A stretch of DNA of 64,000 bases from Acutalibacteraceae bacterium (GTDB taxonomy: Bacteria > Bacillota > Clostridia > Oscillospirales > Acutalibacteraceae): contig JAZNSL010000056.1 of NCBI GenBank assembly GCA_045591225.1, positions 19,123 to 83,122 of the forward strand, read 5' to 3'. This document shows, piece by piece, positions 1 to 64,000 of this stretch. Below the pieces are notes generated by a model that was not told the DNA's origin, made no database searches, and saw only the letters and a list, made by a program, of their open reading frames with translations. The position numbers and the translations under genes were made by a program. Positions within the stretch are counted from its first letter, which is position 1; every line of letters starts with the position of its first letter.

Positions 1-1
1 C

Positions 2-943
2 GTTCATGGAGGAGGCCTCGGCGGCGGTCCACTTCTGAATACCGTCCATCTGCACGTAGGTGTAGTTGTCGCTCAGGCCGGCCTTAAAGTCGGCGATACA
101 GGCGTTGATGATTACCAGCTGCGCATCTACCTCGTCCTGGGTGGCGTTGTCGTTTTGCAGCACGGCCTGGGCGGCGGCGATCTCGTCAGCATAGGTGGTG
201 GCGTCCAGAGCCGCCAGTTTGCCCACGGCGGCGGTCAGGTCACCCTTGCTGACGTTACTGCCGGTGGCGGAGCGGTACAGCTCCACGGCGGAATAGTAGC
301 AGGTGTTCTCGTCGGTGCCGCCGTAGCACAGCATAGAAATGCCGGAGGCATAATTCTTCATATAGTCGTAGATGTCGGTGCCGGGGGCGGAACCGTTGGC
401 TTTGAAAGAGGCGAAATCAAAGTAGAAATAGCCCTGGCTGTCCTTCACCGGGGTGCCCTCCCAATACCACATCTTGGAGGAATAGTTGGCGGCATTGGTG
501 ACACGGAAGGTGATCTTGGTGAAGTTTGCAGGCTGAACGTTGCCGTTGAGCACCGCCACGCGGATACCCTCGTAGTCGGCGTAGTTCACACTGCCGGACT
601 GGGGTGCCCACACGTTGCCGGCGGTGCAGGGACCGCCGGTGCCGTAGGTCCAGTTGACAATACAGTTGTTGTAGTTCTGGGAGCCACCCTTAACAGCCTT
701 GATGGCCTGCTTGCCATTGCCCACGATGTACTGGGCGTCGGTGACCACCGTCAGCTTGGTGATACAGCCGTTGGCATAGCCGTTGTTGCCGCTGGACTTG
801 TCCAGTTCGGTCTGGGTCCAGGTGGTGAAACCGTTCAGGTCAACGGTTTCGTACCCGTCTGCCGCCACGGTGAAAACGCCCAGACCGCCAAACAGGCTGA
901 GCAGCATACACAGGGACAGCATCATGGAAAGAACCTTTTTCAT
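2..943 (-). CDS. secreted protein with N-terminal signal peptide (C-terminus beyond window edge)
   Basis: Absent from the ORF track because it runs off the window. Reverse complement from ATG 943-941 reads MKKVLSMMLSLCMLLSLFGGLGVFTVAADGYETVDL... and I found no stop down to position 2. RBS AAAGGAAG lies upstream. The listed + ORF 155..997 is its antisense shadow. Confidence 0.6.
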   Translation of the reverse strand, partial: MKKVLSMMLSLCMLLSLFGGLGVFTVAADGYETVDLNGFTTWTQTELDKSSGNNGYANGCITKLTVVTDAQYIVGNGKQAIKAVKGGSQNYNNCIVNWTYGTGGPCTAGNVWAPQSGSVNYADYEGIRVAVLNGNVQPANFTKITFRVTNAANYSSKMWYWEGTPVKDSQGYFYFDFASFKANGSAPGTDIYDYMKNYASGISMLCYGGTDENTCYYSAVELYRSATGSNVSKGDLTAAVGKLAALDATTYADEIAAAQAVLQNDNATQDEVDAQLVIINACIADFKAGLSDNYTYVQMDGIQKWTAAEASSMN

Positions 944-1099
944 ATGCATCTTCCTTTCTTATCGGTAATACTATATACCCAATTAATGATACCATAACCG
1001 AATGGGAAAGTAAACATAAAAAACAGCTTTTTTGTTGCGATTTTGGGTATTTTTCCAAACAAAAAACCGCCACCCACACGGGTGGCGGTTTTCATAAGC

Positions 1100-1321
1100 T
1101 TACATCAGGTCGTCGATGAGCTCCTTAATGGCTTCGGCGGAGTTGAAGTTGTCCGGGATGATCTCGTCGTTGGGGATCACGATGCCATACTGCTCGGCGA
1201 TCTCAGCGATGATGGAGATAACGTCCAGAGAATCAATGACGTTATCGTCTACCAGAGCCTCTTCGTTGACAAAATCCACGTTGGGCTTGACCTTGTTCAG
1301 CAATGCGATCAGCTTATCCAT
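1100..1321 (-). CDS. acyl/D-alanyl carrier protein (DltC-like)
   Basis: 73 aa with a DSLDVISII phosphopantetheine-Ser motif. Its ATG overlaps the stop of the upstream ligase gene by 1 nt (TAATG). Confidence 0.8.
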   Translation of the reverse strand: MDKLIALLNKVKPNVDFVNEEALVDDNVIDSLDVISIIAEIAEQYGIVIPNDEIIPDNFNSAEAIKELIDDLM

Positions 1322-2811
1322 TATATCTTACCTCCTTCGTACCAGTCTTTTACCATATTTTTGACCTCTCTGCGCAACAGTTTACCGTTAAAGGTTTTGG
1401 GCAGGGAGTCAACGGTGACAATGGTTTTGGGCACCTTATAGCCCTCCAGATGCTCGATGAGGTAGGCCTCAAAGGCGTCCTCGGAATAGCCCTCTTTGGG
1501 GATGATCAGCATCACCGGAGCTTCGCCGGTGAGGGGGTCCGGGCGGGAGGTATAGGCGCACTCCATCAGATAGGGATATCCCATGGCGCAATCCTCCACC
1601 TCGCCGGGGGCGATCTTACTGCCGCCGAAGTTGATGACGTCGTCGGCGCGGCCTTTCAGAATGCAGCGGCCCTCTTCATCCAAATAAGCCAGGTCGCTGG
1701 TCTTGACGTAGCCGTCGCAGATGGTGTCGGCGGTCATCTCGGGGGCGTTGTAATAGCCCTCCATTACGATATCGCCGCCCCACAACAGCAGGCAGGGGTT
1801 GTCCTCGCTGGCTTTGTCGGTGACGTTGCCGTCGCCGTCGATAAACCGCACCTTGGAGTTGACGGTGGGTCGGCCCACGCAACCGGGACGGTTATCGGGG
1901 CTGTTGAAGTTCAGGATGCAGGAACAGCCCGCCTCGGTAGAGCCGTAGAGGTTGTACATCCGCTTATCCGGCAACAACTCCATCAGCCGCTTTTTATCGT
2001 GCTCCGGCAGGGGCGCAGAACCCAGCTGGATGTAGTCGATCTGGTCACGATAGGTGGCCAGACGGTCGTCGGACAGCTGGAAGATCATGCTCAGCGCCGC
2101 CGGCGCCAGCGCCATAGCGGTGGCGTGGTATTTGTCCATCAGTTTCCACAGCACGCCGATAAAGGCCACGCCGTCCATCAGGCAGACGGTACTGCCGTTG
2201 ACCATATTGGTCTGGTAGCGGCGCATGGCAAAGGAATGGTTCAGCGGCATGGGGATGATCTCCACGTTATCGGGTTTCATCTCGGTGCCGTACATCACGT
2301 TTTCCGCGATGGCCACGTCGTTTTTGTGCAGGACCATCACGCCTTTGGACACGCCGGTGGTACCGGTGGTGTACAGCAGCATCGAGCGGTCCAGAGAACC
2401 GGGGAAGGCGGTGTCGTACAGCTCTTGCTCCGGCAGGGATTTGCACAGGGCCTTTATATCGATAAAGGGATAGGCGCCCACCGGCTGGTCGTTGATGACC
2501 GCCGCTGCATCGGCGGTACCGGCCACGTCGTTCAGACGGTCGATGCCGGTGGTCTTCTCCAGCGGCACCGGCACGGCGCCGATATACTGCAGGGCGGTGA
2601 ACACCGTCAGAAAATCAATGTTCTGCAGGTTGCGCATCACCACGTGGTCGCCCTTTTTGATGCCGTGGGCCACCAAGGCGCCGGCGGCCTTGCGGATGTT
2701 GTCCCAGTACTCGCCATAGGTAACGCTGCGCCGCACTTCACAGACCGCCAGTTTATCCGGCTGGGACTGGGCGTAGTCGGCGATGTATTGAAGGATCGTG
2801 TCTTTTTTCAT
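1321..2811 (-). CDS. AMP-dependent adenylate-forming ligase (DltA-like carrier-protein ligase)
   Basis: 496 aa. Has the AMP-binding motif LLYTTGTTGVSKGV, the later YGSTEAG and GDxxxxDEEG motifs, and a C-terminal LPKTFNGK. Confidence 0.85.
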   Translation of the reverse strand: MKKDTILQYIADYAQSQPDKLAVCEVRRSVTYGEYWDNIRKAAGALVAHGIKKGDHVVMRNLQNIDFLTVFTALQYIGAVPVPLEKTTGIDRLNDVAGTADAAAVINDQPVGAYPFIDIKALCKSLPEQELYDTAFPGSLDRSMLLYTTGTTGVSKGVMVLHKNDVAIAENVMYGTEMKPDNVEIIPMPLNHSFAMRRYQTNMVNGSTVCLMDGVAFIGVLWKLMDKYHATAMALAPAALSMIFQLSDDRLATYRDQIDYIQLGSAPLPEHDKKRLMELLPDKRMYNLYGSTEAGCSCILNFNSPDNRPGCVGRPTVNSKVRFIDGDGNVTDKASEDNPCLLLWGGDIVMEGYYNAPEMTADTICDGYVKTSDLAYLDEEGRCILKGRADDVINFGGSKIAPGEVEDCAMGYPYLMECAYTSRPDPLTGEAPVMLIIPKEGYSEDAFEAYLIEHLEGYKVPKTIVTVDSLPKTFNGKLLRREVKNMVKDWYEGGKI

Positions 2812-2829
2812 AACGTTTGTTCCTCTGAA

Positions 2830-4266
2830 TTACAGGTTAAACCAACCAGTCTGCATCAGGCCCCAAGACAGCAGGCTCATCAGCAGAATGATCACAACGG
2901 TCAAGAGGATACCCTTCTTAAACATAAAGGAGGGCTTCATGCCGTAGCCCACCGGCACGGAACGCACGGAGGTGGGCAGGGTGTAGGACAGGTTAACGCC
3001 GATGGTGGCGATGAATACGTAGGGGATGGGGTTCAGACCGGCACCCTGGGTAATGGAGATAACAATCGGAATGGCCACGGCGGCGGTGGCGGTGTTGGAG
3101 GTCACGTCGGACAGGATGATGGTCACGGTCACGATGATCAGGATGGTGACGAAACCGCCGGCCAGACCCATGTTGGAGATGGCATCGCCGATGCACTTAT
3201 CGGCACCGGAGCCGGTCAGCAGTTTACCTGCGGCCAGACCGCCGGCGAAGACGTACATCAGGGACCACACGATCTTGGTCTGCACCATGTTCCACTTCAT
3301 CAGCTGAGAGCCGTCCTTGTTCTTCACCAGGAAGGACAGCACCGCGCAGATGATGAACATATAAGCGGGCTTCAGACCGGGCAGAAGGTCGGCGTACAGC
3401 TCGCGGGCAAAGGACATCACGGTGGCAACCACGAACAGGGACAGGCAGACGATCTCCTGGGTGTTCATTTTGCCCATCTCGGCACGCATCTGCTTAAAGT
3501 ACTCCTTGGAGCCATCCAGCTGAACGCCCTTGGGCTTGATGATCAGCAGGTACACGATGTTGGAAACGATCAGCACCAGCATAATGGGCAGGAACTTGAC
3601 CACCCAGTCGGTGTACATATACTCGGTACCGGTGAGTTGCTGGATGTAATCCACCACCACCAGGTTCATGGCGCCGCCCAGGGGCGAGGCCAGACCGCCC
3701 ATACCGGCACCCCAGGCGATGGTCATCAGGATCAGAGAACCGGTCTGGTTGCCGGAGATCTCCTTGATACCCACGTATTTCAGCATAGAAACCGCGATGG
3801 GGGTAATGGTGGCGCACACCACGGCGTTGGGCAACACAGCGGACAGCAGGGTGGACAGCAGGAACCAGAAAATGATGTGGGAGGTGAGGGAGGTACCCAG
3901 CATACCCAGGAACATAGCGGCAATACGCTTGTCCAGGCCGGTCATCTCCCAGGACACGGTGAGGATGGAGGCACCCAGCAACAGCAGGATGGTCTCGGAG
4001 GCATACTGGGAGATGATCTCCTTCATATCCACCAGGGACAGCAGGGCGTTGACGGCGATGGGCAGGAAGGCGGTGACGGCATAGTCCACCGGACCGGTGA
4101 CCCACCAATAGGCCATCCACACCACCGTACCGATGGCGGCACGGGCCTCAAAGGCCGGGAACAGGCTTTCCGGGATGAGCAGGGTACACAACAGCATCAG
4201 GATCGGACCGATGGCAATGTGCATCCAAAAGAGGCTCTTCTTGGTTGCTTTTGACATACATTTCAC
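2830..4266 (-). CDS. DASS/SLC13-type (ArsB/NhaD superfamily) anion permease
   Basis: 478 aa, hydrophobic throughout with many predicted TM segments. The N-terminal AYWWVTGPV..AFLPIA pattern is typical of Na+/anion symporters. Confidence 0.6.
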   Translation of the reverse strand: MKCMSKATKKSLFWMHIAIGPILMLLCTLLIPESLFPAFEARAAIGTVVWMAYWWVTGPVDYAVTAFLPIAVNALLSLVDMKEIISQYASETILLLLGASILTVSWEMTGLDKRIAAMFLGMLGTSLTSHIIFWFLLSTLLSAVLPNAVVCATITPIAVSMLKYVGIKEISGNQTGSLILMTIAWGAGMGGLASPLGGAMNLVVVDYIQQLTGTEYMYTDWVVKFLPIMLVLIVSNIVYLLIIKPKGVQLDGSKEYFKQMRAEMGKMNTQEIVCLSLFVVATVMSFARELYADLLPGLKPAYMFIICAVLSFLVKNKDGSQLMKWNMVQTKIVWSLMYVFAGGLAAGKLLTGSGADKCIGDAISNMGLAGGFVTILIIVTVTIILSDVTSNTATAAVAIPIVISITQGAGLNPIPYVFIATIGVNLSYTLPTSVRSVPVGYGMKPSFMFKKGILLTVVIILLMSLLSWGLMQTGWFNL

Positions 4267-4285
4267 TCCTTTGAACGTTTAGGGT

Positions 4286-5401
4286 TTATTTCGAGGCCTT
4301 TTTCAGGGCTTTCTCACAGTTCTTTTCCCAAGTCTTTTTCATTTTCTTATACTCAGTGTTCCAGGCCTTGCAACTCTTTTTCCATTCTTTTTTCTGCGAA
4401 TCGGAGAGGGTTACGTTATCCAAGGTATAGTTTTCGGCCAGGTAGTTGGCAACGTAGCGGGTAACCTTTTCCGCACCCACCACGTTGACGTGCAGCGAGT
4501 TGTAGAAATCGGTTTTATAATCGATGCCGGTTTCCTCCATAGCGTCCGCCAGGTTCAGATAAGGATACTGTTTCTCGGCGACGTAATCCGCAAAACTCTT
4601 TTGCATAGAGGCCATATTCTCGTCCATATAGTAGGGGGTGGACAGGAACAGCAGCTCCACGTTGTTGTCGGCGGCGTACTGCACCACCTTGTCGATGAGG
4701 GCCTTATGCTGGTCGGTCAGTTCAAAACCCTCTTTCAACTTCTGTTCCGGGTTTTTATCGGGCATCACCTTTACGCCGTCGTGGAGGTAGGTGGATTTAT
4801 AGGTGTCTTTTTCGGGGGAGATACGCCACATACGCTCTTCCAAGGGTAGGGTGTACTCCAGCGAGTGCCATTTCAGCACCGGGATATGCCAATTCAGTTC
4901 GCAATCCCCCTCGGTGTCCACGTAGTTTTCGTGGATGAGGTTGAAGCGGGTGGAGGAGTGGCGCATACCGCCGGCGATGACCCCCAGCACCCAGCTCTGC
5001 ATATCCGGGTCGGCAAATTCGTGGTCGGTGACTTCGTATACGTGTTGGTTGAGCAGGGAACGGATCTCCACCACCACCACGTCGGGGGTTTGGGTCTTGG
5101 CTACCTCCTCGATGATGTAGGGTACCGTGCCAAAGGGCTGGCGGTTGCTGCCGATGGTGAAGGAGGTGAACCCCTGCTCCTCATAGGCCAGGGTGGGCAT
5201 CCAGTAGCGGTAGATGGCGCTGGAGCCGATGGTGACCACGTTGAGCGAGTCGTCATCCTCTTGATAGAAATACTCCCAGATGTCGTAGCTGTAAGAGCCG
5301 TCGAAATAGGGACGGCCGATGTAACCGGCATACTGGATCGCCGCAAAGAAGATAGCGAAAAACGAGATACCGGCAATTATGCGTTTGATGGTCTGTTTCA
5401 T
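4286..5401 (-). CDS. membrane-anchored DltD/SGNH-like accessory protein of the acylation operon
   Basis: 371 aa with a single N-terminal TM (IIAGISFFAIFFAAI) and then a soluble domain. It lies directly downstream of the MBOAT gene, as in dlt/alg-type operons. Confidence 0.45.
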   Translation of the reverse strand: MKQTIKRIIAGISFFAIFFAAIQYAGYIGRPYFDGSYSYDIWEYFYQEDDDSLNVVTIGSSAIYRYWMPTLAYEEQGFTSFTIGSNRQPFGTVPYIIEEVAKTQTPDVVVVEIRSLLNQHVYEVTDHEFADPDMQSWVLGVIAGGMRHSSTRFNLIHENYVDTEGDCELNWHIPVLKWHSLEYTLPLEERMWRISPEKDTYKSTYLHDGVKVMPDKNPEQKLKEGFELTDQHKALIDKVVQYAADNNVELLFLSTPYYMDENMASMQKSFADYVAEKQYPYLNLADAMEETGIDYKTDFYNSLHVNVVGAEKVTRYVANYLAENYTLDNVTLSDSQKKEWKKSCKAWNTEYKKMKKTWEKNCEKALKKASK

Positions 5402-5417
5402 ACCCTATCTCCTTTCC

Positions 5418-7016
5418 TTAGAACTGCTCGTAGATGAAGGACCGACCGGCACCGGCGCCGTAATGGCCCAGCACGAACACGGCAATGAGTCCCACCAACA
5501 GAACCACCCAGCGCAGCCAGATGTTCTGCTCAGCCAGCCAATCCCGGACGGTGGCGGTGTTGCCGGCCTTTTTCATCAGTTCCTGGGCCAGGGACACGCC
5601 AAACAGCACCACACAGCCGAAGACGATGACGTTGACCAGCTGGTAGTAGTGCTCCTCACTGCTGCAGAAGACCAGATGATCCGGGGCAACCGGGGTGTCG
5701 GAAAACACCTTTTTCAGCATGGTGAAGGCGGCGTCTACGGTGGGGGCAATAAAGATGATGCGGCCGATCACGCACAGCATGAAGGTGCGGAGCATACGGA
5801 ACAGGCTGAAACTGAAGCAGTCCCGTTTGATATGTAATTTATCGGACAGGGTGTTGATGGGATTCTCAAAGGCGGTGGACAGGGAGATGAGAATGCCGTG
5901 GAACAGACCCCAACAGATAAAGTTCCAGCTGGGACCGTGCCACAGACCGGTCAACAGCCACACCGACAGAATCGGCACGCAGGAGGCCAGAATACGCCCC
6001 AGCTCACTGCCCAGCAGTTTGCGGGCGTTGGTGTTGATCTTGAGGAATATCTTGGAGGTGGACACCGGGTAGAAGATGTAATCCTTGAAGAAAGTACCCA
6101 GAGAGATGTGCCACCGACGCCAGAACTCCGGCAGGGTCTGGGAGAAATAGGGACGGGCAAAGTTCTCGGACAGGCGGATGCCGAAGCACTCGGAGGCACC
6201 GCGGACGATGTCCATACAACCGGAGAAATCGCAGTAGATCTGGATGGAATACAGCACACCCGCCCACAGGAAGATGAGACCGGCGTATTCCTCCCAGCCG
6301 CCGAAGATGCCGTCGGTGAAGATGGCAATGCCGTCGGCGATGACCGCCTTCTTGAAATAACCCCACAGCATCAGCCAGGCGCCTTTGATGAAGGTATCGT
6401 AGTCGAATTTGCGCTGGGCGTAGATTTGGGGAGCCACCAGGTTAAACCGGGCGATGGGGCCTTGGGTCACGTGGGGGAAATACAGCACGTAGGCGGCGTA
6501 TTTGAGGAAGTTCTTTTCTGCCGTGATCTTACCGTTGTACAGGTCGGTCAGATAGGAGATCATCATAAAGGTGTAGAAGGAGATGCCCAGCGGCACCACC
6601 AGCGTCATCCCGGGGATCTGGCTCAGATTCAGGGCGCCGAGGACGGTGTTCAGGTTGGTGACCATAAAGCCGGTGTACCGCAACACCGCCAGAATGGCGA
6701 TGACGATCACCAAGGCCCAGACGAAATACTTCTTGCGCTTACGCTTCATTTCGTCCTTGATGCCGCGGGCCTGCTTGCGGTCCAGGTCTTTGATCCGCCG
6801 GGCGGTCTCGTCCAGATTTTTCTGCATCTTCTGGGCGAAGAAGTACACGATGACCGCGGTGGCCAACACGATCAGCAGATTTTCCCACCCGGAAAAGGTG
6901 TAGAATACCACACTGGCCGCCAACAATATATAGGGCTGTGTCTTTTTGGGGAAGGTGTAGTACACCAACAGAGAAATCGCCAAAAAGGCCAAAAAGGACA
7001 GCGAGATCACAGACAT
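5418..7016 (-). CDS. MBOAT family O-acyltransferase (DltB/AlgI-like)
   Basis: 532 aa polytopic membrane protein. It carries the MBOAT signature FWRRWHISLGTFFKDYIFYP. Confidence 0.85.
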   Translation of the reverse strand: MSVISLSFLAFLAISLLVYYTFPKKTQPYILLAASVVFYTFSGWENLLIVLATAVIVYFFAQKMQKNLDETARRIKDLDRKQARGIKDEMKRKRKKYFVWALVIVIAILAVLRYTGFMVTNLNTVLGALNLSQIPGMTLVVPLGISFYTFMMISYLTDLYNGKITAEKNFLKYAAYVLYFPHVTQGPIARFNLVAPQIYAQRKFDYDTFIKGAWLMLWGYFKKAVIADGIAIFTDGIFGGWEEYAGLIFLWAGVLYSIQIYCDFSGCMDIVRGASECFGIRLSENFARPYFSQTLPEFWRRWHISLGTFFKDYIFYPVSTSKIFLKINTNARKLLGSELGRILASCVPILSVWLLTGLWHGPSWNFICWGLFHGILISLSTAFENPINTLSDKLHIKRDCFSFSLFRMLRTFMLCVIGRIIFIAPTVDAAFTMLKKVFSDTPVAPDHLVFCSSEEHYYQLVNVIVFGCVVLFGVSLAQELMKKAGNTATVRDWLAEQNIWLRWVVLLVGLIAVFVLGHYGAGAGRSFIYEQF

Positions 7017-7228
7017 AATGGTAAGCCTCCTTAAAGAGAGAGTTCCGCGTTTGGATAAAAATAGATATATTCATACCATTTTATCCTACCATAAAATTCC
7101 GCAGAAATCAACAGTTTTCTCGGTGGGGGTACCGATATTGTAGGATGCTCCAAATCGTGGAAAACGGCCCTGCCGAAAATAGCGGTTTTGACGAGCCGGG
7201 GGATTATATGCGGGCAAAGCCCATGATA

Positions 7229-7488
7229 CTAATAAAGGCGCTTTAATTGACGACACCTGCATACAAAAAGTCTGCAGAAACCGGGGAAGGCTCCCCTTGA
7301 GGACGCAAGGGGAGCTGTCGGCGATAGCCGACTGAGGGGATTCGATAAGAACACAACCCCCCCGTCATCGGCAACGCAGTTGCTACGGAGAATGGAGCAA
7401 AGCGACAACGAGACACCTCCCAAAGGGAGAGACAAGGCAACGCTGAAAGCTTTGCGAACCCCCCCGGCTCAGCCGGGGGGCGCATACA
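7229..7488. repeat. GC-rich hairpin-array repeat, copy A (chromosomal)
   Basis: A chain of short GC hairpins: ctccccttgaggacgcaaggggag, gtcggcgatagccgac, gcaacgcagttgc, cccccccggctcagccgggggg. It has the same modular style as copies at 25190-25648 and 54212-54650. Confidence 0.7.
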
Positions 7489-7518
7489 ACAAAATAAGGC
7501 AGGGCGAAAAGCCCTGCC
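7489..7518 (-). terminator. rho-independent terminator of 7549..7785
   Basis: On the minus strand, ggcagggc-ttttc-gccctgcc is followed by ttattttgt. Confidence 0.7.
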
Positions 7519-7548
7519 GTTGCGGTTTGTTTATCGTTATTTGGGTGG

Positions 7549-7785
7549 TCAATAGGCCAACAGGTTATCAATAACCTCTAATAGATGAAACGAGGCAACC
7601 TCTTCCCGGTTGCACATATCCACAAAGTCCTCGCACCGCTCTTTGGATACAAAAAGGTCCGGTACTGTATGTAGGCATTTTCGCCCGGTACCGGATCCGC
7701 TCCACGCCCGGATACCGTAACCGGTATAGGCGTTTCCCTGTTCATCTGTTTCGTTGGTTATGATCATCTCGTAGACACAATCCAA
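7549..7785 (-). CDS. small hypothetical protein
   Basis: 78-aa ORF immediately downstream of the XRE gene on the same strand and followed by a terminator. I recognise no motif. Confidence 0.5.
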   Translation of the reverse strand: MDCVYEMIITNETDEQGNAYTGYGIRAWSGSGTGRKCLHTVPDLFVSKERCEDFVDMCNREEVASFHLLEVIDNLLAY

Positions 7786-7791
7786 AATCCT

Positions 7792-8007
7792 TCATTCCGT
7801 TTCTGTGTTTAGTAGGTCGGATACCGTATAGTCTGTATAAGCGGCCAGTTTTTGCATGGTGCTCAGTTTTGGATCGCTTCGCTCTCGCTCTAGCAAACTG
7901 AGCGCCTCGGTGCTGATACCGCAGTGGGCTGCGAACTCTATTTGCGATTCTTGCATTTGCTTGCGAATCGCTTTTATGTTTCGAGCTAACGCAACCATTT
8001 CCGGCAT
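7792..8007 (-). CDS. XRE-family HTH transcriptional regulator
   Basis: I chose the internal start MPEMVALARNIKAIRKQMQESQIEFAAHCGISTEALSLLERE... because an RBS (agaggt) precedes ATG 8007-8005. The HTH_3 pattern is classic. Confidence 0.75.
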   Translation of the reverse strand: MPEMVALARNIKAIRKQMQESQIEFAAHCGISTEALSLLERERSDPKLSTMQKLAAYTDYTVSDLLNTETE

Positions 8008-8132
8008 AATACGACCTCTGTTCCATTGTAGCCCGAGGGTTTGCTTTCCGTCTACGGAATGCATTACGGATTTTGAAGTAAAAAGAATGTTGGGTTGGGG
8101 ATATCTCCAACCCAACACGCCTTGTCACTCGG

Positions 8133-8573
8133 TTATGGCTTGGTGTAATAATCTTCTTGACTGGTTCCGATGATTTCCTCAGAAGCACTGCCGCTGTACA
8201 CCGTGTAGGTAGCCCGGACACGGTAACGGCCGCTGCTGGTGAGGGTTTTGGTTTTAGAGAGCACACCATCCACTCCGTTAAAGGTGCCTTGCCAGGAGGC
8301 GATGGTGGTCCACTGCAACGCCAGATACTGTTGCAGGGTCATTTTGATATGAACTTTGGTGGTGATACCGTCATAGCCTTCGACATCTGCAGTACAAACG
8401 GCCACTCCGGCGGTGGTGATGTTTAGCCCGGTAGCGGTGTAGTTGGTGTAACTAAACCGGGGCTGTGCGCCGGTTCCTTCGGCGGAGACGATGCCGCCGG
8501 ACCACACGTTCATAGACAGCAGCAGTACCACACTCATTACCAAACATAGCAACGAGCGTATTCGTTTGGACAT
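8133..8573 (-). CDS. secreted hypothetical protein
   Basis: 146 aa with signal peptide MSKRIRSLLCLVMSVVLLLSMNVWSGGIVSAEG. Confidence 0.6.
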   Translation of the reverse strand: MSKRIRSLLCLVMSVVLLLSMNVWSGGIVSAEGTGAQPRFSYTNYTATGLNITTAGVAVCTADVEGYDGITTKVHIKMTLQQYLALQWTTIASWQGTFNGVDGVLSKTKTLTSSGRYRVRATYTVYSGSASEEIIGTSQEDYYTKP

Positions 8574-8666
8574 AACAAAAACCTCTCTTCTATTGTTGTT
8601 TCCAGACAGTTGTCAATTGTCTGAATTCCTATAACGGCAGTCGAAAGGTTTTTGTGACAAATTTTA

Positions 8667-9344
8667 TTAAAAAATTAAAGATTCTGCCATTTTTTGCAAT
8701 TCGTTGATAGAAACACTGCCGGAAAGGGTATAAGTGTATTTGTTATCTGAAAAAGTGATAGTGATAATATCTTCATTTTTATAGGTTAAGCCTTGCAGGT
8801 CGCCAATCGTTATGGTGGTATATTGGATATCTTCTGTATCTACTTGCATTTCTATATGTTTTTTCCATCGTTGAGCATAGCGTATTTTTTCGTTCTTTTC
8901 ATTCACATAGACAACCTTATAATATGTGTCCAAATCCGATTCTTCTTCCATCACATACCCCTCCGAGATATACGTAGGGGTGCGTTTTTCTATTTCCGTT
9001 ACCAGCACTCGGGGCTCCTGGTCCACAAAGAGCACCTGGGTAAATCTCTCATAGATTTCAGCGAAGAATTGGAATACCGGCTGGCGCAACGCCTCCACGC
9101 TGACGGTGGTTACGGTGGCCGCCGCCAAGACGGCGATCGCAACAGAGGCTACCCGGCGGCCAACCGTGCCGAACAGCACGTAGAAGCCCCGTTTCCGCCG
9201 GGCAAGCAACCGCTCCATCTGCCGGCGGTATTCCTGGGAGAGCGTTACGCGGGAGAGGGCACCATCGTCCGGTAACAGGGTGTTTTGACGGCGGACGTAT
9301 TCCGCCAGGGCGGCTGTCAGTTTATCGCTTTTATACAGATTCAT
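8667..9344 (-). CDS. putative anti-sigma factor / DUF4367-like membrane protein
   Basis: 225 aa with a single TM (VASVAIAVLAAATVTTV). Overlaps the upstream ECF sigma gene by 14 nt. Confidence 0.55.
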   Translation of the reverse strand: MNLYKSDKLTAALAEYVRRQNTLLPDDGALSRVTLSQEYRRQMERLLARRKRGFYVLFGTVGRRVASVAIAVLAAATVTTVSVEALRQPVFQFFAEIYERFTQVLFVDQEPRVLVTEIEKRTPTYISEGYVMEEESDLDTYYKVVYVNEKNEKIRYAQRWKKHIEMQVDTEDIQYTTITIGDLQGLTYKNEDIITITFSDNKYTYTLSGSVSINELQKMAESLIF

Positions 9345-9891
9345 ACGCTTCTCCTTTCAGCTGGCGGTTCATAGCCTCTGTCAGCATCATGCGGGCTCGC
9401 TCCAGCCGCTTGCGCACGGTGGCGTGGCTGATGCCCAGCACGATGGCGATCTGCTTGTCGCTCAGTTCGTGATAGGCCCGCAATTCCAGCACGGTGCGGT
9501 AGATTTCCGGCATTGCGGTGATGATCTCCACCAATTCCTCCACGGCGATCTGCTCCAGCAGGTCCGGGGTGGTTGCCATACCCCATTCGATGCGGTCATA
9601 GCTGACCCGCTTGTCCGGCTTTTCTTTCCGCAGAATGTCAATGGCGGTGTTCTCGGTAACAACAACGAGAAAACGCTTGGTTTTGTGACTGTCTATTTCC
9701 TCAATTTTGTAAAAACTATTGATGACCTTGATAAAGGCATCTTGCACCGCTTCTTCTGCCAGATGCTCGTTTTGCAGTTTTTGGTAGGCCACGTATTTCA
9801 TCAGCGGGGAATACAGGTGATAGAGTTGTTCAAATTTATCTTTATCTTCTTGTGAGTCTAATAAACTTAAATAAAATGATAGCATGTTCAA
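9331..9891 (-). CDS. RNA polymerase sigma-70 family (ECF-type) sigma factor
   Basis: 186 aa. The region 4 HTH reads LSDKQIAIVLGISHATVRKRLERAR, and there is a region 2-like N-terminus. Confidence 0.85.
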   Translation of the reverse strand: MNMLSFYLSLLDSQEDKDKFEQLYHLYSPLMKYVAYQKLQNEHLAEEAVQDAFIKVINSFYKIEEIDSHKTKRFLVVVTENTAIDILRKEKPDKRVSYDRIEWGMATTPDLLEQIAVEELVEIITAMPEIYRTVLELRAYHELSDKQIAIVLGISHATVRKRLERARMMLTEAMNRQLKGEAYESV

Positions 9892-9995
9892 TTCCTCCTC
9901 GCGGTGATTTGCCTTTGTTTATTATAGTATTTTGGGGGATAAATGCAAGAATTCCGCCGTGCGGTACACGGCGGAAGCCATATATGCGGATGAAA

Positions 9996-10226
9996 TTAGT
10001 CCTCTTCCAACAATTTGGACGGTGGTACGTTCAGTACCTGCGCCATTTTAAACAGCGTTTCCAGCGAAACACCGCGGATGGTGCCTGTGCCCTCGACCTG
10101 ACCCACAAAACTGACACTTTTGCCGATAAGCTCGGCAAAATATTCTTGGGTAAAGCCGGCTTTTCGGCGGTAATAGGCGATTTTCAGTCCCAGCGTGATG
10201 TATTTGTTTGTGAATTCGGTTTTCAT
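9996..10226 (-). CDS. XRE-family HTH transcriptional regulator
   Basis: Starts at MKTEFTNKYITLGLKIAYYRRKAGFTQEYFAELIGKS... with RBS GGGAAGGTGA upstream. Confidence 0.75.
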   Translation of the reverse strand: MKTEFTNKYITLGLKIAYYRRKAGFTQEYFAELIGKSVSFVGQVEGTGTIRGVSLETLFKMAQVLNVPPSKLLEED

Positions 10227-10480
10227 CCTATCACCTTCCCTCGCTTGTATTTTACCCAAAACCGGGAAGAAATGATATAGACTATAAGTGCGTATTTATT
10301 TACTCAAAGTGAAAGATGATGTATTTTAAATAAAAAATCATTCACTTATTCGCGCTTGTGTGCTTTTTGTCACAAATTGTCACGGGTATTTTTGTGGTGG
10401 CGGCACACAATAGGTTTGCAAACGCAAATGAAATTTGCGGTGGCAAAACCGCCGCAGTGTGACAGAGAGGTGTGAACAGT

Positions 10481-10635
10481 ATGAACAGCAACAAGAACGT
10501 GGTGCCCGAGGCTCGCGAGGGTATGAACCGCTTCAAGATGGAGGCCGCCAACGAGGTGGGCGTCAACCTGAAGCAGGGCTACAACGGCGACCTGACCTCC
10601 AAGCAGGCCGGCTCCATCGGCGGCCAGATGGTCAA
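10481..10635 (+). pseudogene. alpha/beta-type small acid-soluble spore protein gene, 5' part (interrupted by island)
   Basis: Reads MNSNKNVVPEAREGMNRFKMEAANEVGVNLKQGYNGDLTSKQAGSIGGQMV, which carries both SASP signature blocks. After GGQMV the ORF continues into AT-rich unrelated sequence (NIMTPVRT...). The missing KKMVEAYENGLK* tail is found at 57443-57481. Confidence 0.85.
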
Positions 10636-10656
10636 CATAATGACACCCGTACGAAC
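10613..10656 (+). other. attL junction (core AA at 10634-10635)
   Basis: Composition and SASP homology both break at cagatggtc|AA|cataatgacacccgtacgaac. Confidence 0.7.
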
Positions 10657-10763
10657 TTTACGATTTGATCGACATTATCGGTGGCTGAATGGGCATAAAA
10701 CTACGGTGAAGTATGCGTTTTCCTTTGCAGTGTGAAGCAAAAATGAAGAGATAAATAGAAAAA

Positions 10764-10795
10764 AGGTAGGCGAAATGCCTACCTTTTCTTTTGTT
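10764..10795 (+). terminator. rho-independent terminator at left end of island
   Basis: aggtaggc-gaaat-gcctacct followed by ttttcttttgttttt. In a circularised element it would terminate the recombinase ORF. Confidence 0.7.
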
Positions 10796-10878
10796 TTTAC
10801 ATTAAAAATTAAATTTAACTTGCTATTTTGATAAAAAAAGTGTATATTATTTTTATCAAAACGCTAACGAGGTAGCTT

Positions 10879-11487
10879 ATGAGTAACACAAGTCTTGCCA
10901 ATAGAATAAAAGAGCAAATTAATCGCTCTAAATATGGGACAGTATTTGTTTCTGTGGATTTTGCTGAATATGCAGACAAGAGTAGAATTGGCGTGATTTT
11001 GTCACGTCTTGAAGCAGATGGGATGATTCGTCGCATTTTGCGTGGGGTCTATTATAAACCCGAATACAGTCAATTCCTTCAAGAATATATTGCTCCGCTT
11101 CCGGATGATGTTGCACATGCTATTGCACGAAATTATGGGTGGACAATCGTTCCTTGTGGAGATACCGCATTAAATCTTTTAGGATTGTCCACACAAATCC
11201 CTGCAGCTTGGGTTTATGTGAGTGATGGTAAATACGAGAAATATTCTTACGAAAACACAACCATTCAGTTTAAGCATACAACTAACAAAGAGATTTCTAA
11301 ACTTTCGTATAAAACAGCATTGGTCGTTCAAGCACTAAAAGCTTTGGGAAAAGAAAATGTTAAAGATGCAATGATTAAAAAATTACAGTCTACCTTGACT
11401 TTGCCTGAAAAAGAGGCAATGTTGCTGGAGGCAAAAGCAGCAACATCATGGGTCTATGAATATATTAAATTGATTTGTAGAGGTTAA
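10879..11487 (+). CDS. abiEi: AbiEi-family antitoxin (type IV TA/abortive infection)
   Basis: 202 aa. The N-terminal wHTH-like segment is GTVFVSVDFAEYADKSRIGVILSRLEADGMIRRILRGVYYKP. The gene sits 4 nt upstream of the AbiEii gene. Confidence 0.7.
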   Translation: MSNTSLANRIKEQINRSKYGTVFVSVDFAEYADKSRIGVILSRLEADGMIRRILRGVYYKPEYSQFLQEYIAPLPDDVAHAIARNYGWTIVPCGDTALNLLGLSTQIPAAWVYVSDGKYEKYSYENTTIQFKHTTNKEISKLSYKTALVVQALKALGKENVKDAMIKKLQSTLTLPEKEAMLLEAKAATSWVYEYIKLICRG

Positions 11488-11491
11488 ACTT

Positions 11492-12490
11492 ATGCGTAAC
11501 ATAGCTAAATTGAGCGAAAAAGAGCGAAAGGCGCTCTTTCAAAATACAGCTGCAAAGATGGGACTTACAAATGCCATTATCGAAAAAGATTTTTGGGTTT
11601 GTTTTATGCTAGACTATTTGTTCCATCGTTGTAAGTGGAAAGATAATATTGCATTTAAAGGCGGTACAAGCCTTTCGAAGTCCTATAGTCTCATTGAGCG
11701 TTTTTCTGAAGATATCGATTTAATTCTGGATTGGAGAGTTATTGGTTTTTCTATAAATGAGCCGTGGGAAGAGCGTAGTAATACCAAGCAAGATGTTTTT
11801 AACAAAGAGGCAAATAGGCGTACTGAGGAATTTTTAAAGGAAACCTTTATGCCTCGAATGATTTCTGATCTACAAGAAGAACTAAACACGTCTATCAATT
11901 GTTATATTGAAGAAACAGACCCTCAAACGGTGGTGTTTGCGTACGATCGTAGCTTTGATGATTCTGCCATTTTGCCGGTTATTCGTCTTGAAATTGGTGC
12001 TTTAGCAGCATGGACTCCAGCGGAGCATCTTCCCATTACATCGTATGCGGCCAAACAATATCCGCAATTGTTTCAGGAACCTAGTACAAGCGTTTTAACA
12101 GTGCTCCCTAAACGGACTTTCTGGGAAAAGGTTACTATTTTACATCGCGAAGCATATAGACCTGACGATAAAGCATTTCCGCCGCGGTATTCTCGGCATT
12201 ACTATGATTTGTATTGTATGATGAATTCTCCAGTGAAAGAATCTGCTTTTGCTGACATTGATCTGTTGACAAAAGTTGTAGAGTTTAAAGAGAAATTCTA
12301 TCGTTGCTCTTGGGCCCGATATGATGAAGCCAAAGTAGGAACGATGAAACTGCTGCCTCCCGAAAGAAATCTACCGGTTTTGAGAGATGACTATAATCAT
12401 ATGCAAAATATGATATTTGGTGATAAACCTGATTTCGATGTGATTTTGCAGGGCGTTGGACAACTTGAGAAAGAAATAAATGCGCTTTGA
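11492..12490 (+). CDS. abiEii: AbiEii/AbiGii-family nucleotidyltransferase toxin
   Basis: 332 aa. FKGGTSLSKSYSLIERFSEDIDL is the characteristic NTase motif of DUF1814/AbiEii. Confidence 0.8.
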   Translation: MRNIAKLSEKERKALFQNTAAKMGLTNAIIEKDFWVCFMLDYLFHRCKWKDNIAFKGGTSLSKSYSLIERFSEDIDLILDWRVIGFSINEPWEERSNTKQDVFNKEANRRTEEFLKETFMPRMISDLQEELNTSINCYIEETDPQTVVFAYDRSFDDSAILPVIRLEIGALAAWTPAEHLPITSYAAKQYPQLFQEPSTSVLTVLPKRTFWEKVTILHREAYRPDDKAFPPRYSRHYYDLYCMMNSPVKESAFADIDLLTKVVEFKEKFYRCSWARYDEAKVGTMKLLPPERNLPVLRDDYNHMQNMIFGDKPDFDVILQGVGQLEKEINAL

Positions 12491-12569
12491 ATCGTTACAT
12501 TATGTAATGTTTTTCGTTGCAATAACGATTACAAGGACTGTAAAACCCTTTGTGGAAGGAATGTGTATT

Positions 12570-13502
12570 ATGAGTGATTTGTATATCAATAAGTGCAAAG
12601 CGTTCATAGGTTTTATGCTTTCGCAACAACAGTGGTCTGGTATCACACAAGCCAATATTGATTCTTGGATAAGCAATTTTAAAGGGCTGAGCCAAGAGGA
12701 ACAAAAGTTGGTTTATAAGTTACTTACAAACATTATATACTTTTCCGAAAATGATATTGTAGATGCGTTGAAAATGGGAGTCTATAAATGTTTGTCATAT
12801 GGGAGTATCCTTGCAAGACAAAAAGAATCCAATTTTTCAACAAGTCCGCATACTTTGCAGAGTGTTCATAATTCCAATGTGAACAAGGCGTGTTTTGTTC
12901 CTTTGCTAGATAGTGGTGGACCTCATGAAAGTGCAAACAATATGTGTCGCATATTAGTACAGCAAGGGATTATTCCTAGTGGAAAATCAATGTTTTTGGA
13001 TCAAGTTCCTGCATTGTTGCGGTCGGGTCAAGTAAATAATTTGGTGATAGTCGACGATTGTGTAGGTAGTGGAGATCAATTGAGGACATTTTGGGAAGAA
13101 GCAAGAGTTATTGACGAAGGCGTTTCGGTTTCTATAAGAGAATTGTGTGAAAAGTACCACGCAAATGTTAACTACCTTACTTTATTTGGGTACAATAAAA
13201 GTATTGCTGACTTAAGGAGTGAGTTTCCGGGTTTAAATATTTTTTGTGTGCGTGAACTTAACGATCAACATCGGGTGTTTTCTGCTTCTTCATATATGTG
13301 GGAGAATGAAGAAGAGAGAATCAAAGCCTTTACTTTATTTAATTCACTTGCCCAAAATGCTGGAATACCCATATATGGACATAAGGATTTGGATTTTGCT
13401 TTTATTATGCATAAAACTATTCCTGATTGGTCTCTTCCTATATTTTGGAAAGAGAATAGCGATTGGAAACTGTTGCTGAGGAGGAAAAATTCTCATGACT
13501 AA
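12570..13502 (+). CDS. phosphoribosyltransferase-like (PRTase-fold) protein
   Basis: The PRPP-loop-like motif is LVIVDDCVGSGDQL. I chose start ATG 12570 for RBS spacing (ggaagga). The stop overlaps the next gene (ATGACTAA). Confidence 0.55.
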   Translation: MSDLYINKCKAFIGFMLSQQQWSGITQANIDSWISNFKGLSQEEQKLVYKLLTNIIYFSENDIVDALKMGVYKCLSYGSILARQKESNFSTSPHTLQSVHNSNVNKACFVPLLDSGGPHESANNMCRILVQQGIIPSGKSMFLDQVPALLRSGQVNNLVIVDDCVGSGDQLRTFWEEARVIDEGVSVSIRELCEKYHANVNYLTLFGYNKSIADLRSEFPGLNIFCVRELNDQHRVFSASSYMWENEEERIKAFTLFNSLAQNAGIPIYGHKDLDFAFIMHKTIPDWSLPIFWKENSDWKLLLRRKNSHD

Positions 13503-15420
13503 TCAATACAACCCTTTTAAAGAAAATCGCACCGAGCAAATGCGCGATCTATGGAAATATTATGTACCTTTCCCAGGATTGGATGCTGCGGGGAAACCTT
13601 TAGTAGTAGAGGGCGGTCGTGGAAGTGGGAAAACTATGTTTTTTCAATGCAATTCTTGGCGCCAAAAAATCCTCGAGTTCCAAAAGAGTAGTAAGCCCAT
13701 TACTAATCTCATTGATAGCGAAGACTTCATAGGTATTTATTATCGTGTTGATACGACATTTGTATCATCAATGCGTGAGCGCGAAGAAGAGAATTGGGGA
13801 GCTATTTTTGAAACGTATTTAGGGATATGCATTTTGAAAGAGATTCTCGATTTGATTAGCACTCTAAATCAAAGTATGGCATTGAACGAAAGCGCTTTAT
13901 CTGATTTCTCGCTGGCATTTTCCAAAAAATTAAACACAAATAGTACTACGGATTCAATCGAGGCGTTTCGAAAGGATTGCGATGTTTATTTAGACATCAT
14001 AGAGGATAAGATAAATGGCTCCGAAACATTATCAAATCTAAGGTGTATAAATGCCAACCGATTTATCACGGATGTATGTGTTGCAACCAGAGAATTGCTG
14101 GGAGAAGAAGAGTTACTGTTTAAGATTTTTATCGATGAATACGAAACATTGCAAGAATATCAACAAAAAATAGTTAACACGTTGATAAAGCATAGTTCAC
14201 TTCCTGTGATTTTTAACATTGGATTACGTCCGGAAGGAATGAAAACAGCGGAGACTATTTCTGAGACGGAAACGATTGAAGCACCTCATGATTATGAATT
14301 GCTATTACTAGGGTTTGATCAAGACCAGTATCCTCAAATAATTAAAGCTATCTGTCAAAAACGTATTGCACTGGGAAAAGAACAGGGCAAAATACCTGAA
14401 TCTGCTTCTGATGATATCGAGTTTTATCTAGGAAACTATTCACTGGAGGAGGAATTGGAAAAGATTAATCAAACTAGCAAATCATTGCCTCACATAGAGA
14501 AACTACGCAAACTGATTTTGGAAAGAGCACCAGAGGAAGGAATCGCTGAGTATGATGTAGAGCAATATTGTCGAGTATTATGTGACGAAGCTCCCATATT
14601 AAATTCTCGAATGCACTACGCTTTGTTGTGTAAAAAAACGCAGTATACTCCGAGCATTCAAGATTTGTATGCATTTTATACAACTCTTGATAAAAGGTAC
14701 AGTGATTGGTTGCATAACAGGAAAAACGGCGTGATTTATTTGTTGTGCAAAGAGACTAAGCGTGACAAAATGTATTTTGGTTTTGATGTTTTTTCGGCAT
14801 TGTCTTCGAACATTGTTAGATATTTCTTAGAACTTTGCGAGCAGTCGTTTAAAATTGCCTTCTTGAACGATTACGATTGGACTACGAGAATTCCTCCAGA
14901 AATACAAACAGAGGCGGCACGTTACGTAAGCGAGTACAAAATTGTTGATATTGCTGGATATGAACCGTACGGAAAAGAACTGCGAATATTTGTTCAATAT
15001 TTGGGCCAAATGTTTAACAAATTGCATACGGCAGAAGATAGCACGTTAGGAGAACCGGAGCCTAATCATTTTTTTACCAAAGATTTATCGTTACCTGATG
15101 AGTCTAGAAAAAAGATCGCATCTGCAATTATGTGGAACGTCTTGCAAGAGGGAGAAACTACCAAGAAGAAGCAATCAAAATTGTCTCCTGAAACCGTGGA
15201 CTATTATTTGAATAAAATTTACGTTCCGTATTTTGGAATATCCTATCGCAATCAGCGGAAAATATTCCTTTCGGTTGATATTTTGCAAGAGCTTTTTTCT
15301 GGAAATGAAGAATTGGCTACATCTGGATTCAAAAAATTCTTCAGGGGAGATTCGGTGCCTGAGGCGGATGGTAGCCAACTTAATTTTTTCAATGTGGGGA
15401 CGGAGGAGAACGATGATTAA
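13495..15420 (+). CDS. P-loop NTPase (AAA+/STAND-like), 641 aa
   Basis: Walker A is VVEGGRGSGKTMF and Walker B-like is LFKIFIDEYETL. It has 8-nt start/stop overlaps with both neighbours. Confidence 0.65.
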   Translation: MTNQYNPFKENRTEQMRDLWKYYVPFPGLDAAGKPLVVEGGRGSGKTMFFQCNSWRQKILEFQKSSKPITNLIDSEDFIGIYYRVDTTFVSSMREREEENWGAIFETYLGICILKEILDLISTLNQSMALNESALSDFSLAFSKKLNTNSTTDSIEAFRKDCDVYLDIIEDKINGSETLSNLRCINANRFITDVCVATRELLGEEELLFKIFIDEYETLQEYQQKIVNTLIKHSSLPVIFNIGLRPEGMKTAETISETETIEAPHDYELLLLGFDQDQYPQIIKAICQKRIALGKEQGKIPESASDDIEFYLGNYSLEEELEKINQTSKSLPHIEKLRKLILERAPEEGIAEYDVEQYCRVLCDEAPILNSRMHYALLCKKTQYTPSIQDLYAFYTTLDKRYSDWLHNRKNGVIYLLCKETKRDKMYFGFDVFSALSSNIVRYFLELCEQSFKIAFLNDYDWTTRIPPEIQTEAARYVSEYKIVDIAGYEPYGKELRIFVQYLGQMFNKLHTAEDSTLGEPEPNHFFTKDLSLPDESRKKIASAIMWNVLQEGETTKKKQSKLSPETVDYYLNKIYVPYFGISYRNQRKIFLSVDILQELFSGNEELATSGFKKFFRGDSVPEADGSQLNFFNVGTEENDD

Positions 15421-16327
15421 AGAAGAGTACTCGTTTTGCCATATTGAAGATTATTTGTATGATAATATCGATTTGCTTATTGCAGGATTTGCAACCGCGG
15501 AGGAACGAAGCGGTTATTTTTCAGAATTATGGACAATCAAGAACAAAGATGTCCTCTTCCTTATGTTAGACGGCAACGAAACTGTTGTGTACCGATTTGT
15601 TCGTAATAACAATGTTGTGATGAAGGGTAGATGTGATCTTTGCGTTGGATTACCAAGGATATTAAGCCAAATTGGTATTGTTGAAAAAGAGGTATTACTT
15701 GATATGTCAAGCCTTGATAATGTATTGATCATGTTCATCACTAAACAATTGTTGACGAAAGTAACTCCCCGATCTTTTTTTGCATCGTATATTAGACCTG
15801 AAAAATATGTTAGTGAATCAGGAAATATAGGTTATGAATTATGTCAACAAATCGGCGCTGTTGATGCAGTCCCTGGCTTTGCAAAAAGAGAAACTGATAA
15901 TCAAACCTTATGTGCTTTTCTGGGCTTTGAAGGCGTTCGGTTAAAAGGCGTTTTGGAAGCTGTACACAGTTTTGAAAAATTAATACCTATTGTGGCTTTC
16001 CCTTCCGGCACACCACAATGGTATAACGTCACAATGTGGAATAGTATGGACATCCTTCAAAGCGAGGGGAAAAACCTCTCTGTTCACAAGTGTTATTCGG
16101 AAAGTGTATTTGAGGCGTTTGACCTTCTAAATAGCACTATCTCGCAAGATGAGACCGTTGTCTTGGCACCACTTGGAACGAGACCACATTCTATGGCTTG
16201 TGCCATTTATGCGTGCCATCATGGAGCCACGAGAATAGTATATGATTTTGTAGTAGAGAATGATCGTCGAGCAATGGGGATTGCAGACATAACTGTTTAT
16301 CATCTTTCTTCGTTTATTAAATCATAG
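15413..16327 (+). CDS. hypothetical protein, third gene of the operon
   Basis: 304 aa from MIKEEYSFCH, with RBS ggaggag and an ATGATTAA overlap with the ATPase gene. I recognise no motif with confidence. Confidence 0.55.
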   Translation: MIKEEYSFCHIEDYLYDNIDLLIAGFATAEERSGYFSELWTIKNKDVLFLMLDGNETVVYRFVRNNNVVMKGRCDLCVGLPRILSQIGIVEKEVLLDMSSLDNVLIMFITKQLLTKVTPRSFFASYIRPEKYVSESGNIGYELCQQIGAVDAVPGFAKRETDNQTLCAFLGFEGVRLKGVLEAVHSFEKLIPIVAFPSGTPQWYNVTMWNSMDILQSEGKNLSVHKCYSESVFEAFDLLNSTISQDETVVLAPLGTRPHSMACAIYACHHGATRIVYDFVVENDRRAMGIADITVYHLSSFIKS

Positions 16328-16344
16328 GTAAAGGGGGTGAGGAT

Positions 16345-17406
16345 ATGGATTATAGCAAGTTCTATACTCCGCCTGAAATCGCAACTGCTCTAGTTAAGGA
16401 GCTTTCTATTCCTGCACCACAAAAAATCGTTGATATTTGTTGTGGAAGTTGCAATTTGCTTTTTGCAGCTAAAAAGCGATGGGCTGAAGCAAAACTATAT
16501 GGAGTGGATGTAGCAGAACAGTGCTTTACTGAAGATGTGATGTTTGAAAAAGGGGATGGCAGACAATTTGCAATTAAGCATCCCCGAGAATTTTCTTTGG
16601 TTGTGGCCAATCCTCCTTTTGACTATGTCAAGAGAAAGAAAGAATTTCCAAAACTATTCACGCAAGAGTTTGAGGATATTTCTACTTCTCGTTTGGAAGT
16701 AGAAATGCTAATAGCTAATTTGAAACTTTTGCAACCAGCTGGAGTTTTGTTGGTTATTGTGCCAAGCAGTTTGGTTGAAGCCAAAACGCATCAAAAAATC
16801 AGAAAAGTTGTTGCAGAGCATTATTTCGTTGAAAGCATAATAAAACTTGATGAATCCACTTTTGGTGCTTCCAAAATCAATAGTTACGCATTGATAATAC
16901 ATAATGAATTGCCAAATAACCAAACAACAAAATTGGGACATTCAGTCGGAAACCGTATCTCATATACAGCGTCTCTTGGGAGTGATAGCCTTAAAGAAGG
17001 CAATTGGACCATTGGTAATGTGCATAACGGTTTGCTTACTATGGAAATTAAACGAGGAAATATCTCTAGCGCTTCTTTTCTCACTAGAGGTCAACCCATT
17101 TTGCATACTGCCAAATGTAGCAGCCGTTGGAAACCTAGCAAAAGATATATTTCAACGAAAGTTGTTCCTACCGTTTTTGCGGAAACAGGAGATATAGTCG
17201 TGAGCCGAATTGGTAAATCGGCTGGACAATGGTGTGTGTATAATGGCCCCAAAACTCCAATTTCGGATTGTTTATATCGTATCAAGGATCCTGATGGTTC
17301 AATAGCAAATTTGATCAGTGGAAAAACTTTTGATAGGGCTTTAAAAGGGGTTGCAACGAGATATATAACTATAGACGATTTATGTATGTGGTTATCGAGT
17401 CAGTAA
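16345..17406 (+). CDS. N6-adenine DNA methyltransferase (gamma class, TaqI/Eco57I-like)
   Basis: FYTPPEIA, motif I VDICCGSCNLL and motif IV VVANPPFDY are present. The C-terminal ~150 aa are a plausible target-recognition domain. Confidence 0.8.
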   Translation: MDYSKFYTPPEIATALVKELSIPAPQKIVDICCGSCNLLFAAKKRWAEAKLYGVDVAEQCFTEDVMFEKGDGRQFAIKHPREFSLVVANPPFDYVKRKKEFPKLFTQEFEDISTSRLEVEMLIANLKLLQPAGVLLVIVPSSLVEAKTHQKIRKVVAEHYFVESIIKLDESTFGASKINSYALIIHNELPNNQTTKLGHSVGNRISYTASLGSDSLKEGNWTIGNVHNGLLTMEIKRGNISSASFLTRGQPILHTAKCSSRWKPSKRYISTKVVPTVFAETGDIVVSRIGKSAGQWCVYNGPKTPISDCLYRIKDPDGSIANLISGKTFDRALKGVATRYITIDDLCMWLSSQ

Positions 17407-17926
17407 AAGGCTAAAAATTCTTATAGATGGCCACTAAAAGAGGCGACAACTACATATGCGACATGGCTTGATAAACGCTCGATTCTCAACATTTCTAACA
17501 GTGTATAAGTTTATATAACTCTACGTTTTTCTGTGCGAAAACGGCGTAGAGAAAGCTAGTGAAAAGTTTGCAACAAAGGGTATCTTGCTACAAAAAAGCC
17601 ACCCAGCGGTGAGTCCTTTTGGGCTTATCGCTGCGTGCTTTTTATCGCGCATTCTTCTTGTACGCTATGGTATATGTTTACCAATCACACTTTGCTGCTT
17701 TGTGGCTATTGCCATATTACAATCGTGTGCGAGTTGCGTGATATGTTCTTTTAATATCTTGTCTTCTATATTGAATTGATATATCGCATAATGTGAAACG
17801 ACTTTAAAATTATTATGGAAATTTGGACTAAATAAGTTGATATATTTGACGGAATTTGCTAATATTGTACTAAATGATTCTGAAGCGTCACATCTGTTTA
17901 TGGAAAATGTTATGAGGAGGTTCCAA

Positions 17927-19126
17927 ATGAATCAGGAAGCTAAATTACTGGATGCTTTTAACCAAAAAGCATTTCAAGAGGAACTAACATCTGTTCGCTT
18001 GAAAATTGAATCTGAATTGAATACCTTTCTAACATATTTGAAAAAGCGATTATTACCAGAGCAGAAACTGTTTGACAACATTGAATCCCGTATCAAATCA
18101 TTGGATAGTTTTAAGGAGAAGATACATAGAAAAGATTATCTTCATATTTGGGCAATAGAGGATGATATAGTAGCGAATCAACGTCTTATTGCTACAAACT
18201 TACCTGACTTGATTGGTTTTCGGATAAATTGCTTTTTCTGGACAGATGAAAGTAAAATATATAAAATTCTTGAAGAATACTATAAGGAAGACAATTTCCC
18301 CAATTTTCAACTTGATTTTTCTGAGAATAAAACGCAGAAAAATGGACATACAATTTACAAACTTACAGGGAAATACTCAAACCCATTCGATGGGGATAAA
18401 GCGTATAACTTTGAAATACAGATAAAGTCAATTATGCATAACATCTGGGGTGAGGTTGATCATAAAACTATTTTTAAGAGTAGGGAATATGATGCGGACT
18501 GTTCAAGTAAAAAAGTAATTACCGAAGAGTTGTTTCACATCTTACAAGCATCTGATAAACAACTACTTACTTTATTGGGCAGAAAAAACGAAGAAAAGCG
18601 TTTGATATATTCACTTTTCTACAGTCAAACTAAGGAACAAATGATGAAAAAGTGTGGGACAGATATTTTGGCATCACATTACACAGGCTTTTTTGATTTT
18701 TTTGAAAAACACGAACCAACATATAGTTGCATTAAAAAATATGTTGCGCACACTCTTTTGGGAAAACCATATAATCGAGAATTACTGAATAAACTAGAAC
18801 CTAATGAAAGAATATCTCGTCTCCAAGCATCAATTTCTCGTGAGTTTTATCAGTATAATTTGCGGTGTATATTCTGTATTTTTGATTTGTTATACTCAAC
18901 AATTGATACTCCAGATCCCCTTGAGGAGGATTTGTTCAAGAACTTTCTAACTCATTTATCCGCATGGGCAATTGAGTTCGCCGGCGTGGGAGAAGATGAA
19001 GACTGTGAGGAGTTTGATGAGTTTGATTCTGACGATCTAAAGTCTGATGAAACGGCTTATAAAGATTCCACTGAAGATATTCTTAGATTTCTGAGTCAAA
19101 GGATAGGGGGGCGGAAAAATGATTGA
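17927..19126 (+). CDS. RelA/SpoT-homologue (small alarmone synthetase-like nucleotide pyrophosphokinase) with acidic C-terminal tail
   Basis: Synthetase motifs are IESRIKSLDSFKEKIHRK, DLIGFRINCF and FEIQIKSIMHNIWGEVDHKTIFK. The tail is EDEDCEEFDEFDSDD. RBS gaggagg lies 6 nt before ATG 17927. Confidence 0.7.
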   Translation: MNQEAKLLDAFNQKAFQEELTSVRLKIESELNTFLTYLKKRLLPEQKLFDNIESRIKSLDSFKEKIHRKDYLHIWAIEDDIVANQRLIATNLPDLIGFRINCFFWTDESKIYKILEEYYKEDNFPNFQLDFSENKTQKNGHTIYKLTGKYSNPFDGDKAYNFEIQIKSIMHNIWGEVDHKTIFKSREYDADCSSKKVITEELFHILQASDKQLLTLLGRKNEEKRLIYSLFYSQTKEQMMKKCGTDILASHYTGFFDFFEKHEPTYSCIKKYVAHTLLGKPYNRELLNKLEPNERISRLQASISREFYQYNLRCIFCIFDLLYSTIDTPDPLEEDLFKNFLTHLSAWAIEFAGVGEDEDCEEFDEFDSDDLKSDETAYKDSTEDILRFLSQRIGGRKND

Positions 19127-20150
19127 TATAAAACAACACGGTAAACATCATCTGGTCCAAACTCAAAAAACCGTTGAATGGCTAGTCACTCATACGGAAG
19201 TAGCGGTATTTGATCCCATTACTTTTCAAGGTTATCAAAGGCAGATAGATGATAAACATTGCGCTAGAATTGTAGATTTCCTGAAAAAAGATGATTTCTT
19301 CCTTCCTACAGCAATTGTTTGTGCGGTCAATGGAGTTTTAAACGAGGATACCGTTTTGCGCATTGTAGATGGACAGCACCGAGTGAAAGCGTTTGAAATG
19401 CTTCGAACTTGTGATACAGATCGTTTTCAACAGATAAAAGATTTCGAAGTACCGGTTATTATTTTAGTTGATGTTGATGAAACAACAGAAATAGATACTT
19501 TTATTACCATTAACAAGACTTCTAAGAAAGTTGATACTTCTCTTGCACTGGTTTTGAGAAATAAAATTAATAAATATTCTGATCCAGAAACCCTTTCTAT
19601 GTCTAAGGCTGAGTATGTAGCAGTGGAACTAGCACAAGAATTATGTTTCAACGAAACACTATCTACTTTGTGGACTAATCGGATCTCATTTGATGGTCCA
19701 CCTAAAAATTCTTATCAGTTAATAAGTCTTAATGCCTTCGTTAAATCAACTCGACAACTACTGAGCAGATTACATCGTAACCAGCTCATTTCGTTGTCGT
19801 GGACAGATAGGAAAGAATTGGATGAATGTCTCAATGCTAGTCGTGATATAATTCTCTTCATTTGGAACACTATCCGTAATAAATGGCCAAAATTATTTGG
19901 CTCATACATTGAGGAACAACGAATCATTCAGGGGGCTATTGGGTATTCGGCGTTTAATCGTGTAATTATGAGTTTAATTGATTCTTATCATATTAATGAT
20001 GTGGATACTCTGCTTAAAAAGTTTGCTTATGCTATTAGTAACATTTCGATTTCTGAGGAGAAATGGCTACCTGGCGGAGAGTTTTCTAAATATTCCTCCG
20101 AATCAGGCTATCGCATTGTTGCTCAGGAATTGATTCGTAGTATGGAGTAG
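19119..20150 (+). CDS. DGQHR-domain protein (DndB/ParB-Srx superfamily)
   Basis: Contains FQGYQRQIDDKHCARIVDF ... LRIVDGQHRVKAFEML. The start overlaps the upstream stop (ATGATTGA). Confidence 0.7.
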   Translation: MIDIKQHGKHHLVQTQKTVEWLVTHTEVAVFDPITFQGYQRQIDDKHCARIVDFLKKDDFFLPTAIVCAVNGVLNEDTVLRIVDGQHRVKAFEMLRTCDTDRFQQIKDFEVPVIILVDVDETTEIDTFITINKTSKKVDTSLALVLRNKINKYSDPETLSMSKAEYVAVELAQELCFNETLSTLWTNRISFDGPPKNSYQLISLNAFVKSTRQLLSRLHRNQLISLSWTDRKELDECLNASRDIILFIWNTIRNKWPKLFGSYIEEQRIIQGAIGYSAFNRVIMSLIDSYHINDVDTLLKKFAYAISNISISEEKWLPGGEFSKYSSESGYRIVAQELIRSME

Positions 20151-20482
20151 TTATTGAATTTCCTCTATGCCTGAATGGTGAAATACAAATATTAATGATA
20201 AGACCGGCAAGGTGTTCCACCCTGCCGGTCTTACTCTACAGACGTATCAATTGACAATCTCTCGACACTACAATCTTACACATACATGTCGGCAAGTTTC
20301 TGTAACTTGTTGGAAACCGCCTAAAAGCAGGAGTTCGTTTCTAAGGCCGTGAAGAAATTTGCTTTTTCACTTATCTGATTGGCTATGAGAGGTTGCCCTT
20401 TTTCCTCGGTTTTGCTAAGACCCTGCTACACCTACACAGCTGGACCTTAGCAATGGTTTTTATGTGCCGAATGCACACGGAC

Positions 20483-21268
20483 TTATGTTTTTGGGGTACT
20501 ATCCCAAATGAGTTTTAGAAAACTGACAGGCATCTTCCCGAAAATTGTTTCATACTTACACTTGAAGAATTGTTCCTTCTTTTCTGTTAACGGGATGTAT
20601 CCTTCTCTGCAAATTGTTTGCAACTGATCTTCTATACGCTGTCTTTCTAATGCGAAGGAATGAAATTCATTCAGTGTATCATATTCGCTTTGTTTCGATA
20701 TAGCTGTGAGCCTATCTAAGTAAACACTTTCTTGTAATGCTGAATACAACGCCTCAATCTCTAAGAGATTATTGCAAACAATAACAAAGTCATCTATCAG
20801 TTTTTCGAGTTGCTGATCATTCACACGGTTAATCGATCGTTTGATTCTGTCAACAGATTTGTTTACCGCAACCCGGTAGGAAACGGTTTCTGATAACAAC
20901 TTATATGCATCTTTTTCTGAGAGCATATCAATGAAAGCATATCGCAAATTACTCGGATGGATTTCGTCAAGACAATTGTCGATTACCTCCTCGACTTCTT
21001 GCCAGGTTTTCTGCGCTAACTGAATGTTCTGTTGATGGCTTATCTGTGATACTGTAATGCCTACTCCGATTGCAAAAGTTGCGGCAGCTACTAATGCACC
21101 TAGCACAGATCCATAGTAGCTCAACACGTCTGAAGCATCCCATTTTGTGTAAATAATCGGATTGTTACAAGAATAGCACCAGTTAATTATAAGAGGGACA
21201 CCGATTACCAGTATCACAACCACAAATAAAGAAGCCATTATGTGTGCAGAAACTTTTTTTCGCTCCAT
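20483..21268 (-). CDS. membrane protein with two N-terminal TM helices and a long helical C-terminal region
   Basis: Start MERKKVSAHIMASLFVVVILVIGVPLII has RBS aggaggtg 7 nt upstream. The second TM is VLGALVAAATFAIGVGITV. Confidence 0.55.
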   Translation of the reverse strand: MERKKVSAHIMASLFVVVILVIGVPLIINWCYSCNNPIIYTKWDASDVLSYYGSVLGALVAAATFAIGVGITVSQISHQQNIQLAQKTWQEVEEVIDNCLDEIHPSNLRYAFIDMLSEKDAYKLLSETVSYRVAVNKSVDRIKRSINRVNDQQLEKLIDDFVIVCNNLLEIEALYSALQESVYLDRLTAISKQSEYDTLNEFHSFALERQRIEDQLQTICREGYIPLTEKKEQFFKCKYETIFGKMPVSFLKLIWDSTPKT

Positions 21269-21293
21269 TGATATACACCTCCTGATGGCATTT

Positions 21294-21944
21294 TTAAGCA
21301 ACATATTTTACCCTCAAAACATTTTTGGAAAACTGAGGCTTATATAATTTGTTCGAGGCAAGTCGGAAGTGAGGTGTTACTGAAAAAATAAAAAAACGAT
21401 TAAGTTTTACTCCTAGTGCACTGTACTTTGTACAAAAACTTATCATACTATGTATAAATGAATCTGCACATGCTTTTTGATTTATGCTTGTATCATTCCA
21501 TTTTTCACATATAGACACCATTTTACTTCCATTCTTGTAATCCTTATGCCGTTTTTCGTTTTCATACATTGCCACAAATCGTCCCTTCGATTCTATAGAG
21601 CCAAAAAGTTCCTTTGGTATACGATTAATGAGATTTTTTAAAAATACATTGATTTGGTTTGTTTTTGCAATCCGATCAGAACTAATTCTCTTGATTAGCG
21701 AAAAAAATAAAATAAGCCTATAGTCTTTGCCTAGTGATTTACTGTGCACACCTTGTTTGTTTAAGTTGCCTTTATTAAAATCGCCTATAAACCATTTTGT
21801 TCCATTGTTCGTCGTTAAACGCGTGCATTTACTTAAAGTGGTTTTTGATGCTTTGCCCACTTCCCCTATGTCAATAATGTACAAACAAAAAATAGATTTT
21901 TCAAGAGATTGATGATTCGATAAATCGGAAATAAAGCTACACAT
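21294..21944 (-). CDS. hypothetical protein (upstream partner of the 2-TM protein)
   Basis: 216 aa with RBS aggaaggagg upstream. No confident motif; LYIIDIGEVGKASK..RL gives only a weak GIY-YIG/T5orf172-like impression. Confidence 0.45.
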   Translation of the reverse strand: MCSFISDLSNHQSLEKSIFCLYIIDIGEVGKASKTTLSKCTRLTTNNGTKWFIGDFNKGNLNKQGVHSKSLGKDYRLILFFSLIKRISSDRIAKTNQINVFLKNLINRIPKELFGSIESKGRFVAMYENEKRHKDYKNGSKMVSICEKWNDTSINQKACADSFIHSMISFCTKYSALGVKLNRFFIFSVTPHFRLASNKLYKPQFSKNVLRVKYVA

Positions 21945-22086
21945 TTTCAGCGTTTCCTCCTTCCTAAATATTTAGGGAGATTTCCATATGGAACGGCCAC
22001 CTACGCGGGCTCCTGTTAAGGAGCCCGCGAGGCTGTCGGTTTGCACAACGTGCGATGGAGGTAAGTCCGATGGACCCATTTATGTT

Positions 22087-22272
22087 TTAGTGATCGCTGG
22101 ACCAGAGGGAATCAGCGGCTTCATTCAATAAACACCACTGAAGATAGGCAGTCAATCCGAATCGTTGGATCATGGCTTGTGCTTCAGTTTGTGCCTTCAG
22201 AGAACCGTCGAGGGCGCTTTGGTCGGTGGGCTCAGGCTTACCTTCAATGGGCACATTCCGATAATGTTCCAT
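22087..22272 (-). CDS. small hypothetical protein
   Basis: 61 aa from MEHYRNVPIEGK with RBS AAGAGGTGA 5 nt upstream. The segment is locally richer in GC than its surroundings. Confidence 0.35.
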   Translation of the reverse strand: MEHYRNVPIEGKPEPTDQSALDGSLKAQTEAQAMIQRFGLTAYLQWCLLNEAADSLWSSDH

Positions 22273-22388
22273 AAAGGTCACCTCTTACTATTCAATTGTC
22301 TCAGCGATTATGCTGCCAGTGGGGTTTGCGCATACGGTAATGCCAATCTTGGTTTTCTATTGCTGGTTGGATGTCCTTCACAAAGAGC

Positions 22389-23237
22389 TCATTCTACTAC
22401 TTTTTGTTTAACCTCCTCTGTTAGATTTGACTTCTTTCCGGAAGTCACACGGCACACAAGATTTACAGGGAATTTGAGGCCGTCTCCATTTCCCTCCTCA
22501 ACATTTGTACCTAACGGGGGGATAATAATCTGGTCATCGAAACTAACCCCATCTGATGTGTTTAGAATAGCTACTTTATATGCTAAATTAGGAACAAGTT
22601 TAAGCCTGTCACGAGCTGCGGCGGAGTTTGTAAATAAAAAGTAAACGGTTTGATCGTTCCAGAGTGTAATGGCTTTAGCTAGGCCTTGTACACCCCGTTT
22701 CCATGCTCCTTCAGTATCGTTGTCATCACAGAGCGCCGGAATACAAGCGAGAGTCCAACCGTCCACTGCAGAACAGATTGCAAACAAATTAGGTGTTCTG
22801 TAATCAATGTTAAACTGCTTTCCATAACCCAATGATTCTAGTTGCTCAACAAGCATTGTCAATAACCCTGCTGGTTTTTTAATCGTTATAGCGCATAAAT
22901 CTTTTTCGGAATTTGTTGCTATGCCAACCGGCTCATTACGAAATTTTGCAAGATATTCCACTGCTGCAGCCGGATATCCACATGCCTTTAGCATTTCATC
23001 AATCATTTTGGGGTTGTTTGAGCCAGCAAGTCGATAGATTGAACGAATTGAAGGTGGTGCGACCAAATTGCCATTAAGCAATCTGCTGACAAGGGAACGG
23101 CTTAACTTGGTTTCTTCGCAAAACGCTTGGATACTCTTTGTTCCTAAAACAGATCTACATAGGAGAGCGAGTTTCTTTGAATCAAATCTAACTGCATTAG
23201 TCGCCTCGATGGAGGCATTAATATCATCGCTGTTCAT
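22389..23237 (-). CDS. HTH-domain protein with uncharacterised C-terminal domain
   Basis: Start MNSDDINASIE has RBS GAGGAG. The HTH-like segment is IQAFCEETKLSRSLVSRLLNGN. Confidence 0.5.
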   Translation of the reverse strand: MNSDDINASIEATNAVRFDSKKLALLCRSVLGTKSIQAFCEETKLSRSLVSRLLNGNLVAPPSIRSIYRLAGSNNPKMIDEMLKACGYPAAAVEYLAKFRNEPVGIATNSEKDLCAITIKKPAGLLTMLVEQLESLGYGKQFNIDYRTPNLFAICSAVDGWTLACIPALCDDNDTEGAWKRGVQGLAKAITLWNDQTVYFLFTNSAAARDRLKLVPNLAYKVAILNTSDGVSFDDQIIIPPLGTNVEEGNGDGLKFPVNLVCRVTSGKKSNLTEEVKQKVVE

Positions 23238-23832
23238 TTTGTACTCCTCATAAATAATAGTGAAATGGTGTATCTGTCTAAAGCAAGTCGCACACGAAAA
23301 GTACATATAAATGTACATTGCCAACTAGTGTGCATGCTTCTTGTATATATAATAATACAAAAAATGGTTGCTGTCAATAGAAAAATCATAGAATCTCCTT
23401 AAAAATGCACAAAAATGCACACAAATACTTATTTTGCTTTATGGCCGTTTTAGAAGGGCATTCTATAGGTCTTATGCATACAGCATAAAAGCAAAATCAT
23501 TATGCTCTGAAATGATTTTTGTTTGCACTATCTCCGTCTCGTTTTAGTAAAAATTCGTAGCGGGAAAATCAAGTTGAAATATTCAATCCGATCTGATAAT
23601 ACGGATGGCAACGTGGCTGGAGAAATTGCATTACAGTAATTTTGTATTTGGCGGCAGAGAGTTGTGTTTCTCTCTGCCGCCTTTTCATGTAGATGGAAAT
23701 CGTAAAATGTGATATAATTATCCAAAGTATACCGCAAAATGAGATTAATTGAATTTCGTGTAATCTTTTGCGTGAGGAAATGATTGGTTGTTTCGTGTAA
23801 CAGGTGAAAGAACTGCGAATGGAGGTGTGTAT

Positions 23833-23958
23833 ATGGATAGTGGCAATAGCAGCTACCGTCGTTTTTTAGACGGCAATGAAGCGGGCTTGATTGAAATCGT
23901 GCGTGATTATGATTATAAAGATGGACTGATTCTGTCAATCAATACCTTTAACACATAA
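23833..23958 (+). pseudogene. truncated 5' fragment of an ICE/transposon-type sigma-70 family gene
   Basis: A good RBS (ggaggtg) precedes MDSGNSSYRRFLDGNEAGLIEIVRDYDYKDGLIL, which then stops after 41 codons. That N-terminal pattern is typical of sigma factors of Tn916-like elements. Confidence 0.4.
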
Positions 23959-24095
23959 GCATTTAGCGAAGGAATAAAACCATTTAGTATTGCCAAAGAT
24001 AGTCTGCCACCAAAAAGAGTTTTACTAAATCGCCACATCTCTGCAAAGATATAGAGCATATTTGATAGGATAGAACGGATTTTTTCATATAACAC
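23913..24095 (-). pseudogene. truncated N-terminal fragment of an ABC exporter permease gene
   Basis: The 60-aa ORF MLYEKIRSILSNMLYIFAEMWRFSKTLFGGRLSLAILNGFIPSLNAYVLKVLID resembles the first TM region of ABC exporters. It ends abruptly and overlaps the sigma fragment. Confidence 0.3.
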
Positions 24096-24349
24096 ACCTC
24101 TCTATAGCCGTCACAGCAGTTGTGCTGTCACGGCTATTTTATCTTGATGGCGAGGTGACATTGATCACGTAACCGATGTTAGTGCCTCACATCGATGTTT
24201 ATAGTATATCGTAAATAATAGCCAATGCAAATACATCAAACGGAGAGTGCATTCCAAGAAAAATCTCCGTTTGGTTGGAAGTTTTAAGAAGGTAATTATG
24301 AAGAAATTGGAAAGATGTGTTTGTTTACTGTGACAAAAATGAAGAAGTG

Positions 24350-24395
24350 TCGTTCAAATAAAAGAGGAGCCTTGCTGCTGGCAGGGCTCCTCTTT
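24350..24395 (-). terminator. terminator of the 24768/24407 gene pair
   Basis: An 11-bp stem aaagaggagcc/ggctcctcttt is followed on the minus strand by ttatttg. Confidence 0.6.
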
Positions 24396-24406
24396 CGGTG
24401 AATAAC

Positions 24407-24751
24407 TTACTCTAGCTCACCATTAAGAAATTTGGCAATAGCTTTATCATCACTAGTGCCAGTTAAGAATTCTTTTCGTATCTCATCAATGGCAGTGCTA
24501 AAGATGGGATACAGACCGTGTATCGGTGAGTTTTCCAAATCATTTACCCACCAAGCAAAGTCGTTCGTCTCACAGAGCAGAGCACACACAGATTTAGGTA
24601 TGTATCTTTTCTCTCTGAGAGCGTGTAATGTGGTATAGGTCTCCAGTAAGAGCAAACGGACTTTTTCAATCGGCACTTTACGCAATTCAATGACTTCCCA
24701 AGTCATAGAGTGCCAATCTTTTGTTAATTTTATTATGGATCGTATTTTCAT
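24407..24751 (-). CDS. small cytoplasmic protein, possible orphan immunity protein
   Basis: 114 aa, no signal peptide or TM. Paired with a second small gene and has no adjacent toxin gene. Confidence 0.4.
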   Translation of the reverse strand: MKIRSIIKLTKDWHSMTWEVIELRKVPIEKVRLLLLETYTTLHALREKRYIPKSVCALLCETNDFAWWVNDLENSPIHGLYPIFSTAIDEIRKEFLTGTSDDKAIAKFLNGELE

Positions 24752-24767
24752 AGGCCCGCTCCTTAAT

Positions 24768-25124
24768 TTAGAACCAATTGTCGTTATAGATGTCTACGTT
24801 GGCATAATAGTTTTCTATAATCTCGGCAATGGTGAATTTCCTTTTAATCAGAACGACGGCTGAGAGCAAACTCATGTGGTCGTCCGTGTACGCAATGAGA
24901 TTGTCAGTCAGTTGTTGCTTAAAGGTTTTATCGTCGGTGCAACGAAAAGGGTTTTTGTCAAAGGCTCTTAAAAACTGATCAAACCTATCACAGGTTGTTA
25001 GATTATGGTGATAGTGATTAATCTTGTAGTAGAACATAAATAAATCGTGGAGTTCTTCGGTGTTGAGGGATTCAATTTCCTGAATCAAGACATCGGTAGA
25101 TTTTTCTTTGTTTTGCATAGTCAT
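24768..25124 (-). CDS. small cytoplasmic protein, possible orphan immunity protein
   Basis: 118 aa, no signal peptide or TM, 16 nt upstream of 24407..24751. Confidence 0.4.
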   Translation of the reverse strand: MTMQNKEKSTDVLIQEIESLNTEELHDLFMFYYKINHYHHNLTTCDRFDQFLRAFDKNPFRCTDDKTFKQQLTDNLIAYTDDHMSLLSAVVLIKRKFTIAEIIENYYANVDIYNDNWF

Positions 25125-25189
25125 TCTCGCTTTCTGTAAATATTGTTGTGGAGCAGCAACAGCGCGCTATTGTTGCCACTCGTATAATT

Positions 25190-25648
25190 TAGCGAATATA
25201 ATAGCCCGCCGAACAAATTCGGCGGGCTTTATTGCTGTAAACGAAAACCACGCGATAGTCGCGTGGTTGGATAAAGCTTTAGCGATGAAAAATCTCGCCG
25301 CAGCGATAAGACCCCCTTGTGTAAAGGGGGCTGTCTCCGCATAAGCGGAGACTGGGGGATTGTCCGCGCTCCGCGACCACCTCATCCGTCACGGCTAACG
25401 CCGCGACACCTTCCCCTCGAGGGGAAGGGGGACCGCCGAACGGCGGTGGATGAGGTGTTTTAAAAACAATCCCTCCGACCTCCTCAGCTGGGGAGGCTTT
25501 ATAGGCGCTACCCTTAACCCATTTATGGGTGGCTAGTAATCCATGCACGGCTGGCAGGCCAATAAAAAGCGCACTTGTGCGCAGCCAGTAGTATTAGGGC
25601 TATGCCCGAAAATGAAATACCCCCCGCTATGCGGGGGGATATTTATTT
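25190..25648. repeat. GC-rich hairpin-array repeat, copy B (inside island)
   Basis: Has 10 or more short hairpins, including agcccgccgaacaaattcggcgggct, aaccacgcgatagtcgcgtggtt, cccccttgtgtaaaggggg, gtctccgcataagcggagac, ccttcccctcgaggggaagg, gaccgccgaacggcggt, gcgcacttgtgcgc and ccccccgctatgcgggggg. It shares 24-nt and 15-nt identical blocks with copy C. Confidence 0.75.
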
Positions 25649-25816
25649 TTAAAAGAGTTGTGTGCAGGTATCGATGGTGTGATACTGCCCTGCGCACATC
25701 TGCTGGAACGTGTAGATGGCACACTGTTTAGTGTCAGCCTCAACAATGGCAACACCACGAATACCTCCATTCATTACCTTCGGGATATAAGTAATCTTCC
25801 AAGTCTTGCTAGCCAT
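25649..25816 (-). CDS. small hypothetical protein (55 aa) downstream of the resolvase gene
   Basis: Not in the ORF track (<60 aa). Strong RBS AAGGAGG lies 6 nt before the ATG. It reads MASKTWKITYIPKVMNGGIRGVAIVEADTKQCAIYTFQQMCAGQYHTIDTCTQLF*, and the stop abuts the terminal hairpin of repeat B. Confidence 0.55.
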   Translation of the reverse strand: MASKTWKITYIPKVMNGGIRGVAIVEADTKQCAIYTFQQMCAGQYHTIDTCTQLF

Positions 25817-25832
25817 AAGTACCTCCTTAATA

Positions 25833-26537
25833 TTAAGTCGTTTCCTCTTTTAGTTCTCGTTTATACTTGTAGTACGAATTCCTAGAAATCTTGCAAAGAG
25901 TCATCACCTCCTTATCACTGAGAGTGCCACCAAAATCTACGGAGTGTTTCTGAATAATGCTTTTGCATTGCAAAGATTTTTGAGTCACTAGAGTGGTTCC
26001 TTTAGTGAGACCGATCTGTTTGCCGTTCCTTTTACTCTCTCGCATACCCTGACTGATACGCGTGTGTAAGTCGGTAACTTCTTTCTCGGATTGTTGGAAA
26101 GCGGATTTGATTTGTTCTTCAGCCAATGCCATAAGCAGGTTGTTAATCAGCGTGATGTTCCCCGTGAAGTAATCGTCGATGGCTGTGTTGCCAGTCTCAA
26201 CTGAGATTTCTAGCAGATTGGTTTTTGTGGAATCAAAGATGGAAGTGTTGATGAGTGGCTCGTTAAGAAATATCAAATTGATACCGGCTTCATATAGCAT
26301 TTTATAATCTTTAAATCCCTCTTCAGCATTACGGGACATACGAGACACGCTATCAAACACGATGGTGTCTTCAGGTTCTAATTGCTTGATGAGCTTGTCC
26401 CACTTGGGCCTGCTCTGTGTGGTGCCGGTGTAGAACTCTTTAATCAGTGTGGCTTCAGGATATAACTCAGTGATGTTTGTAACCTGACGAGTAATCCGTT
26501 GATGTTTGGTGCTGACACGACAATAACCATAAATCAT
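25833..26537 (-). CDS. small serine recombinase (resolvase/invertase family)
   Basis: 234 aa. Has MIYGYCRVSTKHQ (catalytic Ser), DSVSRMSRN and a C-terminal HTH. Confidence 0.85.
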   Translation of the reverse strand: MIYGYCRVSTKHQRITRQVTNITELYPEATLIKEFYTGTTQSRPKWDKLIKQLEPEDTIVFDSVSRMSRNAEEGFKDYKMLYEAGINLIFLNEPLINTSIFDSTKTNLLEISVETGNTAIDDYFTGNITLINNLLMALAEEQIKSAFQQSEKEVTDLHTRISQGMRESKRNGKQIGLTKGTTLVTQKSLQCKSIIQKHSVDFGGTLSDKEVMTLCKISRNSYYKYKRELKEETT

Positions 26538-27009
26538 ATTGGGGGCTCCTTTCAGTATTGAAACAACCTATACTCAGATCTGATACGTATATTATGTCGT
26601 GTTTTTGTTGTTTCGGGAGCCCCTTTAATACAACTTTTTCCAACTTATTTTTAATACTATCTATACCTTATTTATAGAACGAAAAGTACCCACAGCCCGT
26701 TGTCGATGGTTGTGGGTACTTTTTTATCTTTTTTTGAATTTTTTTAGAAGAAATGCTAAAATTTGAAATTTTTTACCGTATAGTACAATATAAAAATTTT
26801 TTAATTAAATTTTTTGGGTTTTGTTATACCCATTTGAGGGGGGATTGTATGATTGTTTATTAGCCCGAGAGGGCGTCGACTCAACCGCACCTTGAAAATT
26901 GAATACTGACACTTTGTACCACTCGTCTTTCCCCTTTTATTTTCACCATTTGAACGATATACCTTAATTTCTTTAATAATCACTAACTATAAAAAGCGAG
27001 GTAAAAAAC

Positions 27010-27399
27010 ATGAACACTAAAAATTACATTTCGACTCGTTCTCTCTCTTATTACATCCTGGGCGATGCGTATATGTTTTATGTACACGATAATCGTTATG
27101 ATCGACTCTGTATAGCGGATGAGGAAACGATCAATACGTACTCCTCAATCATTACTGAGATTATCAACGACGGAACGTATAGTCAAAATGATGGCAAATG
27201 GGCCGCGTACACGCGAGTGATTGGCGTCGTCGTTGATAAACACAAAGCGACTAGTCGTAACGACATTGATACTATCACGGTGATGTTTAAGACCGACCGA
27301 GAAGATTATGTACTCAAAAAGTACGCAGTTAAGTCGAACCAAGTCGTTGTAAAGAAGAAAAGAGACGTTCCGCCCTCCGCTGTGCTCCGCACAGTGTGA
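27010..27399 (+). CDS. hypothetical phage-like protein
   Basis: 129-aa ORF heading a same-strand gene series. No motif recognised. Confidence 0.45.
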   Translation: MNTKNYISTRSLSYYILGDAYMFYVHDNRYDRLCIADEETINTYSSIITEIINDGTYSQNDGKWAAYTRVIGVVVDKHKATSRNDIDTITVMFKTDREDYVLKKYAVKSNQVVVKKKRDVPPSAVLRTV

Positions 27400-27447
27400 G
27401 GCGGGATAACACAAAACACTATATTTTAAGAAAGGATGACAGTTATT

Positions 27448-27915
27448 ATGAATTGGAATTTTAACCCCAGCGAATACACAGCGAGAGATTTTGCACTTAT
27501 CCCCGAGGGGGATCACAAGGTACGTATTAATAGTGTGGTCGAGAAGGTCTTTAGCACCGGCAACGAGGGCTTTGAGATTATGTTGGATGTTTCCGGTTTC
27601 AACAGCAAACTCTGGTATTACCTGGTTTTGGACCCTAAAGAGAGCGCTAAAACGAATCAGCGTCTTGGTATGTTCTTTGATTCGTTTGACATCCATGATT
27701 ACAATCTGTCTCGCTATAACGATTGGATTGGCAAGGATGGTGCTGTACGCGTAAAACATAGCCTATACAACGGCAATATGTCGGCTAACGTGATTTTCTG
27801 TCTCAGCCGTAAGCAGCAGGACAAGTTTTACGTACAGAAAACGGAGCCTTATGCTGTACAGACGCAGAAAACTAATGTGCGTCCTCAGTGGAACTTCGAT
27901 GGGCTGAGCTTTTGA
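27448..27915 (+). CDS. DUF669-like phage protein
   Basis: MNWNFNPSEYTARDFALIPEGDHKVRINSV..GNEGFEIMLDV matches the general N-terminal pattern of DUF669 phage proteins. This is recognition by eye only. Confidence 0.4.
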   Translation: MNWNFNPSEYTARDFALIPEGDHKVRINSVVEKVFSTGNEGFEIMLDVSGFNSKLWYYLVLDPKESAKTNQRLGMFFDSFDIHDYNLSRYNDWIGKDGAVRVKHSLYNGNMSANVIFCLSRKQQDKFYVQKTEPYAVQTQKTNVRPQWNFDGLSF

Positions 27916-28005
27916 TTTATACAAACTCGGGGCTATGGTCACGATGCTGTAGTCCCGAGAAATTACTAAAATGATTCAAATACAACAACAAAGGAGAACT
28001 TTATT

Positions 28006-28719
28006 ATGGACAATAAAAAGTACAACTATATTGAGAACAATGATGGCACTGTGACCCTAGACTTCTGTGAGGGAGTTAAAGATTTGAGTGAGCCTGTGAT
28101 TTGGGATTTGGATAATATCGATAGGCGTATCACCCAAGTAAACATTCCGTCTACCGTGGAAAGCATTAGCTGTCGCTTCGTTGAGGATATGATGTATGTA
28201 GAGCGTTTTCGGGTCAATCCTGCTAACGAGCATTTCATTGAGGTGGACGATTGCGTGTATAGTGCAGATATGCGTGAGCTTATTGCTTATCCGCCCAATA
28301 AGTCGGATCGTTTCTTTGAGCTCCCTTCTGCGGTAGAGGGTATTGCTCCGTGGGCATTCTGTTGCAATAATCACTTGTGTTGTATCAACATTGGTTCCAA
28401 TGTAAAGGTTATCGGTCGCAGAGCTTTTGATAGAGCCTTTTCGTTACAGCACATTTACATTGATAAAAGTGTGAGCGAGATCGAAGATTTCTTTTGTCAG
28501 TGTGGCGATTTGGATTTGTATATTTCTGTTCGTGCCAGTCTGATTGTTGCTGGAGTAGCCGGCAGTGCTATTGAGCGTTGGTGCCGCGAGAATGCTACCT
28601 ATTTCTTGGCGCTGAAGGATGATCAGGTGGATGACTTTATCACTTCGCCTGTTTGGACTAGAGATATACCCGAATTGAGTAATGAGGAATATCTGGCATG
28701 TTGGAAACGCACTTTGTAA
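28006..28719 (+). CDS. leucine-rich repeat (BspA-type) protein
   Basis: Repeated units are IPSTVESI..F, LPSAVEGIAPWAF, IGSNVKVIGRRAF and IDKSVSEI. Confidence 0.6.
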   Translation: MDNKKYNYIENNDGTVTLDFCEGVKDLSEPVIWDLDNIDRRITQVNIPSTVESISCRFVEDMMYVERFRVNPANEHFIEVDDCVYSADMRELIAYPPNKSDRFFELPSAVEGIAPWAFCCNNHLCCINIGSNVKVIGRRAFDRAFSLQHIYIDKSVSEIEDFFCQCGDLDLYISVRASLIVAGVAGSAIERWCRENATYFLALKDDQVDDFITSPVWTRDIPELSNEEYLACWKRTL

Positions 28720-28822
28720 TGGGAAAAAGAGAAAGTGTGTATTAGTTGACAATGAGAAAGGAGGTGCTCTATGGACACACCGCTTTAACACCGAGAAACT
28801 ACAAAAAGGTATTAATGTATAT

Positions 28823-29296
28823 ATGAAAGGATTAGATATTATGTTTAGTGGTTTTTGTGATTGTTCCGTTCCTATGATTCCGGATATGGATAACGTGGAT
28901 TTGTTTTTTCATGATGAGGGCGATGAGATCTTCGAGATTCCTAAAATGCATTATGATGGCGTTGTCGATATAAATGATGAAAAACCGATGTATGACTATA
29001 AAGAGGATATCATTACCCTAAAAAGAGGTGATTGTATTGTGGAGCATAAGCAATTCTCTAATTTTGATGTGCTAGTCAAAGACGAGAATGGTCAGCCCAT
29101 CTGGTTGAACGGGATGGAAGCAAACATGTGCGGATATTCTGCGGATGAGGTTATCGATTATCGTCCTGCTAAAACTTATTGGCTAACGGAGTATGATTTA
29201 GAGAAATCCGAGAAAAAGCAATACAAGGTTACTCTCGAGGAAACTTTAGAAATGGATATGTGGGATCATAAGCGCTTAAGTGACCGGTTTAAGTGA
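28823..29296 (+). CDS. hypothetical phage-like protein
   Basis: The ORF is open from 28682. I chose the internal ATG (MKGLDIMFSG) to avoid overlapping the LRR gene; the start is uncertain. Confidence 0.35.
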   Translation: MKGLDIMFSGFCDCSVPMIPDMDNVDLFFHDEGDEIFEIPKMHYDGVVDINDEKPMYDYKEDIITLKRGDCIVEHKQFSNFDVLVKDENGQPIWLNGMEANMCGYSADEVIDYRPAKTYWLTEYDLEKSEKKQYKVTLEETLEMDMWDHKRLSDRFK

Positions 29297-29329
29297 AAAA
29301 TAATTTGTGAATCAAAAGGAGATTATATT

Positions 29330-30037
29330 ATGAATAAAACGGAAATTATTAATGCAATCAATGAGATTTATGAACTTGAAACGATTGGCGTTGATTTTGA
29401 TATGAACAAACTTCTTACAGCTGTTAACAACTATGACTATTATGTAAAGCCGGGCAACCAACGGGCAACGTTTATGGAAAGATTTGGGGAGGTTCTTTGT
29501 AGGAAGGCAGAAAACAAAATGAATTATATGGATTGGCTGAACCAGATAGTAGGAATGATTCATTTGGTCAAGAGTACATTTGATAAAGAATACTTTGAAG
29601 CGCAATTGGCTGTTTCCGAAGTGCCTGTGAATAAAGAGTTTGTCAAAAACCATTTGAACGGTTTGACTCGCAAGCAACTTGAAAAATTTATCACTTTCGT
29701 GATTGAGGGACGACTACATTATGGTCTCTTCATAAGTAATGCTAGTTCAGTCGATATGTGGGCTGAATTGAACGAGAGATGTGTTCGTAAGGATAGTCGC
29801 ATTCCTAGATTGGATAGAGTTGATTATGGTGACTTGCGCCCTAAGGATCCGTTTTATTATTTTGATTATTTGAGCAAACAGGTAATTGTTGATGTTTTCT
29901 GTAATCACATCGATAAAGATGCAGCCTTGATGGAGGCAGCAGTAGTAGCTTTTTGTGATTCGGGAATTTTGGGTCTTCGTAAATGTGTGATTACCGAATT
30001 GCAACGGCGCGAGCGGTCATTGGAATTAAATCAGTAA
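29330..30037 (+). CDS. hypothetical phage-like protein
   Basis: 235 aa with RBS aaaaggag. Its ~30-nt leader is nearly repeated upstream of the next gene. Confidence 0.45.
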   Translation: MNKTEIINAINEIYELETIGVDFDMNKLLTAVNNYDYYVKPGNQRATFMERFGEVLCRKAENKMNYMDWLNQIVGMIHLVKSTFDKEYFEAQLAVSEVPVNKEFVKNHLNGLTRKQLEKFITFVIEGRLHYGLFISNASSVDMWAELNERCVRKDSRIPRLDRVDYGDLRPKDPFYYFDYLSKQVIVDVFCNHIDKDAALMEAAVVAFCDSGILGLRKCVITELQRRERSLELNQ

Positions 30038-30066
30038 TTAATTTGTGAATGAAAGGAGATTGTGTT

Positions 30067-30447
30067 ATGAAAGCAATGATTAAGCGAAATAAAGTTAGTA
30101 GAAATGACACGTTTTGTATGTTACATGGACTTGTCGATGAAGATGGCAAATATACTCAGTATTGTATTAGCGACGTCCCGCTCAAAAATCTACCGGCAGA
30201 TACGGTAAGGGAGCTGCGGGAGGGGAATGATGTTACCCTCCATGTCCTTCCGCCGAATGAAGTGGTTGCTTTTGTGAAAAGCTGGGACGTTTGGGAACGC
30301 TATTTGGTAGAGATGGATGCGGATAAAGATCATCTTTTGGGCATGCTAGAAGCCTTCTCTAAATATAACAACCCGCCTCTGTGGGGCACTTATAACTTGG
30401 GCGATATCAACCGGTATAGTAGTCCCGTTTCTGATGAAGTTGCGTAA
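30067..30447 (+). CDS. hypothetical phage-like protein
   Basis: Start MKAMIKRNK has RBS aaaggag 8 nt upstream. A hairpin acagccgccc..gggcggctgt follows the gene. Confidence 0.45.
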   Translation: MKAMIKRNKVSRNDTFCMLHGLVDEDGKYTQYCISDVPLKNLPADTVRELREGNDVTLHVLPPNEVVAFVKSWDVWERYLVEMDADKDHLLGMLEAFSKYNNPPLWGTYNLGDINRYSSPVSDEVA

Positions 30448-30611
30448 CGTCCAACAGCCGCCCCTATTTTAAGGGCGGCTGTCAATCACAGAAGAAAGAG
30501 ATGGTACATTATTTTAATAGGGGAATATGGATAAAGGGCTATTCCGCCCGTCCATTTTCCCATTCATTTAATTTAGCTAATATACAGAGAGGGGATTTGA
30601 AATAATCAATT

Positions 30612-31028
30612 ATGAAGAGTAAATTGGATAAGATGTTTGAAAGTGATTTTATGAGATTGCCGAGGCCTTTTATCCGTCGGTTTAACTTAGCCACAGCAGT
30701 GATGTTGTCTGAGATCTATTCCGAGTATACTTACTGGAAAGAACGTGATGGACTGCAGGATGGAGGTTGGTTTTATAGTACGATTGAGAACATGTACTAC
30801 AACACCGGGCTCAGTAAACATCAGCAGTTGACCGCCTGCAAGGAGCTTCAGGAGTATGGCATCATTCAGGTGAAGTATCACGGTATGCCCAAGAAAAGAT
30901 ATTTCAAATTTAATGTAGGCAAGTTTAATCAGTTGCACAGTGATTTTCAGTTGTATTCTAATGGCGGAAAAGACAAGATGGAGCCAGCCAAAGATGTGTT
31001 GCCTAGAGTGTTTCAGCAGTCATTCTAA
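30612..31028 (+). CDS. replication-organiser/DnaD-like winged-helix phage protein
   Basis: 138 aa. The pattern FMRLPRPFIRRFNL..AVMLSEIYS...WFYSTIENMYYNTGLSKHQQLTACKELQEYGII is typical of phage replisome-organiser N-terminal domains. A decayed paralogue lies at ~54830-55080. Confidence 0.45.
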   Translation: MKSKLDKMFESDFMRLPRPFIRRFNLATAVMLSEIYSEYTYWKERDGLQDGGWFYSTIENMYYNTGLSKHQQLTACKELQEYGIIQVKYHGMPKKRYFKFNVGKFNQLHSDFQLYSNGGKDKMEPAKDVLPRVFQQSF

Positions 31029-31420
31029 GTATAGTAGGCTACAGCCCGCGCAAGCCGCGTGCTGTAGCCTGTTGTGTGTTTTTGAAGATTGCGCTACTGG
31101 GTGATGGTGGGAAAGACAATCATAAAATGACAAGGGAAAGGGAAACAGTTACAAGATGTTTTATTGTTCAAATTTTTAGCCTCAAATATTAGGTGGCAAT
31201 AATAGAAAAACTGCAATAAATTTTTTGAAAATTTATTGCATTAGCAAAGAGGTGTTGCCAAACCGACAGTTATTATTTTGAGTTTGCGAACAAGAACAAA
31301 TATAATGATTAGCTAATCGAAGATTTAGGTAGAGTGCGGATTATTTGGAATTGAACTTAAACCTGACTTTTTCTGTCGCGGTTACTCACTACAATGAGAG
31401 TGCAGCCGAGAAAGGAGGGA

Positions 31421-31711
31421 ATGATGGATATTGAGATTATCATTGAAAGCCATGAGCAACGTATCAAAACCTTGGAACGTGATATGAGTGCTATGAAAGA
31501 AGTGCAGGCGGAAATTCGCTCTATGAACGAGACTCTTGTAACGCTTGCAAATGAAATGAAGCATACGAACGAGCATCTGGCAAGGCATGAGCGAAAAATA
31601 GATGAAATTGATTCGATGCCCAAACAACGTATGCAGCAAATTGTCACGGCAATTATTGCAGCATTGGCGGGTGGTTTGATTTCGACAATCATTGGGATGG
31701 CATTTACTTAG
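31421..31711 (+). CDS. XhlA-like lysis-associated membrane protein
   Basis: A coiled-coil N-terminus is followed by one C-terminal TM (IVTAIIAALAGGLISTIIGMAF). It lies directly before the holin and amidase genes. Confidence 0.55.
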   Translation: MMDIEIIIESHEQRIKTLERDMSAMKEVQAEIRSMNETLVTLANEMKHTNEHLARHERKIDEIDSMPKQRMQQIVTAIIAALAGGLISTIIGMAFT

Positions 31712-31723
31712 AAAGGAGAATGT

Positions 31724-32011
31724 ATGAATTATAAGGATTATATCAAAACTGAATTGCTTATACTAGTTCCGGTTTTGTATTTAATAGGTGTTGGTTTGAA
31801 GAGAAGCAAAGTGCCCGATAAGTGGATACCGGTTTTGTTGGGAGTTTCTTCTGTTGCACTATCTTCTGTGTGGGTTTTTGCAACTGTAGAAGTGTTTGGA
31901 GTACAGGAAATTGCATCTGCAATCTTTACGGCTGTAACGCAGGGCATTCTTGTGGCTGGAGCTAGTGTGTATGCTAATCAATTATATGTCCAGGCGAAGA
32001 AGGAGGAGTAA
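31724..32011 (+). CDS. phage holin
   Basis: 95 aa with 2-3 TM segments (LLILVPVLYLIGVGL, IPVLLGVSSVALSSVWVFA). It sits between the XhlA-like gene and the endolysin gene. Confidence 0.7.
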   Translation: MNYKDYIKTELLILVPVLYLIGVGLKRSKVPDKWIPVLLGVSSVALSSVWVFATVEVFGVQEIASAIFTAVTQGILVAGASVYANQLYVQAKKEE

Positions 32012-32014
32012 AGA

Positions 32015-33097
32015 GTGGTGCCTATTATCAAAGCGCACGCAGTAAAAAATCTTTGTTACATAGTTGCACAGAAAATGGTTCCAACGGGAATTGTTGTTCA
32101 TTCTACCGGAGTAAATAATCCTTATTTGAAACGATATGTAGATGCTTCTGATGAAGTGGGAATTAACCGATATGGCAACCATTGGAACACTGCCATGCCG
32201 GGAGGTAAAAAGGTTTGTGTTCATGCATTTATTGGATATGATGATAATAATCAAGTACGTGTTGCTGAAATACTACCACTTGATATTTGTTGTTGGGGAG
32301 TAGGTAACGGAAATAAAGGTAGTTATAACTATAATCCAGCATATATCCAATTTGAGATTTGCGAGGACAAGCTTACCGACAAAACATATTACAACAAGGC
32401 CTTTGAAGTTGCAGCAGAGTATTGTGCCCTGCTTTGTCAAAAGTATAACATTGCGGTGGATAGAATTGTTGGTCATTGTGAAGCAGCTCAACTAGGGTAT
32501 GGTAGCAATCATGCGGACCCCGAGCACTGGATGAAGAATTTCGGGGAAACGATGATTGATTTTCGAAAAAAAGTTTCTAGTCTTTTAAGAAATAAAGATA
32601 GGGAAAGCGAAGGCGTTGAGGAATCAACCTCCAATCAAGTGATCATCCAAAAAGGAGATTTGGTTTCCATTGCGAGTAATGCTACTTACTATAATGGTGC
32701 TACAATTCCTTCTTGGGTGAAATCTCAAAATTGGTATGTGAAAAACAATCCTGTGAGTAATCGAGTAGTTATTGATAAGAATGAAAAAGGAACCAATTCT
32801 ATCTGTAGTCCGATAAATATTCAATTTCTCTCGGTCGTAAGGAAAGCAAACAGTTTTAAAGAAAAAGATGCAAGGAATGAACCCAATGCTCAAGAGTGTC
32901 CTTATTTAGTGAAGGTAACCACTTCGTTACTGGCAATTTTTCAAGATGCTGATGCTAAAAGTGTGCGTGTTGGTACAATTAGTGACCAAGGAGTATATAC
33001 TATCGTAGCGACTAAAATGGATGCACAGTCTGTTTTATGGGGAAAGCTTAAGTCCGGCGTTGGTTGGATTTTGTTGAATCAAACAAAGAAAATTTGA
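32015..33097 (+). CDS. endolysin: N-acetylmuramoyl-L-alanine amidase (Amidase_2/PGRP) with C-terminal binding repeats
   Basis: Has IVVHSTGVNNP and HCEAAQLGYGSNHADPEHW. The C-terminal half has two SH3-like repeats (GDLVSIASNATYYNG..., VGTISDQGVYTIV). Confidence 0.8.
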   Translation: MVPIIKAHAVKNLCYIVAQKMVPTGIVVHSTGVNNPYLKRYVDASDEVGINRYGNHWNTAMPGGKKVCVHAFIGYDDNNQVRVAEILPLDICCWGVGNGNKGSYNYNPAYIQFEICEDKLTDKTYYNKAFEVAAEYCALLCQKYNIAVDRIVGHCEAAQLGYGSNHADPEHWMKNFGETMIDFRKKVSSLLRNKDRESEGVEESTSNQVIIQKGDLVSIASNATYYNGATIPSWVKSQNWYVKNNPVSNRVVIDKNEKGTNSICSPINIQFLSVVRKANSFKEKDARNEPNAQECPYLVKVTTSLLAIFQDADAKSVRVGTISDQGVYTIVATKMDAQSVLWGKLKSGVGWILLNQTKKI

Positions 33098-33232
33098 TTT
33101 TACTGAGCGAAATATGTATATGATTATTCGTCTGCGTTGTGAAAGGGATTCTGTATTCTGCAAAAATAGATTTATTGCTTGTGATTCTCATAGAAAGTTA
33201 TTTTACGCACCGTGTTCTTGAGAATTTATAAT

Positions 33233-33270
33233 AAATCCCCCTACGGCAGATTGAACCGTAGGGGGATTTT
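33233..33270 (+). terminator. rho-independent terminator after lysis cassette
   Basis: aaatccccctacgg-cagattgaa-ccgtagggggattt plus a T-run. Confidence 0.8.
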
Positions 33271-33290
33271 GTGAGCGAACCTCTCTATTA

Positions 33291-33317
33291 CTTACAATAA
33301 CTATTTATTATTGTGAG
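33291..33317 (+). repeat. left inverted recombination-type site (IR-L)
   Basis: CTTACAATAA-ctattta-TTATTGTGAG: two 10-bp inverted arms around a 7-bp spacer. 24 nt (33290-33313) are a perfect inverted copy of 35181-35204. Confidence 0.8.
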
Positions 33318-33377
33318 GTTTAAATCAAAGGTAGTATGTAGTTTTTTGAAGATTTAATATGAGAGGAAATATAGGTA

Positions 33378-34463
33378 ATGAATGTTTTTATTAGTTGGTC
33401 TAAAGCAAAAAGTATGCAATATGCGCTCAAAACAAAGGCACTTTTAGAAAGTCTTGACCCTTCTATAAATGCATTTGTTTCAGAAGTAGACATACATGGT
33501 GGAGAAGATGTTCAAGAAAAAATAATACATAAAATTATCGAATGTGATAAGTTGGTTCTATGTTTCACTAAGGAAAACAAAAAATCTCCATGGTTGCTAT
33601 TTGAAGCGGGATATGCAAGAGGATTACGTAAAACTGTTATTCCAATTCTTTTTGACGATGATCCCAATTGGCATTCATGGGTCGATAATCCAATGAATAT
33701 AGCACGTGAAATTAATTTCAACGACAAAAATTTTTCTAATGTTTTCTTTGACTGCTTTGGAATTGTTAGTTCCGAGAAAAACAAACAAAAGTTACAAAGA
33801 TATAGGAAAACCATCCTTGATATTAAAGATAAATTTCGCCAAGTTGATATTCAGTGTGAGGATTTCGTAGATAAATTAACACATAATGAAACTTTTATTG
33901 TGGAAAATCCTTTTTATAGAGGCAGAACTGCATTTTTTCTGTCCGGATTTGAAAGCTTTGATCTATATAAAACGATAATCGAATCATTTATGTACACAGG
34001 AAAATATCTGTGGATATATGGGCGAAAAAACATGAAGTTATTTGGGGGAAGTTTCAACTCATTTTTTAAATATCTAGAAGAAAAGGCCTCTTTTGATGGG
34101 ATGGAAGGAATTGATTTTAGGTGTTTGTTCCTCGACCCCGATTCGCCTGAAGTTGAAAAGGCGCATCTTCAACAAGACATTTTCAAATCTGAATTAACTG
34201 CAACTATATTGCGAGCAAAGTCAGTGGTCCAAGACAATCTACAATTACAGAAATGTTTTAGATTATACTCCAATAAGCGAGAAGAAATCATTATTCGTCT
34301 TGATAATTGCATTATTTATGCCAGGCCCAATTTTGATGCAAATGGATATCCGCAATTATTAACTAATAGCGGATTTGAGGTTTTTAGTGTAAAATCCGAT
34401 AAAGGAAAAGAATGTATTAAGAAATATGAAAATGTATGGAATGCAGCAAAAAATATGTTTTAA
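33378..34463 (+). CDS. TIR-domain protein with uncharacterised ~230-aa C-terminal domain
   Basis: N-terminus VFISWSKAKS...DKLVLCFTKENKKSPWLLFEAGYARG shows the bacterial TIR pattern, including the conserved Glu in FEAG. Confidence 0.65.
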   Translation: MNVFISWSKAKSMQYALKTKALLESLDPSINAFVSEVDIHGGEDVQEKIIHKIIECDKLVLCFTKENKKSPWLLFEAGYARGLRKTVIPILFDDDPNWHSWVDNPMNIAREINFNDKNFSNVFFDCFGIVSSEKNKQKLQRYRKTILDIKDKFRQVDIQCEDFVDKLTHNETFIVENPFYRGRTAFFLSGFESFDLYKTIIESFMYTGKYLWIYGRKNMKLFGGSFNSFFKYLEEKASFDGMEGIDFRCLFLDPDSPEVEKAHLQQDIFKSELTATILRAKSVVQDNLQLQKCFRLYSNKREEIIIRLDNCIIYARPNFDANGYPQLLTNSGFEVFSVKSDKGKECIKKYENVWNAAKNMF

Positions 34464-35125
34464 CTTTTGGATATTAAACCTTTTATTCGTTGCATAATTT
34501 TAGAAATCGTTTCATCAACACTTAGTTCTGTTACATCGACATTGTTGAACAAGTACGGGAATTTTACTGAAAGTTTTTCAGTACTAGTATATAAGTCCAT
34601 ATTTGCTTTGTAGATGAATGGTATATGGTTAATCATATAGGATTCAGGATTCCTATTAAATAGCCGAGTGTAAAGTGCTTGCTCGCTGGTTACATATAAG
34701 TTAATGTATATCACATTGCGATTTTCTGCTAATCCATTGAGTGTTTCTGGAATAATATGAACACCATTGATTATCGAAGATATTCCTTTTCTCTTCTGTC
34801 TGTCTACTATGCTCTCAAAAGAAGAACGCATGAAATAACACTGTTGTTTCGCTTCTTCAAGACACAATAATTTTGTGTGATCGGTAATTTCTATTTGACT
34901 TAGGATATCATTACTTTGCGTCGGAAATTCCCGTTTTAAAAAAGAATTATATCCACGAAGAACCTCTCGAATAAGGTCTGTTTCTTCGATAATTCTAAAT
35001 TCATTAAATCTCTTCAGCAATTCGTATGAGATCGTAGTCTTTCCTACTCCCGGGACGCCAGAAATAAATATTATGAATCCGTCAGGAATTTCGATTTTTA
35101 TATTACTTAATTGGATTGCTTCCAT
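34460..35125 (-). CDS. P-loop kinase-like protein (AAA_33 / 2-phosphoglycerate-kinase-like)
   Basis: Walker A is IIFISGVPGVGKTTISYELL. It is convergent with the TIR gene and the stops overlap by 4 nt. Confidence 0.55.
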   Translation of the reverse strand: MEAIQLSNIKIEIPDGFIIFISGVPGVGKTTISYELLKRFNEFRIIEETDLIREVLRGYNSFLKREFPTQSNDILSQIEITDHTKLLCLEEAKQQCYFMRSSFESIVDRQKRKGISSIINGVHIIPETLNGLAENRNVIYINLYVTSEQALYTRLFNRNPESYMINHIPFIYKANMDLYTSTEKLSVKFPYLFNNVDVTELSVDETISKIMQRIKGLISKS

Positions 35126-35176
35126 AATTCTATACCTTAATCATTTGGAGCCGATATCGTAAATTTTATTTAAGAA

Positions 35177-35203
35177 CTTGCAATAATAAATAGTTATTGT
35201 AAG
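35177..35203 (-). repeat. right inverted recombination-type site (IR-R)
   Basis: The forward strand reads CTTGCAATAA-taaatag-TTATTGTAAG, which is the reverse complement of IR-L except at 3 positions in one arm. Confidence 0.8.
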
Positions 35204-35217
35204 TTTTGACTTTTCCA

Positions 35218-35246
35218 ATTATAGCGTACTTTGATAAAATAATCAA
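35218..35246 (-). promoter_or_regulatory. near-consensus sigma-A promoter outside IR-R, firing into the cassette
   Basis: The minus strand reads TTGATT (35246-35241), a 17-nt spacer, then TATAAT (35223-35218). It lies 14 nt upstream of IR-R. Confidence 0.6.
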
Positions 35247-35272
35247 TAACTTATCGAAATACGAGGTGCAAA

Positions 35273-36187
35273 ATGAAAGAAAAAAATTTACTTGTTGAGG
35301 AATTCCTTGGTGTAGTCGAATCCACCAAAAACTTATCTGAGAATACAATGGTTGCTTATCGTTCGGATTTAATGGATTTTATGAGCTCGGTTGATATGAA
35401 CGCTTTGTACGACAATACGATACTGACCTATGTTCAAACTCTATCGCAGGAAAGAGGTCTAAAGGTTAGTACTATCAACAGAAAATTAGTCGTTTTAAAA
35501 ATGTTATTTGAATATGCTTATGAGCATAATTATTGTGACAAGAACTATTTTTTGTCGCATAGTTTTAAACTTAAAAAAGGAAAAAGATTACCTAAGACCT
35601 TAGCACTTTGTGAAACAAGGAAACTCTTATTATTTCTAACTGACAGATGTAAAAATGCAGAAAGCGATTTCGACCTGTGGAAAGCAACTCGGGATTTGGC
35701 GTTGATTGACATACTAATAAGTACTGGTATACGAATTGCAGAAGCATCAAATATGGCATTGACAGATATTATACCATCTGAACATACAATTCTAATTCAT
35801 GGGAAAGGTCAAAAGCAACGATTGATATATATTTCCTGCTCTGAGACATGGACAAATTTGTTGAAGTGGATTAAGATGAGAAAAAAGTATTCAACAGATA
35901 CCAGTAAAGTTTTTGTGAATCGTCATGGAAAGCAATTAAGCATACATGGAATTGAGTATATATACAACAATCTTAAATCTCAAACAGGTATTAACCCAAA
36001 ATCTACTCCCCATTATTTGCGGCATACTTTTGCAACAAATCTTTTGGCAAATGGTGCTGATTTGCGATCAGTTCAAGAAATATTAGGTCATAGTAGTGTT
36101 TCAACTACAGAAATATATACGGAGGTTACTGGCCAAAGGAAAAAGCAAGTATTGAAAAAATATAATTATCGTAACCGCTTAGTGTAA
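35273..36187 (+). CDS. Xer-like tyrosine recombinase
   Basis: 304 aa. Has ATRDLALIDILISTGIRIAE (Arg I), HYLRHTFATNLL (H-x-x-R) and LGHSSVSTTEIYT (catalytic Tyr). Confidence 0.85.
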   Translation: MKEKNLLVEEFLGVVESTKNLSENTMVAYRSDLMDFMSSVDMNALYDNTILTYVQTLSQERGLKVSTINRKLVVLKMLFEYAYEHNYCDKNYFLSHSFKLKKGKRLPKTLALCETRKLLLFLTDRCKNAESDFDLWKATRDLALIDILISTGIRIAEASNMALTDIIPSEHTILIHGKGQKQRLIYISCSETWTNLLKWIKMRKKYSTDTSKVFVNRHGKQLSIHGIEYIYNNLKSQTGINPKSTPHYLRHTFATNLLANGADLRSVQEILGHSSVSTTEIYTEVTGQRKKQVLKKYNYRNRLV

Positions 36188-36233
36188 TTTTGGTGATCGA
36201 AAATAGTTTTTTCACTGGATAAGTTGTATATAG

Positions 36234-36280
36234 CAAAACCTCCTATGGTAGTTTGGGTTCTACCATAGGAGGTTTTGTTG
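36234..36280. terminator. bidirectional terminator
   Basis: An 18-bp stem caaaacctcctatggtag/ctaccataggaggttttg lies between convergent genes. Confidence 0.75.
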
Positions 36281-36317
36281 ATATATGCGAATGCTTAAAG
36301 AAGCGTGAGCGCTTTTC

Positions 36318-37649
36318 TTACTCAAAATACGGACGAATAAATTCCATCGTAATATCTTCCACTTGTTGAGCTAAGTTTTCAGACACACCACAATAATTGG
36401 CCCCTATGGCAGCAGTGTTGGGGTCCGTTTCGTATAGCATGCCATAAATCATTACAGCACCGCAGTATCCAGCTAATGGTTTAGAGTGAAGCACTCCATC
36501 GTAGTAGATTAACTCGCCTTCGGGTACGCCAGCATCGAGAAGTGCGTAAATGACATCTCGCCAAAATGCCAGTTTCACGTTAGTGTTTCGATAGGCCAAA
36601 GCAGGGTTGGGACCTGTTTCGTTGTGGGCGGGGAATAACACTAATTCAGTTCCGGAGGTGCTGCAAGCGTTCTCCAAGACAGAGAGGTTGCCGGCATCCT
36701 CGGGAGTATAAGCACCGTTGATAAACAGAATGTCATAGTCACCGCCACACAACATATCCAGTTTTTTCGCATCGTGTGCAAAGTCTGTGATAGTGATATT
36801 GGGGAACCAATGCTCATCTACAATAGCATCCTTATGATTGGCCTTCAATATCTGTCGCAGTTGCTGTACCACATCAGAATAACCGATAAAACTGTTGCCT
36901 GCTATGGCAATACGCAGATTCTTTTTGTTGCGGGAGTCCAGCCGGTTGTTTCTCTCTAACAACTGGAAAGATTTCAGCGATTCCAAACAAGCCGCCAAAT
37001 CGTTCGCACTAATATAATCGGCAGAGATCTCTAGCATATAAAAAAACGACTCATTTGTCATCGTATAACTGCTGTAAGTCAATGCGGTGTCAGTACCTGC
37101 TGTGTAGCAGAAAGTCTGTACGGAAAAATCACCAACTTCGGTTTTGCCTACTACATCGTTGGGGACGATATCGGCGAATATAAAATTGGGAATTAATCGT
37201 CCAATTCGTACTTTGTTGCAATAGATGACGGCGTACGATCGGGAACCGTTTTCCTCAATTTGCATGGTCATGTTTTTGGGCAACTGCATTCGAATCCGTT
37301 TCTGTGCGTAGTCGAAGGATAGAGAAATATCCTTCATTGTAGCTTTATCGGGCGCTTTCAACGTTGCATTGTGAACAGGGAAGAAGAGGTCGGCGGCGGT
37401 GTAGGAGTTGGTTGTTTGGGCAGTTGTAGTAGACTTGACTGCTTGCGTCGTTTCAGAGCAAAACGAAGTGGTTAAGCCCTCGCTTGTGGTGTTAGGGCGT
37501 TTGGTGGTTAATTTAGTAGTGTTCTGGCTAGTAAGCGTGGTAGCATTTATGATGGAATCAATACTACTACTGTTTTGTACGTCATTGCATCCAATTAAGA
37601 GAAAACAAGAGCAAAGGAAAATGCATATTATACATTTGATGTGTTTCAT
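36318..37649 (-). CDS. lipoprotein with possible SGNH-like C-terminal domain
   Basis: Start MKHIKCIICIFLCSCFLLIGCNDV carries a lipobox (LIGC) and has RBS GGGAGGG. A Thr/Ser-rich linker follows. The C-terminal segment LRIAIAGNSF... supports the hydrolase call only weakly. Confidence 0.55.
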   Translation of the reverse strand: MKHIKCIICIFLCSCFLLIGCNDVQNSSSIDSIINATTLTSQNTTKLTTKRPNTTSEGLTTSFCSETTQAVKSTTTAQTTNSYTAADLFFPVHNATLKAPDKATMKDISLSFDYAQKRIRMQLPKNMTMQIEENGSRSYAVIYCNKVRIGRLIPNFIFADIVPNDVVGKTEVGDFSVQTFCYTAGTDTALTYSSYTMTNESFFYMLEISADYISANDLAACLESLKSFQLLERNNRLDSRNKKNLRIAIAGNSFIGYSDVVQQLRQILKANHKDAIVDEHWFPNITITDFAHDAKKLDMLCGGDYDILFINGAYTPEDAGNLSVLENACSTSGTELVLFPAHNETGPNPALAYRNTNVKLAFWRDVIYALLDAGVPEGELIYYDGVLHSKPLAGYCGAVMIYGMLYETDPNTAAIGANYCGVSENLAQQVEDITMEFIRPYFE

Positions 37650-37973
37650 AACTATCCCTCCCGTTCCAGTATACCATGGAAGAGAGAGAATGCAATGGAA
37701 ATTTGCAAGAACACGCACTCGTTACTTTGTTTAAGAAATATTAGTATTAATTGTTGTGACGGTTTCGTTATAAGTTCCGAAGAGAGGGTCATCTGCACTT
37801 TTTAAGAAAATCTATTTTACTAATTTCAATTAGCAATCAAGGAAAACCTTCCGAATTGGTGTTTTTATTGTATCAATTCGCCAGGTTTTTTCTTTTTTTC
37901 TTTTATTCTTTTAACTATGACAAAATCTGTCAGAGTTAAAGATTAAACTAAAAAGGCAGAAAGGAGGCGAAAA

Positions 37974-38321
37974 ATGGGAACTGCCGAACGAAGAACCGAA
38001 ATAATGCGTATTCTCTGTAGAAGACGTCACGAAACTGTCGCAAATTTGGCGATTGAGTTCGGCGTTTCCACGAGAACCATTCAACGCGATATAGAAGCAC
38101 TTAGTCTAACAGAGCCTATTTATACTCAGTGTGGGCGATACGATGGAGGAGTTTATGTGGACGAAGACTATGTTATGGATCGCATGTATATGAACAACGC
38201 TGAACTTGAAGTGTTACATAAATTGTCTTCTTTTGCTGAAAGAAAATCGGTTTGTAACTTGGATAAATCAGAAGTGGTTATCCTACAGCGAATGATAGCT
38301 CAGTACACAAAACCTAGATGA
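37974..38321 (+). CDS. HTH (DeoR/HTH_11-type) transcriptional regulator
   Basis: Reads TAERRTEIMRILCRRRHETVANLAIEFGVSTRTIQRDIEAL. Confidence 0.7.
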   Translation: MGTAERRTEIMRILCRRRHETVANLAIEFGVSTRTIQRDIEALSLTEPIYTQCGRYDGGVYVDEDYVMDRMYMNNAELEVLHKLSSFAERKSVCNLDKSEVVILQRMIAQYTKPR

Positions 38322-38339
38322 GAAAAGGAGTAAATAACG

Positions 38340-39407
38340 ATGAAACAAGAAGAAAAAGAATTGTTTAAAAATTTGTGCAGTTTCAAGGCGAAAGATTTTA
38401 ATGAAAACTTACTATCGTATTCAACGCCGGCCGTCTTAGGGCATTTATTTTTTAATCGAATGCAGGCGGTAGCATATGGAGTGCTATTGGAACATGGACT
38501 GTTAGGTAAAGTCAATCGTGAATTTCGCAATTCCGTAAAATCAGCTTACACAAATAACATAGAGAAAAATGATAGCTTTTTTCATTGCGTTCAATATTTG
38601 GAACAAGTGCTGTCTGCATGTGGTTGTAAATACGCTATGTTGAAAGGTGCGTATCTGTGTAAATTGTATCCTAAAGGATATCGAACATCTAACGATATTG
38701 ATTTGTTAGTACTTCCGCAGGATGTTACGATTATTGGTAACACGCTGATTCGGGCTGGATTTAAACAGGGAAACATTCGCAATGGAAAGTTTGAACAGGC
38801 AACACGCAAAGAGATCATTGAGTCTAAAATGATGCGAGGGGAAACGGTTCCCTTTATCAAGGAAGTAAATTTACCAGGATTAACCTATCTGGAAGTTGAT
38901 ATCAATTTTTCTCTTGATTACAAACCAGGAGATACAGAATTGTTGGTAGAAATGCTCGATAATGTGGTGGTGGAAGAATTGCCTGGTTATATGGTACATA
39001 CTCTGCGGCGAGATGACTTCTTTGTGCATTTGTGTTGTCATCTGTATAAAGAAGCTTCCACATTACCTTGGGTAGATATGATGCGCGACATGACGCTCTA
39101 CAAATATAGTGATATCTATATGCTTTTGAATGACGAATCGAAAGAAAACATCAACTATCTGATGTCGCGAGCCAAAGAGCTTGGTGTGGAAAAAATATGC
39201 GCTTTTGCTGTGCTTCAAACATCGGAATTGTTCAACTTTAAAAATGAATATGCGGTTAAAGTAGCAAGAGAGATTCTTGTTGATAACGTTGATTTTATCC
39301 ACACAGTCGTTTCGCCGAAAGATAAAAAAACATATCAATTCTCTAATAAAAATATAATGGATCGCTTTTTTGCTGATAGCAGAAAAGAGCTGTTGCAGGA
39401 GGTGTGA
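38340..39407 (+). CDS. nucleotidyltransferase-family protein (NTP_transf_5-like)
   Basis: LKGAYLCKLYPKGYRTSNDIDLLV is paralogous in pattern to the chromosomal 61746..62903 (LKGSVLRPYYPEAWMRTSCDTDILI). Confidence 0.55.
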   Translation: MKQEEKELFKNLCSFKAKDFNENLLSYSTPAVLGHLFFNRMQAVAYGVLLEHGLLGKVNREFRNSVKSAYTNNIEKNDSFFHCVQYLEQVLSACGCKYAMLKGAYLCKLYPKGYRTSNDIDLLVLPQDVTIIGNTLIRAGFKQGNIRNGKFEQATRKEIIESKMMRGETVPFIKEVNLPGLTYLEVDINFSLDYKPGDTELLVEMLDNVVVEELPGYMVHTLRRDDFFVHLCCHLYKEASTLPWVDMMRDMTLYKYSDIYMLLNDESKENINYLMSRAKELGVEKICAFAVLQTSELFNFKNEYAVKVAREILVDNVDFIHTVVSPKDKKTYQFSNKNIMDRFFADSRKELLQEV

Positions 39408-39411
39408 TTAA

Positions 39412-40053
39412 TTGAAAGAACTTAAGATGCGTCCAAACAATACCCCAGGATATTTGATCACATTCTGTGGATTGGATGGTTGCGGGAAAACGACTATGTT
39501 GACAAAATTGATTGAGGACTTGGAAAAACGATATCAGGTGTTTCTTACTAAACAGCCTACTAATGCTGTTCGTCAATCAGAGATTTTTCGCACATATATG
39601 GATAAGCCTGATCATGATCAATATGATTATAGAAGTTTATCTTTGCTTGCAGCTAGCGATAGACTACAACATGTTAATAAGGTGATTGAGCCGGAGATGT
39701 CGTTAGGGAAGATCGTTGTTAGTGATCGATATTTTTATTCTTGTTTGGCTAATCTGTACGCTCGAGGTTTTGTACAAGATGATTGGATCTATGAAATCGC
39801 AGAATCGATAGTTAAACCAGATGTGGCTTTTTTCTTTGATGTGCCGGTAGAAACAGCTGTAGCACGAGTCCGTAGCCGCCCGGCGGAGAAAGATCGCTAC
39901 ATTGATATGGAATTGCAGTATCGTTTGCGTGAGGCGTACCGTACTATTTGTGAGTTGAATAATGGTGTTCTTGTTTCGACAGAGATGCCTATTGAGAAAT
40001 GTTATGCCCTTGTTAAAAAGGAAGTAGAGAGGGTGATGAGAGATGCAGATTGA
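39412..40053 (+). CDS. thymidylate-kinase-like nucleotide kinase
   Basis: Has ITFCGLDGCGKTT (P-loop), TKQPT, LLAASDR and SDRYFYSCLA. A TTG start fits RBS aggaggtg; the alternative is ATG at 39427. Confidence 0.7.
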   Translation: MKELKMRPNNTPGYLITFCGLDGCGKTTMLTKLIEDLEKRYQVFLTKQPTNAVRQSEIFRTYMDKPDHDQYDYRSLSLLAASDRLQHVNKVIEPEMSLGKIVVSDRYFYSCLANLYARGFVQDDWIYEIAESIVKPDVAFFFDVPVETAVARVRSRPAEKDRYIDMELQYRLREAYRTICELNNGVLVSTEMPIEKCYALVKKEVERVMRDAD

Positions 40054-40279
40054 AGATAAAGTGAAAGAGATTGTAGCAGAACTGAGTGGTGAAACAAACG
40101 TTTCCGTTTACGCATCATTGCAAGAGGATTTGGCGTTGGATAGTTTGGCGATGGTTACGCTATTGCTTGAGGTGGAAGACGTCTTTTCTATTGAATTAGA
40201 TGAATCAGATATGAATCCTTTTGACTTAACCACAGTTCAGAGCGTTATTAATCTTGTCAACAAATACGATGGTGACTGA
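40043..40279 (+). CDS. acyl carrier protein
   Basis: 78 aa with the LALDSLAMVTLLLEVE phosphopantetheine-Ser motif. Confidence 0.8.
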   Translation: MQIEDKVKEIVAELSGETNVSVYASLQEDLALDSLAMVTLLLEVEDVFSIELDESDMNPFDLTTVQSVINLVNKYDGD

Positions 40280-40280
40280 T

Positions 40281-41300
40281 ATGAAGAAAAAGGCCGAGCT
40301 GCCTCTCGTAGATCCGTTGTTTAGCACCTATCATTCTTTGGGACCTTGCACTGCAATTGCTGCAAATAATCCAAGTATCAGAAATTGGTATCTTAATGAG
40401 ACGGCGACTTTGATGTGCAGTCGTAAATTTTTAAATGGATTTACATCTCCAGAGATTTTCATTCCGTATGCCGCCTGGTGGGATTGTCCACATTTTGAAG
40501 TTTTAGAGCTTTCCTCGCAATTTTTAAAGGGGTATACGAGCTATGTTATACGAGAGATGATTGATCAGGGCTATTATGTGTTGTTTAGCAATGTGGATGA
40601 TTATTACGTAAAAGGTAAAAGTTGGTATAAAGAGCACCATTTCAGTCACGATGGAATGATTTGTGGTTATGATCAAGAAAAGAAATCATACTGCATATAC
40701 GCTTATGATAGTCGGTGGATCTATCAAAAGTTTTGGACGTCGCAGAAGTCTTTTAACGCTGGCTGCAGAGCGATGATTCGGCAAGGCGTTTTCCCGATAT
40801 TCTACGCATTAAAAGTAAATGATGAAAAAATTGAGTTGATGCCACATGTTATGTGCAATAACCTAAAGAAATACCTTGATTCAAATCTGGAAAAGTATCC
40901 GTTCGGAGGTGATGGGGATGTTTTCGGTATCGTTGTTCATCTTTATATTGCTGAATATGTTGACAAACTTTATAAAGGTGAGATCCCATACGAACGTATG
41001 GATAGACGCGTTTTCCGTGCGATTTGGGAGCATAAAAAGGTTATGTTGGAACGGATAAAAGCTATTGAAAAAACTCTTTGTTTAGGCCGTCAAATTAGTA
41101 GCAAATACGCCGATCTTGTTTCTGAATCGGATACGATGAGGATGCTGTATGCTTCTCATAACAAAAAAAGACGAGATTCTGTTTTGCTTCTAATTAAGAA
41201 GAAGTTACTTCAAATTATGGAAGACGAGCGAGATTTGTTAAATGAATTGATTGTGGAAATGGAAAGGAGCTTTGCAAATGGAATTGTGGGGATATCTTAG
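40281..41300 (+). CDS. BtrH-like / papain-fold putative carrier-protein-dependent acyltransferase
   Basis: Has an N-terminal Cys (LGPCTAIAAN) and HFSHDGMICGYDQEKKSYCIYAYD, resembling the BtrH_N/peptidase C39-like pattern. Recognition is by eye only. Confidence 0.4.
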   Translation: MKKKAELPLVDPLFSTYHSLGPCTAIAANNPSIRNWYLNETATLMCSRKFLNGFTSPEIFIPYAAWWDCPHFEVLELSSQFLKGYTSYVIREMIDQGYYVLFSNVDDYYVKGKSWYKEHHFSHDGMICGYDQEKKSYCIYAYDSRWIYQKFWTSQKSFNAGCRAMIRQGVFPIFYALKVNDEKIELMPHVMCNNLKKYLDSNLEKYPFGGDGDVFGIVVHLYIAEYVDKLYKGEIPYERMDRRVFRAIWEHKKVMLERIKAIEKTLCLGRQISSKYADLVSESDTMRMLYASHNKKRRDSVLLLIKKKLLQIMEDERDLLNELIVEMERSFANGIVGIS

Positions 41301-42654
41301 AAACCAGATGGATAAGCACAAAGAACAGGTGATCTGTGAAGAAGAGAATGTCATAACTTTTGAGAAGGCAAAAGAATTAGTGGAAGAGTTTGCCAAAAAA
41401 CTGGTAGGAATAAAATGCTGTGCAATTTTATGTGATTCGGAAATGGCTGCTGGTTTAGCTCTCTTAAGTTGTTTTGCTGCTGGAGTAACAGCGTTACCTC
41501 TATCTAAAAGATATGGAACTATGCATTGTCAAAAAATTATAGATGCTATCGATCCGGATGCTGTGATAACAGATACAGACAACGAATTAAACGTACATTC
41601 TAGAGAGAATGCTTCCTTTAAATTGCCTGAAAAGCATCCTGCTTTAATAATGTGTACTTCGGGAACCACCGGTACTCCCAAAGGGGCGATGCTGACAGAA
41701 GAGAATGTTCTGACTAATGTAGCGGATATCGCAAGATATTTTCAAATGGATGTGTCGGACACTATACTCATTGCACGTCCGCTATACCACTGTGCTGTCC
41801 TAACCGGTGAGTTTTTAACAGCGCTTGTGAAGGGCGTTAGGATTCGATTTTACTCAGGTTCTTTTAATCCGTCCCAAGTCCTGGCGCTAGTAAAGAAGCA
41901 TAGCATTACCACTTTTTGTGGAACCCCCACATTGTTGAGTATGATGTCACGGTTGAAGCGCGATTCACAAGACAATTTAAAGCACATTTGCATTAGCGGA
42001 GAATGTATGAGCTTTGAAACAGGAACAGCTATTGCCGATGCATTTCCACAGACAGATATTTATCATATCTATGGGCTTACAGAAGCGTGCCCCCGCGTTT
42101 CATACTTGCCGCCGTATTTGTTTCGAAAATATGCGGATTGCGTTGGTGTGCCCTTGAACAATGTGTCGTTGAAAGTGATCACTGACCGCGGAACGTTGGC
42201 ACAACCTAATGAAATCGGTATCCTTTGGGTGAAGGGGGGCAATGTAATGGCCGGATATTACAATAACCCTGAAAAAACATCGGAGGTCTTGAAAGATGGA
42301 TGGTTGTGCACGGGGGATCGAGCGCTCATTAATGAGGTGGGACTTTTGAAGATTAAAGGCAGAAATGACGATTTGATCATAAAGGCCGGCATGAATATAT
42401 ATCCCCAAGAGATTGAAGGTGTTCTGAAAACAGATCCGCGTGTAAGGGAATTGTTTGTGTGTGGTAAGCACGATGACAAATTAGGTGTGCAGATTATTTT
42501 AAATGTTGTGGGCGATTTTTCTGACACCAGTGAGGTAAAAGAATTATGTCGTAACCTTTTACCCTCCTATCAAATTCCAAACAAAATCTATCTGGTGGAT
42601 GAATTGCCTAAAAATGGATCCGGTAAAATTGTTAGGAGGGCTCCGTGTGTTTGA
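41278..42654 (+). CDS. AMP-dependent adenylate-forming enzyme
   Basis: Has IMCTSGTTGTPKGAM, YGLTEA, GDRALINEVGLLKIKGRNDD and LPKNGSGKI. RBS aaaggag precedes ATG 41278. Confidence 0.8.
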   Translation: MELWGYLRNQMDKHKEQVICEEENVITFEKAKELVEEFAKKLVGIKCCAILCDSEMAAGLALLSCFAAGVTALPLSKRYGTMHCQKIIDAIDPDAVITDTDNELNVHSRENASFKLPEKHPALIMCTSGTTGTPKGAMLTEENVLTNVADIARYFQMDVSDTILIARPLYHCAVLTGEFLTALVKGVRIRFYSGSFNPSQVLALVKKHSITTFCGTPTLLSMMSRLKRDSQDNLKHICISGECMSFETGTAIADAFPQTDIYHIYGLTEACPRVSYLPPYLFRKYADCVGVPLNNVSLKVITDRGTLAQPNEIGILWVKGGNVMAGYYNNPEKTSEVLKDGWLCTGDRALINEVGLLKIKGRNDDLIIKAGMNIYPQEIEGVLKTDPRVRELFVCGKHDDKLGVQIILNVVGDFSDTSEVKELCRNLLPSYQIPNKIYLVDELPKNGSGKIVRRAPCV

Positions 42655-43222
42655 ATACGAAAAGAAGATTATGCTGACAGAAGGAGAATATAACGCGATA
42701 TTAACTGTTTTCGGAAGTGGTGTCGACACAATCTTTCAAACCAATTACTACTTCGATACAGAAGATCTTTCAATGGATGCACATGATGTAACATGTAGAA
42801 TTCGAGGAAAAGATGGCAAATATAAAACTACTATCAAGCATCATAACTCCGGAGAGGTAGAGCGAAGTGTCGAAGAATATATATGTGAAAGTTTTACTTT
42901 TGATCCGTCACCCTTTAAGGTCCTCGGGCTGCAGTATCAAGGGGAATTGTCCACGGAAAGGAAAATGCTGTGTCGCTGTAAGCAGTATCAAGTAATGCTG
43001 GACAAAAATACATTTTTAGGCTGTGTGGATTATGAGCTGGAGGTTGAATATCTTCCCGGATATAGTCGAAAAGCGTTGAATTATATTTGTAACATTGGGA
43101 TGACTTTAGCAGAAACCGGTCTCTTAAACCATGCTGATGATTTGATGAAACGTATTGGGCAAGGACAAACGAAATCTAAGCGCTTTTTTGAAAAATTAAA
43201 AAACACTAAGAAAAAAGTTTAA
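42647..43222 (+). CDS. CYTH-domain (triphosphate tunnel metalloenzyme) protein
   Basis: A GTG start lies 6 nt after RBS aggaggg. The N-terminal FEYEKKIML fits the ExExK signature of CYTH. Confidence 0.55.
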   Translation: MFEYEKKIMLTEGEYNAILTVFGSGVDTIFQTNYYFDTEDLSMDAHDVTCRIRGKDGKYKTTIKHHNSGEVERSVEEYICESFTFDPSPFKVLGLQYQGELSTERKMLCRCKQYQVMLDKNTFLGCVDYELEVEYLPGYSRKALNYICNIGMTLAETGLLNHADDLMKRIGQGQTKSKRFFEKLKNTKKKV

Positions 43223-43249
43223 CTATGACAAAGATTGTCACAGTTGAAT

Positions 43250-43292
43250 TTTATAATAAACTTGCAGCTGTGAAAAGGAACTGACGAGTTCC
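43250..43292 (+). promoter_or_regulatory. conserved leader element, copy 1
   Basis: ataataaacttGCAGCTGTgaaaagGAACTGACGAGTTC matches the copy at 45222-45264 at 32/39 positions and contains the hairpin ggaact-gacg-agttcc. Confidence 0.55.
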
Positions 43293-43324
43293 AAAGATTA
43301 GCTTAACTGAAAGGAGGTGAAAGA

Positions 43325-43795
43325 ATGGATAACATGACTTATTATGCATACAATCGCTCTACCTGTATTCCCAGTATGAGCGCATCTGAGTACCTGGAGA
43401 ATATCGAGAATACTGATCTGATCCCGAGAAACGGTTATACGACTTATTGCAATATTTGGGCGCAAAATGTTATGAAGAAATGTAATGTACCTTTCCCTGC
43501 CAAGGGGTGCACTAAGACGCTGGAACTGCTGACTGATGGTTATGATAATTGGGTTCATTTGGATAATGATGAATTCAAGAATGCGCAGGCGAAAGCCAAT
43601 GCAGGCTTTGCTACAATCGCTATTACTTCTGATCATGTTGTGGTAGTTACTCCTAATGACGGTAGTGTTCCCTCTGTTATTGGTGAGGTGTTTGTATCTC
43701 AGTCTGGTTGGGATTGTTTCTATGGCGAAAAACTTTCGTATGCATGGAAGCCTGAGGATCGAGGGGAAATTCAGTTCTTCTATTATTGTGGCTAA
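43325..43795 (+). CDS. papain-like (NlpC/P60-CHAP superfamily) putative cell-wall amidase
   Basis: 156 aa. The candidate catalytic Cys is in TTYCNIWAQNVM and the His in TSDHVVVVTPNDG. Confidence 0.4.
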   Translation: MDNMTYYAYNRSTCIPSMSASEYLENIENTDLIPRNGYTTYCNIWAQNVMKKCNVPFPAKGCTKTLELLTDGYDNWVHLDNDEFKNAQAKANAGFATIAITSDHVVVVTPNDGSVPSVIGEVFVSQSGWDCFYGEKLSYAWKPEDRGEIQFFYYCG

Positions 43796-43833
43796 AGCAG
43801 TATAGCCCGCAATCGTTTCTTAATGAAACAAAG

Positions 43834-43869
43834 AACACCGCACTTCTTAACAAGAAGTGCGGTGTTTTA
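43834..43869 (+). terminator. rho-independent terminator
   Basis: aacaccgcacttctt-aac-aagaagtgcggtgtt plus T's. Confidence 0.75.
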
Positions 43870-44175
43870 CTTGTTACCTTTAAGCGTGAAAATAACCCTC
43901 AGTTCTATCAAGGAAAGAAAAACAGAGCAAGATCTTAGCCTCATATCAGGGGAGGGGGTGCAGGCAAAAAGACGGAGGGGTAATTATCTATTCGACAGCC
44001 CTCGCATTCTCTTGGATAACGCATTTGTCCAAGAAAACTGAACAAGATAGTGTACTTTCAACCTGTTTACGGGTGGCAGTGTGATTGATGAGATGTGAAG
44101 TTCAGAGGCTCTTTCACATGCTGAGTCAGACTATCCCTCTTTAGGGGTTAGTCAAACCATTAGTTATATCGGTAG

Positions 44176-45114
44176 TTATGACTTTGCAATTTTATAGAAA
44201 GTTAACTGTTCCTTCTGCATACAAACGATATACTCATTGCAAATTAAAGGAGTGTTATTGTCAATGGGAACATCGATCTCAATTTGCGGTTCGACAACCA
44301 TCGTTCCATTGGCGTCAATTAAACCCATTTTAGTTCCTATCGTAACCACGGCCACCTCATCGGAGAAAGAACTGATGGAGCTAAAGGCGGTCTGGTTCAA
44401 CACGGTGCCTTGCATATCCAACAGCCGATAAGAACCGTCTTGATACTTGCACACAATGTGAGTATCCATAGCATAAGCGTCTGTTGCTTCGTCGGGCAAC
44501 GTCACTATTACTTCGCCGCGAGGAGAAATCATGACCTGTGGATGTTCGCTTTCCGCTAAGACGGCGTAGTTCATCGGGCTGGATAGGTCACTAATCCATT
44601 CGAAGATGGGCTGAGTAATCAGGTTGCCGGTGGCGACGTCTTTGATGCCAAACAGGTACTCGTCATCTTTTTTTACACCAGTTGTCTCGGAGGAATCGTA
44701 CAGTGCAGTGGCATTACTCGCAGTAGGAGCCTCTGCTTTTCCAACCACTACGCCCGTGGTGTCGATCCACACCCAGTCGCTGTCTGGTTCTAGCTGAGCT
44801 TTAGCTCGACCATCTTCTCCAAAACTATACAGCATATGATAATTGTTTTTGCCAATTTGTTTACCTTCGGTATCAATCAGTATGAATCCATTGGGAGTAG
44901 CAGTGGTTACAATATTGTAATCAAAACTGTAGAGTGCTATAGGTGCATAGGCGGTTTCAAGGTGAGTATGAATGGTAATAGAATTGCCGTTTTGAGTAGT
45001 GGTAGTGGTCGTTTGATTGTCGCCACTATCATTTGGCGCTTTTGGGTTAGCGCTACAGGCTGTCATACACATTAGCAGTGCAAGCGTCATAATTAGTGTT
45101 AAGTATTTTTTCAT
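44176..45114 (-). CDS. WG-repeat lipoprotein
   Basis: Signal plus lipobox is MKKYLTLIMTLALLMCMTACS. It has repeated G.ID..G..V units. Confidence 0.6.
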   Translation of the reverse strand: MKKYLTLIMTLALLMCMTACSANPKAPNDSGDNQTTTTTTQNGNSITIHTHLETAYAPIALYSFDYNIVTTATPNGFILIDTEGKQIGKNNYHMLYSFGEDGRAKAQLEPDSDWVWIDTTGVVVGKAEAPTASNATALYDSSETTGVKKDDEYLFGIKDVATGNLITQPIFEWISDLSSPMNYAVLAESEHPQVMISPRGEVIVTLPDEATDAYAMDTHIVCKYQDGSYRLLDMQGTVLNQTAFSSISSFSDEVAVVTIGTKMGLIDANGTMVVEPQIEIDVPIDNNTPLICNEYIVCMQKEQLTFYKIAKS

Positions 45115-45221
45115 ATTAAAACCTCCTTAAAAATTATATGTAAATTATAACATGCATGAGGGTGATATGCAATAGTTAAATTACAATGTTTCTAACAATG
45201 ACATAAACCGTCGGATTTAGT

Positions 45222-45264
45222 GCTTACAATAAATCCGCAGCTGTTAAATTGAACTGACGAGTTC
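45222..45264 (+). promoter_or_regulatory. conserved leader element, copy 2
   Basis: acaataaatccGCAGCTGTtaaattGAACTGACGAGTTC lies 22 nt upstream of the ATG at 45286. Confidence 0.55.
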
Positions 45265-45285
45265 TGGTGAAGAAAGGAGATTATT

Positions 45286-45960
45286 ATGAAAACAATTATG
45301 GGTATTCATTCCCTAGAGAATTTAAACCACAAATTGAAAAATGGATACACGATGCATGACTGGGTCAAAAGGCAAAGAGGTTATCCTCATTTTTGCTTGC
45401 GAGCACTCACCGGCGAAGACGAGCTGACAGAGACAGAAGTGGCTTTCTTGCATGACAGAAAATGCAAAATTGGTTTGCTATTGTGTGATTTAACCGAGGT
45501 ACAAGTTTCTAGCAGACGAGACAAGGGCGTTGCAGAAAAAGCGGTACAAGCAGCAAAGAAATTGGGGGTACCACAAAATGCAGGGATTGCTATTTTCGCC
45601 GAAATTAAACCGGAGTGGAGTGTCAATCATAACTGGATGTTATCGTTTGCCAATCATTTGATTGCGAATGGCTATATTCCCGGATTTATCGGCAACACAG
45701 ATTCGTCCAAAAACTTTGTTTTCGATCGCGAAACCAGCCATTATGTAGAGGCGACGATGGACACCAACGGATATAGTGCAGTATATGGGGCAACGGAACC
45801 TAAATGCGACGGCTTTCCGTTGGAATGGGCACCTTTTTGTCCCTCGGCACTCAATCCGGATGAGATGAGTTTGTGGGTATGTGGAACCACTACGTTCGAC
45901 GCGGAACAGGTAGAAATCGCATATGCACGAGACGAACAGGTGCTAGAAAGATTTTGGTGA
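45286..45960 (+). CDS. DUF1906-like (glycoside-hydrolase-like) protein, paralogue 1
   Basis: 224 aa. Colinear similarity to 47704..48513, for example LTETEVAFLHDRKCKIGLL vs LTKSEIEFIHSKGCKIAAL, and GYIPGFIGNTDS vs GFTPGFKVNTDA. Confidence 0.5.
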   Translation: MKTIMGIHSLENLNHKLKNGYTMHDWVKRQRGYPHFCLRALTGEDELTETEVAFLHDRKCKIGLLLCDLTEVQVSSRRDKGVAEKAVQAAKKLGVPQNAGIAIFAEIKPEWSVNHNWMLSFANHLIANGYIPGFIGNTDSSKNFVFDRETSHYVEATMDTNGYSAVYGATEPKCDGFPLEWAPFCPSALNPDEMSLWVCGTTTFDAEQVEIAYARDEQVLERFW

Positions 45961-45977
45961 GGAAGGAGAAAAGAATA

Positions 45978-46325
45978 ATGGATAAGAAGCAGTATAACAA
46001 TATCATTGATTGGACTTTAAATAACGAAACCCAGGCAAAGTCGGAGGATTCTCTTACGGTGGCCCGTGTTGTGTGCGCCAATTTGGGTGTTGTCCTACCG
46101 CAAGGGAATCTGTCAGAGGTGGCTGAAATTCTCGCCACCGATGACTATATGGGTTGGCACCCTTGTACTAAAGAAGAAGCACAAGCGGCGGCGAATGTTG
46201 GCACGCCTGTCATTGGCGTGGATAAAGAACAAATCGTTGTACTCGCTGCCGTCGATGAGGAGCAACCGGTAACAAGTCATCCTAATGTAATTACTATGAC
46301 AAACGATACTGTTAATGAGGAGTAG
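45978..46325 (+). CDS. small hypothetical protein
   Basis: Start MDKKQYNNIIDW has RBS ggaaggag. It lies 17 nt after the DUF1906-like gene. Confidence 0.45.
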   Translation: MDKKQYNNIIDWTLNNETQAKSEDSLTVARVVCANLGVVLPQGNLSEVAEILATDDYMGWHPCTKEEAQAAANVGTPVIGVDKEQIVVLAAVDEEQPVTSHPNVITMTNDTVNEE

Positions 46326-46577
46326 GCATTGGTCCGATGTTCAGTCATAGGTGCAAAAACCATAAAAGATATTCAGACAGACCCTGGGGGTGACCATGTT
46401 TTTTTAAGTGTTTTTATGCCTTTCACATTCATACAATAATTGTTCTATCAAACAGTTAGTATCATTTTAATTGTGGAATATTTGTTTGGAACTGTTGTGC
46501 CAATCATTAACAAACTTGAAATCGCACAGTAATGAATGATGAATTACTAGATAAATATAAACGAAAGGAGAAGATGA

Positions 46578-47474
46578 ATGGACGAAGGTTATAATCATTG
46601 CCGATCTACAAGTTCTCATATTGAATGGAACGAATTGATTTATAGCAAATTAGATATTCTTCATACATTGGCACGACAATATGATCATACTCGCGAGATT
46701 TTTTTGCTTTTTCAATTTTTGTATCAAGTAATGCTAGTTCGAGAATGTAATTACGAAAGCGCTCCTGAGGATGACATCCAAGAGTTTATAGATTTCGTTA
46801 AGGAAAGTGATCATACTGTCTTTGACTTTTTTGATAACAAAGTAATAACCGTATATGATTATGACGGCAGTCCTGTTGATTTTACGCATCTATGTGTGAT
46901 GATATACAATATCATTACAGAAAGCGGGAAGCTTTCTGGATCACAATTTGTTGAACATACATATGTTCGAAATTTAGCGTGTTGCACCCGCGATTTACAA
47001 AAGTTAGTTGTCGATGCGTATCTTTTGACAAACGCCTCTAATGACTATACGTACTTTTACAATTCGTTGTATTCTATTATTGGAAATGAACGCTATTCTA
47101 TGGGTATGAAAAAATTACTGGCTGATATTGATGCTTATAATTTCGTTGACAATTTGGTGTCTCCTGATGGTCAGCCGTATTTGTTTGGTTCAGCATGTCG
47201 ATACTATTACAACAATTTGGACAATGGTGGGAAGAGTAAATCATGCCTACGGTTTAGCCAATTCATTGGTAAGGATATGTATGAGCAGTTTGCTGATACT
47301 GTGAGATCTTGTGCAAGAAAATATTGGCTATCTTCCGCAGAAGTATTCACTCGTTCGAACGGAAAAAATGATCACAAAGAGTCACTTCAATTAACGAAGA
47401 ACCAATGTGATGCAGCATGTAATGCTTTTGTTGAGTATATATGGCGAAAATATCAAAAAGAGAGGACTGAGTAA
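46578..47474 (+). CDS. hypothetical protein
   Basis: 298-aa ORF with RBS gaaaggag. No motif recognised. Confidence 0.45.
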   Translation: MDEGYNHCRSTSSHIEWNELIYSKLDILHTLARQYDHTREIFLLFQFLYQVMLVRECNYESAPEDDIQEFIDFVKESDHTVFDFFDNKVITVYDYDGSPVDFTHLCVMIYNIITESGKLSGSQFVEHTYVRNLACCTRDLQKLVVDAYLLTNASNDYTYFYNSLYSIIGNERYSMGMKKLLADIDAYNFVDNLVSPDGQPYLFGSACRYYYNNLDNGGKSKSCLRFSQFIGKDMYEQFADTVRSCARKYWLSSAEVFTRSNGKNDHKESLQLTKNQCDAACNAFVEYIWRKYQKERTE

Positions 47475-47703
47475 ACGATAAGCAGTTCCTTCTAATTATA
47501 TTTTATGGGGAAATGCGGTATGAAAGGATTAAATCGGTCACACGTCGTTTTTGCTTGAATATATATCCGAAGTGAAACTATATGCTATGCAGGATAGAGA
47601 AGAGTGAATCTAAAAAATAATAAAACGAAACTTAACCCTGACATTCATTGTCAGGGTTAAGTTATATGCTGAAGATGCAGCTGCAAAAAAATTAAGGAGT
47701 GAA

Positions 47704-48513
47704 ATGATTATGGCTTGCAGAGATAAATATCAAGCAAAAACAGACAATACAAATAATGTTGTTCATGCTGTAGAGGCGCGAACAACTTCCGCGAAGAATG
47801 CTAGACGCTTGCTTTTCGGAGTTGACTCCAAAAGTAGAGTAGACGAGTTGTTGCAGAACAATCTAAACAAATTTGAATGGGTTGTACGAAATAAGATTGT
47901 CCCCAACTTTTTCGGTAGATATATTTCAGGAGACGAATGCCTAACTAAATCTGAAATCGAGTTTATTCATAGTAAAGGGTGCAAAATAGCTGCTTTGTTT
48001 TCTGATGAAAGTCAAAAATTAACAAAAGAACAGGCGGTATCGCTCGTTGAAAAAATTGATAATTGTGCATTTGAACTAGGCATACCTGAAGGTGTAGCGA
48101 TTTTTCTTGAAATTAGCGAGTCTGAGACAGTAAGTTATGATTTCTTGAAAGAGTTTGCGAGCAGCCTTCTTTTCGCTGGTTTCACACCCGGTTTCAAAGT
48201 GAATACGGATGCGAAGTATGCATTTGACCGCGAATTTAGCAGAGGTATGCAAAACAACAGAGATTTGTTCAGTCAGTGCCTCGTGTGGGCAACAGCACCG
48301 ACGGTGGAGGAATATAACGGCATCACAACTTCGCACCTCATTCATCCGGATGATTGGAAGCCATACGCTCCCTCCGGAATGTCGCGCAAAAATATTGCAG
48401 TGTGGCAATATGGTAACAATTGCCACCCAATAGAGAATGACAATGAAATAGTTACGACTTTTAATCTTAATCTTGTTTGTGACGAACAAGTTATTATTAA
48501 TCGAATGTTTTAA
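47704..48513 (+). CDS. DUF1906-like (glycoside-hydrolase-like) protein, paralogue 2
   Basis: 269 aa, paralogous to 45286..45960, and directly upstream of the RHS gene. Confidence 0.5.
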   Translation: MIMACRDKYQAKTDNTNNVVHAVEARTTSAKNARRLLFGVDSKSRVDELLQNNLNKFEWVVRNKIVPNFFGRYISGDECLTKSEIEFIHSKGCKIAALFSDESQKLTKEQAVSLVEKIDNCAFELGIPEGVAIFLEISESETVSYDFLKEFASSLLFAGFTPGFKVNTDAKYAFDREFSRGMQNNRDLFSQCLVWATAPTVEEYNGITTSHLIHPDDWKPYAPSGMSRKNIAVWQYGNNCHPIENDNEIVTTFNLNLVCDEQVIINRMF

Positions 48514-48528
48514 TTAGGAGGGTATAGT

Positions 48529-51500
48529 ATGGAAAATGAAATTGTAAAAGATATTGCTAATGAACCTACGAACCTTGAGCAGACAACTATGTGTGTTGGT
48601 GAATCTGCTTTTTTTCACAATCCGATGGGTGATGAAACCACCGTTGATAATGAGACAACTTGGAGCAGTGACAATCCAGCTGTCGCGACTGTTAATGAAG
48701 TAAGTGGTCTTGTTTATGCGCAGCAAGAAGGCGAAACGGTTATTCGAGCAAATGGCGCAGGTCAGAGTTACGCGGTTACTGTGACTAATCGTGTGCTTGT
48801 AGAGGATATCATTTTAAGTGACACACATCTTGAACTCAATAGGGGAGATAGACGGGGTCTTAGCGCCACAATTTGTCCTTCGAATGCATCAAACAAAGGG
48901 ATTCGATGGTATAGCGGTAATGAGAATGTTGTTGTCGTTCATTCGTCTACGGGTTGCGTAACAGCCAAAAACGCCGGCAGAACTTACGTGTATGCTACTG
49001 CAAAAGACGAAAGCGGAATTCGATCTTGCTGTGAAGTTGTTGTGAAACAGACTGTCCCCAATAATGCTGAAGAAACTCCTGACAACAAAGTGCCGAATAG
49101 TACATTCGCAGACCCAGTTGATGTGTTTAGTGGAGCGCATTTGCTGAAAAATACTGTAATGACTTTGTTCGGCGGTCAAAGCGTACAGCTGATTGCTCAT
49201 TATAATTCCACTTATCTTGCGTGTGGAGTGTTCGGTTCTGGCTGGTATCACAATTTTGAAAAGCGAATTGTAATTGATGGCTCTGACGCGTTTGTTTATA
49301 ACAATCCTTCTATTTTCTCGCATTATATTGCAGAAAATGAGCAATGCACAACTTTTGTTTGTAACAGTGCAAATAAAAACGGGTATGTGCTCACTGTTGA
49401 TTATGCCAGTCAGTATCCGTATGTTGTCAATTGCAATTTTGCGAGAACTGAATACTATAACACTGAGGGTAATCTTGCAAAAATTGTTGATCATCAAGGG
49501 CATGAAATTACGATTGAGTATGCAGAGCTTCAAGTTGCGATTACTGATGGGGTATCCGGCAAAAAGATTTATCTAGATAAAGATGCGAATGGTAAGGTTG
49601 TTTGTGTACGTGATGATGCAGATAGATCCGCAACGATGACATATAACGGTAATCTGCTTTCTTCTATCAGTGATGTGAATGGTAACACCCTGACCTTTGT
49701 CTATGACGAAGAGGGCAGAGTGAAGAAGGGTTATGATTCCAAGGGCATTTGCTATTTTGAAAATACATACGATGAATACGGTCGTGTGATTCAGCAAAAA
49801 GATGCTATTCCCGGCTCTGCAAAGTCGGTGTTTGTTTACGATGATAATCTTCGAGTCACTACTGACCGAAATGGTAAACAGAGCGTCCGTGAATATGATG
49901 GCAATGGGCTTCTGATTCGTTATACCGATGAGAATGGTAATATCATCACCTACGAGTACGACGAACATTGTAATGTTGTCAAAGAGACTGATGCTATTGG
50001 AAATTCTGTAACGAAAGTATACAATGATTTTAACAAGCCTACTGAAATTACGGATAAAAACGGTAACAAGACTTGCTTCACCTATGATGCCAATGGTAAC
50101 GTGACAAAGATTCAGTATCCTGCAATTAATGGCCTGGTACCTGAGGAGACTTTCGTTTATAATAGTTGCAATCAGCTGATTCAACACTCTGACATTCGAG
50201 GGACTGTAACTACCTATACCTATGACGCCAATGGGATGCCGAAAACTAAGAAAGTGGGCAGTAAGAATGCGATTGTTTATTCTTATGAGGATGGTCTGCT
50301 AAAATCTCAGACCGACGCCATGGGTAACACGACAAGATATACTCACAACGCTATTGGACAGGTAAGCACTGTTACTGCTGCAGATAACAAAGTAACGCAA
50401 TATGTCTATGATAACTATGGAAATCTGCTTCGTTTGATCGATGCTGACGGAAACACTGTGACTACTGTCTATGATGGCAACTATCAAAAGGTTTCTGTGA
50501 CCGATGCTAATGGAAACACAACTGAATATTCTTACAATGGCAATATGAAGAACGATGTTGTTATGCTACCTGATGGTCATGTTATTCGATACGAGTTTGA
50601 TGGCGAGGATAGAGTTGTCAAGATTACCGATCAAGCAAATAATGTTACTGATATTACCTATGACAATGGGGGGAGAGTGGTCTCTAAACGGTTTGCCGAC
50701 GGCGCGCTCGTTCAGTATGAGTATGATGCAGTTGGCAACGTGGTAAAAGAAACGAACCCTAAGGGTGCCGTTACTGTTAAGACTTATGATAACCTCGGTA
50801 ACATTTTGAGTGTCACTGATGCTGAAGGTAATGTGACCACCTATGAGTACAATGCTATGTCGAAGGTTGTGAGGAGCGTAAATGCAAAAGCTGGTGCTAC
50901 CGTATATGTCTATTCCAAGTCCGGTGACCTTCTCTCTGAGACGGATGCCATGGGCCACACCAAAACCTATACTTACGATGCGTATGGCAACCGACTCACG
51001 ATGACGGATGCACGGAATTATACGACCACTTATACCTACGATCAGAACAACAATTTGCTCACGGTCAAGGATCCGCTGAATCACGTTACCACCTATACCT
51101 ACAACTGCCTCAATCAGTGTGTGTCTGTTAAGGATGCTCTGAACAATACGATTCAGTATGGCTACGATGCTCTCGGCAGACGAACGACCATTACTGATGC
51201 CCGTGGCAATGTGTTTACGACCACCTATGATGGCAACGGTAACGTTATCAAGACCACCGATGCTAAGGGGAATATCGTCAGTGAAACGGTGTACAACTGT
51301 TTGAACTTGCCTCTTACTGTTACCGATGCGATGGGCAAGGTAACCACCTACACCTACAATGCACTCGGCAAAGTGGAGAGTGTCACTGACTCTATGCATC
51401 ATCGTCAGGAATATTCGTACAATTCCCGTGGTCAGAACACTGCTGTTCTGGATTCGGCAAACAATACCAGCACGGCTACTTATGACCTGCTTGGTAATGT

Positions 51501-53523
51501 GATTCGTCTCGCGGGACCTCTCGGTGGTGCTACCAATTATACCTACGATAATATGGGGCGTCTCGTATCTGAGTCCACCGTTTCTGGTGGTACCAAGAAC
51601 TACGAATACAATGAGTTGAATATCCGCAAGAAGATCACTAACGCACGGGGGCAGATCCGCCAGGTATTCCATGATGCCATGGGTCGAATCACCGGCTATA
51701 CTTCTCCCGAAGGTGCGGTGAGTTATACTTATGATGCCAACGGCAACGTGTTGACGGTGACGGATAGCCACGGCACGATTACGAGAACTTATGATGCTTT
51801 GAATCGTATTGCAAGTTATACCGATACCTATGGTAAAATGATTCGGTATGAGTATGACGCAGTGGGGAACCTGTCCAAGCTAATTTATCCCGATAATACG
51901 GCAGTAACCTATGCGTATGATGCTAACCATAATTTGATTCGGGTTACTGACTGGGCGAATCGAGTGACTGCTTATACCTACGACGCGAATAATCGAATCG
52001 TTGAAGTGACCAAGCCGGATGGTAGCGTAACTACTACTACCTATGACAATATGCAGCGTGTCACCTCTACGGTAGTAAGAGCAATGTCCGGTGCTGTTAT
52101 TGCCGGATTTGAGTACACCTATGACAATCTGTCGAGAATTGTGGAAGAAAAACATCTTGCAGATGGTGTTAAATTGTGCTATATTTATGATAACCTGAGT
52201 CGTGTGATCAAGCGTACCGTGAAGTGCCTGGAGAGCAACACGGTGTTGTCTGAGGAAACCTTCACCTACGATGCGGCAGGTAACATCACCGATGCACCCG
52301 ACAGTTGTTTCCAGTATGACACCAACAACCGACTGGTAGTGTTTAATGGCCATGCAGTAACCTACGACCTTGACGGCAATATGCTGAATGATGGTGAGCG
52401 GAACTTTAGTTACGATTCGGCTAACCGACTGGTAACCGCCGACAGTCATACGTACACCTACAACGCCGAGGATATGCGCATCCGCAATTGTTGCGAGAGT
52501 GGTGAGGACACGACTTATACCCATGATGCCAGTGTAAAACTTAGCAGATTGCTCTGCAAGACTACCAACGGTGTTGTTACCAAGTATGTCTATGGACGTG
52601 GACTCATCGGTGAGGAGGTAAGCGGCACATTTAAGACTTACCACTGCGATTGCAGAGGCAGCACCATTGCAATCACCGATGCAAGCGGAAGTATCACCGA
52701 TACCTTTGCATACGATACCTATGGAAAGATGATTGAGCATTGTGGCAATAGTGCGGTTATTTTCGGCTACAACGGCCGGGATGGTGTCGTGACGGATGAT
52801 AACGGGCTGATCTATATGCGTGCCCGGTATTACAGCCCCGATATGAAGCGATTCATCAATGCGGATATTGTTGCCGGCGAGATCTCCAACGCCATCACCC
52901 TCAACCGCTTCTCCTACGCCAACGGCAACCCGGTTTCCTTCGTGGATCCGTTTGGACTGAGTGCAGAGAGGGGCAGTGTAGATTTGTCAACTGTGTTGTC
53001 TGCAGATGACTTGAAAAAACTTAAACAGCTCTATGATTTAACCTCTCTTGAGCTAGATGCTTTTGATATAAGCCTACAAGTATTGCACTCTTCTCTCAAA
53101 GATGGCCTTAATAAGGCTGTTCGACCAAACAATATCCCTAAAGGTGTGTGGCAGAAGCAAATAGACGCTGATTTGAAATGGTTAGATGATATTCTTGGAC
53201 CAGCATCTAAACTTTCAAAGACGCTTGATACAGTATCTATGCCATTGATTGATGCAACTATGGTTTTTGTTGATGCAGGGATTGGATATTATGAAAATAT
53301 TCAAAATAATGAATCTTCACAGGAAGTATATACCGACCTTGCAATAGATCTAGGGGTAGGTGCAACTACTGCTGGTCTCTCTTTTATAGTTACTTCGGCG
53401 ATTACAGGATCTGCTTTTGGTACAGCCTGTCCGGTCGTAGGAAATGTCTTAGGTTTTCTTGTGGGTCTGGCGATAGGCGTTGGAGGATATTATTTAGGTC
53501 AGGCACTGGATGACGCAATGTAA
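48529..53523 (+). CDS. RHS/YD-repeat polymorphic toxin with N-terminal Big_2 domains and glycine-zipper C-terminal toxin domain
   Basis: 1664 aa. Two Ig-like Big_2 units come first (SSDNPAVATVNE.., GIRWYSGNENVVVV). Then FADPVDVFSGAH and dozens of YD repeats (YTYDANGN, YEYDAVGN...). The core ends ..YANGNPVSFVDPFGL (52945-52959). The following 187-aa tail ends in a Gly/Ala-rich hydrophobic segment. Confidence 0.9.
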   Translation: MENEIVKDIANEPTNLEQTTMCVGESAFFHNPMGDETTVDNETTWSSDNPAVATVNEVSGLVYAQQEGETVIRANGAGQSYAVTVTNRVLVEDIILSDTHLELNRGDRRGLSATICPSNASNKGIRWYSGNENVVVVHSSTGCVTAKNAGRTYVYATAKDESGIRSCCEVVVKQTVPNNAEETPDNKVPNSTFADPVDVFSGAHLLKNTVMTLFGGQSVQLIAHYNSTYLACGVFGSGWYHNFEKRIVIDGSDAFVYNNPSIFSHYIAENEQCTTFVCNSANKNGYVLTVDYASQYPYVVNCNFARTEYYNTEGNLAKIVDHQGHEITIEYAELQVAITDGVSGKKIYLDKDANGKVVCVRDDADRSATMTYNGNLLSSISDVNGNTLTFVYDEEGRVKKGYDSKGICYFENTYDEYGRVIQQKDAIPGSAKSVFVYDDNLRVTTDRNGKQSVREYDGNGLLIRYTDENGNIITYEYDEHCNVVKETDAIGNSVTKVYNDFNKPTEITDKNGNKTCFTYDANGNVTKIQYPAINGLVPEETFVYNSCNQLIQHSDIRGTVTTYTYDANGMPKTKKVGSKNAIVYSYEDGLLKSQTDAMGNTTRYTHNAIGQVSTVTAADNKVTQYVYDNYGNLLRLIDADGNTVTTVYDGNYQKVSVTDANGNTTEYSYNGNMKNDVVMLPDGHVIRYEFDGEDRVVKITDQANNVTDITYDNGGRVVSKRFADGALVQYEYDAVGNVVKETNPKGAVTVKTYDNLGNILSVTDAEGNVTTYEYNAMSKVVRSVNAKAGATVYVYSKSGDLLSETDAMGHTKTYTYDAYGNRLTMTDARNYTTTYTYDQNNNLLTVKDPLNHVTTYTYNCLNQCVSVKDALNNTIQYGYDALGRRTTITDARGNVFTTTYDGNGNVIKTTDAKGNIVSETVYNCLNLPLTVTDAMGKVTTYTYNALGKVESVTDSMHHRQEYSYNSRGQNTAVLDSANNTSTATYDLLGNVIRLAGPLGGATNYTYDNMGRLVSESTVSGGTKNYEYNELNIRKKITNARGQIRQVFHDAMGRITGYTSPEGAVSYTYDANGNVLTVTDSHGTITRTYDALNRIASYTDTYGKMIRYEYDAVGNLSKLIYPDNTAVTYAYDANHNLIRVTDWANRVTAYTYDANNRIVEVTKPDGSVTTTTYDNMQRVTSTVVRAMSGAVIAGFEYTYDNLSRIVEEKHLADGVKLCYIYDNLSRVIKRTVKCLESNTVLSEETFTYDAAGNITDAPDSCFQYDTNNRLVVFNGHAVTYDLDGNMLNDGERNFSYDSANRLVTADSHTYTYNAEDMRIRNCCESGEDTTYTHDASVKLSRLLCKTTNGVVTKYVYGRGLIGEEVSGTFKTYHCDCRGSTIAITDASGSITDTFAYDTYGKMIEHCGNSAVIFGYNGRDGVVTDDNGLIYMRARYYSPDMKRFINADIVAGEISNAITLNRFSYANGNPVSFVDPFGLSAERGSVDLSTVLSADDLKKLKQLYDLTSLELDAFDISLQVLHSSLKDGLNKAVRPNNIPKGVWQKQIDADLKWLDDILGPASKLSKTLDTVSMPLIDATMVFVDAGIGYYENIQNNESSQEVYTDLAIDLGVGATTAGLSFIVTSAITGSAFGTACPVVGNVLGFLVGLAIGVGGYYLGQALDDAM

Positions 53524-53557
53524 TAATCATATTTTATCATGAAGGGGGCAATGTGTA

Positions 53558-54181
53558 ATGAGGAAAGATGTGATTGTTGAATATTTAAACAGCGGGCTGA
53601 TGGCCAGGAAGAACTACAAAACATTCACTCTTGGTTCAGGGTTTGTGGTAATGTGGGGAATACTTCCGGGAATATATCTAAAATCCTATTGGCTAAATAT
53701 CGGAATTGTTATGCTTTTGACATTTGTTGTCTGTGTGTGTATAGTTTTTATGCTTATGTCTAAGGACCTAACGTTAAAAAGAAAAATAAAGATTGAAGCG
53801 ACAATTTTTACCTCTTGGTATTTGCAATTTGGCTTATTATGCGCCATTCTATTTATCCACGAGTATGGTATCAACTATAAATTGAGTTTTCTATATTTGC
53901 CAAGTTTGTTGGTTTGCATATTATTGTTTTTTCTAACATCTGCAATGCTTAGAAGTGAAAAGTTAACGTTTAAAAAGAGAATCTCAATCAAGGGCTTAGG
54001 CATTGGTGTTGTTGCGCCACTAATCGGATGGCGATTGGCCGGACTATTGGACAATAGCACAACGGAAGATGTTGCTGTGCCAATAGCATTAACGTGTTTC
54101 ACTTTTGTTAACACTGTGATTTCTTTTGGATTTTTAAATTTTCAGAAACTGTATTATTTGCATAAGATAGAAAGGTCATAA
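53558..54181 (+). CDS. polytopic membrane protein, candidate immunity protein for the RHS toxin
   Basis: 207 aa with about 6 TM segments. It starts 35 nt after the RHS stop. Confidence 0.55.
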   Translation: MRKDVIVEYLNSGLMARKNYKTFTLGSGFVVMWGILPGIYLKSYWLNIGIVMLLTFVVCVCIVFMLMSKDLTLKRKIKIEATIFTSWYLQFGLLCAILFIHEYGINYKLSFLYLPSLLVCILLFFLTSAMLRSEKLTFKKRISIKGLGIGVVAPLIGWRLAGLLDNSTTEDVAVPIALTCFTFVNTVISFGFLNFQKLYYLHKIERS

Positions 54182-54211
54182 GAGAGCTAATAACACAGGT
54201 GGCAGATCTCT

Positions 54212-54650
54212 ATGTTCTGCATTTCCCCCTATCAACCTAATCTACACGAACGCTCCATCCTACCTACGCAGGATGGAGCGTTTGCTTTTGCGGAAGAACC
54301 TCCAAACTTTGCCAGTTGTTCTACGTATCTTTCCGCGTTCCTTGGTCTCTCAATTGGAGAGAGGTGTCGCCGCAGACTATGGAGAGGGAGCCTCCCTTGT
54401 GTAAAGGGAGGGGGACCGCCGAACGGCGGTGGAGGGGTTGTGATGATTCGGCTACGCCGTCTAATGACGGCTACAATCCCCCAGTCAAAACCTGCGGTTT
54501 TGCCAGCCCCCTTTACACAAGGGGGCCTTTTTGGGGGATCATTCGTACGCAAGTGTCGGCTAATTTGAGCGCACTTGTGCGCCGCTAGTATCATAGGGCT
54601 TTGCCCGCATATGGAAAACCCCCGGCTTAGCCAGGGTTTTTTTATTTATG
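54212..54650. repeat. GC-rich hairpin-array repeat, copy C (inside island)
   Basis: Hairpins include aacgctccatcctacctacgcaggatggagcgtt, cctcccttgtgtaaagggagg, gaccgccgaacggcggt, caaaacctgcggttttg, ccccctttacacaaggggg and gcgcacttgtgcgc, with a terminal cccggcttagccaggg plus T-run. Confidence 0.75.
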
Positions 54651-54829
54651 CATCCGAAGACTTTAAGCAGATAAGAGTAAAGGGGCGAATCAAGTTATCG
54701 TTCTATGAATTCGAGCTGAATTCTACGTTTTATCATATTATTATAGACGAGTTTCCACTTGTAATTATATTGGTGATTACTATGATCACTTGTTCACCAA
54801 TATTAAGATCTAAATTATGTATTTGAGAT

Positions 54830-55080
54830 GGGAGTAAGCGTATAGTCTGGATTGCCTGCAGAGAGGCGGATTGCTTTTAAGCACGGTTAAAATACATATT
54901 GCGGTACAGGACTCAGTAAACGTCAATTGTGAATCGCGTGTAAAAAGCCGAAAGTGTACGGTATCACCAAACTTAAGCATTCTAGGATTTAAAAGAAGCT
55001 TTACTTCAACTTTGATGAACGCAAGTTTAATCAGTTGTACAGTGAATTTCAGTTGTATTTGTATCAAGCGCCGCGGGTAA
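54830..55080 (+). pseudogene. decayed paralogue of the replication-organiser-like gene 30612..31028
   Basis: TGLSKRQL*IACKKPKVYGI...KKLYFNFDERKFNQLYSEFQLY aligns with TGLSKHQQLTACKELQEYGI...KKRYFKFNVGKFNQLHSDFQLY, but it carries in-frame stops. Confidence 0.55.
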
Positions 55081-55161
55081 CACCTGAACCGTCTGAACGT
55101 CAACACCCCGGTTTTGCAGGTTTTAGTTTCTAATTTCATTAGATAAATGTTGAACGAATAT

Positions 55162-55205
55162 AGTCCAGAAATCAAATTCCGGTTGTTTGATTTCTGGACT
55201 TTTTC
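55162..55205 (+). terminator. rho-independent terminator
   Basis: agtccagaaatcaaa-ttccggttg-tttgatttctggact plus tttt. Confidence 0.7.
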
Positions 55206-55508
55206 AGTTCAGAAACTAAACATAAATAATAGTAATCAATAATAATAAAAAATAATATTTGTGCTATAAAACTTCTGCGAAGCTTTATAGCATTTATAGA
55301 TAGAAATTGCTAGAAAATGTATTGTTAATTATCTTTAGCTATTTAATGAAAGTAAAGGAAGTGGTTCAAAAAATGAACAATTGGGGAGGGGGTAAAAAGT
55401 GATGAAAGGTGTGAAAAATAGAAATTCTATACTGTATTATATAGTGTGGGGTATATTTTGAGTTTTATATTTAAAAATTAAAATTGTGTAATGAAAAGAG
55501 GTGAGTGG

Positions 55509-55673
55509 ATGAAGAAGACTTTGTCGACTGATGAGCAAGAGAGAAGATGGGCAGAAGATACTTGGCTTAATTATTTTAATAGGTATCTTTTCGAGAATGG
55601 TACGATTTCGGAAAAAGAGTATAAGAAAATGACTGAGAAGATTGCGATCAGAAAGGCAAAGTTTTCTTGTTAA
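55509..55673 (+). CDS. small basic protein upstream of the large serine recombinase (possible directionality/accessory factor)
   Basis: 54 aa, MKKTLSTDEQERRWAEDTWLNYFNRYLFENGTISEKEYKKMTEKIAIRKAK.., with RBS gaggtgag. The function is inferred from position only. Confidence 0.4.
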   Translation: MKKTLSTDEQERRWAEDTWLNYFNRYLFENGTISEKEYKKMTEKIAIRKAKFSC

Positions 55674-55810
55674 GAACATGCTATCTGATCGCATTTTCTT
55701 TGATCTGAGAAATTATGACAAAGTTTGTTTGGGGCATTGCTTTTTCGCTTCATTTACGATATAATCATAATTAATAATGATGATACGACGAACTTTGCGA
55801 GGTGAAATGA

Positions 55811-57481
55811 ATGGATATTTTGAGTATTCGCACGTCGCTGCGGACTAAAACAATATATGACATCCCTTTGCGGGTAACGTTCTATGCTCGTGTGTCTTCG
55901 GATACCGATGAGCAGTTGAATTCCTTGGATAACCAGGTGTCTTATTACGAGAATTTTATCAAAAAGAATAGAGCCTGGACTTTTGTGCCCGGCTATATTG
56001 ACGAGGGTCTGTCGGGTATCTCCACGAAGAAGAGAAAACACTTCAATGAGATGATTGCCGATGCCGAAGAGGGTAAGTTCGATTTGATTATCACCAAGGA
56101 GATCTCCCGTTTTGCCCGTAATACTTTGGACTCTTTGCAGTACACCCGTGAACTACTCGGTAAAGGTGTGGGTGTGTTCTTTCAAAACGATAACATCAAT
56201 ACGCTAGACGAGGACGCAGAACTGCGTCTGACCATTATGTCCTCCATCGCACAGGACGAATTGCGAAAGCTTTCTTCTCGTGTGAAGTTTGGTCATCAGC
56301 AGGCCATCAAGTCCAACGTGGTGTTGGGTAACAGCCGCATCTTTGGATACAAGAAAGAGGATAAGCGCCTGGTCATTGACGAGAGCCAGGCACCGATGGT
56401 GCGGGATCTGTTTCGGCTGTATGCTACCGGCGAGTACAGTATGAAGCAGTTGGAGACGCTGTTCTATGAGCAGGGATATCGCAACTACAACGGTAATAAG
56501 ATTGCCCACACCACTATGTCCGGTATTATCTCTAATCCTAAATATAAAGGATATTATGTAGGCAACAAAGTGCGCATCGTGGATATGTTCACCAAGAAGC
56601 AGAAGTTCCTTCCGCCTGAGGAATGGGTGATGTTCAAGGACGAGACGGGTGAGATTGTGCCTGCCATCGTGTCCGAGGAAGTGTGGGATAGAGCGAACGA
56701 GGTTTTGGCTCGCAGAAGCGAGGACGTGAAGAGCCGTAAAGGTGTGTGCAACCACGCCAACCTGCTGACGGGAAAACTGTTCTGTGCCCATTGTGGCGCG
56801 GCCTATTACCGCAGAGAATCCCGCAGCAAGGACGGCACGGTGAACTCCAAATGGGTGTGCTCCAATAAGATTAACAACGGAGCGGATGCCTGCCCGTCTT
56901 TCCCGATCTACGAAAGTGAGATAAAGCCGATTCTGTTCGAGGTGTTCAGTGAAACACGGGTGGACGTGGAAGCGCTGTTAGCGAGCTATGAAGAGATGTT
57001 CCGCTCGCTGGAGGCGGATGACGAGACCGCCAAACTCATCGAAGAGCAGAAGCGGATTATCGAATTGGCGGATCAGAAGAAGAACAAACTCTTGGAGTTG
57101 GTTACTACAGGTTCCATCACCAACGCAAACTTCAAATCGATGACCGACAAGTGCGACCGGGAGATTGAGGAAGCACAGAAAGTCCTCTTGGAGCTGGAAG
57201 AGGAGATGTTCACTCGCGAAGAGTACCAGAAGCATATGAACGAGGTGAAATCTCGTTTGGAGGCGGCGGTTCGAGATGCTGCCTCCGGAATGATTACCAA
57301 CGAGTTTGTGGCGCAGTATATTGATCGGATTTTCGTCACGATTGAGGAGGATGGTACGGCACGGCTGGAAATCAAGATTTTCACCGGCAAAAGTACCGAG
57401 AAATGGCTCCTGAAATTAAAAGGTCGTATGGGTCACACGTCTAAGAAGATGGTTGAGGCTTACGAGAACGGTCTGAAATAA
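55811..57481 (+). CDS. large serine recombinase (integrase of the island)
   Basis: 556 aa. Has TFYARVSSDTDEQ (catalytic Ser), ISRFARNT, a recombinase domain, the zinc ribbon CAHCGAAYY...WVCSNK and a coiled coil. The last 13 codons including the stop (57443-57481) are the 3' end of the SASP gene. Confidence 0.9.
   Translation: MDILSIRTSLRTKTIYDIPLRVTFYARVSSDTDEQLNSLDNQVSYYENFIKKNRAWTFVPGYIDEGLSGISTKKRKHFNEMIADAEEGKFDLIITKEISRFARNTLDSLQYTRELLGKGVGVFFQNDNINTLDEDAELRLTIMSSIAQDELRKLSSRVKFGHQQAIKSNVVLGNSRIFGYKKEDKRLVIDESQAPMVRDLFRLYATGEYSMKQLETLFYEQGYRNYNGNKIAHTTMSGIISNPKYKGYYVGNKVRIVDMFTKKQKFLPPEEWVMFKDETGEIVPAIVSEEVWDRANEVLARRSEDVKSRKGVCNHANLLTGKLFCAHCGAAYYRRESRSKDGTVNSKWVCSNKINNGADACPSFPIYESEIKPILFEVFSETRVDVEALLASYEEMFRSLEADDETAKLIEEQKRIIELADQKKNKLLELVTTGSITNANFKSMTDKCDREIEEAQKVLLELEEEMFTREEYQKHMNEVKSRLEAAVRDAASGMITNEFVAQYIDRIFVTIEEDGTARLEIKIFTGKSTEKWLLKLKGRMGHTSKKMVEAYENGLK
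57422..57465 (+). other. attR junction (core AA at 57443-57444)
   Basis: ggtcgtatgggtcacacgtct|AA|gaagatggttgaggcttacgag. To the right of the core the sequence is the SASP 3' end. Confidence 0.7.
57443..57481 (+). pseudogene. alpha/beta-type SASP gene, 3' part
   Basis: KKMVEAYENGLK* is the canonical C-terminal continuation of ...GSIGGQMV at 10633. Joined, the two parts give a 63-aa SASP. Confidence 0.8.
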
Positions 57482-57496
57482 GGCTTTTGATGTAAA

Positions 57497-57524
57497 ACAG
57501 CCGGGGATTTCCCCGGCTGTTTTG
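57497..57524 (+). terminator. rho-independent terminator (native SASP terminator)
   Basis: acagccgggg-attt-ccccggctgt plus ttt. Confidence 0.75.
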
Positions 57525-57680
57525 CTGTGGTAAAAAGGATGTGAAGGCTGTAACGAAACGGAACTAGGAATCAGAACCTTGGTTTTGCGCCGAGTGGGCG
57601 CTTGTCCTACTTTCTACCAGCGCAAAACCCTGGAAAAGCCTGACGGCTTTTCGAGGGTCATCTTCTCGAAGTCTGTAACA

Positions 57681-57719
57681 AAAAAGAAAACAGCCACCCA
57701 AAGGGTGACTGTTTCTTTT
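57681..57719 (-). terminator. terminator downstream of tRNA-Gln
   Basis: The hairpin acagccaccc/gggtgactgt is flanked by A- and T-runs and directly abuts the tRNA 3' end. Confidence 0.65.
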
Positions 57720-57793
57720 TGGCTGCGGAACTAGGAATCGAACCTAGACAAAGAGATTCAGAGACTCTCGTGCTACCTTTACACAATTCCGCA
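57720..57793 (-). tRNA. trnQ: tRNA-Gln (anticodon CTG)
   Basis: The minus strand folds by hand as TGCGGAA-TT-GTG-TAAAGGTAG-CAC-G-AGAGT-CTCTGAA-TCTCT-TTGT-CTAGG-TTCGATT-CCTAG-TTCCGCA-G-CCA. It is 74 nt with a perfect 7-bp acceptor and 5-bp T stem, a U1-A72 pair plus G73 typical of bacterial tRNA-Gln, and an encoded CCA. Confidence 0.8.
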
Positions 57794-57822
57794 AAATTGT
57801 ATTCGCTGTTGCGAACAGGTCT

Positions 57823-57850
57823 ATTATACTCTAAATTTCTCGTTTGTCAA
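57823..57850 (-). promoter_or_regulatory. sigma-A type promoter of tRNA-Gln
   Basis: The minus strand reads TTGACA (57850-57845), a 16-nt spacer, then TATAAT (57828-57823), about 30 nt upstream of the tRNA 5' end. Confidence 0.65.
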
Positions 57851-57913
57851 GGGCTTTTTTGCAAAAAACAAAAGATTCTCGAAATTATAAATGCGACCGT
57901 CATCCGCGATTCT

Positions 57914-58645
57914 TTACTGCCGCTTCATCTGCCGCAGGAAAAGGCACACGGCGCCCAGCGTGGTGACCGCCCCATACCCCAAAACAGGCCACAGGTGGGG
58001 GAGTGCCTCTGCCAGATCCCCGTTCAAAAGCGCCCGTTCCCATTCCACCGCGTGGACGAAGGGCAACCAGTTGGCGATGCGTTTGAAGTTTTCACCCAAC
58101 AGCTCCAGGTCAAACCATACGCCGGAAAGCCAGGCGGACAGGTTGGTGAGCAACGCGCCGCAGATACCGCCCACCTGCTTGACGTTGAAGAGGCTTCCGC
58201 ACAGCAGTCCGAGAGAAACGTAGAACACCGCCACCGGGAGCATCCCCGCCACCGCATACAGCATCCCCATCGTGAGCGGCAGGCCGATGCCCACGGCCAA
58301 CACATAACACGCGATGCATTGGAGCAGGGCCAGAGGGAGCATGGGCAGCAGATAGCCGAGAATGAAATCCCCCGGGATGAGCGGGGTTGTGTACAGCCGT
58401 TGCAGCAGGGCGCTTTCCCGGTCCTTGGCGATCAGGGTGGCGGAAAACAGCGTCATAAAGGCAAGACCAAACACCGTCACGCCGGGTGTCAGCCGCTGAA
58501 TGGCAAACAGTTCCACCGGCACGTTTTTCTGTATCCCGCTGAGCAGAAGCAGCAGTACCAGCGGAAATCCCAACCCAAACAGCAGGTTGAGCGGATCCCG
58601 CAGCATCTCTTTTGCACAGCGCCGGGAAAAGGTAAGCATTCTCAT
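57914..58645 (-). CDS. ABC-2 type transporter permease
   Basis: 243 aa with about 6 TM segments. Overlaps the upstream ATPase gene by 4 nt. Confidence 0.75.
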   Translation of the reverse strand: MRMLTFSRRCAKEMLRDPLNLLFGLGFPLVLLLLLSGIQKNVPVELFAIQRLTPGVTVFGLAFMTLFSATLIAKDRESALLQRLYTTPLIPGDFILGYLLPMLPLALLQCIACYVLAVGIGLPLTMGMLYAVAGMLPVAVFYVSLGLLCGSLFNVKQVGGICGALLTNLSAWLSGVWFDLELLGENFKRIANWLPFVHAVEWERALLNGDLAEALPHLWPVLGYGAVTTLGAVCLFLRQMKRQ

Positions 58646-59370
58646 ACGTCCGCCTCCTTCACAATAGCCACAAAGGCCTTTTCAAAGGTATCGGTGCCGG
58701 TCTGCTCTATCAGTTGATCGGCGGTTCCCACCACCAGCAGTTGCCCGTCCTTCATAATGCCGATGCGGTCGGACAGCGCCTGCGCTTCTTCCATATAATG
58801 GGTGGTGAGGATCACCGTCACCCGGCCTTTCAGGGCGCGGATATGTTCCCACAGTTCCTGCCGCGCCAGCACGTCCAGGCCCAGGGTCGGCTCGTCCAGA
58901 AACAGCACCGACGGCTGGCTGATCAGCGCCATGGCGATGCTCAGCCGCCGGGCAAAGCCGCCGGACAACTTGCCGGCTTTTTGGGAGAGCGCCGGCTCGA
59001 GGCCGAATTGCTCTGCCAGTTGGCGGATTTTGTCCCGGCTTTCCTCTTTGGAAAAGCCGTGGAGACCGCAGATGAGCTCCAGATTTTCCCGCACCGTCAG
59101 GAGCGGCGCCACCGCCGTTTCCTGAGGGGATACGCCGATGCGGGTCTTTACGTGTTGGGGCTGTTTCGTGACGCTGTACCCCTCTACGTAGGCTTCGCCG
59201 TCGGTGGGCGCGGTCAGGCAGGACAGCATCTTAATGGTGGTGGTTTTGCCGGCACCGTTGACCCCCAACAGGGCAAACAGCTCTCCCGAAAAAACCTCTA
59301 GATTCAGTTGACGGACGGCGGCGGTGTTCCCGTACCGTTTGGTTAGGTTGTCGGTTTTTATAGCGTTCAT
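58642..59370 (-). CDS. ABC transporter ATP-binding protein
   Basis: Walker A is GVNGAGKTT, the signature is LSGGFARRL and Walker B is VLFLDEPT. I chose start MNAIKTDNLTKRYG for RBS spacing. Confidence 0.85.
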   Translation of the reverse strand: MNAIKTDNLTKRYGNTAAVRQLNLEVFSGELFALLGVNGAGKTTTIKMLSCLTAPTDGEAYVEGYSVTKQPQHVKTRIGVSPQETAVAPLLTVRENLELICGLHGFSKEESRDKIRQLAEQFGLEPALSQKAGKLSGGFARRLSIAMALISQPSVLFLDEPTLGLDVLARQELWEHIRALKGRVTVILTTHYMEEAQALSDRIGIMKDGQLLVVGTADQLIEQTGTDTFEKAFVAIVKEADV

Positions 59371-59540
59371 ACTCATTCCCCTTTCGGGTACAGCATAAGC
59401 TTTCACGGGGCGGGATGCAACCGCTTTTGGCTTTTCGGTTGGTTTGATAACCTAATCGGCAGGAATACGAAAACAAAAAGACCGCCCATGGGGCACCCTC
59501 CGCAAGGAAGGTGCCCCAATTAAGTTTGCCCTTACGGGCA

Positions 59541-59671
59541 AGTGAAGTTATCTTCGATAGTGAAGTTGTCCTACGGACAGTGAAGTTTCGCCTGCGGCGA
59601 AGATGGCAAACTTAACTTCACTTAGGTCTGTAAGACTAAACTTCACTGCGAACACAATGAGCAACTTCACT
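59541..59671. repeat. six copies of a 9-mer (three AGTGAAGTT then three AACTTCACT) interleaved with mini-hairpins
   Basis: AGTGAAGTT occurs at 59541, 59559 and 59579. AACTTCACT occurs at 59614, 59639 and 59663. The array lies upstream of the ABC operon. Confidence 0.7.
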
Positions 59672-59858
59672 TTTGCGACAGCAAAAATTTCACATTCAAA
59701 ACAGGGGAAACCATTTTTTGTGTGTGGTAATGTTACTTTCTTAAAACGTATAACGTACTATGACACTTTCATCAATTGAAAGTGTTTTTTCTTTATAAAA
59801 AACGATGGAAGACAACTTCTTTACGAAGTGTCTTCCATCGGCGTCGGCGGTCTTGTGA

Positions 59859-60188
59859 TCAGTCTTTTGTAAAGGTCAAGGTCTTGCTTCCGTCAAAGCT
59901 GGTGACGGTGAGGGTGTCTTTTTCAATGGTATAGCTGACGTTATCCAAAAACACGTAGTTGGAGCCGTCGATGATCTGCACCACCGAGAGGCGGTCGTCC
60001 TTGATCTCCCAGGTGCAAGGGCGGGAAATACCGTTCGAAACGATGGTTCCGGTGCCGTCTTTGGCGAGGGTCATCTGCCCGTCCAAGCCGTCGATGGTGG
60101 TGTTCCAGCTACCCACCACGGGGCTGGCACAGGCGGTTAAGCAAACCAGCATAACCACGATTACAATGAGGCAAATCGCTTTCTTCAT
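59859..60188 (-). CDS. small lipoprotein
   Basis: MKKAICLIVIVVMLVCLTAC carries a lipobox, and RBS ggagga lies upstream. Confidence 0.65.
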   Translation of the reverse strand: MKKAICLIVIVVMLVCLTACASPVVGSWNTTIDGLDGQMTLAKDGTGTIVSNGISRPCTWEIKDDRLSVVQIIDGSNYVFLDNVSYTIEKDTLTVTSFDGSKTLTFTKD

Positions 60189-60330
60189 ATCCCATTCCTC
60201 CAATGATGCACGAATACAGTACTCATTATATAATCATTCCGCCTAAATGTCAATGAACCTACGGTTTTTCTTGACATTACGGCCCGGGTGGGGTTTAATA
60301 GAATCATACTAACAGAAACGAGGTGCCCTT

Positions 60331-61710
60331 ATGCAATATTTTGTGGACGGTATTTACGGTTGTGACGGTCAAGACGGCTTGACCCCGCTGACGGCGTGGA
60401 AGACCTTGGGTAAGGTGAACGCCGCCACCTTCCTGCCCGGTGACGAGATTCTGCTGCGCACCGGCTGTACCTACAAAGGACAACTGCATCCTCTGGGCGA
60501 TGGCACCGCCCAGGCACCCATCCGCATCCGCTCTTACGGCGGCGGCAAAAAGCCGATTATCGATGCCGGCGGCACCCACGGCACCCCGGAGGGAGATTTT
60601 GTGGATGGCGCGGCGGTGCTGTTCTATAACCAGAATTATTGGGAAGTAGAGGGCTTGGAGATTATCAACCACAATCCCTACTACAAGCAGGAATACGTCC
60701 ACGAGCTACATCCCCACACCCACAGCGTGTTCAAGAAATCCCCGGAGAACCGCTATCGCTACGGCGTGCTGATCCGCTGGCACAACTACGGCACCGGCCA
60801 CCATATCTACGTGAAGAATTGCCACATCCACGACGTCAACGGCGAGTGCAGTCGGTTCTGCGCCGAGGGTATCCTGGTGGTGTCCACCGGCACCGACGGC
60901 GGTACCCCCACCCATTTTGACGACGTGCTGATCGAGGGCAACCTTATCGAGGACATCGACCGCACCGGCATCTCGGTGTGGTCGGCCTGGGCCGAGGGCC
61001 GCGGTATCGAATACCACGGCAATCCTTATGAGTCCAACAACTTCTACCACACCACCGTTGGCCCTTGGATCGGTAGCACCAATGTGGTGGTCCGGGGCAA
61101 CCAAATTTACCGCACCGCCGGTGACGGCATTTTGATCAACAGCACCATCGGTGCCATCATTGAACATAACTACGCGGAGCATTGTTGCTGGGATAACCGC
61201 ATTGCCCCCAATGCGGCGGTGTGGTGCCACAATGCCGACGGCACCATCTTCCAGTACAACGAGGTGTGTTATACCCACGGCGTGCAGGACGGCCAGGCCT
61301 TTGATATCGACATTTCCTGCAACGATTCCGTGGTCCGTTACAATTACAGCCACCACAACGAGGGCGGTTTCCAGCTGCTGATGTACAAGACCACCAACAA
61401 CGACATTTACGGCAACATCAGTGAGCACGACCGCAACGGCCTCATCTGGGTACACGAAAACGAGGGCGGTACCCGCTTCCACGATAACCGCTTCTATCTG
61501 GATATGGAAAACGTGCAGGTGTTCCGCGGACCCTTCGACAGCGACGATTGGGTGTTTGAAAACAACGTGTTTTATGCCCGTGTGCCGGATACCGAGATCG
61601 AGTGGCGGGAGCGGGCCAAGTACAAGGGCAACACCTACTACAACATCAAAAACCTGCCGGATGACCCGGAGGCAAAAACCGAAAAACCCACCTGGCAACC
61701 CAAAGACTAA
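60331..61710 (+). CDS. right-handed beta-helix (pectate-lyase-fold) protein
   Basis: 459 aa. The N-terminus YFVDGIYGCDGQDGLTPLTAWKTLGKVN is typical of this fold. Repeated ...GI.V / N...N turns follow. Confidence 0.55.
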   Translation: MQYFVDGIYGCDGQDGLTPLTAWKTLGKVNAATFLPGDEILLRTGCTYKGQLHPLGDGTAQAPIRIRSYGGGKKPIIDAGGTHGTPEGDFVDGAAVLFYNQNYWEVEGLEIINHNPYYKQEYVHELHPHTHSVFKKSPENRYRYGVLIRWHNYGTGHHIYVKNCHIHDVNGECSRFCAEGILVVSTGTDGGTPTHFDDVLIEGNLIEDIDRTGISVWSAWAEGRGIEYHGNPYESNNFYHTTVGPWIGSTNVVVRGNQIYRTAGDGILINSTIGAIIEHNYAEHCCWDNRIAPNAAVWCHNADGTIFQYNEVCYTHGVQDGQAFDIDISCNDSVVRYNYSHHNEGGFQLLMYKTTNNDIYGNISEHDRNGLIWVHENEGGTRFHDNRFYLDMENVQVFRGPFDSDDWVFENNVFYARVPDTEIEWRERAKYKGNTYYNIKNLPDDPEAKTEKPTWQPKD

Positions 61711-61745
61711 AAAAGAAAGCCGACCCATCGGGTCGGCTTTCTTTT

Positions 61746-62903
61746 TTATATCCCTAAATGTTTTAGCAATACGTCGGCGGGGATGTTGTCGGAATTGTCA
61801 AAGCTGGTGGCAGCGTGAAATTCGGACATAGAGTGACCCAGGTCGCCCTTGGTCAGCAGATTCCACCAACGGACGATCTGATACCAGGGGGTCAGCCACT
61901 TTTTCTCCTGCAGAATGGGGAAGTAGTATTTGATCAGGTCATAGGGCAGGATGATACGGGTCATCAGGAATTTCACCTTTCCGCCCTCTTTGGTGCGGCG
62001 CAGAGCCACCCGATTGGTCAGGTTGCCGAAGTTACCGCCCCGCAGGATATATTGGGCGAAATAGGCGGTGCTTTGATCCATTTCCTTGTCGGAGAGCCAG
62101 CATTCGGTCAGGTCCTCGGCGGCCTTGGCAAAGGTCAGGCGATAGCCCTTTTCCAAAAAGGCTTCCCGCTCCTCACGGTTGTGGGGGACCTTGTGGTTGA
62201 GGATCCAGGTATCGATGAAGAAACGGATACTGCAACCGCCGTTGGCCACGTGCTTGGCCATATGCACCATGTGGTAGTAATAGAACAGGTCGTCCGGCAG
62301 GGCGTACTGGCAGGGGTTGCCCTCCACCGGCACGGCGTACCGCCAGATATTCTCCAGAATCTCCCGGGCCTTGGGCAACACAAAATCCTCAATGATGGCA
62401 AAGTGAAGCTCCAGCAATTCGTTGGAGGGGGAGATGAGGCTCACGTCGTGGGGAGAGATCCGCCGCTCGGTATAATGGAGTTTGTCCTGGATGAGGGTCT
62501 GTGCCCGCTCCAGATCCTCTTTGTGAATGAGGATGTCGGTGTCACAGCTGGTGCGCATCCACGCCTCGGGATAATAGGGGCGCAGAACCGATCCCTTCAG
62601 CGGGATGTAGGGGATGTTGGCCTCTTCCAGCACCCGGCAAACGTCCTTAAACTCAAAGTCCTGACGGACGTAGCGGTACACCGCCTGTAACATACGGTTA
62701 CGGCAACGGGTCAGCCACTCGTTGTCCGGCAGGTCCAGTTTATCCAGCGCCTGTCCCGCCAAATGGCTCACGTCGTGCATATCCGCTAGTTTATACAGTT
62801 GTTCCAGCATTTCCGGGGTGCAGGCGGCCTTGGTGGCGTCGTCCACCGTCTCGCCGAACATCGCCGACCGGATAAGCGTAAACAACAGGGATTCCACAGT
62901 CAT
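61746..62903 (-). CDS. nucleotidyltransferase-family protein (NTP_transf_5-like)
   Basis: 385 aa with IPLKGSVLRPYYPEAWMRTSCDTDILIHKED. Same family pattern as island gene 38340..39407. Confidence 0.55.
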   Translation of the reverse strand: MTVESLLFTLIRSAMFGETVDDATKAACTPEMLEQLYKLADMHDVSHLAGQALDKLDLPDNEWLTRCRNRMLQAVYRYVRQDFEFKDVCRVLEEANIPYIPLKGSVLRPYYPEAWMRTSCDTDILIHKEDLERAQTLIQDKLHYTERRISPHDVSLISPSNELLELHFAIIEDFVLPKAREILENIWRYAVPVEGNPCQYALPDDLFYYYHMVHMAKHVANGGCSIRFFIDTWILNHKVPHNREEREAFLEKGYRLTFAKAAEDLTECWLSDKEMDQSTAYFAQYILRGGNFGNLTNRVALRRTKEGGKVKFLMTRIILPYDLIKYYFPILQEKKWLTPWYQIVRWWNLLTKGDLGHSMSEFHAATSFDNSDNIPADVLLKHLGI

Positions 62904-62944
62904 AGTCTTGCTGTCCTTTCTGTAAAGGGATTGGGCTTGTCACA

Positions 62945-64000
62945 TCAATACTTGCGCCAGACCATCCGATCCACCACACCGGTGTAGGACTGGATGATCT
63001 TGACCACCTTGGTGGATACGTTTTCTTCCACGTAATCCGGCACCGGGATGCCGTGCTGACCGTCGGCGTTGAGCCGGACGGCGGTGTCCACCGCCTGGAG
63101 CAGGTTGCCCTCGTCAATGCCCGCCAGCACAAAGCAACCCTTGTCCAGTGCCTCCGGGCGCTCGGTGGAGGTGCGGATGCACACGGCGGGGAAGGGCTTG
63201 CCGATGGAGGTGAAGAAGCTGCTCTCCTCCGGCAGGGTGCCGCTGTCGGACACCACCGCAAAGGCGTTCATCTGCAGGCAGTTGTAGTCGTGGAAGCCCA
63301 AGGGTTCGTGGCGGATCACCCGACTGTCCAGCACGAAACCGCTGTTGTCCAGACGGTTGCGGGAGCGGGGATGGCAGGAGTACAGAATGGGCATATCGTA
63401 TTTTTCCGCCATTTTGTTGATGGCGGTAAACAGCGAGGTGAAATTCTTTTCGGTATCGATGTTTTCCTCCCGGTGGGCAGAGAGCAGGATGTACTTGCCC
63501 TTGGTGAGACCCAGCCGGGCATGGATATCGGAGGCCTCGATTTGGCTGAGGTTGTTATGCAGTACCTCCGCCATAGGGGAACCGGTGACGTAGGTGCGCT
63601 CCTTAGGCAGACCGCAATCCGCCAGATAGCGGCGGGCGTGCTCGGAATAGCACATATTCACGTCCGAGATGATGTCCACGATACGGCGGTTGGTCTCCTC
63701 CGGCAGGCACTCGTCCTTACAGCGGTTGCCCGCCTCCATATGGAAGATGGGGATATGCAGCCGCTTGGCGCCGATGACCGACAGGCAGGAGTTGGTATCG
63801 CCCAGCACCAGCACGGCGTCGGGCTTGATCTCCACCATCAGCTCATAGCTTTTGGCGATGATGTTGCCGATGGTGTCGCCCAGGTGGTTGCCCACCGCCT
63901 CCAGATACACGTCCGGGTCAGCCAGCCCCAAATCCTTGAAGAAAACGCCGTTGAGGTTATAGTCGTAGTTCTGACCGGTGTGGGCCAGGATGGTGTCGAA
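62945..64000 (-). CDS. wecB: UDP-N-acetylglucosamine 2-epimerase (N-terminus beyond window)
   Basis: The frame stays open to the window end (FDTILAHTGQNYDYNLNGVFFKDLGLADPDVYLE...). GDTNS and HMEAGNR motifs are present. Confidence 0.8.
   Translation of the reverse strand, partial: FDTILAHTGQNYDYNLNGVFFKDLGLADPDVYLEAVGNHLGDTIGNIIAKSYELMVEIKPDAVLVLGDTNSCLSVIGAKRLHIPIFHMEAGNRCKDECLPEETNRRIVDIISDVNMCYSEHARRYLADCGLPKERTYVTGSPMAEVLHNNLSQIEASDIHARLGLTKGKYILLSAHREENIDTEKNFTSLFTAINKMAEKYDMPILYSCHPRSRNRLDNSGFVLDSRVIRHEPLGFHDYNCLQMNAFAVVSDSGTLPEESSFFTSIGKPFPAVCIRTSTERPEALDKGCFVLAGIDEGNLLQAVDTAVRLNADGQHGIPVPDYVEENVSTKVVKIIQSYTGVVDRMVWRKY

What the first reader, a model, noticed from the sequence alone, without database searches (positions are those of the whole stretch)
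33290..36187. Predicted invertible cassette: a TIR protein and a P-loop kinase swap places under one external promoter, next to a Xer-like recombinase
The two 27-bp sites are CTTACAATAA-ctattta-TTATTGTGAG (33291-33317) and the reverse complement of CTTGCAATAA-taaatag-TTATTGTAAG (35177-35203). They share a 24-bp perfect inverted repeat (33290-33313 vs 35181-35204). Each site is two 10-bp inverted arms around an asymmetric 7-bp spacer. That is the layout of Xer/Cre-type tyrosine-recombinase core sites. The spacers point in opposite directions, which predicts inversion, not excision. The 1.86 kb between the sites holds exactly two convergent genes. Their starts lie 51-60 nt inside the sites. One is a TIR-domain protein (+, FEAG catalytic Glu context, unknown 230-aa C-terminal domain). 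The other is a P-loop kinase-like protein (-). A Xer-like recombinase gene starts 70 nt beyond the right site. In that gap the minus strand carries TTGATT-17 nt-TATAAT (35246-35218), pointing into the cassette. A strong terminator (33233-33270) sits just outside the left site. In the present orientation the promoter reads the kinase-like gene. After inversion it would read the TIR gene. Xer-like invertases are known to shuffle hsdS genes. A whole-ORF switch between a TIR NADase-type protein and a kinase is not something I know to be described.
Basis: partly seen in the sequence, partly recalled or inferred. Interest (0 to 1): 0.85.

Follow-up and report, generated by a model that had tools for sequence, protein, structure and literature searches.

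The report
Flip cassette swapping TIR and kinase genes
A 1.9-kb DNA segment carrying two promoterless, tail-to-tail genes (a TIR immune-type enzyme and a small P-loop kinase) is flipped by a neighbouring Xer-like recombinase, so that probably only one gene faces the single outside promoter; the module is widespread in gut Clostridia and I found no description of it.

Summary
Two 27-bp sites in inverted orientation (33291-33317 and 35177-35203) enclose exactly two convergent genes, next to a tyrosine recombinase with all catalytic residues.

The predicted inversion is real in relatives:
- In a locus with the same site as the window (CTTACAATAA-CTATTTA-TTATTGTAAG; TIR 90% identical), the segment occurs in both orientations between flanks that are 99.7-100% identical.
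- The same holds in a Blautia-type locus (4 assemblies against 4).
- In a third locus, single contigs carry both junction types.

Across 22 loci there are 21 different central 7-mers, and each is identical between the two partner sites.

The switch logic is supported by anatomy only. Leaders from site to start codon are short (median 45 nt, down to 9). Inward promoters are stronger and more one-sided than in shuffles (0 of 500). A terminator often sits on the other side. In the window the kinase-like gene faces the promoter.

The TIR protein carries a PLD-like C-terminal domain without the HxK motif. The kinase is 2-phosphoglycerate-kinase-like. A natural TIR-domain-kinase fusion suggests the two are functionally linked.

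The closest known mechanism is Mycoplasma Vpma/Xer1 switching. I rate this a new variant of a known kind. Expression and function remain untested.

The parts
33233..33269 (.). Strong hairpin terminator just outside the left site. It ends the upstream endolysin gene. Its reverse strand is also followed by a T-rich run, so it probably also stops transcripts leaving the cassette.
   Evidence: 14-bp perfect stem (I15). Folding -26 kcal/mol, z = -4.6. Detected on both strands by my hairpin plus T-run scan.
33291..33317 (+). Left recombination site: CTTACAATAA-CTATTTA-TTATTGTGAG (two inverted arms and an asymmetric 7-bp centre).
   Evidence: It differs at one base of 27 from the seg1 site of loci L055-L058, where inversion is documented. 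Clade consensus aCTTACAATAA-N7-TTATTGtAAG.
33378..34463 (+). Promoterless gene for a 361-aa protein: N-terminal TIR domain with the conserved catalytic-type Glu (FEAG), plus a C-terminal PLD-like domain lacking HxK. In the present orientation it faces the terminator side and is predicted OFF.
   Evidence: Pfam TIR_2, E = 3.7e-10. PADLOC TIR-TM, E = 2.7e-14. Glu76 invariant. C-terminal domain model pLDDT 93.9. Foldseek top hits are PLD-superfamily proteins: Nuc 1byr (probability 1.00, E = 2.6e-3), SauUSI, NgoAVII.
34460..35125 (-). Promoterless gene for a 221-aa P-loop kinase of the 2-phosphoglycerate-kinase type. In the present orientation it faces the promoter and is predicted ON.
   Evidence: Pfam AAA_18. 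NCBIfam PRK04220 2-phosphoglycerate kinase, E = 2.2e-22, below the curated cut-off. Walker A GVPGVGKTT and the ETD..RE motif are invariant.
35177..35203 (-). Right recombination site, inverted relative to the left one (on the minus strand: CTTACAATAA-CTATTTA-TTATTGCAAG).
   Evidence: Logan contig L001, which encodes the identical recombinase, starts exactly at 35181, the inner edge of the perfect repeat.
35218..35246 (-). Predicted fixed promoter TTGATT-17-TATAAT reading into the cassette.
   Evidence: The same arrangement sits at the same distance from the site in clade-A relatives L002, L018 and L033, and beside both flip segments of L055/L056. Family-wide enrichment and one-sidedness against shuffles.
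35212..35240 (+). Putative divergent promoter of the recombinase gene (TTTCCA-17-TAAAAT with an upstream TG). It overlaps the inward promoter.
   Evidence: Consensus match only.
35273..36187 (+). Xer-like tyrosine recombinase (304 aa), the presumed invertase.
   Evidence: Pfam Phage_integrase 2.5e-35 plus the SAM-like N-terminal domain. R, K, HxxR, H and Y all align with E. coli XerD 1a0p. It is the only gene conserved next to the cassette in the 25 loci examined, apart from two decayed Blautia copies and two loci where no recombinase could be assigned.
36234..36277 (.). Perfect 18-bp hairpin downstream of the recombinase gene, between it and a convergent 466-aa gene. Likely a terminator that closes the module.
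   Evidence: I2.

Best explanation
This is a site-specific 'flip cassette', a programmed inversion switch.

How it works:
1. The Xer-like tyrosine recombinase (35273-36187) recombines the two inverted 27-bp sites and flips the 1.9-kb segment between them.
2. The segment holds two promoterless genes placed tail to tail. Transcription enters from one side only, from the fixed promoter at 35246-35218 in the gap between the recombinase gene and the right site.
3. The far side is closed by a hairpin terminator (33233-33269).
4. Whichever gene lies next to the promoter is expressed. The same transcript then runs antisense through the other gene.
5. In the window as sequenced, the kinase-like gene is ON and the TIR gene is OFF. 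Inversion would reverse this.

What is shown: the sites, the co-variation of their centres, both orientations in close relatives, the short leaders, the promoter and terminator asymmetry, and an intact catalytic set in the recombinase.

What is inferred: that this recombinase is the invertase, that the promoter is active, and that expression is either/or.

Likely role (inferred): a phase-variable conflict or anti-phage module carried on mobile islands of gut Clostridia. It lets a population hedge between a costly TIR (NAD-consuming or signalling) protein with a PLD-like sensor domain and a 2-phosphoglycerate-kinase-like enzyme. The kinase belongs to the same nucleotide-centred pathway, since it occurs fused to TIR-CTD (CTD = the C-terminal PLD-like domain of the TIR protein) or behind a DUF4062 protein in relatives.
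For: Inversion:
- L055, L056, L057 and L058 are one locus whose seg1 site differs from the window's at one base of 27. The TIR/kinase segment is in opposite orientations at 99.7-100% flank identity.
- Blautia-type locus: exact 1829-bp inversion between 22-bp repeats, with 4.3-kb flanks about 99.9% identical. Orientation A in L012, L013, L008 and L011; orientation B in L010, L014, L015 and L017. One flank SNP shows all four combinations with orientation, which suggests repeated flipping.
- Within single samples: L050 and L051 carry the same flank at both ends of the cassette, and L052 and L053 carry inverted junctions. The perfect repeat there is 25 nt, below the assembly k.
- L047 is a k=31 contig bounded by a 26-nt perfect terminal repeat.
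- L001 starts at the inner edge of the window's repeat.
- 33 of the 120 listed TIR clusters have a longest contig of 1.8-2.0 kb, the size of the cassette.
- Relative to the recombinase, the cassette is flipped between the window and L018, whose cassette is 91% identical.

Sites:
- 22 loci have 21 distinct central 7-mers. Each is identical between partner sites, and all are asymmetric.

Recombinase:
- Full catalytic set.
- It is the only conserved neighbour of the cassette.

Single entry of transcription:
- Leaders from site to start codon have a median of 45 nt and a range of 9-119. In L045 the start codon lies about 14-19 nt inside the site.
- Best inward promoter averages 9.63 against 8.44 +/- 0.18 in shuffles. 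Left-right asymmetry averages 2.57 against 1.32 +/- 0.22. Both are exceeded in 0 of 500 shuffles.
- Terminators sit on the opposite side in the window, L018, L043, L019, L012, L048 and L055.
- In L055/L056, each of two independent flip segments has one promoter side and one terminator side.

Both genes are maintained:
- Catalytic motifs are invariant in both protein families.
Against: - No reads or transcripts were available. For the window's own locus, only the position of the L001 contig end hints at heterogeneity.
- Promoter hexamers are not enriched in the window alone. The conserved Xer-side sequence also carries the recombinase's own divergent promoter, so its conservation is ambiguous.
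- In some clade-B relatives (L025, L031, L034, L045) the recombinase stop codon lies at or close to the site, and the other flank also reads inward or carries a promoter. Both genes might be fed there.
- A weak TTGTGA-18-TACAAT match spans the left site.
- The natural TIR-CTD-kinase fusion shows the two activities can work together. This sits awkwardly with strictly alternate expression.
Confidence: 0.75

Rival explanations
1. The segment does invert, but expression does not depend on orientation. Both genes would be transcribed from weak promoters that overlap the sites or leaders, or from both flanks. Inversion would then serve another purpose, for example tuning the TIR:kinase ratio or recombinase expression, or it would be nearly neutral.
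For: - A TTGTGA-18-TACAAT match spans the left site.
- In some relatives both flanks read inward: L025, L031, L045 and perhaps L034.
- The natural fusion and the DUF4062-kinase operon suggest that TIR-like and kinase activities cooperate.
Against: - Leaders are mostly too short for a promoter plus a Shine-Dalgarno leader.
- Promoter strength is clearly one-sided and terminators sit opposite.
- The 3' ends overlap with no terminator between them, so simultaneous convergent transcription would collide.
- Conservation of sites and recombinase across families argues that orientation matters.
Confidence: 0.14
2. The repeats are the ends of a mobile gene cassette that the recombinase captures or inserts in either orientation (integron-like or IMEX-like). 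The two orientations would then reflect independent insertions, not a reversible switch.
For: - Nearly identical cassettes sit with different recombinase clades and site types. L047 has a TIR 92% identical to the window's but GGATAA-type sites. L043 has a clade-B-type site nested just inside a clade-A site.
- The module occurs in many genomic contexts.
Against: - Inverted sites cannot excise the segment.
- The recombinase lies outside the repeats.
- Flips occur at one and the same locus between near-identical flanks, and within single samples.
- The four-gamete pattern points to repeated flipping.
- No cassette-free version of the flanks was seen among the fetched loci.
Confidence: 0.07
3. The recombinase is an ordinary housekeeping XerC/XerD or a prophage integrase, and the inverted repeat is a chance feature or a fossil.
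For: - The best NCBIfam hits are XerC and XerD.
- A holin-endolysin pair lies immediately upstream.
Against: - Scores are far below the XerC/XerD cut-offs (216 against 335).
- The sites are not chance.
- Site centres co-vary in 22 loci.
- The recombinase travels with the cassette through unrelated contexts.
- The TIR gene has no hit in phage, viral-contig or plasmid collections.
Confidence: 0.02

Closest known systems
Mycoplasma agalactiae Vpma / Xer1 switching (also M. bovis Vsp, M. pulmonis Vsa/HvsR)
   Same: An adjacent Xer-like tyrosine recombinase. Recombination sites lie in the 5' untranslated leaders of whole genes. There is one unique promoter, and only the gene placed behind it is transcribed. 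Inversions are reversible (PMC2268961).
   Different: In Mycoplasma, several paralogous surface-lipoprotein genes serve antigenic variation. Here there are exactly two non-homologous cytoplasmic enzymes placed tail to tail inside one segment, in Clostridia, on mobile islands. Sites and recombinase are not close relatives as far as tested.
Phage Mu G segment / Gin and P1 C segment / Cin (own knowledge)
   Same: An invertible segment holds two convergent alternative gene sets read from one fixed outside promoter. The invertase gene lies next to the segment.
   Different: Those use a serine invertase with an enhancer and Fis. The alternatives are paralogous tail-fibre genes that share a constant 5' part outside the segment.
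Type I restriction-modification hsdS invertons with tyrosine recombinases (PMC7672463, PMC4948785; survey PMC9881135)
   Same: A tyrosine recombinase sits next to a phase-variable defence locus in host-associated Firmicutes, and population heterogeneity arises by inversion.
   Different: There the repeats lie inside paralogous coding sequences and shuffle specificity domains. Here the repeats are intergenic and whole unrelated genes are swapped. Gene-altering inversion surveys would therefore miss it: 'TIR' and 'toll' have no occurrence in PMC9881135.
Invertible promoters (E. coli fimS; C. difficile RecV switches; Bacteroides invertons)
   Same: Tyrosine-recombinase inversion between short inverted repeats produces ON/OFF heterogeneity (PMC5914908, PMC6083910).
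   Different: There the promoter flips and the genes stay fixed, and the segments are small. Here the promoter is fixed and the genes flip.
Thoeris and other TIR-based anti-phage systems
   Same: A TIR domain with a conserved catalytic-type Glu. There are weak ThsB-like profile hits. One relative (L045) sits next to a PNP_UDP_1 + STALD protein of the kind that senses TIR signals.
   Different: No ThsA-type or SLOG effector lies near the window cassette. The C-terminal domain is PLD-like. The system is phase-variable and is paired with a kinase.

Membership tests
Tyrosine (lambda-Int/Xer) site-specific recombinases | Catalytic R-K-H-R-H-Y set and the two-domain architecture (SAM-like N-terminal domain plus catalytic domain) | tested here: met
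   Pfam Phage_integrase 2.5e-35 and Phage_int_SAM_1 7.7e-10. GIRIAE, GKGQKQR, HYLRHT, LGHSS and EIYTE align with XerD R148, K172, H244/R247, H270 and Y279 (residue numbers from my own knowledge) in 1a0p.
Housekeeping XerC/XerD (chromosome dimer resolution) | Score above the curated equivalog cut-off | tested here: not met
   XerC 216.5 bits against a cut-off of 335. XerD 203.9 against 329.6. The gene travels with the cassette in unrelated contexts.
Programmed site-specific inversion switch | Two sites in inverted orientation with an asymmetric crossover region identical in both partners | tested here: met
   22 loci have 21 different centres, always matched between partner sites.
Programmed site-specific inversion switch | Both orientations occur at one and the same locus | tested here: met
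   Met in relatives: site differing from the window's at one base of 27; within single samples. For the window's own locus there is only the contig break at 35181, which is inconclusive.
Programmed site-specific inversion switch | Inversion depends on the adjacent recombinase | not testable with these tools
   Supporting hints only: co-occurrence, and two site types that track two recombinase clades.
Gene-behind-fixed-promoter switches (Vpma/Xer1 type, Mu G type) | Switched genes lack their own promoters and carry the site in their 5' leader | tested here: met
   Leaders have a median of 45 nt and go down to 9-22 nt. In L045 the repeat includes the ribosome-binding site and the first codons.
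Gene-behind-fixed-promoter switches (Vpma/Xer1 type, Mu G type) | A single fixed promoter outside the invertible DNA drives whichever gene faces it | tested here: inconclusive
   Consensus promoter on one side and terminator on the other in the window and many relatives, significant against shuffles. There are no transcript data, and a few loci may be fed from both sides.
Gene-behind-fixed-promoter switches (Vpma/Xer1 type, Mu G type) | The alternative genes are paralogues of one function | tested here: not met
   TIR + PLD-like protein against a 2-phosphoglycerate-kinase-like P-loop protein.
Invertible-promoter invertons (fimS type) | The promoter lies inside the invertible segment | tested here: not met
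   The segment is filled by two ORFs with short leaders. The promoter candidate lies outside it.
TIR-domain NADase / signalling enzymes | TIR fold with a conserved catalytic Glu | tested here: met
   TIR_2 3.7e-10. Glu76 is invariant in close homologues and at least 90% conserved in distant ones. Enzymatic activity is not testable here.
Thoeris | A ThsB-type TIR protein together with a ThsA-type effector (SIR2, TM or Macro domain with a SLOG-type sensor) in one operon | tested here: not met
   No such effector lies within about 5 kb of the window cassette. Only relative L045 has a PNP + STALD neighbour.
Phospholipase D / Nuc superfamily | PLD fold | tested here: inconclusive
   The model is confident (pLDDT 93.9). 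The top Foldseek hits are all PLD-superfamily proteins, but weak (E = 2.6e-3, TM-score 0.41-0.54).
Phospholipase D / Nuc superfamily | Catalytic HxK(x)4D motif | tested here: not met
   No conserved His in the domain across the family. The conserved residues are GRKN.K, the L-F-P positions of DFRCLFLDP (the full motif only in the consensus), Y...R and D.
2-phosphoglycerate kinase family (PRK04220 / COG2074) | P-loop kinase core with the family motifs, scoring above the cut-off | tested here: inconclusive
   Best NCBIfam hit, E = 2.2e-22 over residues 16-218, but 79.8 bits against a cut-off of 343. Walker A and ETD..RE are invariant. It is a distant member or a sister family.

The most novel reading that the evidence does not exclude
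The cassette may not be a choice between two unrelated genes. It may be a mutually exclusive toggle between two arms of one nucleotide-based immune pathway, in which the kinase chemically completes, resets or counteracts what TIR-type enzymes make (an armed state against a safe or counter-defence state). The natural TIR-CTD-kinase fusion and the DUF4062-kinase operon point this way. In addition, the Xer-like enzyme may be a general multi-cassette 'flip platform' on mobile elements of gut Clostridia. In L055/L056 it also flips a pentapeptide-repeat gene against a radical-SAM plus small-peptide pair. This would be a class of whole-gene invertons missed by surveys that look for invertible promoters or intragenic repeats.
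Probability: 0.2. Interest if true: 0.85.

Novelty: new variant of a known kind. Interest (0 to 1): 0.72.

Why it matters
- TIR enzymes are central to anti-phage immunity, and abortive-infection effectors are costly. A built-in DNA switch that turns a TIR gene off by turning a kinase gene on would be a new way of regulating such immunity at the population level.
- The module is common in human and animal gut Clostridia. The searches found 312 TIR and 532 kinase protein clusters. Hosts include Blautia wexlerae, Lachnospiraceae, Oscillospiraceae and Acutalibacteraceae.
- Whole-gene flip cassettes with intergenic repeats about 1.9 kb apart probably fall outside the design of common inverton searches, which look for small invertible promoters or intragenic repeats. 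More such cassettes may therefore exist. The second segment in L055/L056 is one example.
- Practical point: the cassette breaks metagenome assemblies into stand-alone contigs of about 1.9 kb.
- The pairing also gives a handle on two uncharacterised protein families: the PLD-like domain, which is swapped among TIR, GT4-conflict, PNP and metallophosphatase heads, and the 2-phosphoglycerate-kinase-like kinase.

Tried and rejected
Searches that found nothing:
- Exact-sequence look-ups of the window's TIR and kinase proteins: not on record.
- DNA search of the region against phage records: only short recombinase matches.
- TIR protein against IMG/VR viral contigs, phage records and plasmids: no hit. 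The module is therefore not typically phage- or plasmid-borne, despite the holin-endolysin pair upstream.
- Exact search for the window's Xer-side junction in JGI metagenomes: none.
- Pfam on the C-terminal domain: nothing.
- Rfam on 32900-36500: nothing meaningful.
- Nine literature searches and three targeted reads found no description of a TIR/kinase invertible cassette.

Weak or failed analyses:
- The first structure model, built on a shallow alignment, was useless for the C-terminal domain (pLDDT 58.7). It was rescued with a deeper alignment.
- The promoter scan of the window alone is not significant.
- The DUF4062 protein is not related to the C-terminal domain family.

Explanations considered and rejected:
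- Assembly artefact. The repeats (22-26 nt) are far shorter than the k-mers used, and a complete genome carries the locus.
- Transposon terminal repeats. The recombinase lies outside the repeats, and the flips occur in place.
- Housekeeping Xer or dif function.
- A prophage integrase with att sites.
- A canonical Thoeris system.

Full report
OBSERVATION. The sequence features are as described. A perfect 24-bp inverted repeat (33290-33313 / 35181-35204) sits within two 27-bp sites. These are CTTACAATAA-CTATTTA-TTATTGTGAG at 33291-33317, and CTTACAATAA-CTATTTA-TTATTGCAAG on the minus strand at 35177-35203. The degenerate site pattern occurs nowhere else in 64 kb, and 0 of 100 shuffles reach the observed count. 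Between the sites lie only two long ORFs: a 361-aa TIR protein (33378-34463, +) and a 221-aa P-loop protein (34460-35125, -). They are convergent, with 3' ends overlapping by 4 nt and starts 60 and 51 nt inside the sites. A 304-aa tyrosine recombinase starts 69 nt beyond the right site. All of its catalytic residues align with E. coli XerD. Its score is far below the XerC/XerD cut-offs. The minus-strand TTGATT-17-TATAAT (35246-35218) is present. The hairpin at 33233-33269 is strong: -26 kcal/mol, z = -4.6, followed by UUUUGUG. Promoter-like hexamers are not enriched in this AT-rich stretch taken alone.

THE MODULE IS A CONSERVED FAMILY. The TIR protein has 312 homologous clusters and the kinase 532, nearly all from gut metagenomes and Clostridia. 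A scan of one genome per species returned 27 loci, from Acutalibacteraceae, Oscillospiraceae, Lachnospiraceae, Ruminococcus, Petralouisia and Erysipelotrichales. In every locus where both ends could be read, the TIR and kinase genes are convergent and flanked by inverted sites with the core xxATAA-N7-TTATxx. The only conserved neighbour is the recombinase. There are two recombinase clades, each with its own site type:
- Clade A is 59-67% identical to the window's enzyme. Its sites are CTTACAATAA-N7-TTATTGTAAG, and the 5' end of the recombinase gene faces the cassette.
- Clade B is about 30% identical. Its sites are GGATAA-N7-TTATCC, and mostly the 3' end of the gene faces the cassette.
Across 22 loci there are 21 different central 7-mers. 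All are asymmetric, and each is identical in the two partner sites of its locus. That is the signature of a crossover region that must match for strand exchange.

THE SEGMENT REALLY INVERTS.
(i) L055-L058 have a TIR 90% identical to the window's, and their seg1 site differs from the window's at one base of 27. They are four assemblies of one locus, at 99.7-100% identity. The TIR/kinase segment is in one orientation in L055 and in the other in L056, L057 and L058.
(ii) In a Blautia wexlerae-type element, an 1829-bp segment bounded by 22-bp repeats is exactly inverted between 4.3-kb flanks that are about 99.9% identical. L012, L013, L008 and L011 have one orientation; L010, L014, L015 and L017 have the other. 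One flank SNP shows all four combinations with orientation, which suggests repeated flipping.
(iii) In the P0007 locus (TIR 87% identical to the window's) the perfect repeat is only 25 nt. Contigs L050 and L051 carry the same flank at both ends of the cassette. L052 and L053 carry inverted junctions relative to L048 and L049. Both orientations therefore coexist within samples.
(iv) L047, a k=31 contig, is the cassette bounded by a 26-nt perfect terminal repeat. This is what a branching assembly graph gives when both orientations are present.
(v) L001 encodes the window's exact recombinase and begins precisely at 35181, the inner edge of the perfect repeat.
(vi) 33 of the 120 listed TIR clusters have a longest contig of 1.8-2.0 kb, the size of the cassette.
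(vii) Relative to the recombinase, the cassette is flipped between the window and L018, whose cassette is 91% identical. The breakpoints fall at the sites.

THE SWITCH LOGIC. The distance from site to start codon has a median of 45 nt for both genes, with a range of 9-119 nt. In L045 the repeat includes the ribosome-binding site and the first codons. Most cassette genes therefore cannot carry a promoter of their own. Outside the sites the flanks are asymmetric:
- In clade A (window, L002, L018, L033) a consensus-like promoter sits at a fixed distance on the recombinase side. Hairpin terminators close the far side in the window, L018, L019 and L043.
- The Blautia locus has an extended -10 (TGTTATAAT) just outside the site on the recombinase side and two terminators on the other side.
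- In L022, L030, L039, L026 and L048 the terminator is on the recombinase side, and the promoter or an inward-reading gene is on the other side.
Over 23 loci, the best inward promoter averages 9.63 against 8.44 +/- 0.18 in shuffles. The left-right difference averages 2.57 against 1.32 +/- 0.22. Neither is reached in 500 shuffles. Inward against outward is only modestly different (p = 0.035), partly because clade A also has the divergent recombinase promoter there. In the references, either gene is found next to the promoter about equally often. Exceptions exist. In L025, L031, L034 and L045 the recombinase stop codon lies at or close to the site, and the other flank also reads inward or carries a promoter, so both genes might be fed. 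In the window the kinase gene faces the promoter and the TIR gene faces the terminator. Because the two ORFs overlap at their 3' ends, the transcript of the ON gene should run antisense through the OFF gene. That step is inferred.

ONE RECOMBINASE, TWO CASSETTES. In L055/L056 the same recombinase gene is followed by two independent flip segments whose site centres differ:
- seg2 (centre CAATGAA) holds a pentapeptide-repeat gene opposite a radical-SAM gene plus a 58-aa ORF.
- seg1 (centre CTATTTA) holds the TIR gene opposite a DUF4062 protein plus the kinase.
Three of the four possible states were seen. Each segment has one promoter side and one terminator side. The design is therefore modular.

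THE PROTEINS. The N-terminal domain is a TIR domain with the conserved Glu. The C-terminal 210 residues have no Pfam match. With a deep alignment they model at pLDDT 93.9. The model resembles PLD-superfamily proteins: Nuc, the SauUSI and NgoAVII nuclease domains, and phospholipases D. The scores are weak (best E = 2.6e-3, TM-score 0.41-0.54). The family has no conserved HxK motif, so a binding or sensor role is more likely than catalysis; this is inference. The same domain is fused to GT4-conflict glycosyltransferase, PNP_UDP_1 and metallophosphatase heads, a pattern typical of conflict systems. The kinase is closest to 2-phosphoglycerate kinase and mevalonate-3-phosphate 5-kinase, below the family cut-offs, and its P-loop motifs are invariant. 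One relative, P0264 in locus L045, is a natural fusion of TIR, the C-terminal domain and the kinase, with the kinase part 53% identical to the window's. It lies opposite a second TIR protein in a flip cassette, next to a PNP + STALD protein. In L055 the kinase follows a DUF4062 protein. The kinase is therefore functionally tied to TIR-like proteins. How this fits with alternate expression is unexplained.

CONTEXT. The cassette lies just after a holin-endolysin pair, within an element that also has a replication O-like gene, a ParB-like gene, a methyltransferase and a resolvase. The TIR gene is nevertheless absent from the viral-contig, phage and plasmid collections. In other genomes it sits in conjugative-element-like or chromosomal contexts.

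COMPARISON AND NOVELTY. The principle is known from Mycoplasma Vpma/Xer1 (PMC2268961): whole promoterless genes are brought behind one fixed promoter by an adjacent Xer-like recombinase acting on sites in the 5' leader. With a serine invertase, it is also known from the Mu G segment (own knowledge). The module is not an invertible promoter, not an hsdS shufflon, not housekeeping Xer and not a canonical Thoeris system (see the membership tests). I found no description of a TIR/kinase flip cassette, or of phase-variable TIR genes, in nine literature searches. The survey of gene-altering inversions does not mention TIR.

VERDICT. Invertibility is strongly supported (about 0.9). Either/or expression from one promoter is the best reading (about 0.7). 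A defence or conflict role is plausible but untested. This is a new variant of a known kind, with interest 0.72.

Noticed in passing
window 37974-40053: A three-gene operon beside the recombinase: an HTH_11 regulator, an NTP_transf_5 nucleotidyltransferase (weak AbiEii similarity) and a thymidylate-kinase-like protein. The last hits the PADLOC models VakA (1e-14) and PDC-M51B (4e-14). This is a candidate defence system, which would make the region a small defence island.
   Followed up: partly
L055 4906-11086 and L056 858-7892: A second, independent flip segment under the same recombinase. It holds a pentapeptide-repeat protein (479 aa) opposite a radical-SAM protein (663 aa) plus a 58-aa ORF. 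Its sites have the same arms but a different centre (CAATGAA). Three of the four combined states of the two segments were seen.
   Followed up: partly
L045 4960-9530: A flip cassette holding a natural TIR-CTD-kinase fusion (589 aa) opposite a second TIR protein (370 aa). The 56-nt repeats include the ribosome-binding site and the first codons. A PNP_UDP_1 + STALD protein reads into it from the far side, which is a Thoeris-like link.
   Followed up: partly
L043 5923-5980; L047 ends: A clade-B-type site (GGATAA-TATCTAA-TTATC) is nested just inside the clade-A site of L043. The same core bounds L047, whose TIR is 92% identical to the window's. Cassettes seem to have moved between the two recombinase systems.
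   Followed up: no
L008 6858-9592; L011 6193-7434; L009; L016: Decayed copies in Blautia. IS (Transposase_mut) insertions lie inside the cassette in L008 and L011. In L009 and L016 the recombinase is lost or the kinase gene truncated, presumably leaving orientation-locked remnants.
   Followed up: no
window 48529-53523: A 1664-aa RHS-repeat protein with Big_2 and DUF6531 domains. It is probably a polymorphic toxin, and small ORFs follow it.
   Followed up: no
window 25833-33097: A holin (31724-32011) and an amidase endolysin (32015-33097) lie directly upstream of the cassette. The element also has a replication O-like gene (30612), a resolvase (25833), a ParB-like gene (19119) and a methyltransferase (16345). 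No structural phage genes were identified among the ORFs tested, so this may be a cryptic or phage-plasmid-like element.
   Followed up: partly
proteins P0259, P0283, P0288, P0296, P0309: The PLD-like C-terminal domain forms a family of about 128 clusters at 50% identity. It is fused to alternative enzymatic heads: TIR, GT4-conflict glycosyltransferase, PNP_UDP_1 phosphorylase and calcineurin-like phosphoesterase. Pfam has no model for it.
   Followed up: partly
L021 (NZ_JBHULB010000053.1): An 1828-nt contig in a 'Croceitalea marina' (Flavobacteriia) isolate assembly is the Clostridia-type cassette alone, bounded by 17-nt terminal repeats. It is probably a contaminant.
   Followed up: no
L019 and L043, gap between the recombinase gene and the site: These two clade-A loci lack the usual promoter. 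Instead they share a long inverted repeat (CTCCTCGAAATT...AATTTCGAGGAG) that overlaps the recombinase ribosome-binding site. This may be a different regulatory arrangement.
   Followed up: no
window 41251-43222: An AMP-binding enzyme (467 aa) followed by a CYTH-domain protein lies downstream of the candidate defence operon.
   Followed up: no

Follow-up and report, generated by a model that had tools for sequence, protein, structure and literature searches.

A seven-gene cassette that combines an acyl-transfer trio with three nucleotide enzymes on a conjugative element of an Acutalibacteraceae bacterium

In the petrobactin pathway of Bacillus anthracis (AsbC-AsbD-AsbE) and in the BtrH/CtaG/CcbD class, an adenylating enzyme serves a stand-alone carrier protein, and a protease-like enzyme moves the acyl group to an amine. 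AsbE and BtrH belong to the CtaG fold class, which uses a Cys-His-Asp triad and PCP-bound donors; the BtrH/CtaG-fold members known so far use small-molecule or carrier-bound acceptors, not proteins (PMC12865890). A different condensing enzyme is used by gut Clostridia that make fatty-acid amides from a ligase, an ACP, and the stand-alone NRPS C domain OaaC (PMC13310621).

Nucleotidyltransferases can also be partnered with kinases. [quoted passage not shown] Toxin loci form a third point of comparison. The C. difficile PaLoc and the Tc locus of Yersinia entomophaga are type 10 secretion systems (T10SS), in which toxins are released by holin and endolysin (PMC10847048, PMC12485765).

The cassette described here lies in a window of 64,000 nucleotides from an Acutalibacteraceae bacterium. 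No counterpart has been described for its combination of a ligase/ACP/transacylase trio with three nucleotide enzymes.

Gene order, distribution, and genomic context

The cassette is composed of seven genes on the plus strand. The first encodes a 115-aa HTH_11 winged-helix regulator (37974-38321) and is followed after 18 nt by the gene for a 355-aa Pol-beta-fold nucleotidyltransferase of the NTP_transf_5 family (NTase; 38340-39407). Next are a 213-aa P-loop NMP kinase of the thymidylate kinase family (Tmk-like; 39412-40053) and a 78-aa PP-binding acyl carrier protein (ACP; 40043-40279) with its serine in an LDSL motif. The fifth gene encodes P5, a 339-aa putative transacylase of the BtrH/CtaG/CcbD fold (40281-41300, from an ATG, with a second possible start, TTG, at 40254). 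The last two genes encode a 458-aa adenylate-forming ligase of the ANL superfamily (41278-42654) and a 191-aa CYTH/triphosphate-tunnel metalloenzyme that starts with GTG (42647-43222). The start codons are those picked by gene callers on near-identical contigs. The ORF coordinates reproduce the spacing reported by the sequence-only reading for the six enzyme genes (a 4-nt gap, an 11-nt overlap, a 1-nt gap, a 23-nt overlap, and an 8-nt overlap), and each motif that it listed (GLDGCGKTT, DRYFYS, LDSL, HDGMICGYD, and ExExK, the last as FEYEKK) is located in the translated ORFs. The cassette has a GC content of 38-42% and lies in a low-GC island (about 10.3-57.5 kb) flanked by host DNA of 55-60% GC.

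The association is not confined to this genome. The cassette genes co-occur in 138 species of gut Clostridia, and in almost every genome of a set of about 80 species-representative Clostridia, as well as in further metagenome contigs, all seven are collinear. Given this collinearity, the array is not a product of chance. Proteins from different loci are 44-80% identical, and each of the six enzymes has intact catalytic motifs across loci. In-frame Tmk-ACP fusions are found at three loci (L022, L071, and L078) and an NTase-Tmk read-through fusion at one (L055), so the cassette probably encodes one pathway. The earlier proposal that the two enzyme trios belong together is thus supported by conserved synteny, translational coupling, and both kinds of fusion.

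The cassette might instead hold two unrelated modules, an AbiE-like HTH and NTase (perhaps with the kinase) and a ligase/ACP/transacylase set, kept adjacent by the mobile element, with the palindromes described below as mere recombination hot spots. Some distant P5 relatives do stand in ordinary biosynthetic clusters without NTase or Tmk, and the modules behind the palindromes are shuffled from locus to locus. However, the order of the six enzyme genes is strict over the whole range of divergence while the upstream flanks vary, the ORFs overlap, and the Tmk-ACP fusions span the supposed boundary. The palindromes also face genes with a -10 box, and their variant covaries with the recognition helix of the HTH protein. 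The two-module explanation is therefore very improbable.

None of the seven cassette proteins contains a transmembrane segment, and no transporter or exporter is present at the cassette loci inspected. On this basis, the pathway is predicted to be cytoplasmic and not exported. The cassette loci are not found within teichoic-acid or capsule clusters, nor in phages. A sole exception, L001, has LytR_cpsA_psr neighbours.

These observations bear on a second proposal of the sequence-only reading, an island-borne analogue of the dlt operon. Here an acid would be attached to a teichoic acid or a peptidoglycan precursor, altering surface receptors or shielding the wall of the producer. In its favor, the ligase is similar in size to DltA and the ACP to DltC, whose models the ACP matches weakly. 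Cytoplasmic cell-wall precursors are nucleotide-linked, and self-protection would be useful beside the wall hydrolases of the regulon (Rv2525c-like and Amidase_2). Set against this, the cassette has no DltB (MBOAT), no DltD, and no membrane protein of any kind. The DltC scores are far under the model cutoffs, the loci lie outside envelope clusters apart from L001, and the chromosomal ORF at 5418-7016 is no relative of the ligase. The chromosomal NTP_transf_5 paralogue once cited in favor of this proposal is only 23% identical. Envelope modification is the least probable of the explanations considered; the enzyme assignments of the earlier interpretation hold and its single pathway is supported, and its dlt-like surface role is not.

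The six enzymes

All six enzyme assignments made by eye hold, five through Pfam or NCBIfam and the sixth, the BtrH-like call, through a structure match.

The NTase matches Pfam NTP_transf_5 (E 1.5e-30; 107 bits, cutoff 31), and its AF2 model has a pLDDT of 93. The closest solved folds are MenT1, LnuA, ANT(2''), and TglT. Residues G103, S117, D119, D121, and E168 are conserved in an alignment of 72 sequences. Against the AbiEii family of Pfam, the protein scores 18 bits, under the cutoff of 22.5.

The Tmk-like protein matches Pfam Thymidylate_kin (E 2e-27) and TIGR00041 (105 bits, cutoff 83), and its best match in the PDB is Tmk of T. thermophilus (E 1.8e-21). It is the most conserved product of the cassette, with 60-80% identity between loci. 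Its P-loop, its LLAASDR and DRYFYS motifs, and the Arg residues of its lid do not vary. Most residues of dTMP kinases are retained, A-NL standing in place of the canonical AYQ, and the protein could be a plain NMP kinase that supplies nucleotides.

The CYTH protein matches Pfam CYTH (E 2.4e-15), and two YjbK-type proteins, BH2851 and GBAA_1210, are its relatives in the PDB. E3, E5, K7, an Arg pair, and a C-terminal ExExE are conserved among 61 sequences. Conservation is lower for this gene than for any other in the cassette, and it is not essential, as it is missing in about nine loci (L008, L037, L045, L066, L067, L071, L074, L075, and L078).

In type VII toxin-antitoxin pairs, a kinase restrains an NTase toxin. 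The cassette could similarly confer anti-phage or anti-plasmid abortive infection, either by a MenT/AbiEii-like NTase toxin that acts on tRNA/RNA 3' ends and is held in check by the kinase or by a toxic or chain-terminating nucleotide analogue. The NTase fold is nearest to MenT1 and TglT with weak similarity to AbiEii, the kinase weakly matches the PADLOC candidates VakA and PDC-M51B, and the enzymes would be cytoplasmic with no exporter. The island also holds AbiE, PRTase-CE/ORC-CDC6, methylase, RelA/SpoT-DndB, and TIR genes. However, no PADLOC system is matched, the AbiEii score is below its cutoff, and the partner of the NTase is the HTH_11 protein and not AbiEi. The TIR block is an insertion missing from near-identical elements, and the steady neighbor of the cassette is an offensive toxin module rather than defence genes. 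A defence function, which would also leave the ACP, ligase, and transacylase without a role, is given a low probability.

The ACP matches Pfam PP-binding (E 2.7e-8). It matches FAS-type ACP models, and its matches to the NCBIfam ACP models and to the AsbD model (9e-7) are all under the cutoffs. The Asp-Ser pair is conserved in 78 sequences. The ligase contains AMP-binding (E 1.4e-55) and AMP-binding_C domains in Pfam, matches NCBIfam PRK07638 over its full length (2.7e-63), and has MenE as its closest solved relative (6e-48). Motif A3 (TSGTTGTPKG), motif A8, and the Lys of A10 are conserved. The ligase presumably loads the ACP.

P5 has no match in Pfam (including BtrH_N), NCBIfam, PADLOC, or PHROG, nor in a profile search of the PDB. 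Its AF2 model (pLDDT 87.4, pTM 0.88) has a papain-like N-terminal half and a helical C-terminal half. Foldseek matches this model over its full length to CtaG (9qvl, E 4e-8), AziU3/U2, and CcbD with its PCP, at TM values of 0.55-0.61, so the papain-fold, BtrH-like call passes a structure test. C46, H123, D124, G125, and D143 are invariant, and Cys46-His123-Asp143 is the putative catalytic triad. Among 49 distant relatives of P5, six match BtrH_N, and in classical biosynthetic clusters distant relatives adjoin genes for PP-binding and AMP-binding proteins.

No PPTase is encoded at any cassette locus inspected, so the ACP must be activated by the host or by some activity that escaped recognition. 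CitG/CitX and MdcB/MdcG install triphosphoribosyl-dephospho-CoA on the ACPs of citrate lyase and malonate decarboxylase, and CitX and MdcG are NTase-fold enzymes. By analogy, the NTase, kinase, and CYTH protein might, instead of making an acceptor, synthesize a prosthetic group from a nucleotide and attach it to the ACP, or activate the ACP in some other way. The ligase and P5 would then simply transfer an acyl group to an amine that is not a nucleotide. Such a mobile cassette would be independent of host PPTases. The Tmk-ACP and NTase-Tmk fusions are in keeping with this route, as is PsmN, the only studied relative in the NTase family and presumably a member of PF14907, which acts on a Ser phosphate placed by its partner kinase. 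However, with its DSL serine and FAS-type matches the ACP is a canonical PP-binding protein, so ordinary modification by AcpS or Sfp is to be expected by default. The kinase carries NMP-binding motifs of the Tmk type rather than those of dephospho-CoA kinase, and CYTH is dispensable. Non-canonical activation of the ACP is rather unlikely.

The regulator, its putative operator, and the toxin module

The HTH protein matches Pfam HTH_11 (E 1.3e-7), and the PADLOC "WYL" model covers its HTH part alone. A promoter element with the consensus ACCCTGACA-N5-TGTCAGGGT, a palindrome followed by a -10 box, lies 5' of the HTH gene. Three putative operator/promoter copies are found in the window on the plus strand, where 0.01 matches to the palindrome pattern are expected. 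Copy 1 (37914-37936; ACTATGACA-aaatc-TGTCAGAGT) lies about 37 nt before the start codon of the HTH gene; a -10-like TAAACT (37944-37949) and a AAAGGAGG ribosome-binding site come after it. Copy 2 (43222-43270) has its palindrome, ACTATGACA-aagat-TGTCACAGT, at 43222-43244, beginning at the final base of the CYTH stop codon. TATAAT (43252-43257) and a conserved GCAGCTG motif (43264-43270) follow. Copy 3 (47635-47657; ACCCTGACA-ttcat-TGTCAGGGT), also found in L140 and L141, precedes an Rv2525c-like gene and the Rhs toxin operon. No -35 box is recognisable at standard spacing in the promoter.

The palindrome and -10 box can be aligned over 55 loci, and the arms show compensatory changes. Each palindrome is oriented with its -10 box towards a gene. 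The element precedes the HTH gene in 34 loci, and it also stands before Rv2525c-like genes (18), Rhs genes (8), and XhlA-like, DNRLRE-domain, and metallophosphoesterase-like genes. The architecture of copy 2, after CYTH and before an Rv2525c-like gene, recurs in many loci. Loci with cTGACA operators have Leu at residue 37 of the HTH protein, within the predicted recognition helix (VSxRTI[L/R]RDIE), and those with cGGACA operators have Arg there. This residue is the top column of the alignment against operator type (MI 0.92), and the T/G type agrees between the copies of one locus in 18 of 19 loci (permutation p = 0.0003), both tests being confounded by shared ancestry. The covariation suggests that the HTH protein binds the palindromic element. 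It would then act as an autoregulator of the operon and as a regulator of the downstream toxin promoters.

The ORF that copy 2 is predicted to drive (43325-43795, plus strand) encodes 156 aa and is conserved in the near-identical element L140. It has no match in Pfam or NCBIfam but looks NlpC/CHAP-like by eye (YCNIWA ... SDHVVVV), as a putative cell-wall hydrolase. Copy 3 is followed by the "front gene" of the Rhs module, which encodes an Rv2525c_GlyHyd-like protein (47704-48513, plus strand; cluster 10 of the flank analysis). Members of this cluster stand directly after the cassette in 32 loci, and homologues carry PF08924. A 224-aa Rv2525c-like paralogue is encoded at 45286-45960. The Rhs/YD-repeat polymorphic toxin (48529-53523, plus strand) has 1664 aa with Big_2, DUF6531, and 18 RHS repeats (RHS_repeat, E 1e-134). 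An N-terminal signal peptide is absent from the Rhs protein and from both kinds of front gene product.

Among the 52 loci with enough downstream DNA, 38 have an Rhs protein downstream of the cassette, and 46 have a DNRLRE-domain or Rv2525c-like front gene directly downstream. A conjugative element bears the cassette as cargo, and near-identical counterparts of this element encode a relaxase and a coupling protein together with a holin and an amidase. The sequence-only reading missed the conjugative element, the Rhs modules that follow, and the repeats of the putative HTH operator before toxin and cell-wall-hydrolase genes.

HlyC activates RTX toxins using acyl-ACP. A comparable role in toxin maturation would have the ligase, ACP, and P5 acylate a lysine or the N-terminus of an Rhs-module protein while the kinase and NTase add a phospho- or nucleotidyl group, arming, anchoring, or masking the toxin ahead of release. 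The cassette is almost always immediately 5' of Rhs modules, and the gap of about 5-45 nt to the next gene in DNRLRE-type loci makes co-transcription likely. Cassette and toxin genes have a promoter element in common, the Rhs and front genes lack signal peptides, and holin and amidase genes are in the same regulon or element. However, Rv2525c-like/Rhs modules that have this promoter but no cassette within 10 kb are common, so the toxins need no enzymes in cis. The known acceptors of the BtrH/CtaG fold are not proteins (PMC12865890). With mutually unrelated front genes and polymorphic toxin tips, no protein stands out as a shared acceptor. Toxin maturation is unlikely, with some probability retained.

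Proposed pathway and comparison with known systems

The favored explanation, held tentatively at a little under an even chance, is an autoregulated unit in which an AsbCDE-like relay is joined to nucleotide chemistry and makes an intracellular amide within a toxin regulon. The seven genes would form one transcription unit for a single cytoplasmic pathway. The HTH_11 protein would bind the palindrome of its own promoter and the identical elements before the Rhs-toxin and cell-wall-hydrolase operons, so that the enzymes are expressed together with the toxin arsenal borne by the conjugative element. For the reactions, we infer the following order. The ligase would adenylate a carboxylic acid and pass it to the ACP as a thioester, and P5, through its Cys-His-Asp residues, would take up the acyl group and link it as an amide to an acceptor amine. 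In the same pathway, the other three enzymes would handle a nucleotide moiety, the kinase turning an NMP-type phosphate into a diphosphate, the MenT/ANT-like NTase transferring a nucleotidyl group, and the CYTH protein trimming a triphosphate or removing tripolyphosphate. The expected outcome is an N-acyl compound, nucleotide-linked or nucleotide-derived, that stays inside the cell. Judged from gene content, a nucleotide link is probable, and an acylated or aminoacylated nucleotide, as first suggested, is possible. Its role may be that of a co-effector, a toxin modifier, or an inducer of the toxin regulon, and not that of an exported antibiotic.

AsbC-AsbD-AsbE and the BtrH class follow the same relay logic, with a full-length fold match for P5. 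The ACP resembles the AsbD type (below cutoff) and the ligase the PRK07638 type. However, P5 is unrelated in sequence, with no BtrH_N or PDB profile match, and the cassette is without siderophore synthetases, ATP-grasp enzymes, decarboxylases, or exporters. No described member of the BtrH/CtaG/CcbD class has Tmk-like, NTP_transf_5, and CYTH genes in one operon.

DltA/DltC D-alanylation also pairs an ANL ligase of roughly 460-500 aa with a carrier of roughly 78 aa in Firmicutes, but the cassette differs in its papain-like transferase, its genomic context, and the absence of DltB, DltD, and a membrane step. The OaaC pathway likewise makes amides from a carrier-bound acyl group with a minimal three-protein set (PMC13310621); its condensing enzyme is an NRPS C domain, and it has neither nucleotide enzymes nor a toxin link.

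MenT/AbiEii, TglT, and PsmK/PsmN share a Pol-beta-fold NTase of the same structural neighborhood and a partner kinase. The cassette NTase fails AbiEii membership by score, its partner is a Tmk-family P-loop kinase and not AbiEi/MenA or HprK, and no precursor peptide is found.

The T10SS loci differ in that no known example includes an enzymatic ACP/nucleotide cassette. The regulator here is an HTH_11 protein rather than the TcdR sigma factor or RoeA, and the locus belongs to a conjugative element of a Gram-positive commensal host. The likeness is that large toxins, Rhs-type TcC among them, lack signal peptides and stand beside a holin, a wall hydrolase, and a dedicated regulator; on the cassette side, the Rhs, Rv2525c-like, Amidase_2, holin, and XhlA-like genes have one promoter element in common.

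Organization and Distribution of the Cassette

The cassette is composed of seven genes on the forward strand. The gene for an HTH regulator (37974-38321) is followed, after a gap of 18 nt, by genes for a nucleotidyltransferase (NTase, 38340-39407), a thymidylate-kinase-like (Tmk-like) kinase (39412-40053), a carrier protein (ACP, 40043-40279), P5 (40281-41300), a ligase (41278-42654), and a CYTH protein (42647-43222). P5, the fifth protein, is a 339-aa candidate transacylase. All seven ORFs of the sequence-only reading lie where it placed them, its spacings of 4 nt, −11, 1, −23, and −8 were reproduced exactly, and every motif it quoted is found in the sequence. In near-identical contigs, gene callers picked the same starts as in the window. 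Domain searches back the assignments to HTH_11, NTP_transf_5, thymidylate kinase, PP-binding, AMP-binding with AMP-binding_C, and CYTH. The cassette has a GC content of 38-42% and lies within a low-GC island; the surrounding host DNA is 55-60% GC. Transmembrane segments are absent from all seven proteins.

The cassette had also been read as a dlt-like system that modifies the envelope. Only the ligase and the carrier protein of such a system are present, DltB (MBOAT), DltD, and membrane proteins are missing, and the genomic setting does not fit. Against cutoffs of 52-68 bits, the ACP reaches 19-33 bits with DltC models. Dlt-like envelope modification is therefore very unlikely. Paralogy with the chromosomal 'dlt-like' region was rejected, as ORF 5418-7016 is unrelated to the ligase. 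The hydrophobic sequence of this ORF (reverse strand) suggests a membrane protein, possibly MBOAT-like. The chromosomal NTP_transf_5 paralogue of the NTase (61746-62903, reverse strand) was confirmed (Pfam E 5.4e-35), but its identity to the cassette NTase is no more than 23%.

The proposed co-occurrence of the cassette genes in other genomes is borne out. Counting one genome per species, 138 species of Clostridia from human and animal guts have a relative. For P5, clustering at 90% identity gives 803 relatives, none of them a named protein and all from Clostridia gut or rumen assemblies. Among the 80 loci kept, the seven genes are collinear wherever the contig permits, and further metagenome loci, found with an alignment of the closer subgroup as query, concur. 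Of the cassette proteins, the kinase is closest to its window counterpart (60-80% identity) and CYTH the most divergent (33-50%); CYTH is absent from about nine loci.

Gene fusions are observed at several homologous loci. In-frame Tmk-ACP fusions are encoded at L022:574-1455, L071:5954-6835, and L078:2854-3735, and NTase-Tmk read-through is seen in L055:1540-1740. These fusions bridge the acyl and nucleotide trios into which the enzymes had been divided. Taken with the ORF overlaps and the conservation of the active sites, they speak for a single pathway, and it is probable that the cassette encodes one co-regulated pathway. Both the fusions and the strict synteny contradict a reading of the cassette as two unrelated modules, which is highly unlikely.

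Distant relatives of P5 (22-35% identity) lack the nucleotide genes. They belong to ordinary biosynthetic clusters that also encode ABC exporters, S8 peptidases, and PP-binding and AMP-binding proteins. The nucleotide-coupled, exporter-less cassette thus represents a distinct clade. Distant P5-like proteins (~23% identity), both annotated as hypothetical, are also encoded on two Bacillus megaplasmids, L145 (Bacillus sp. PGP15 p1, NZ_CP095875.1, 269302-288300) and L144 (NZ_CP128161.1). One is encoded in a RiPP-like cluster that also has two 44-aa ORFs and genes for two S8 peptidases, an ABC transporter, a PP-binding protein, and a DUF692 protein. The other is accompanied by MaoC, aldehyde dehydrogenase, TPP-binding, AMP-binding, and KS-like genes and by ABC-2 exporters.

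Enzymes of the Cassette

P5 has no match in Pfam, NCBIfam, PADLOC, or PHROGs. An AlphaFold2 model built from 36 homologues (pLDDT 87, pTM 0.88) is rich in beta structure in its N-terminal half and helical in its C-terminal half. The predicted fold agrees with the BtrH-like assignment made from sequence. In Foldseek, the model matches over its full length CtaG (closthioamide), AziU3/U2, and CcbD, the last crystallized with its PCP partner (340-375 aligned columns, TM 0.55-0.61, E 4e-8 to 1e-5). The N-terminal half also resembles the papain-like phytochelatin synthase. The fold class was defined in the CtaG paper, where the acyl donors are carrier-protein-bound and AsbE and BtrH are members (PMC12865890). 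In all loci, the ACP gene is directly upstream and the ANL ligase gene directly downstream of P5.

Residues C46, H123, and D143 of P5 are invariant or at least 90% conserved (36-75 sequences) and form a putative Cys-His-Asp triad at the sequence level. H123-D124-G125 is an invariant block, and C11 and H128 of CtaG are the putative counterparts of the Cys and His. Pfam BtrH_N (PF14399) does not match the window P5 and matches only 6 of 49 diverse relatives, with a best E of 1.4e-5, below the cutoff. P5 family profiles found no solved relative in the PDB. For P5, the NTase, and the family profiles, sequence searches against the PDB gave nothing useful; fold comparison alone worked. The model supports placing P5 in the BtrH/CtaG/CcbD fold class; a place in Pfam BtrH_N is not supported, and at the sequence level P5 is a new family.

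The NTase is a member of NTP_transf_5 (PF14907; Pfam 107 bits, cutoff 31). G103, S117, D119, and D121 are invariant and make up the G…S-x-D-x-D motif (Pol-beta hG[GS]...DxD). Its model (pLDDT 93) is nearest in fold to MenT1, followed by LnuA, ANT(2''), TM1012, and TglT. AbiEii/MenT and the cassette NTase have a fold neighborhood in common, though the score against AbiEii (PF08843) is 18.2 bits, short of the 22.5 needed for membership. The genuine AbiEii of the window (11492-12490) is 28% identical over 130 aa only. The gene upstream of the NTase encodes a 115-aa HTH_11 protein and not an AbiEi/MenA antitoxin. Compared with BFVD viral folds, the NTase model found nothing below E 0.001.

The MenT-like fold and an island rich in defense genes would suit an abortive-infection or antiviral nucleotide system. 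No described defense system in PADLOC 2.0 matches the cassette, however, and its constant neighbor is an offensive toxin, so that this role is unlikely. The kinase weakly matches VakA and PDC-M51B, the WYL model is matched by the HTH protein in its HTH part, and PADLOC 2.0 gave no match for the NTase, ACP, P5, ligase, or CYTH. A search of the literature on PF14907/NTP_transf_5 and on the PADLOC names VakA/PDC-M51 found nothing relevant.

The kinase scores 105 bits against TIGR00041 (dTMP kinase; cutoff 83) and aligns with bacterial Tmk (E 1.8e-21). Its P-loop, DR, and lid motifs (GLDGCGKTT, LLAASDR, DRYFYS, RVRSR..EKDRY) are invariant. The canonical segment for thymine recognition (S..AYQ) is replaced, with 'LA-NLY' in place of the 'LAYQGY' of T. 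thermophilus Tmk. The gene is cargo of the low-GC mobile island, which does not fit a housekeeping Tmk. Given the replaced AYQ and this location, the Tmk match does not fix the substrate specificity of the kinase.

The ligase is nearest to MenE and the acyl/aryl-CoA ligases, and its core motifs are complete. CYTH, a member of the triphosphate tunnel metalloenzymes (Pfam 57 bits, cutoff 23), conserves E3, E5, K7, the Arg pair, and ExExE in 61 sequences, keeping ExExK and the tunnel residues. The ACP keeps its Asp-Ser attachment site. The lack of a PPTase and the Tmk-ACP fusions would be consistent with a nucleotide trio that builds or attaches the prosthetic group of the ACP, following the logic of CitX/MdcG. 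As the ACP is of the canonical DSL type, this function is distinctly unlikely.

Putative Operator and Regulator, and Rhs Neighborhood

The region upstream of the HTH gene contains a palindromic element. Aligned across 55 loci, it reads tttta-ACCCTGACA-N5-TGTCAGGGT-t, followed by ~7 nt, TAnAnT, and a ribosome-binding site; changes in the arms are compensatory across these loci. The standard −35 spacing is not present at the element. The element repeats directly after CYTH and before Rv2525c-like, DNRLRE-domain, Rhs, XhlA-like, and metallophosphoesterase-like genes. Copies away from the HTH gene carry a TATAAT-like box and an extra GCAGCTG and always point at the gene. In five loci that lack the HTH gene, the element lies directly before the NTase gene. 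Three copies occur in the window, before the HTH gene (37914), after CYTH (43222), and before an Rv2525c-like gene (47635), where 0.01 are expected by chance. A generic promoter and terminator scan was uninformative (23 sites, 22.7 expected), and no riboswitch or RNA leader was found over 36000-48600 (Rfam, E ≤ 0.1).

Two operator variants are observed, cTGACA (T-type) and cGGACA (G-type). At HTH residue 37 (VSxRTI-x-RDIE), 16 of the 19 T-type loci have Leu, and 17 of the 20 G-type loci have Arg. This residue is the top mutual-information column with operator variant, a statistic inflated by shared ancestry. Operator type agrees between copies within 18 of 19 loci (permutation p = 0.0003, a value that shared ancestry also inflates). 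We infer from these sequence patterns that the HTH protein binds the palindromic element and that the enzyme, toxin, and hydrolase operons would form one regulon. The MAG JAZRNX01 has two cassettes, L036 and L085, with P5 proteins 55% and 44% identical to that of the window. Their operators differ in type (GGACA and TGACA, respectively), which suggests orthogonal, private regulator-operator pairs.

Downstream of the cassette is an Rhs module. Enough sequence is available at 52 loci, and in 46 of them the cassette is followed by one of two kinds of gene, here called the front gene, encoding either a DNRLRE-domain or an Rv2525c_GlyHyd-like protein. A Big_2/DUF6531/Rhs protein of about 1,700-2,100 aa follows, and the same front-gene and Rhs parts occupy 45286-53523 of the window. 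The DNRLRE-domain front protein is 376 aa, and its family profile found nothing in the PDB. Signal peptides are absent from the front-gene and Rhs proteins. The Rv2525c-like/Rhs module also stands alone in abundant gut species. Since Rhs modules are found without the cassette, the dependence is one-way. An HlyC-like acylation of an Rhs-module protein would explain the tight linkage of cassette and Rhs genes, but the modules that stand alone count against it, and it is quite unlikely.

Stand-alone modules (L088, L089, L091 at position 9907 or 150, and L092-L093) are found in very common gut species, and the index of the contig collection lists one stand-alone Rv2525c-like/Rhs protein in 248 blocks. 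Some have the palindrome, −10 box, and GCAGCTG promoter with no HTH gene or cassette within 10 kb. A matching regulator encoded at another site of the genome may control such orphan modules in trans.

Other ORFs of the window lie among these genes. A 156-aa ORF (43325-43795) behind the operator copy that follows CYTH has no family match; by eye, its sequence looks NlpC/CHAP cysteine hydrolase-like (YCNIWA ... SDHVVVV). A second polymorphic-toxin family, ~350 aa in the loci L018, L020, and L025, has the motif Q..AN.G......VVV..ND of this ORF in its conserved N-terminus. A 150-aa fragment of this second family (45873-46325) is preceded by a 224-aa Rv2525c-like paralogue (45286-45960).

The upstream flanks of the cassette vary and include host genes, XRE and ImmA-like genes, serine recombinases, and holin/amidase genes. 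Near-identical elements encode a MobL relaxase, primase, VirD4-type coupling protein, holin, Amidase_2, and lysozyme, and in the window a large serine recombinase gene marks the end of the element. A prophage, prompted by the holin, amidase, and XRE/ImmA neighbors, was rejected. There are no relatives in IMG/VR or 50,697 phage records, the left arm of the window has no phage structural genes, and the near-identical elements have conjugation genes. A RiPP reading was also rejected, as a conserved precursor peptide was sought upstream and none was found. A conserved 55-80-aa Zn-ribbon protein (CPxCGR ... EGxCPKC) is encoded ~400 nt upstream of the HTH gene in 15 loci (including L012, L013, L016, L039, L050, L051, L058, and L060). 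Its gene, part of the XRE/ImmA module, has a divergent XRE repressor/ImmA-like peptidase pair on one side and the cassette on the other.

The left arm of the low-GC island (10879-20150) is a defense cluster. It is made up of DUF6088 (AbiEi-like) with the genuine AbiEii (10879-12490), PRTase-CE with an ORC-CDC6-like gene (12480-15420), an N6_Mtase/Eco57I methylase (16345-17406), and a RelA_SpoT-like gene beside a DndB/GmrSD_N-like gene (17837-20150). Between the Amidase_2 gene and the cassette is a block with a TIR-domain protein (33378-34463), a convergent P-loop NTPase on the reverse strand (34460-35125), and a tyrosine recombinase (35273-36187). The near-identical elements L140-L143 lack this TIR block, which is therefore a recent insertion.

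Proposed Pathway and Comparison with Known Systems

The reaction steps follow the established chemistry of the enzyme families. The ligase would adenylate an acid and load it onto the ACP. P5 would take the acyl group onto Cys46 and form an amide with an amine, as in AsbC/D/E, BtrH, CcbD, and CtaG. The Tmk-like kinase would phosphorylate an NMP-type phosphate, and the NTase would carry out nucleotidyl transfer or act on the kinase-made phosphate like PsmN. CYTH would hydrolyze a triphosphate or tripolyphosphate.

Fusions connect the kinase with both the NTase and the ACP, and an exporter is missing. The simplest reading is thus an N-acyl product that stays inside the cell and is linked to, or derived from, a nucleotide. 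It would be made alongside the toxin arsenal and might serve as co-effector, toxin modifier, or inducer. This composite is held tentatively. The narrower claim that the product is a nucleotide-linked amide is less likely than not. A bolder proposal, rather unlikely as a whole, is that the cassette is the first thiotemplated route to a nucleotide effector or signal and that the acyl-nucleotide is an inducer or co-toxin for Rhs release. The papain-like transacylase would join the ACP-borne acid to an amino-bearing nucleotide, whose phosphorylation state would be set by the Tmk-like kinase, NTase, and CYTH. Acting inside the cell, the acyl-nucleotide would commit a subpopulation of cells to Rhs toxin expression and release from the conjugative element. 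If so, this would be a private, operator-specific 'weapon switch' spreading among gut Clostridia.

The cassette is real, widespread, uncharacterized, and experimentally tractable. The main new result is its putative regulatory connection with Rhs toxins, carried on a conjugative element. A simple regulatory code, Leu/Arg37 with the T/G operator, would link the enzyme operon to Rhs toxins and wall hydrolases. P5 would stand for a family of papain-like enzymes forming amides that is new in sequence and lacks annotation. A new small molecule or modification from abundant gut commensals is likely. A nucleotide-linked product would extend carrier-protein chemistry to nucleotide signaling or nucleotide antimetabolites, and the cassette could be categorically new if its product is an acyl-nucleotide.

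The component families are all known. A literature and database search found no paper or entry describing the gene combination, and an AsbCDE-like relay with a Tmk-family kinase, NTP_transf_5, and CYTH is undescribed in the sources searched. The combination belongs to a known kind of system, NRPS-independent thiotemplated amide synthesis, and its acyl half has the same working principle as the AsbCDE/BtrH-type relay. The whole locus is similar to PaLoc and Yersinia Tc, toxin loci released by holin and endolysin, and may be a Gram-positive counterpart to this mode of release. None of the described loci of this type has an enzyme cassette like this one, and the coupling of amide synthesis to nucleotide enzymes and a toxin regulon is unprecedented.
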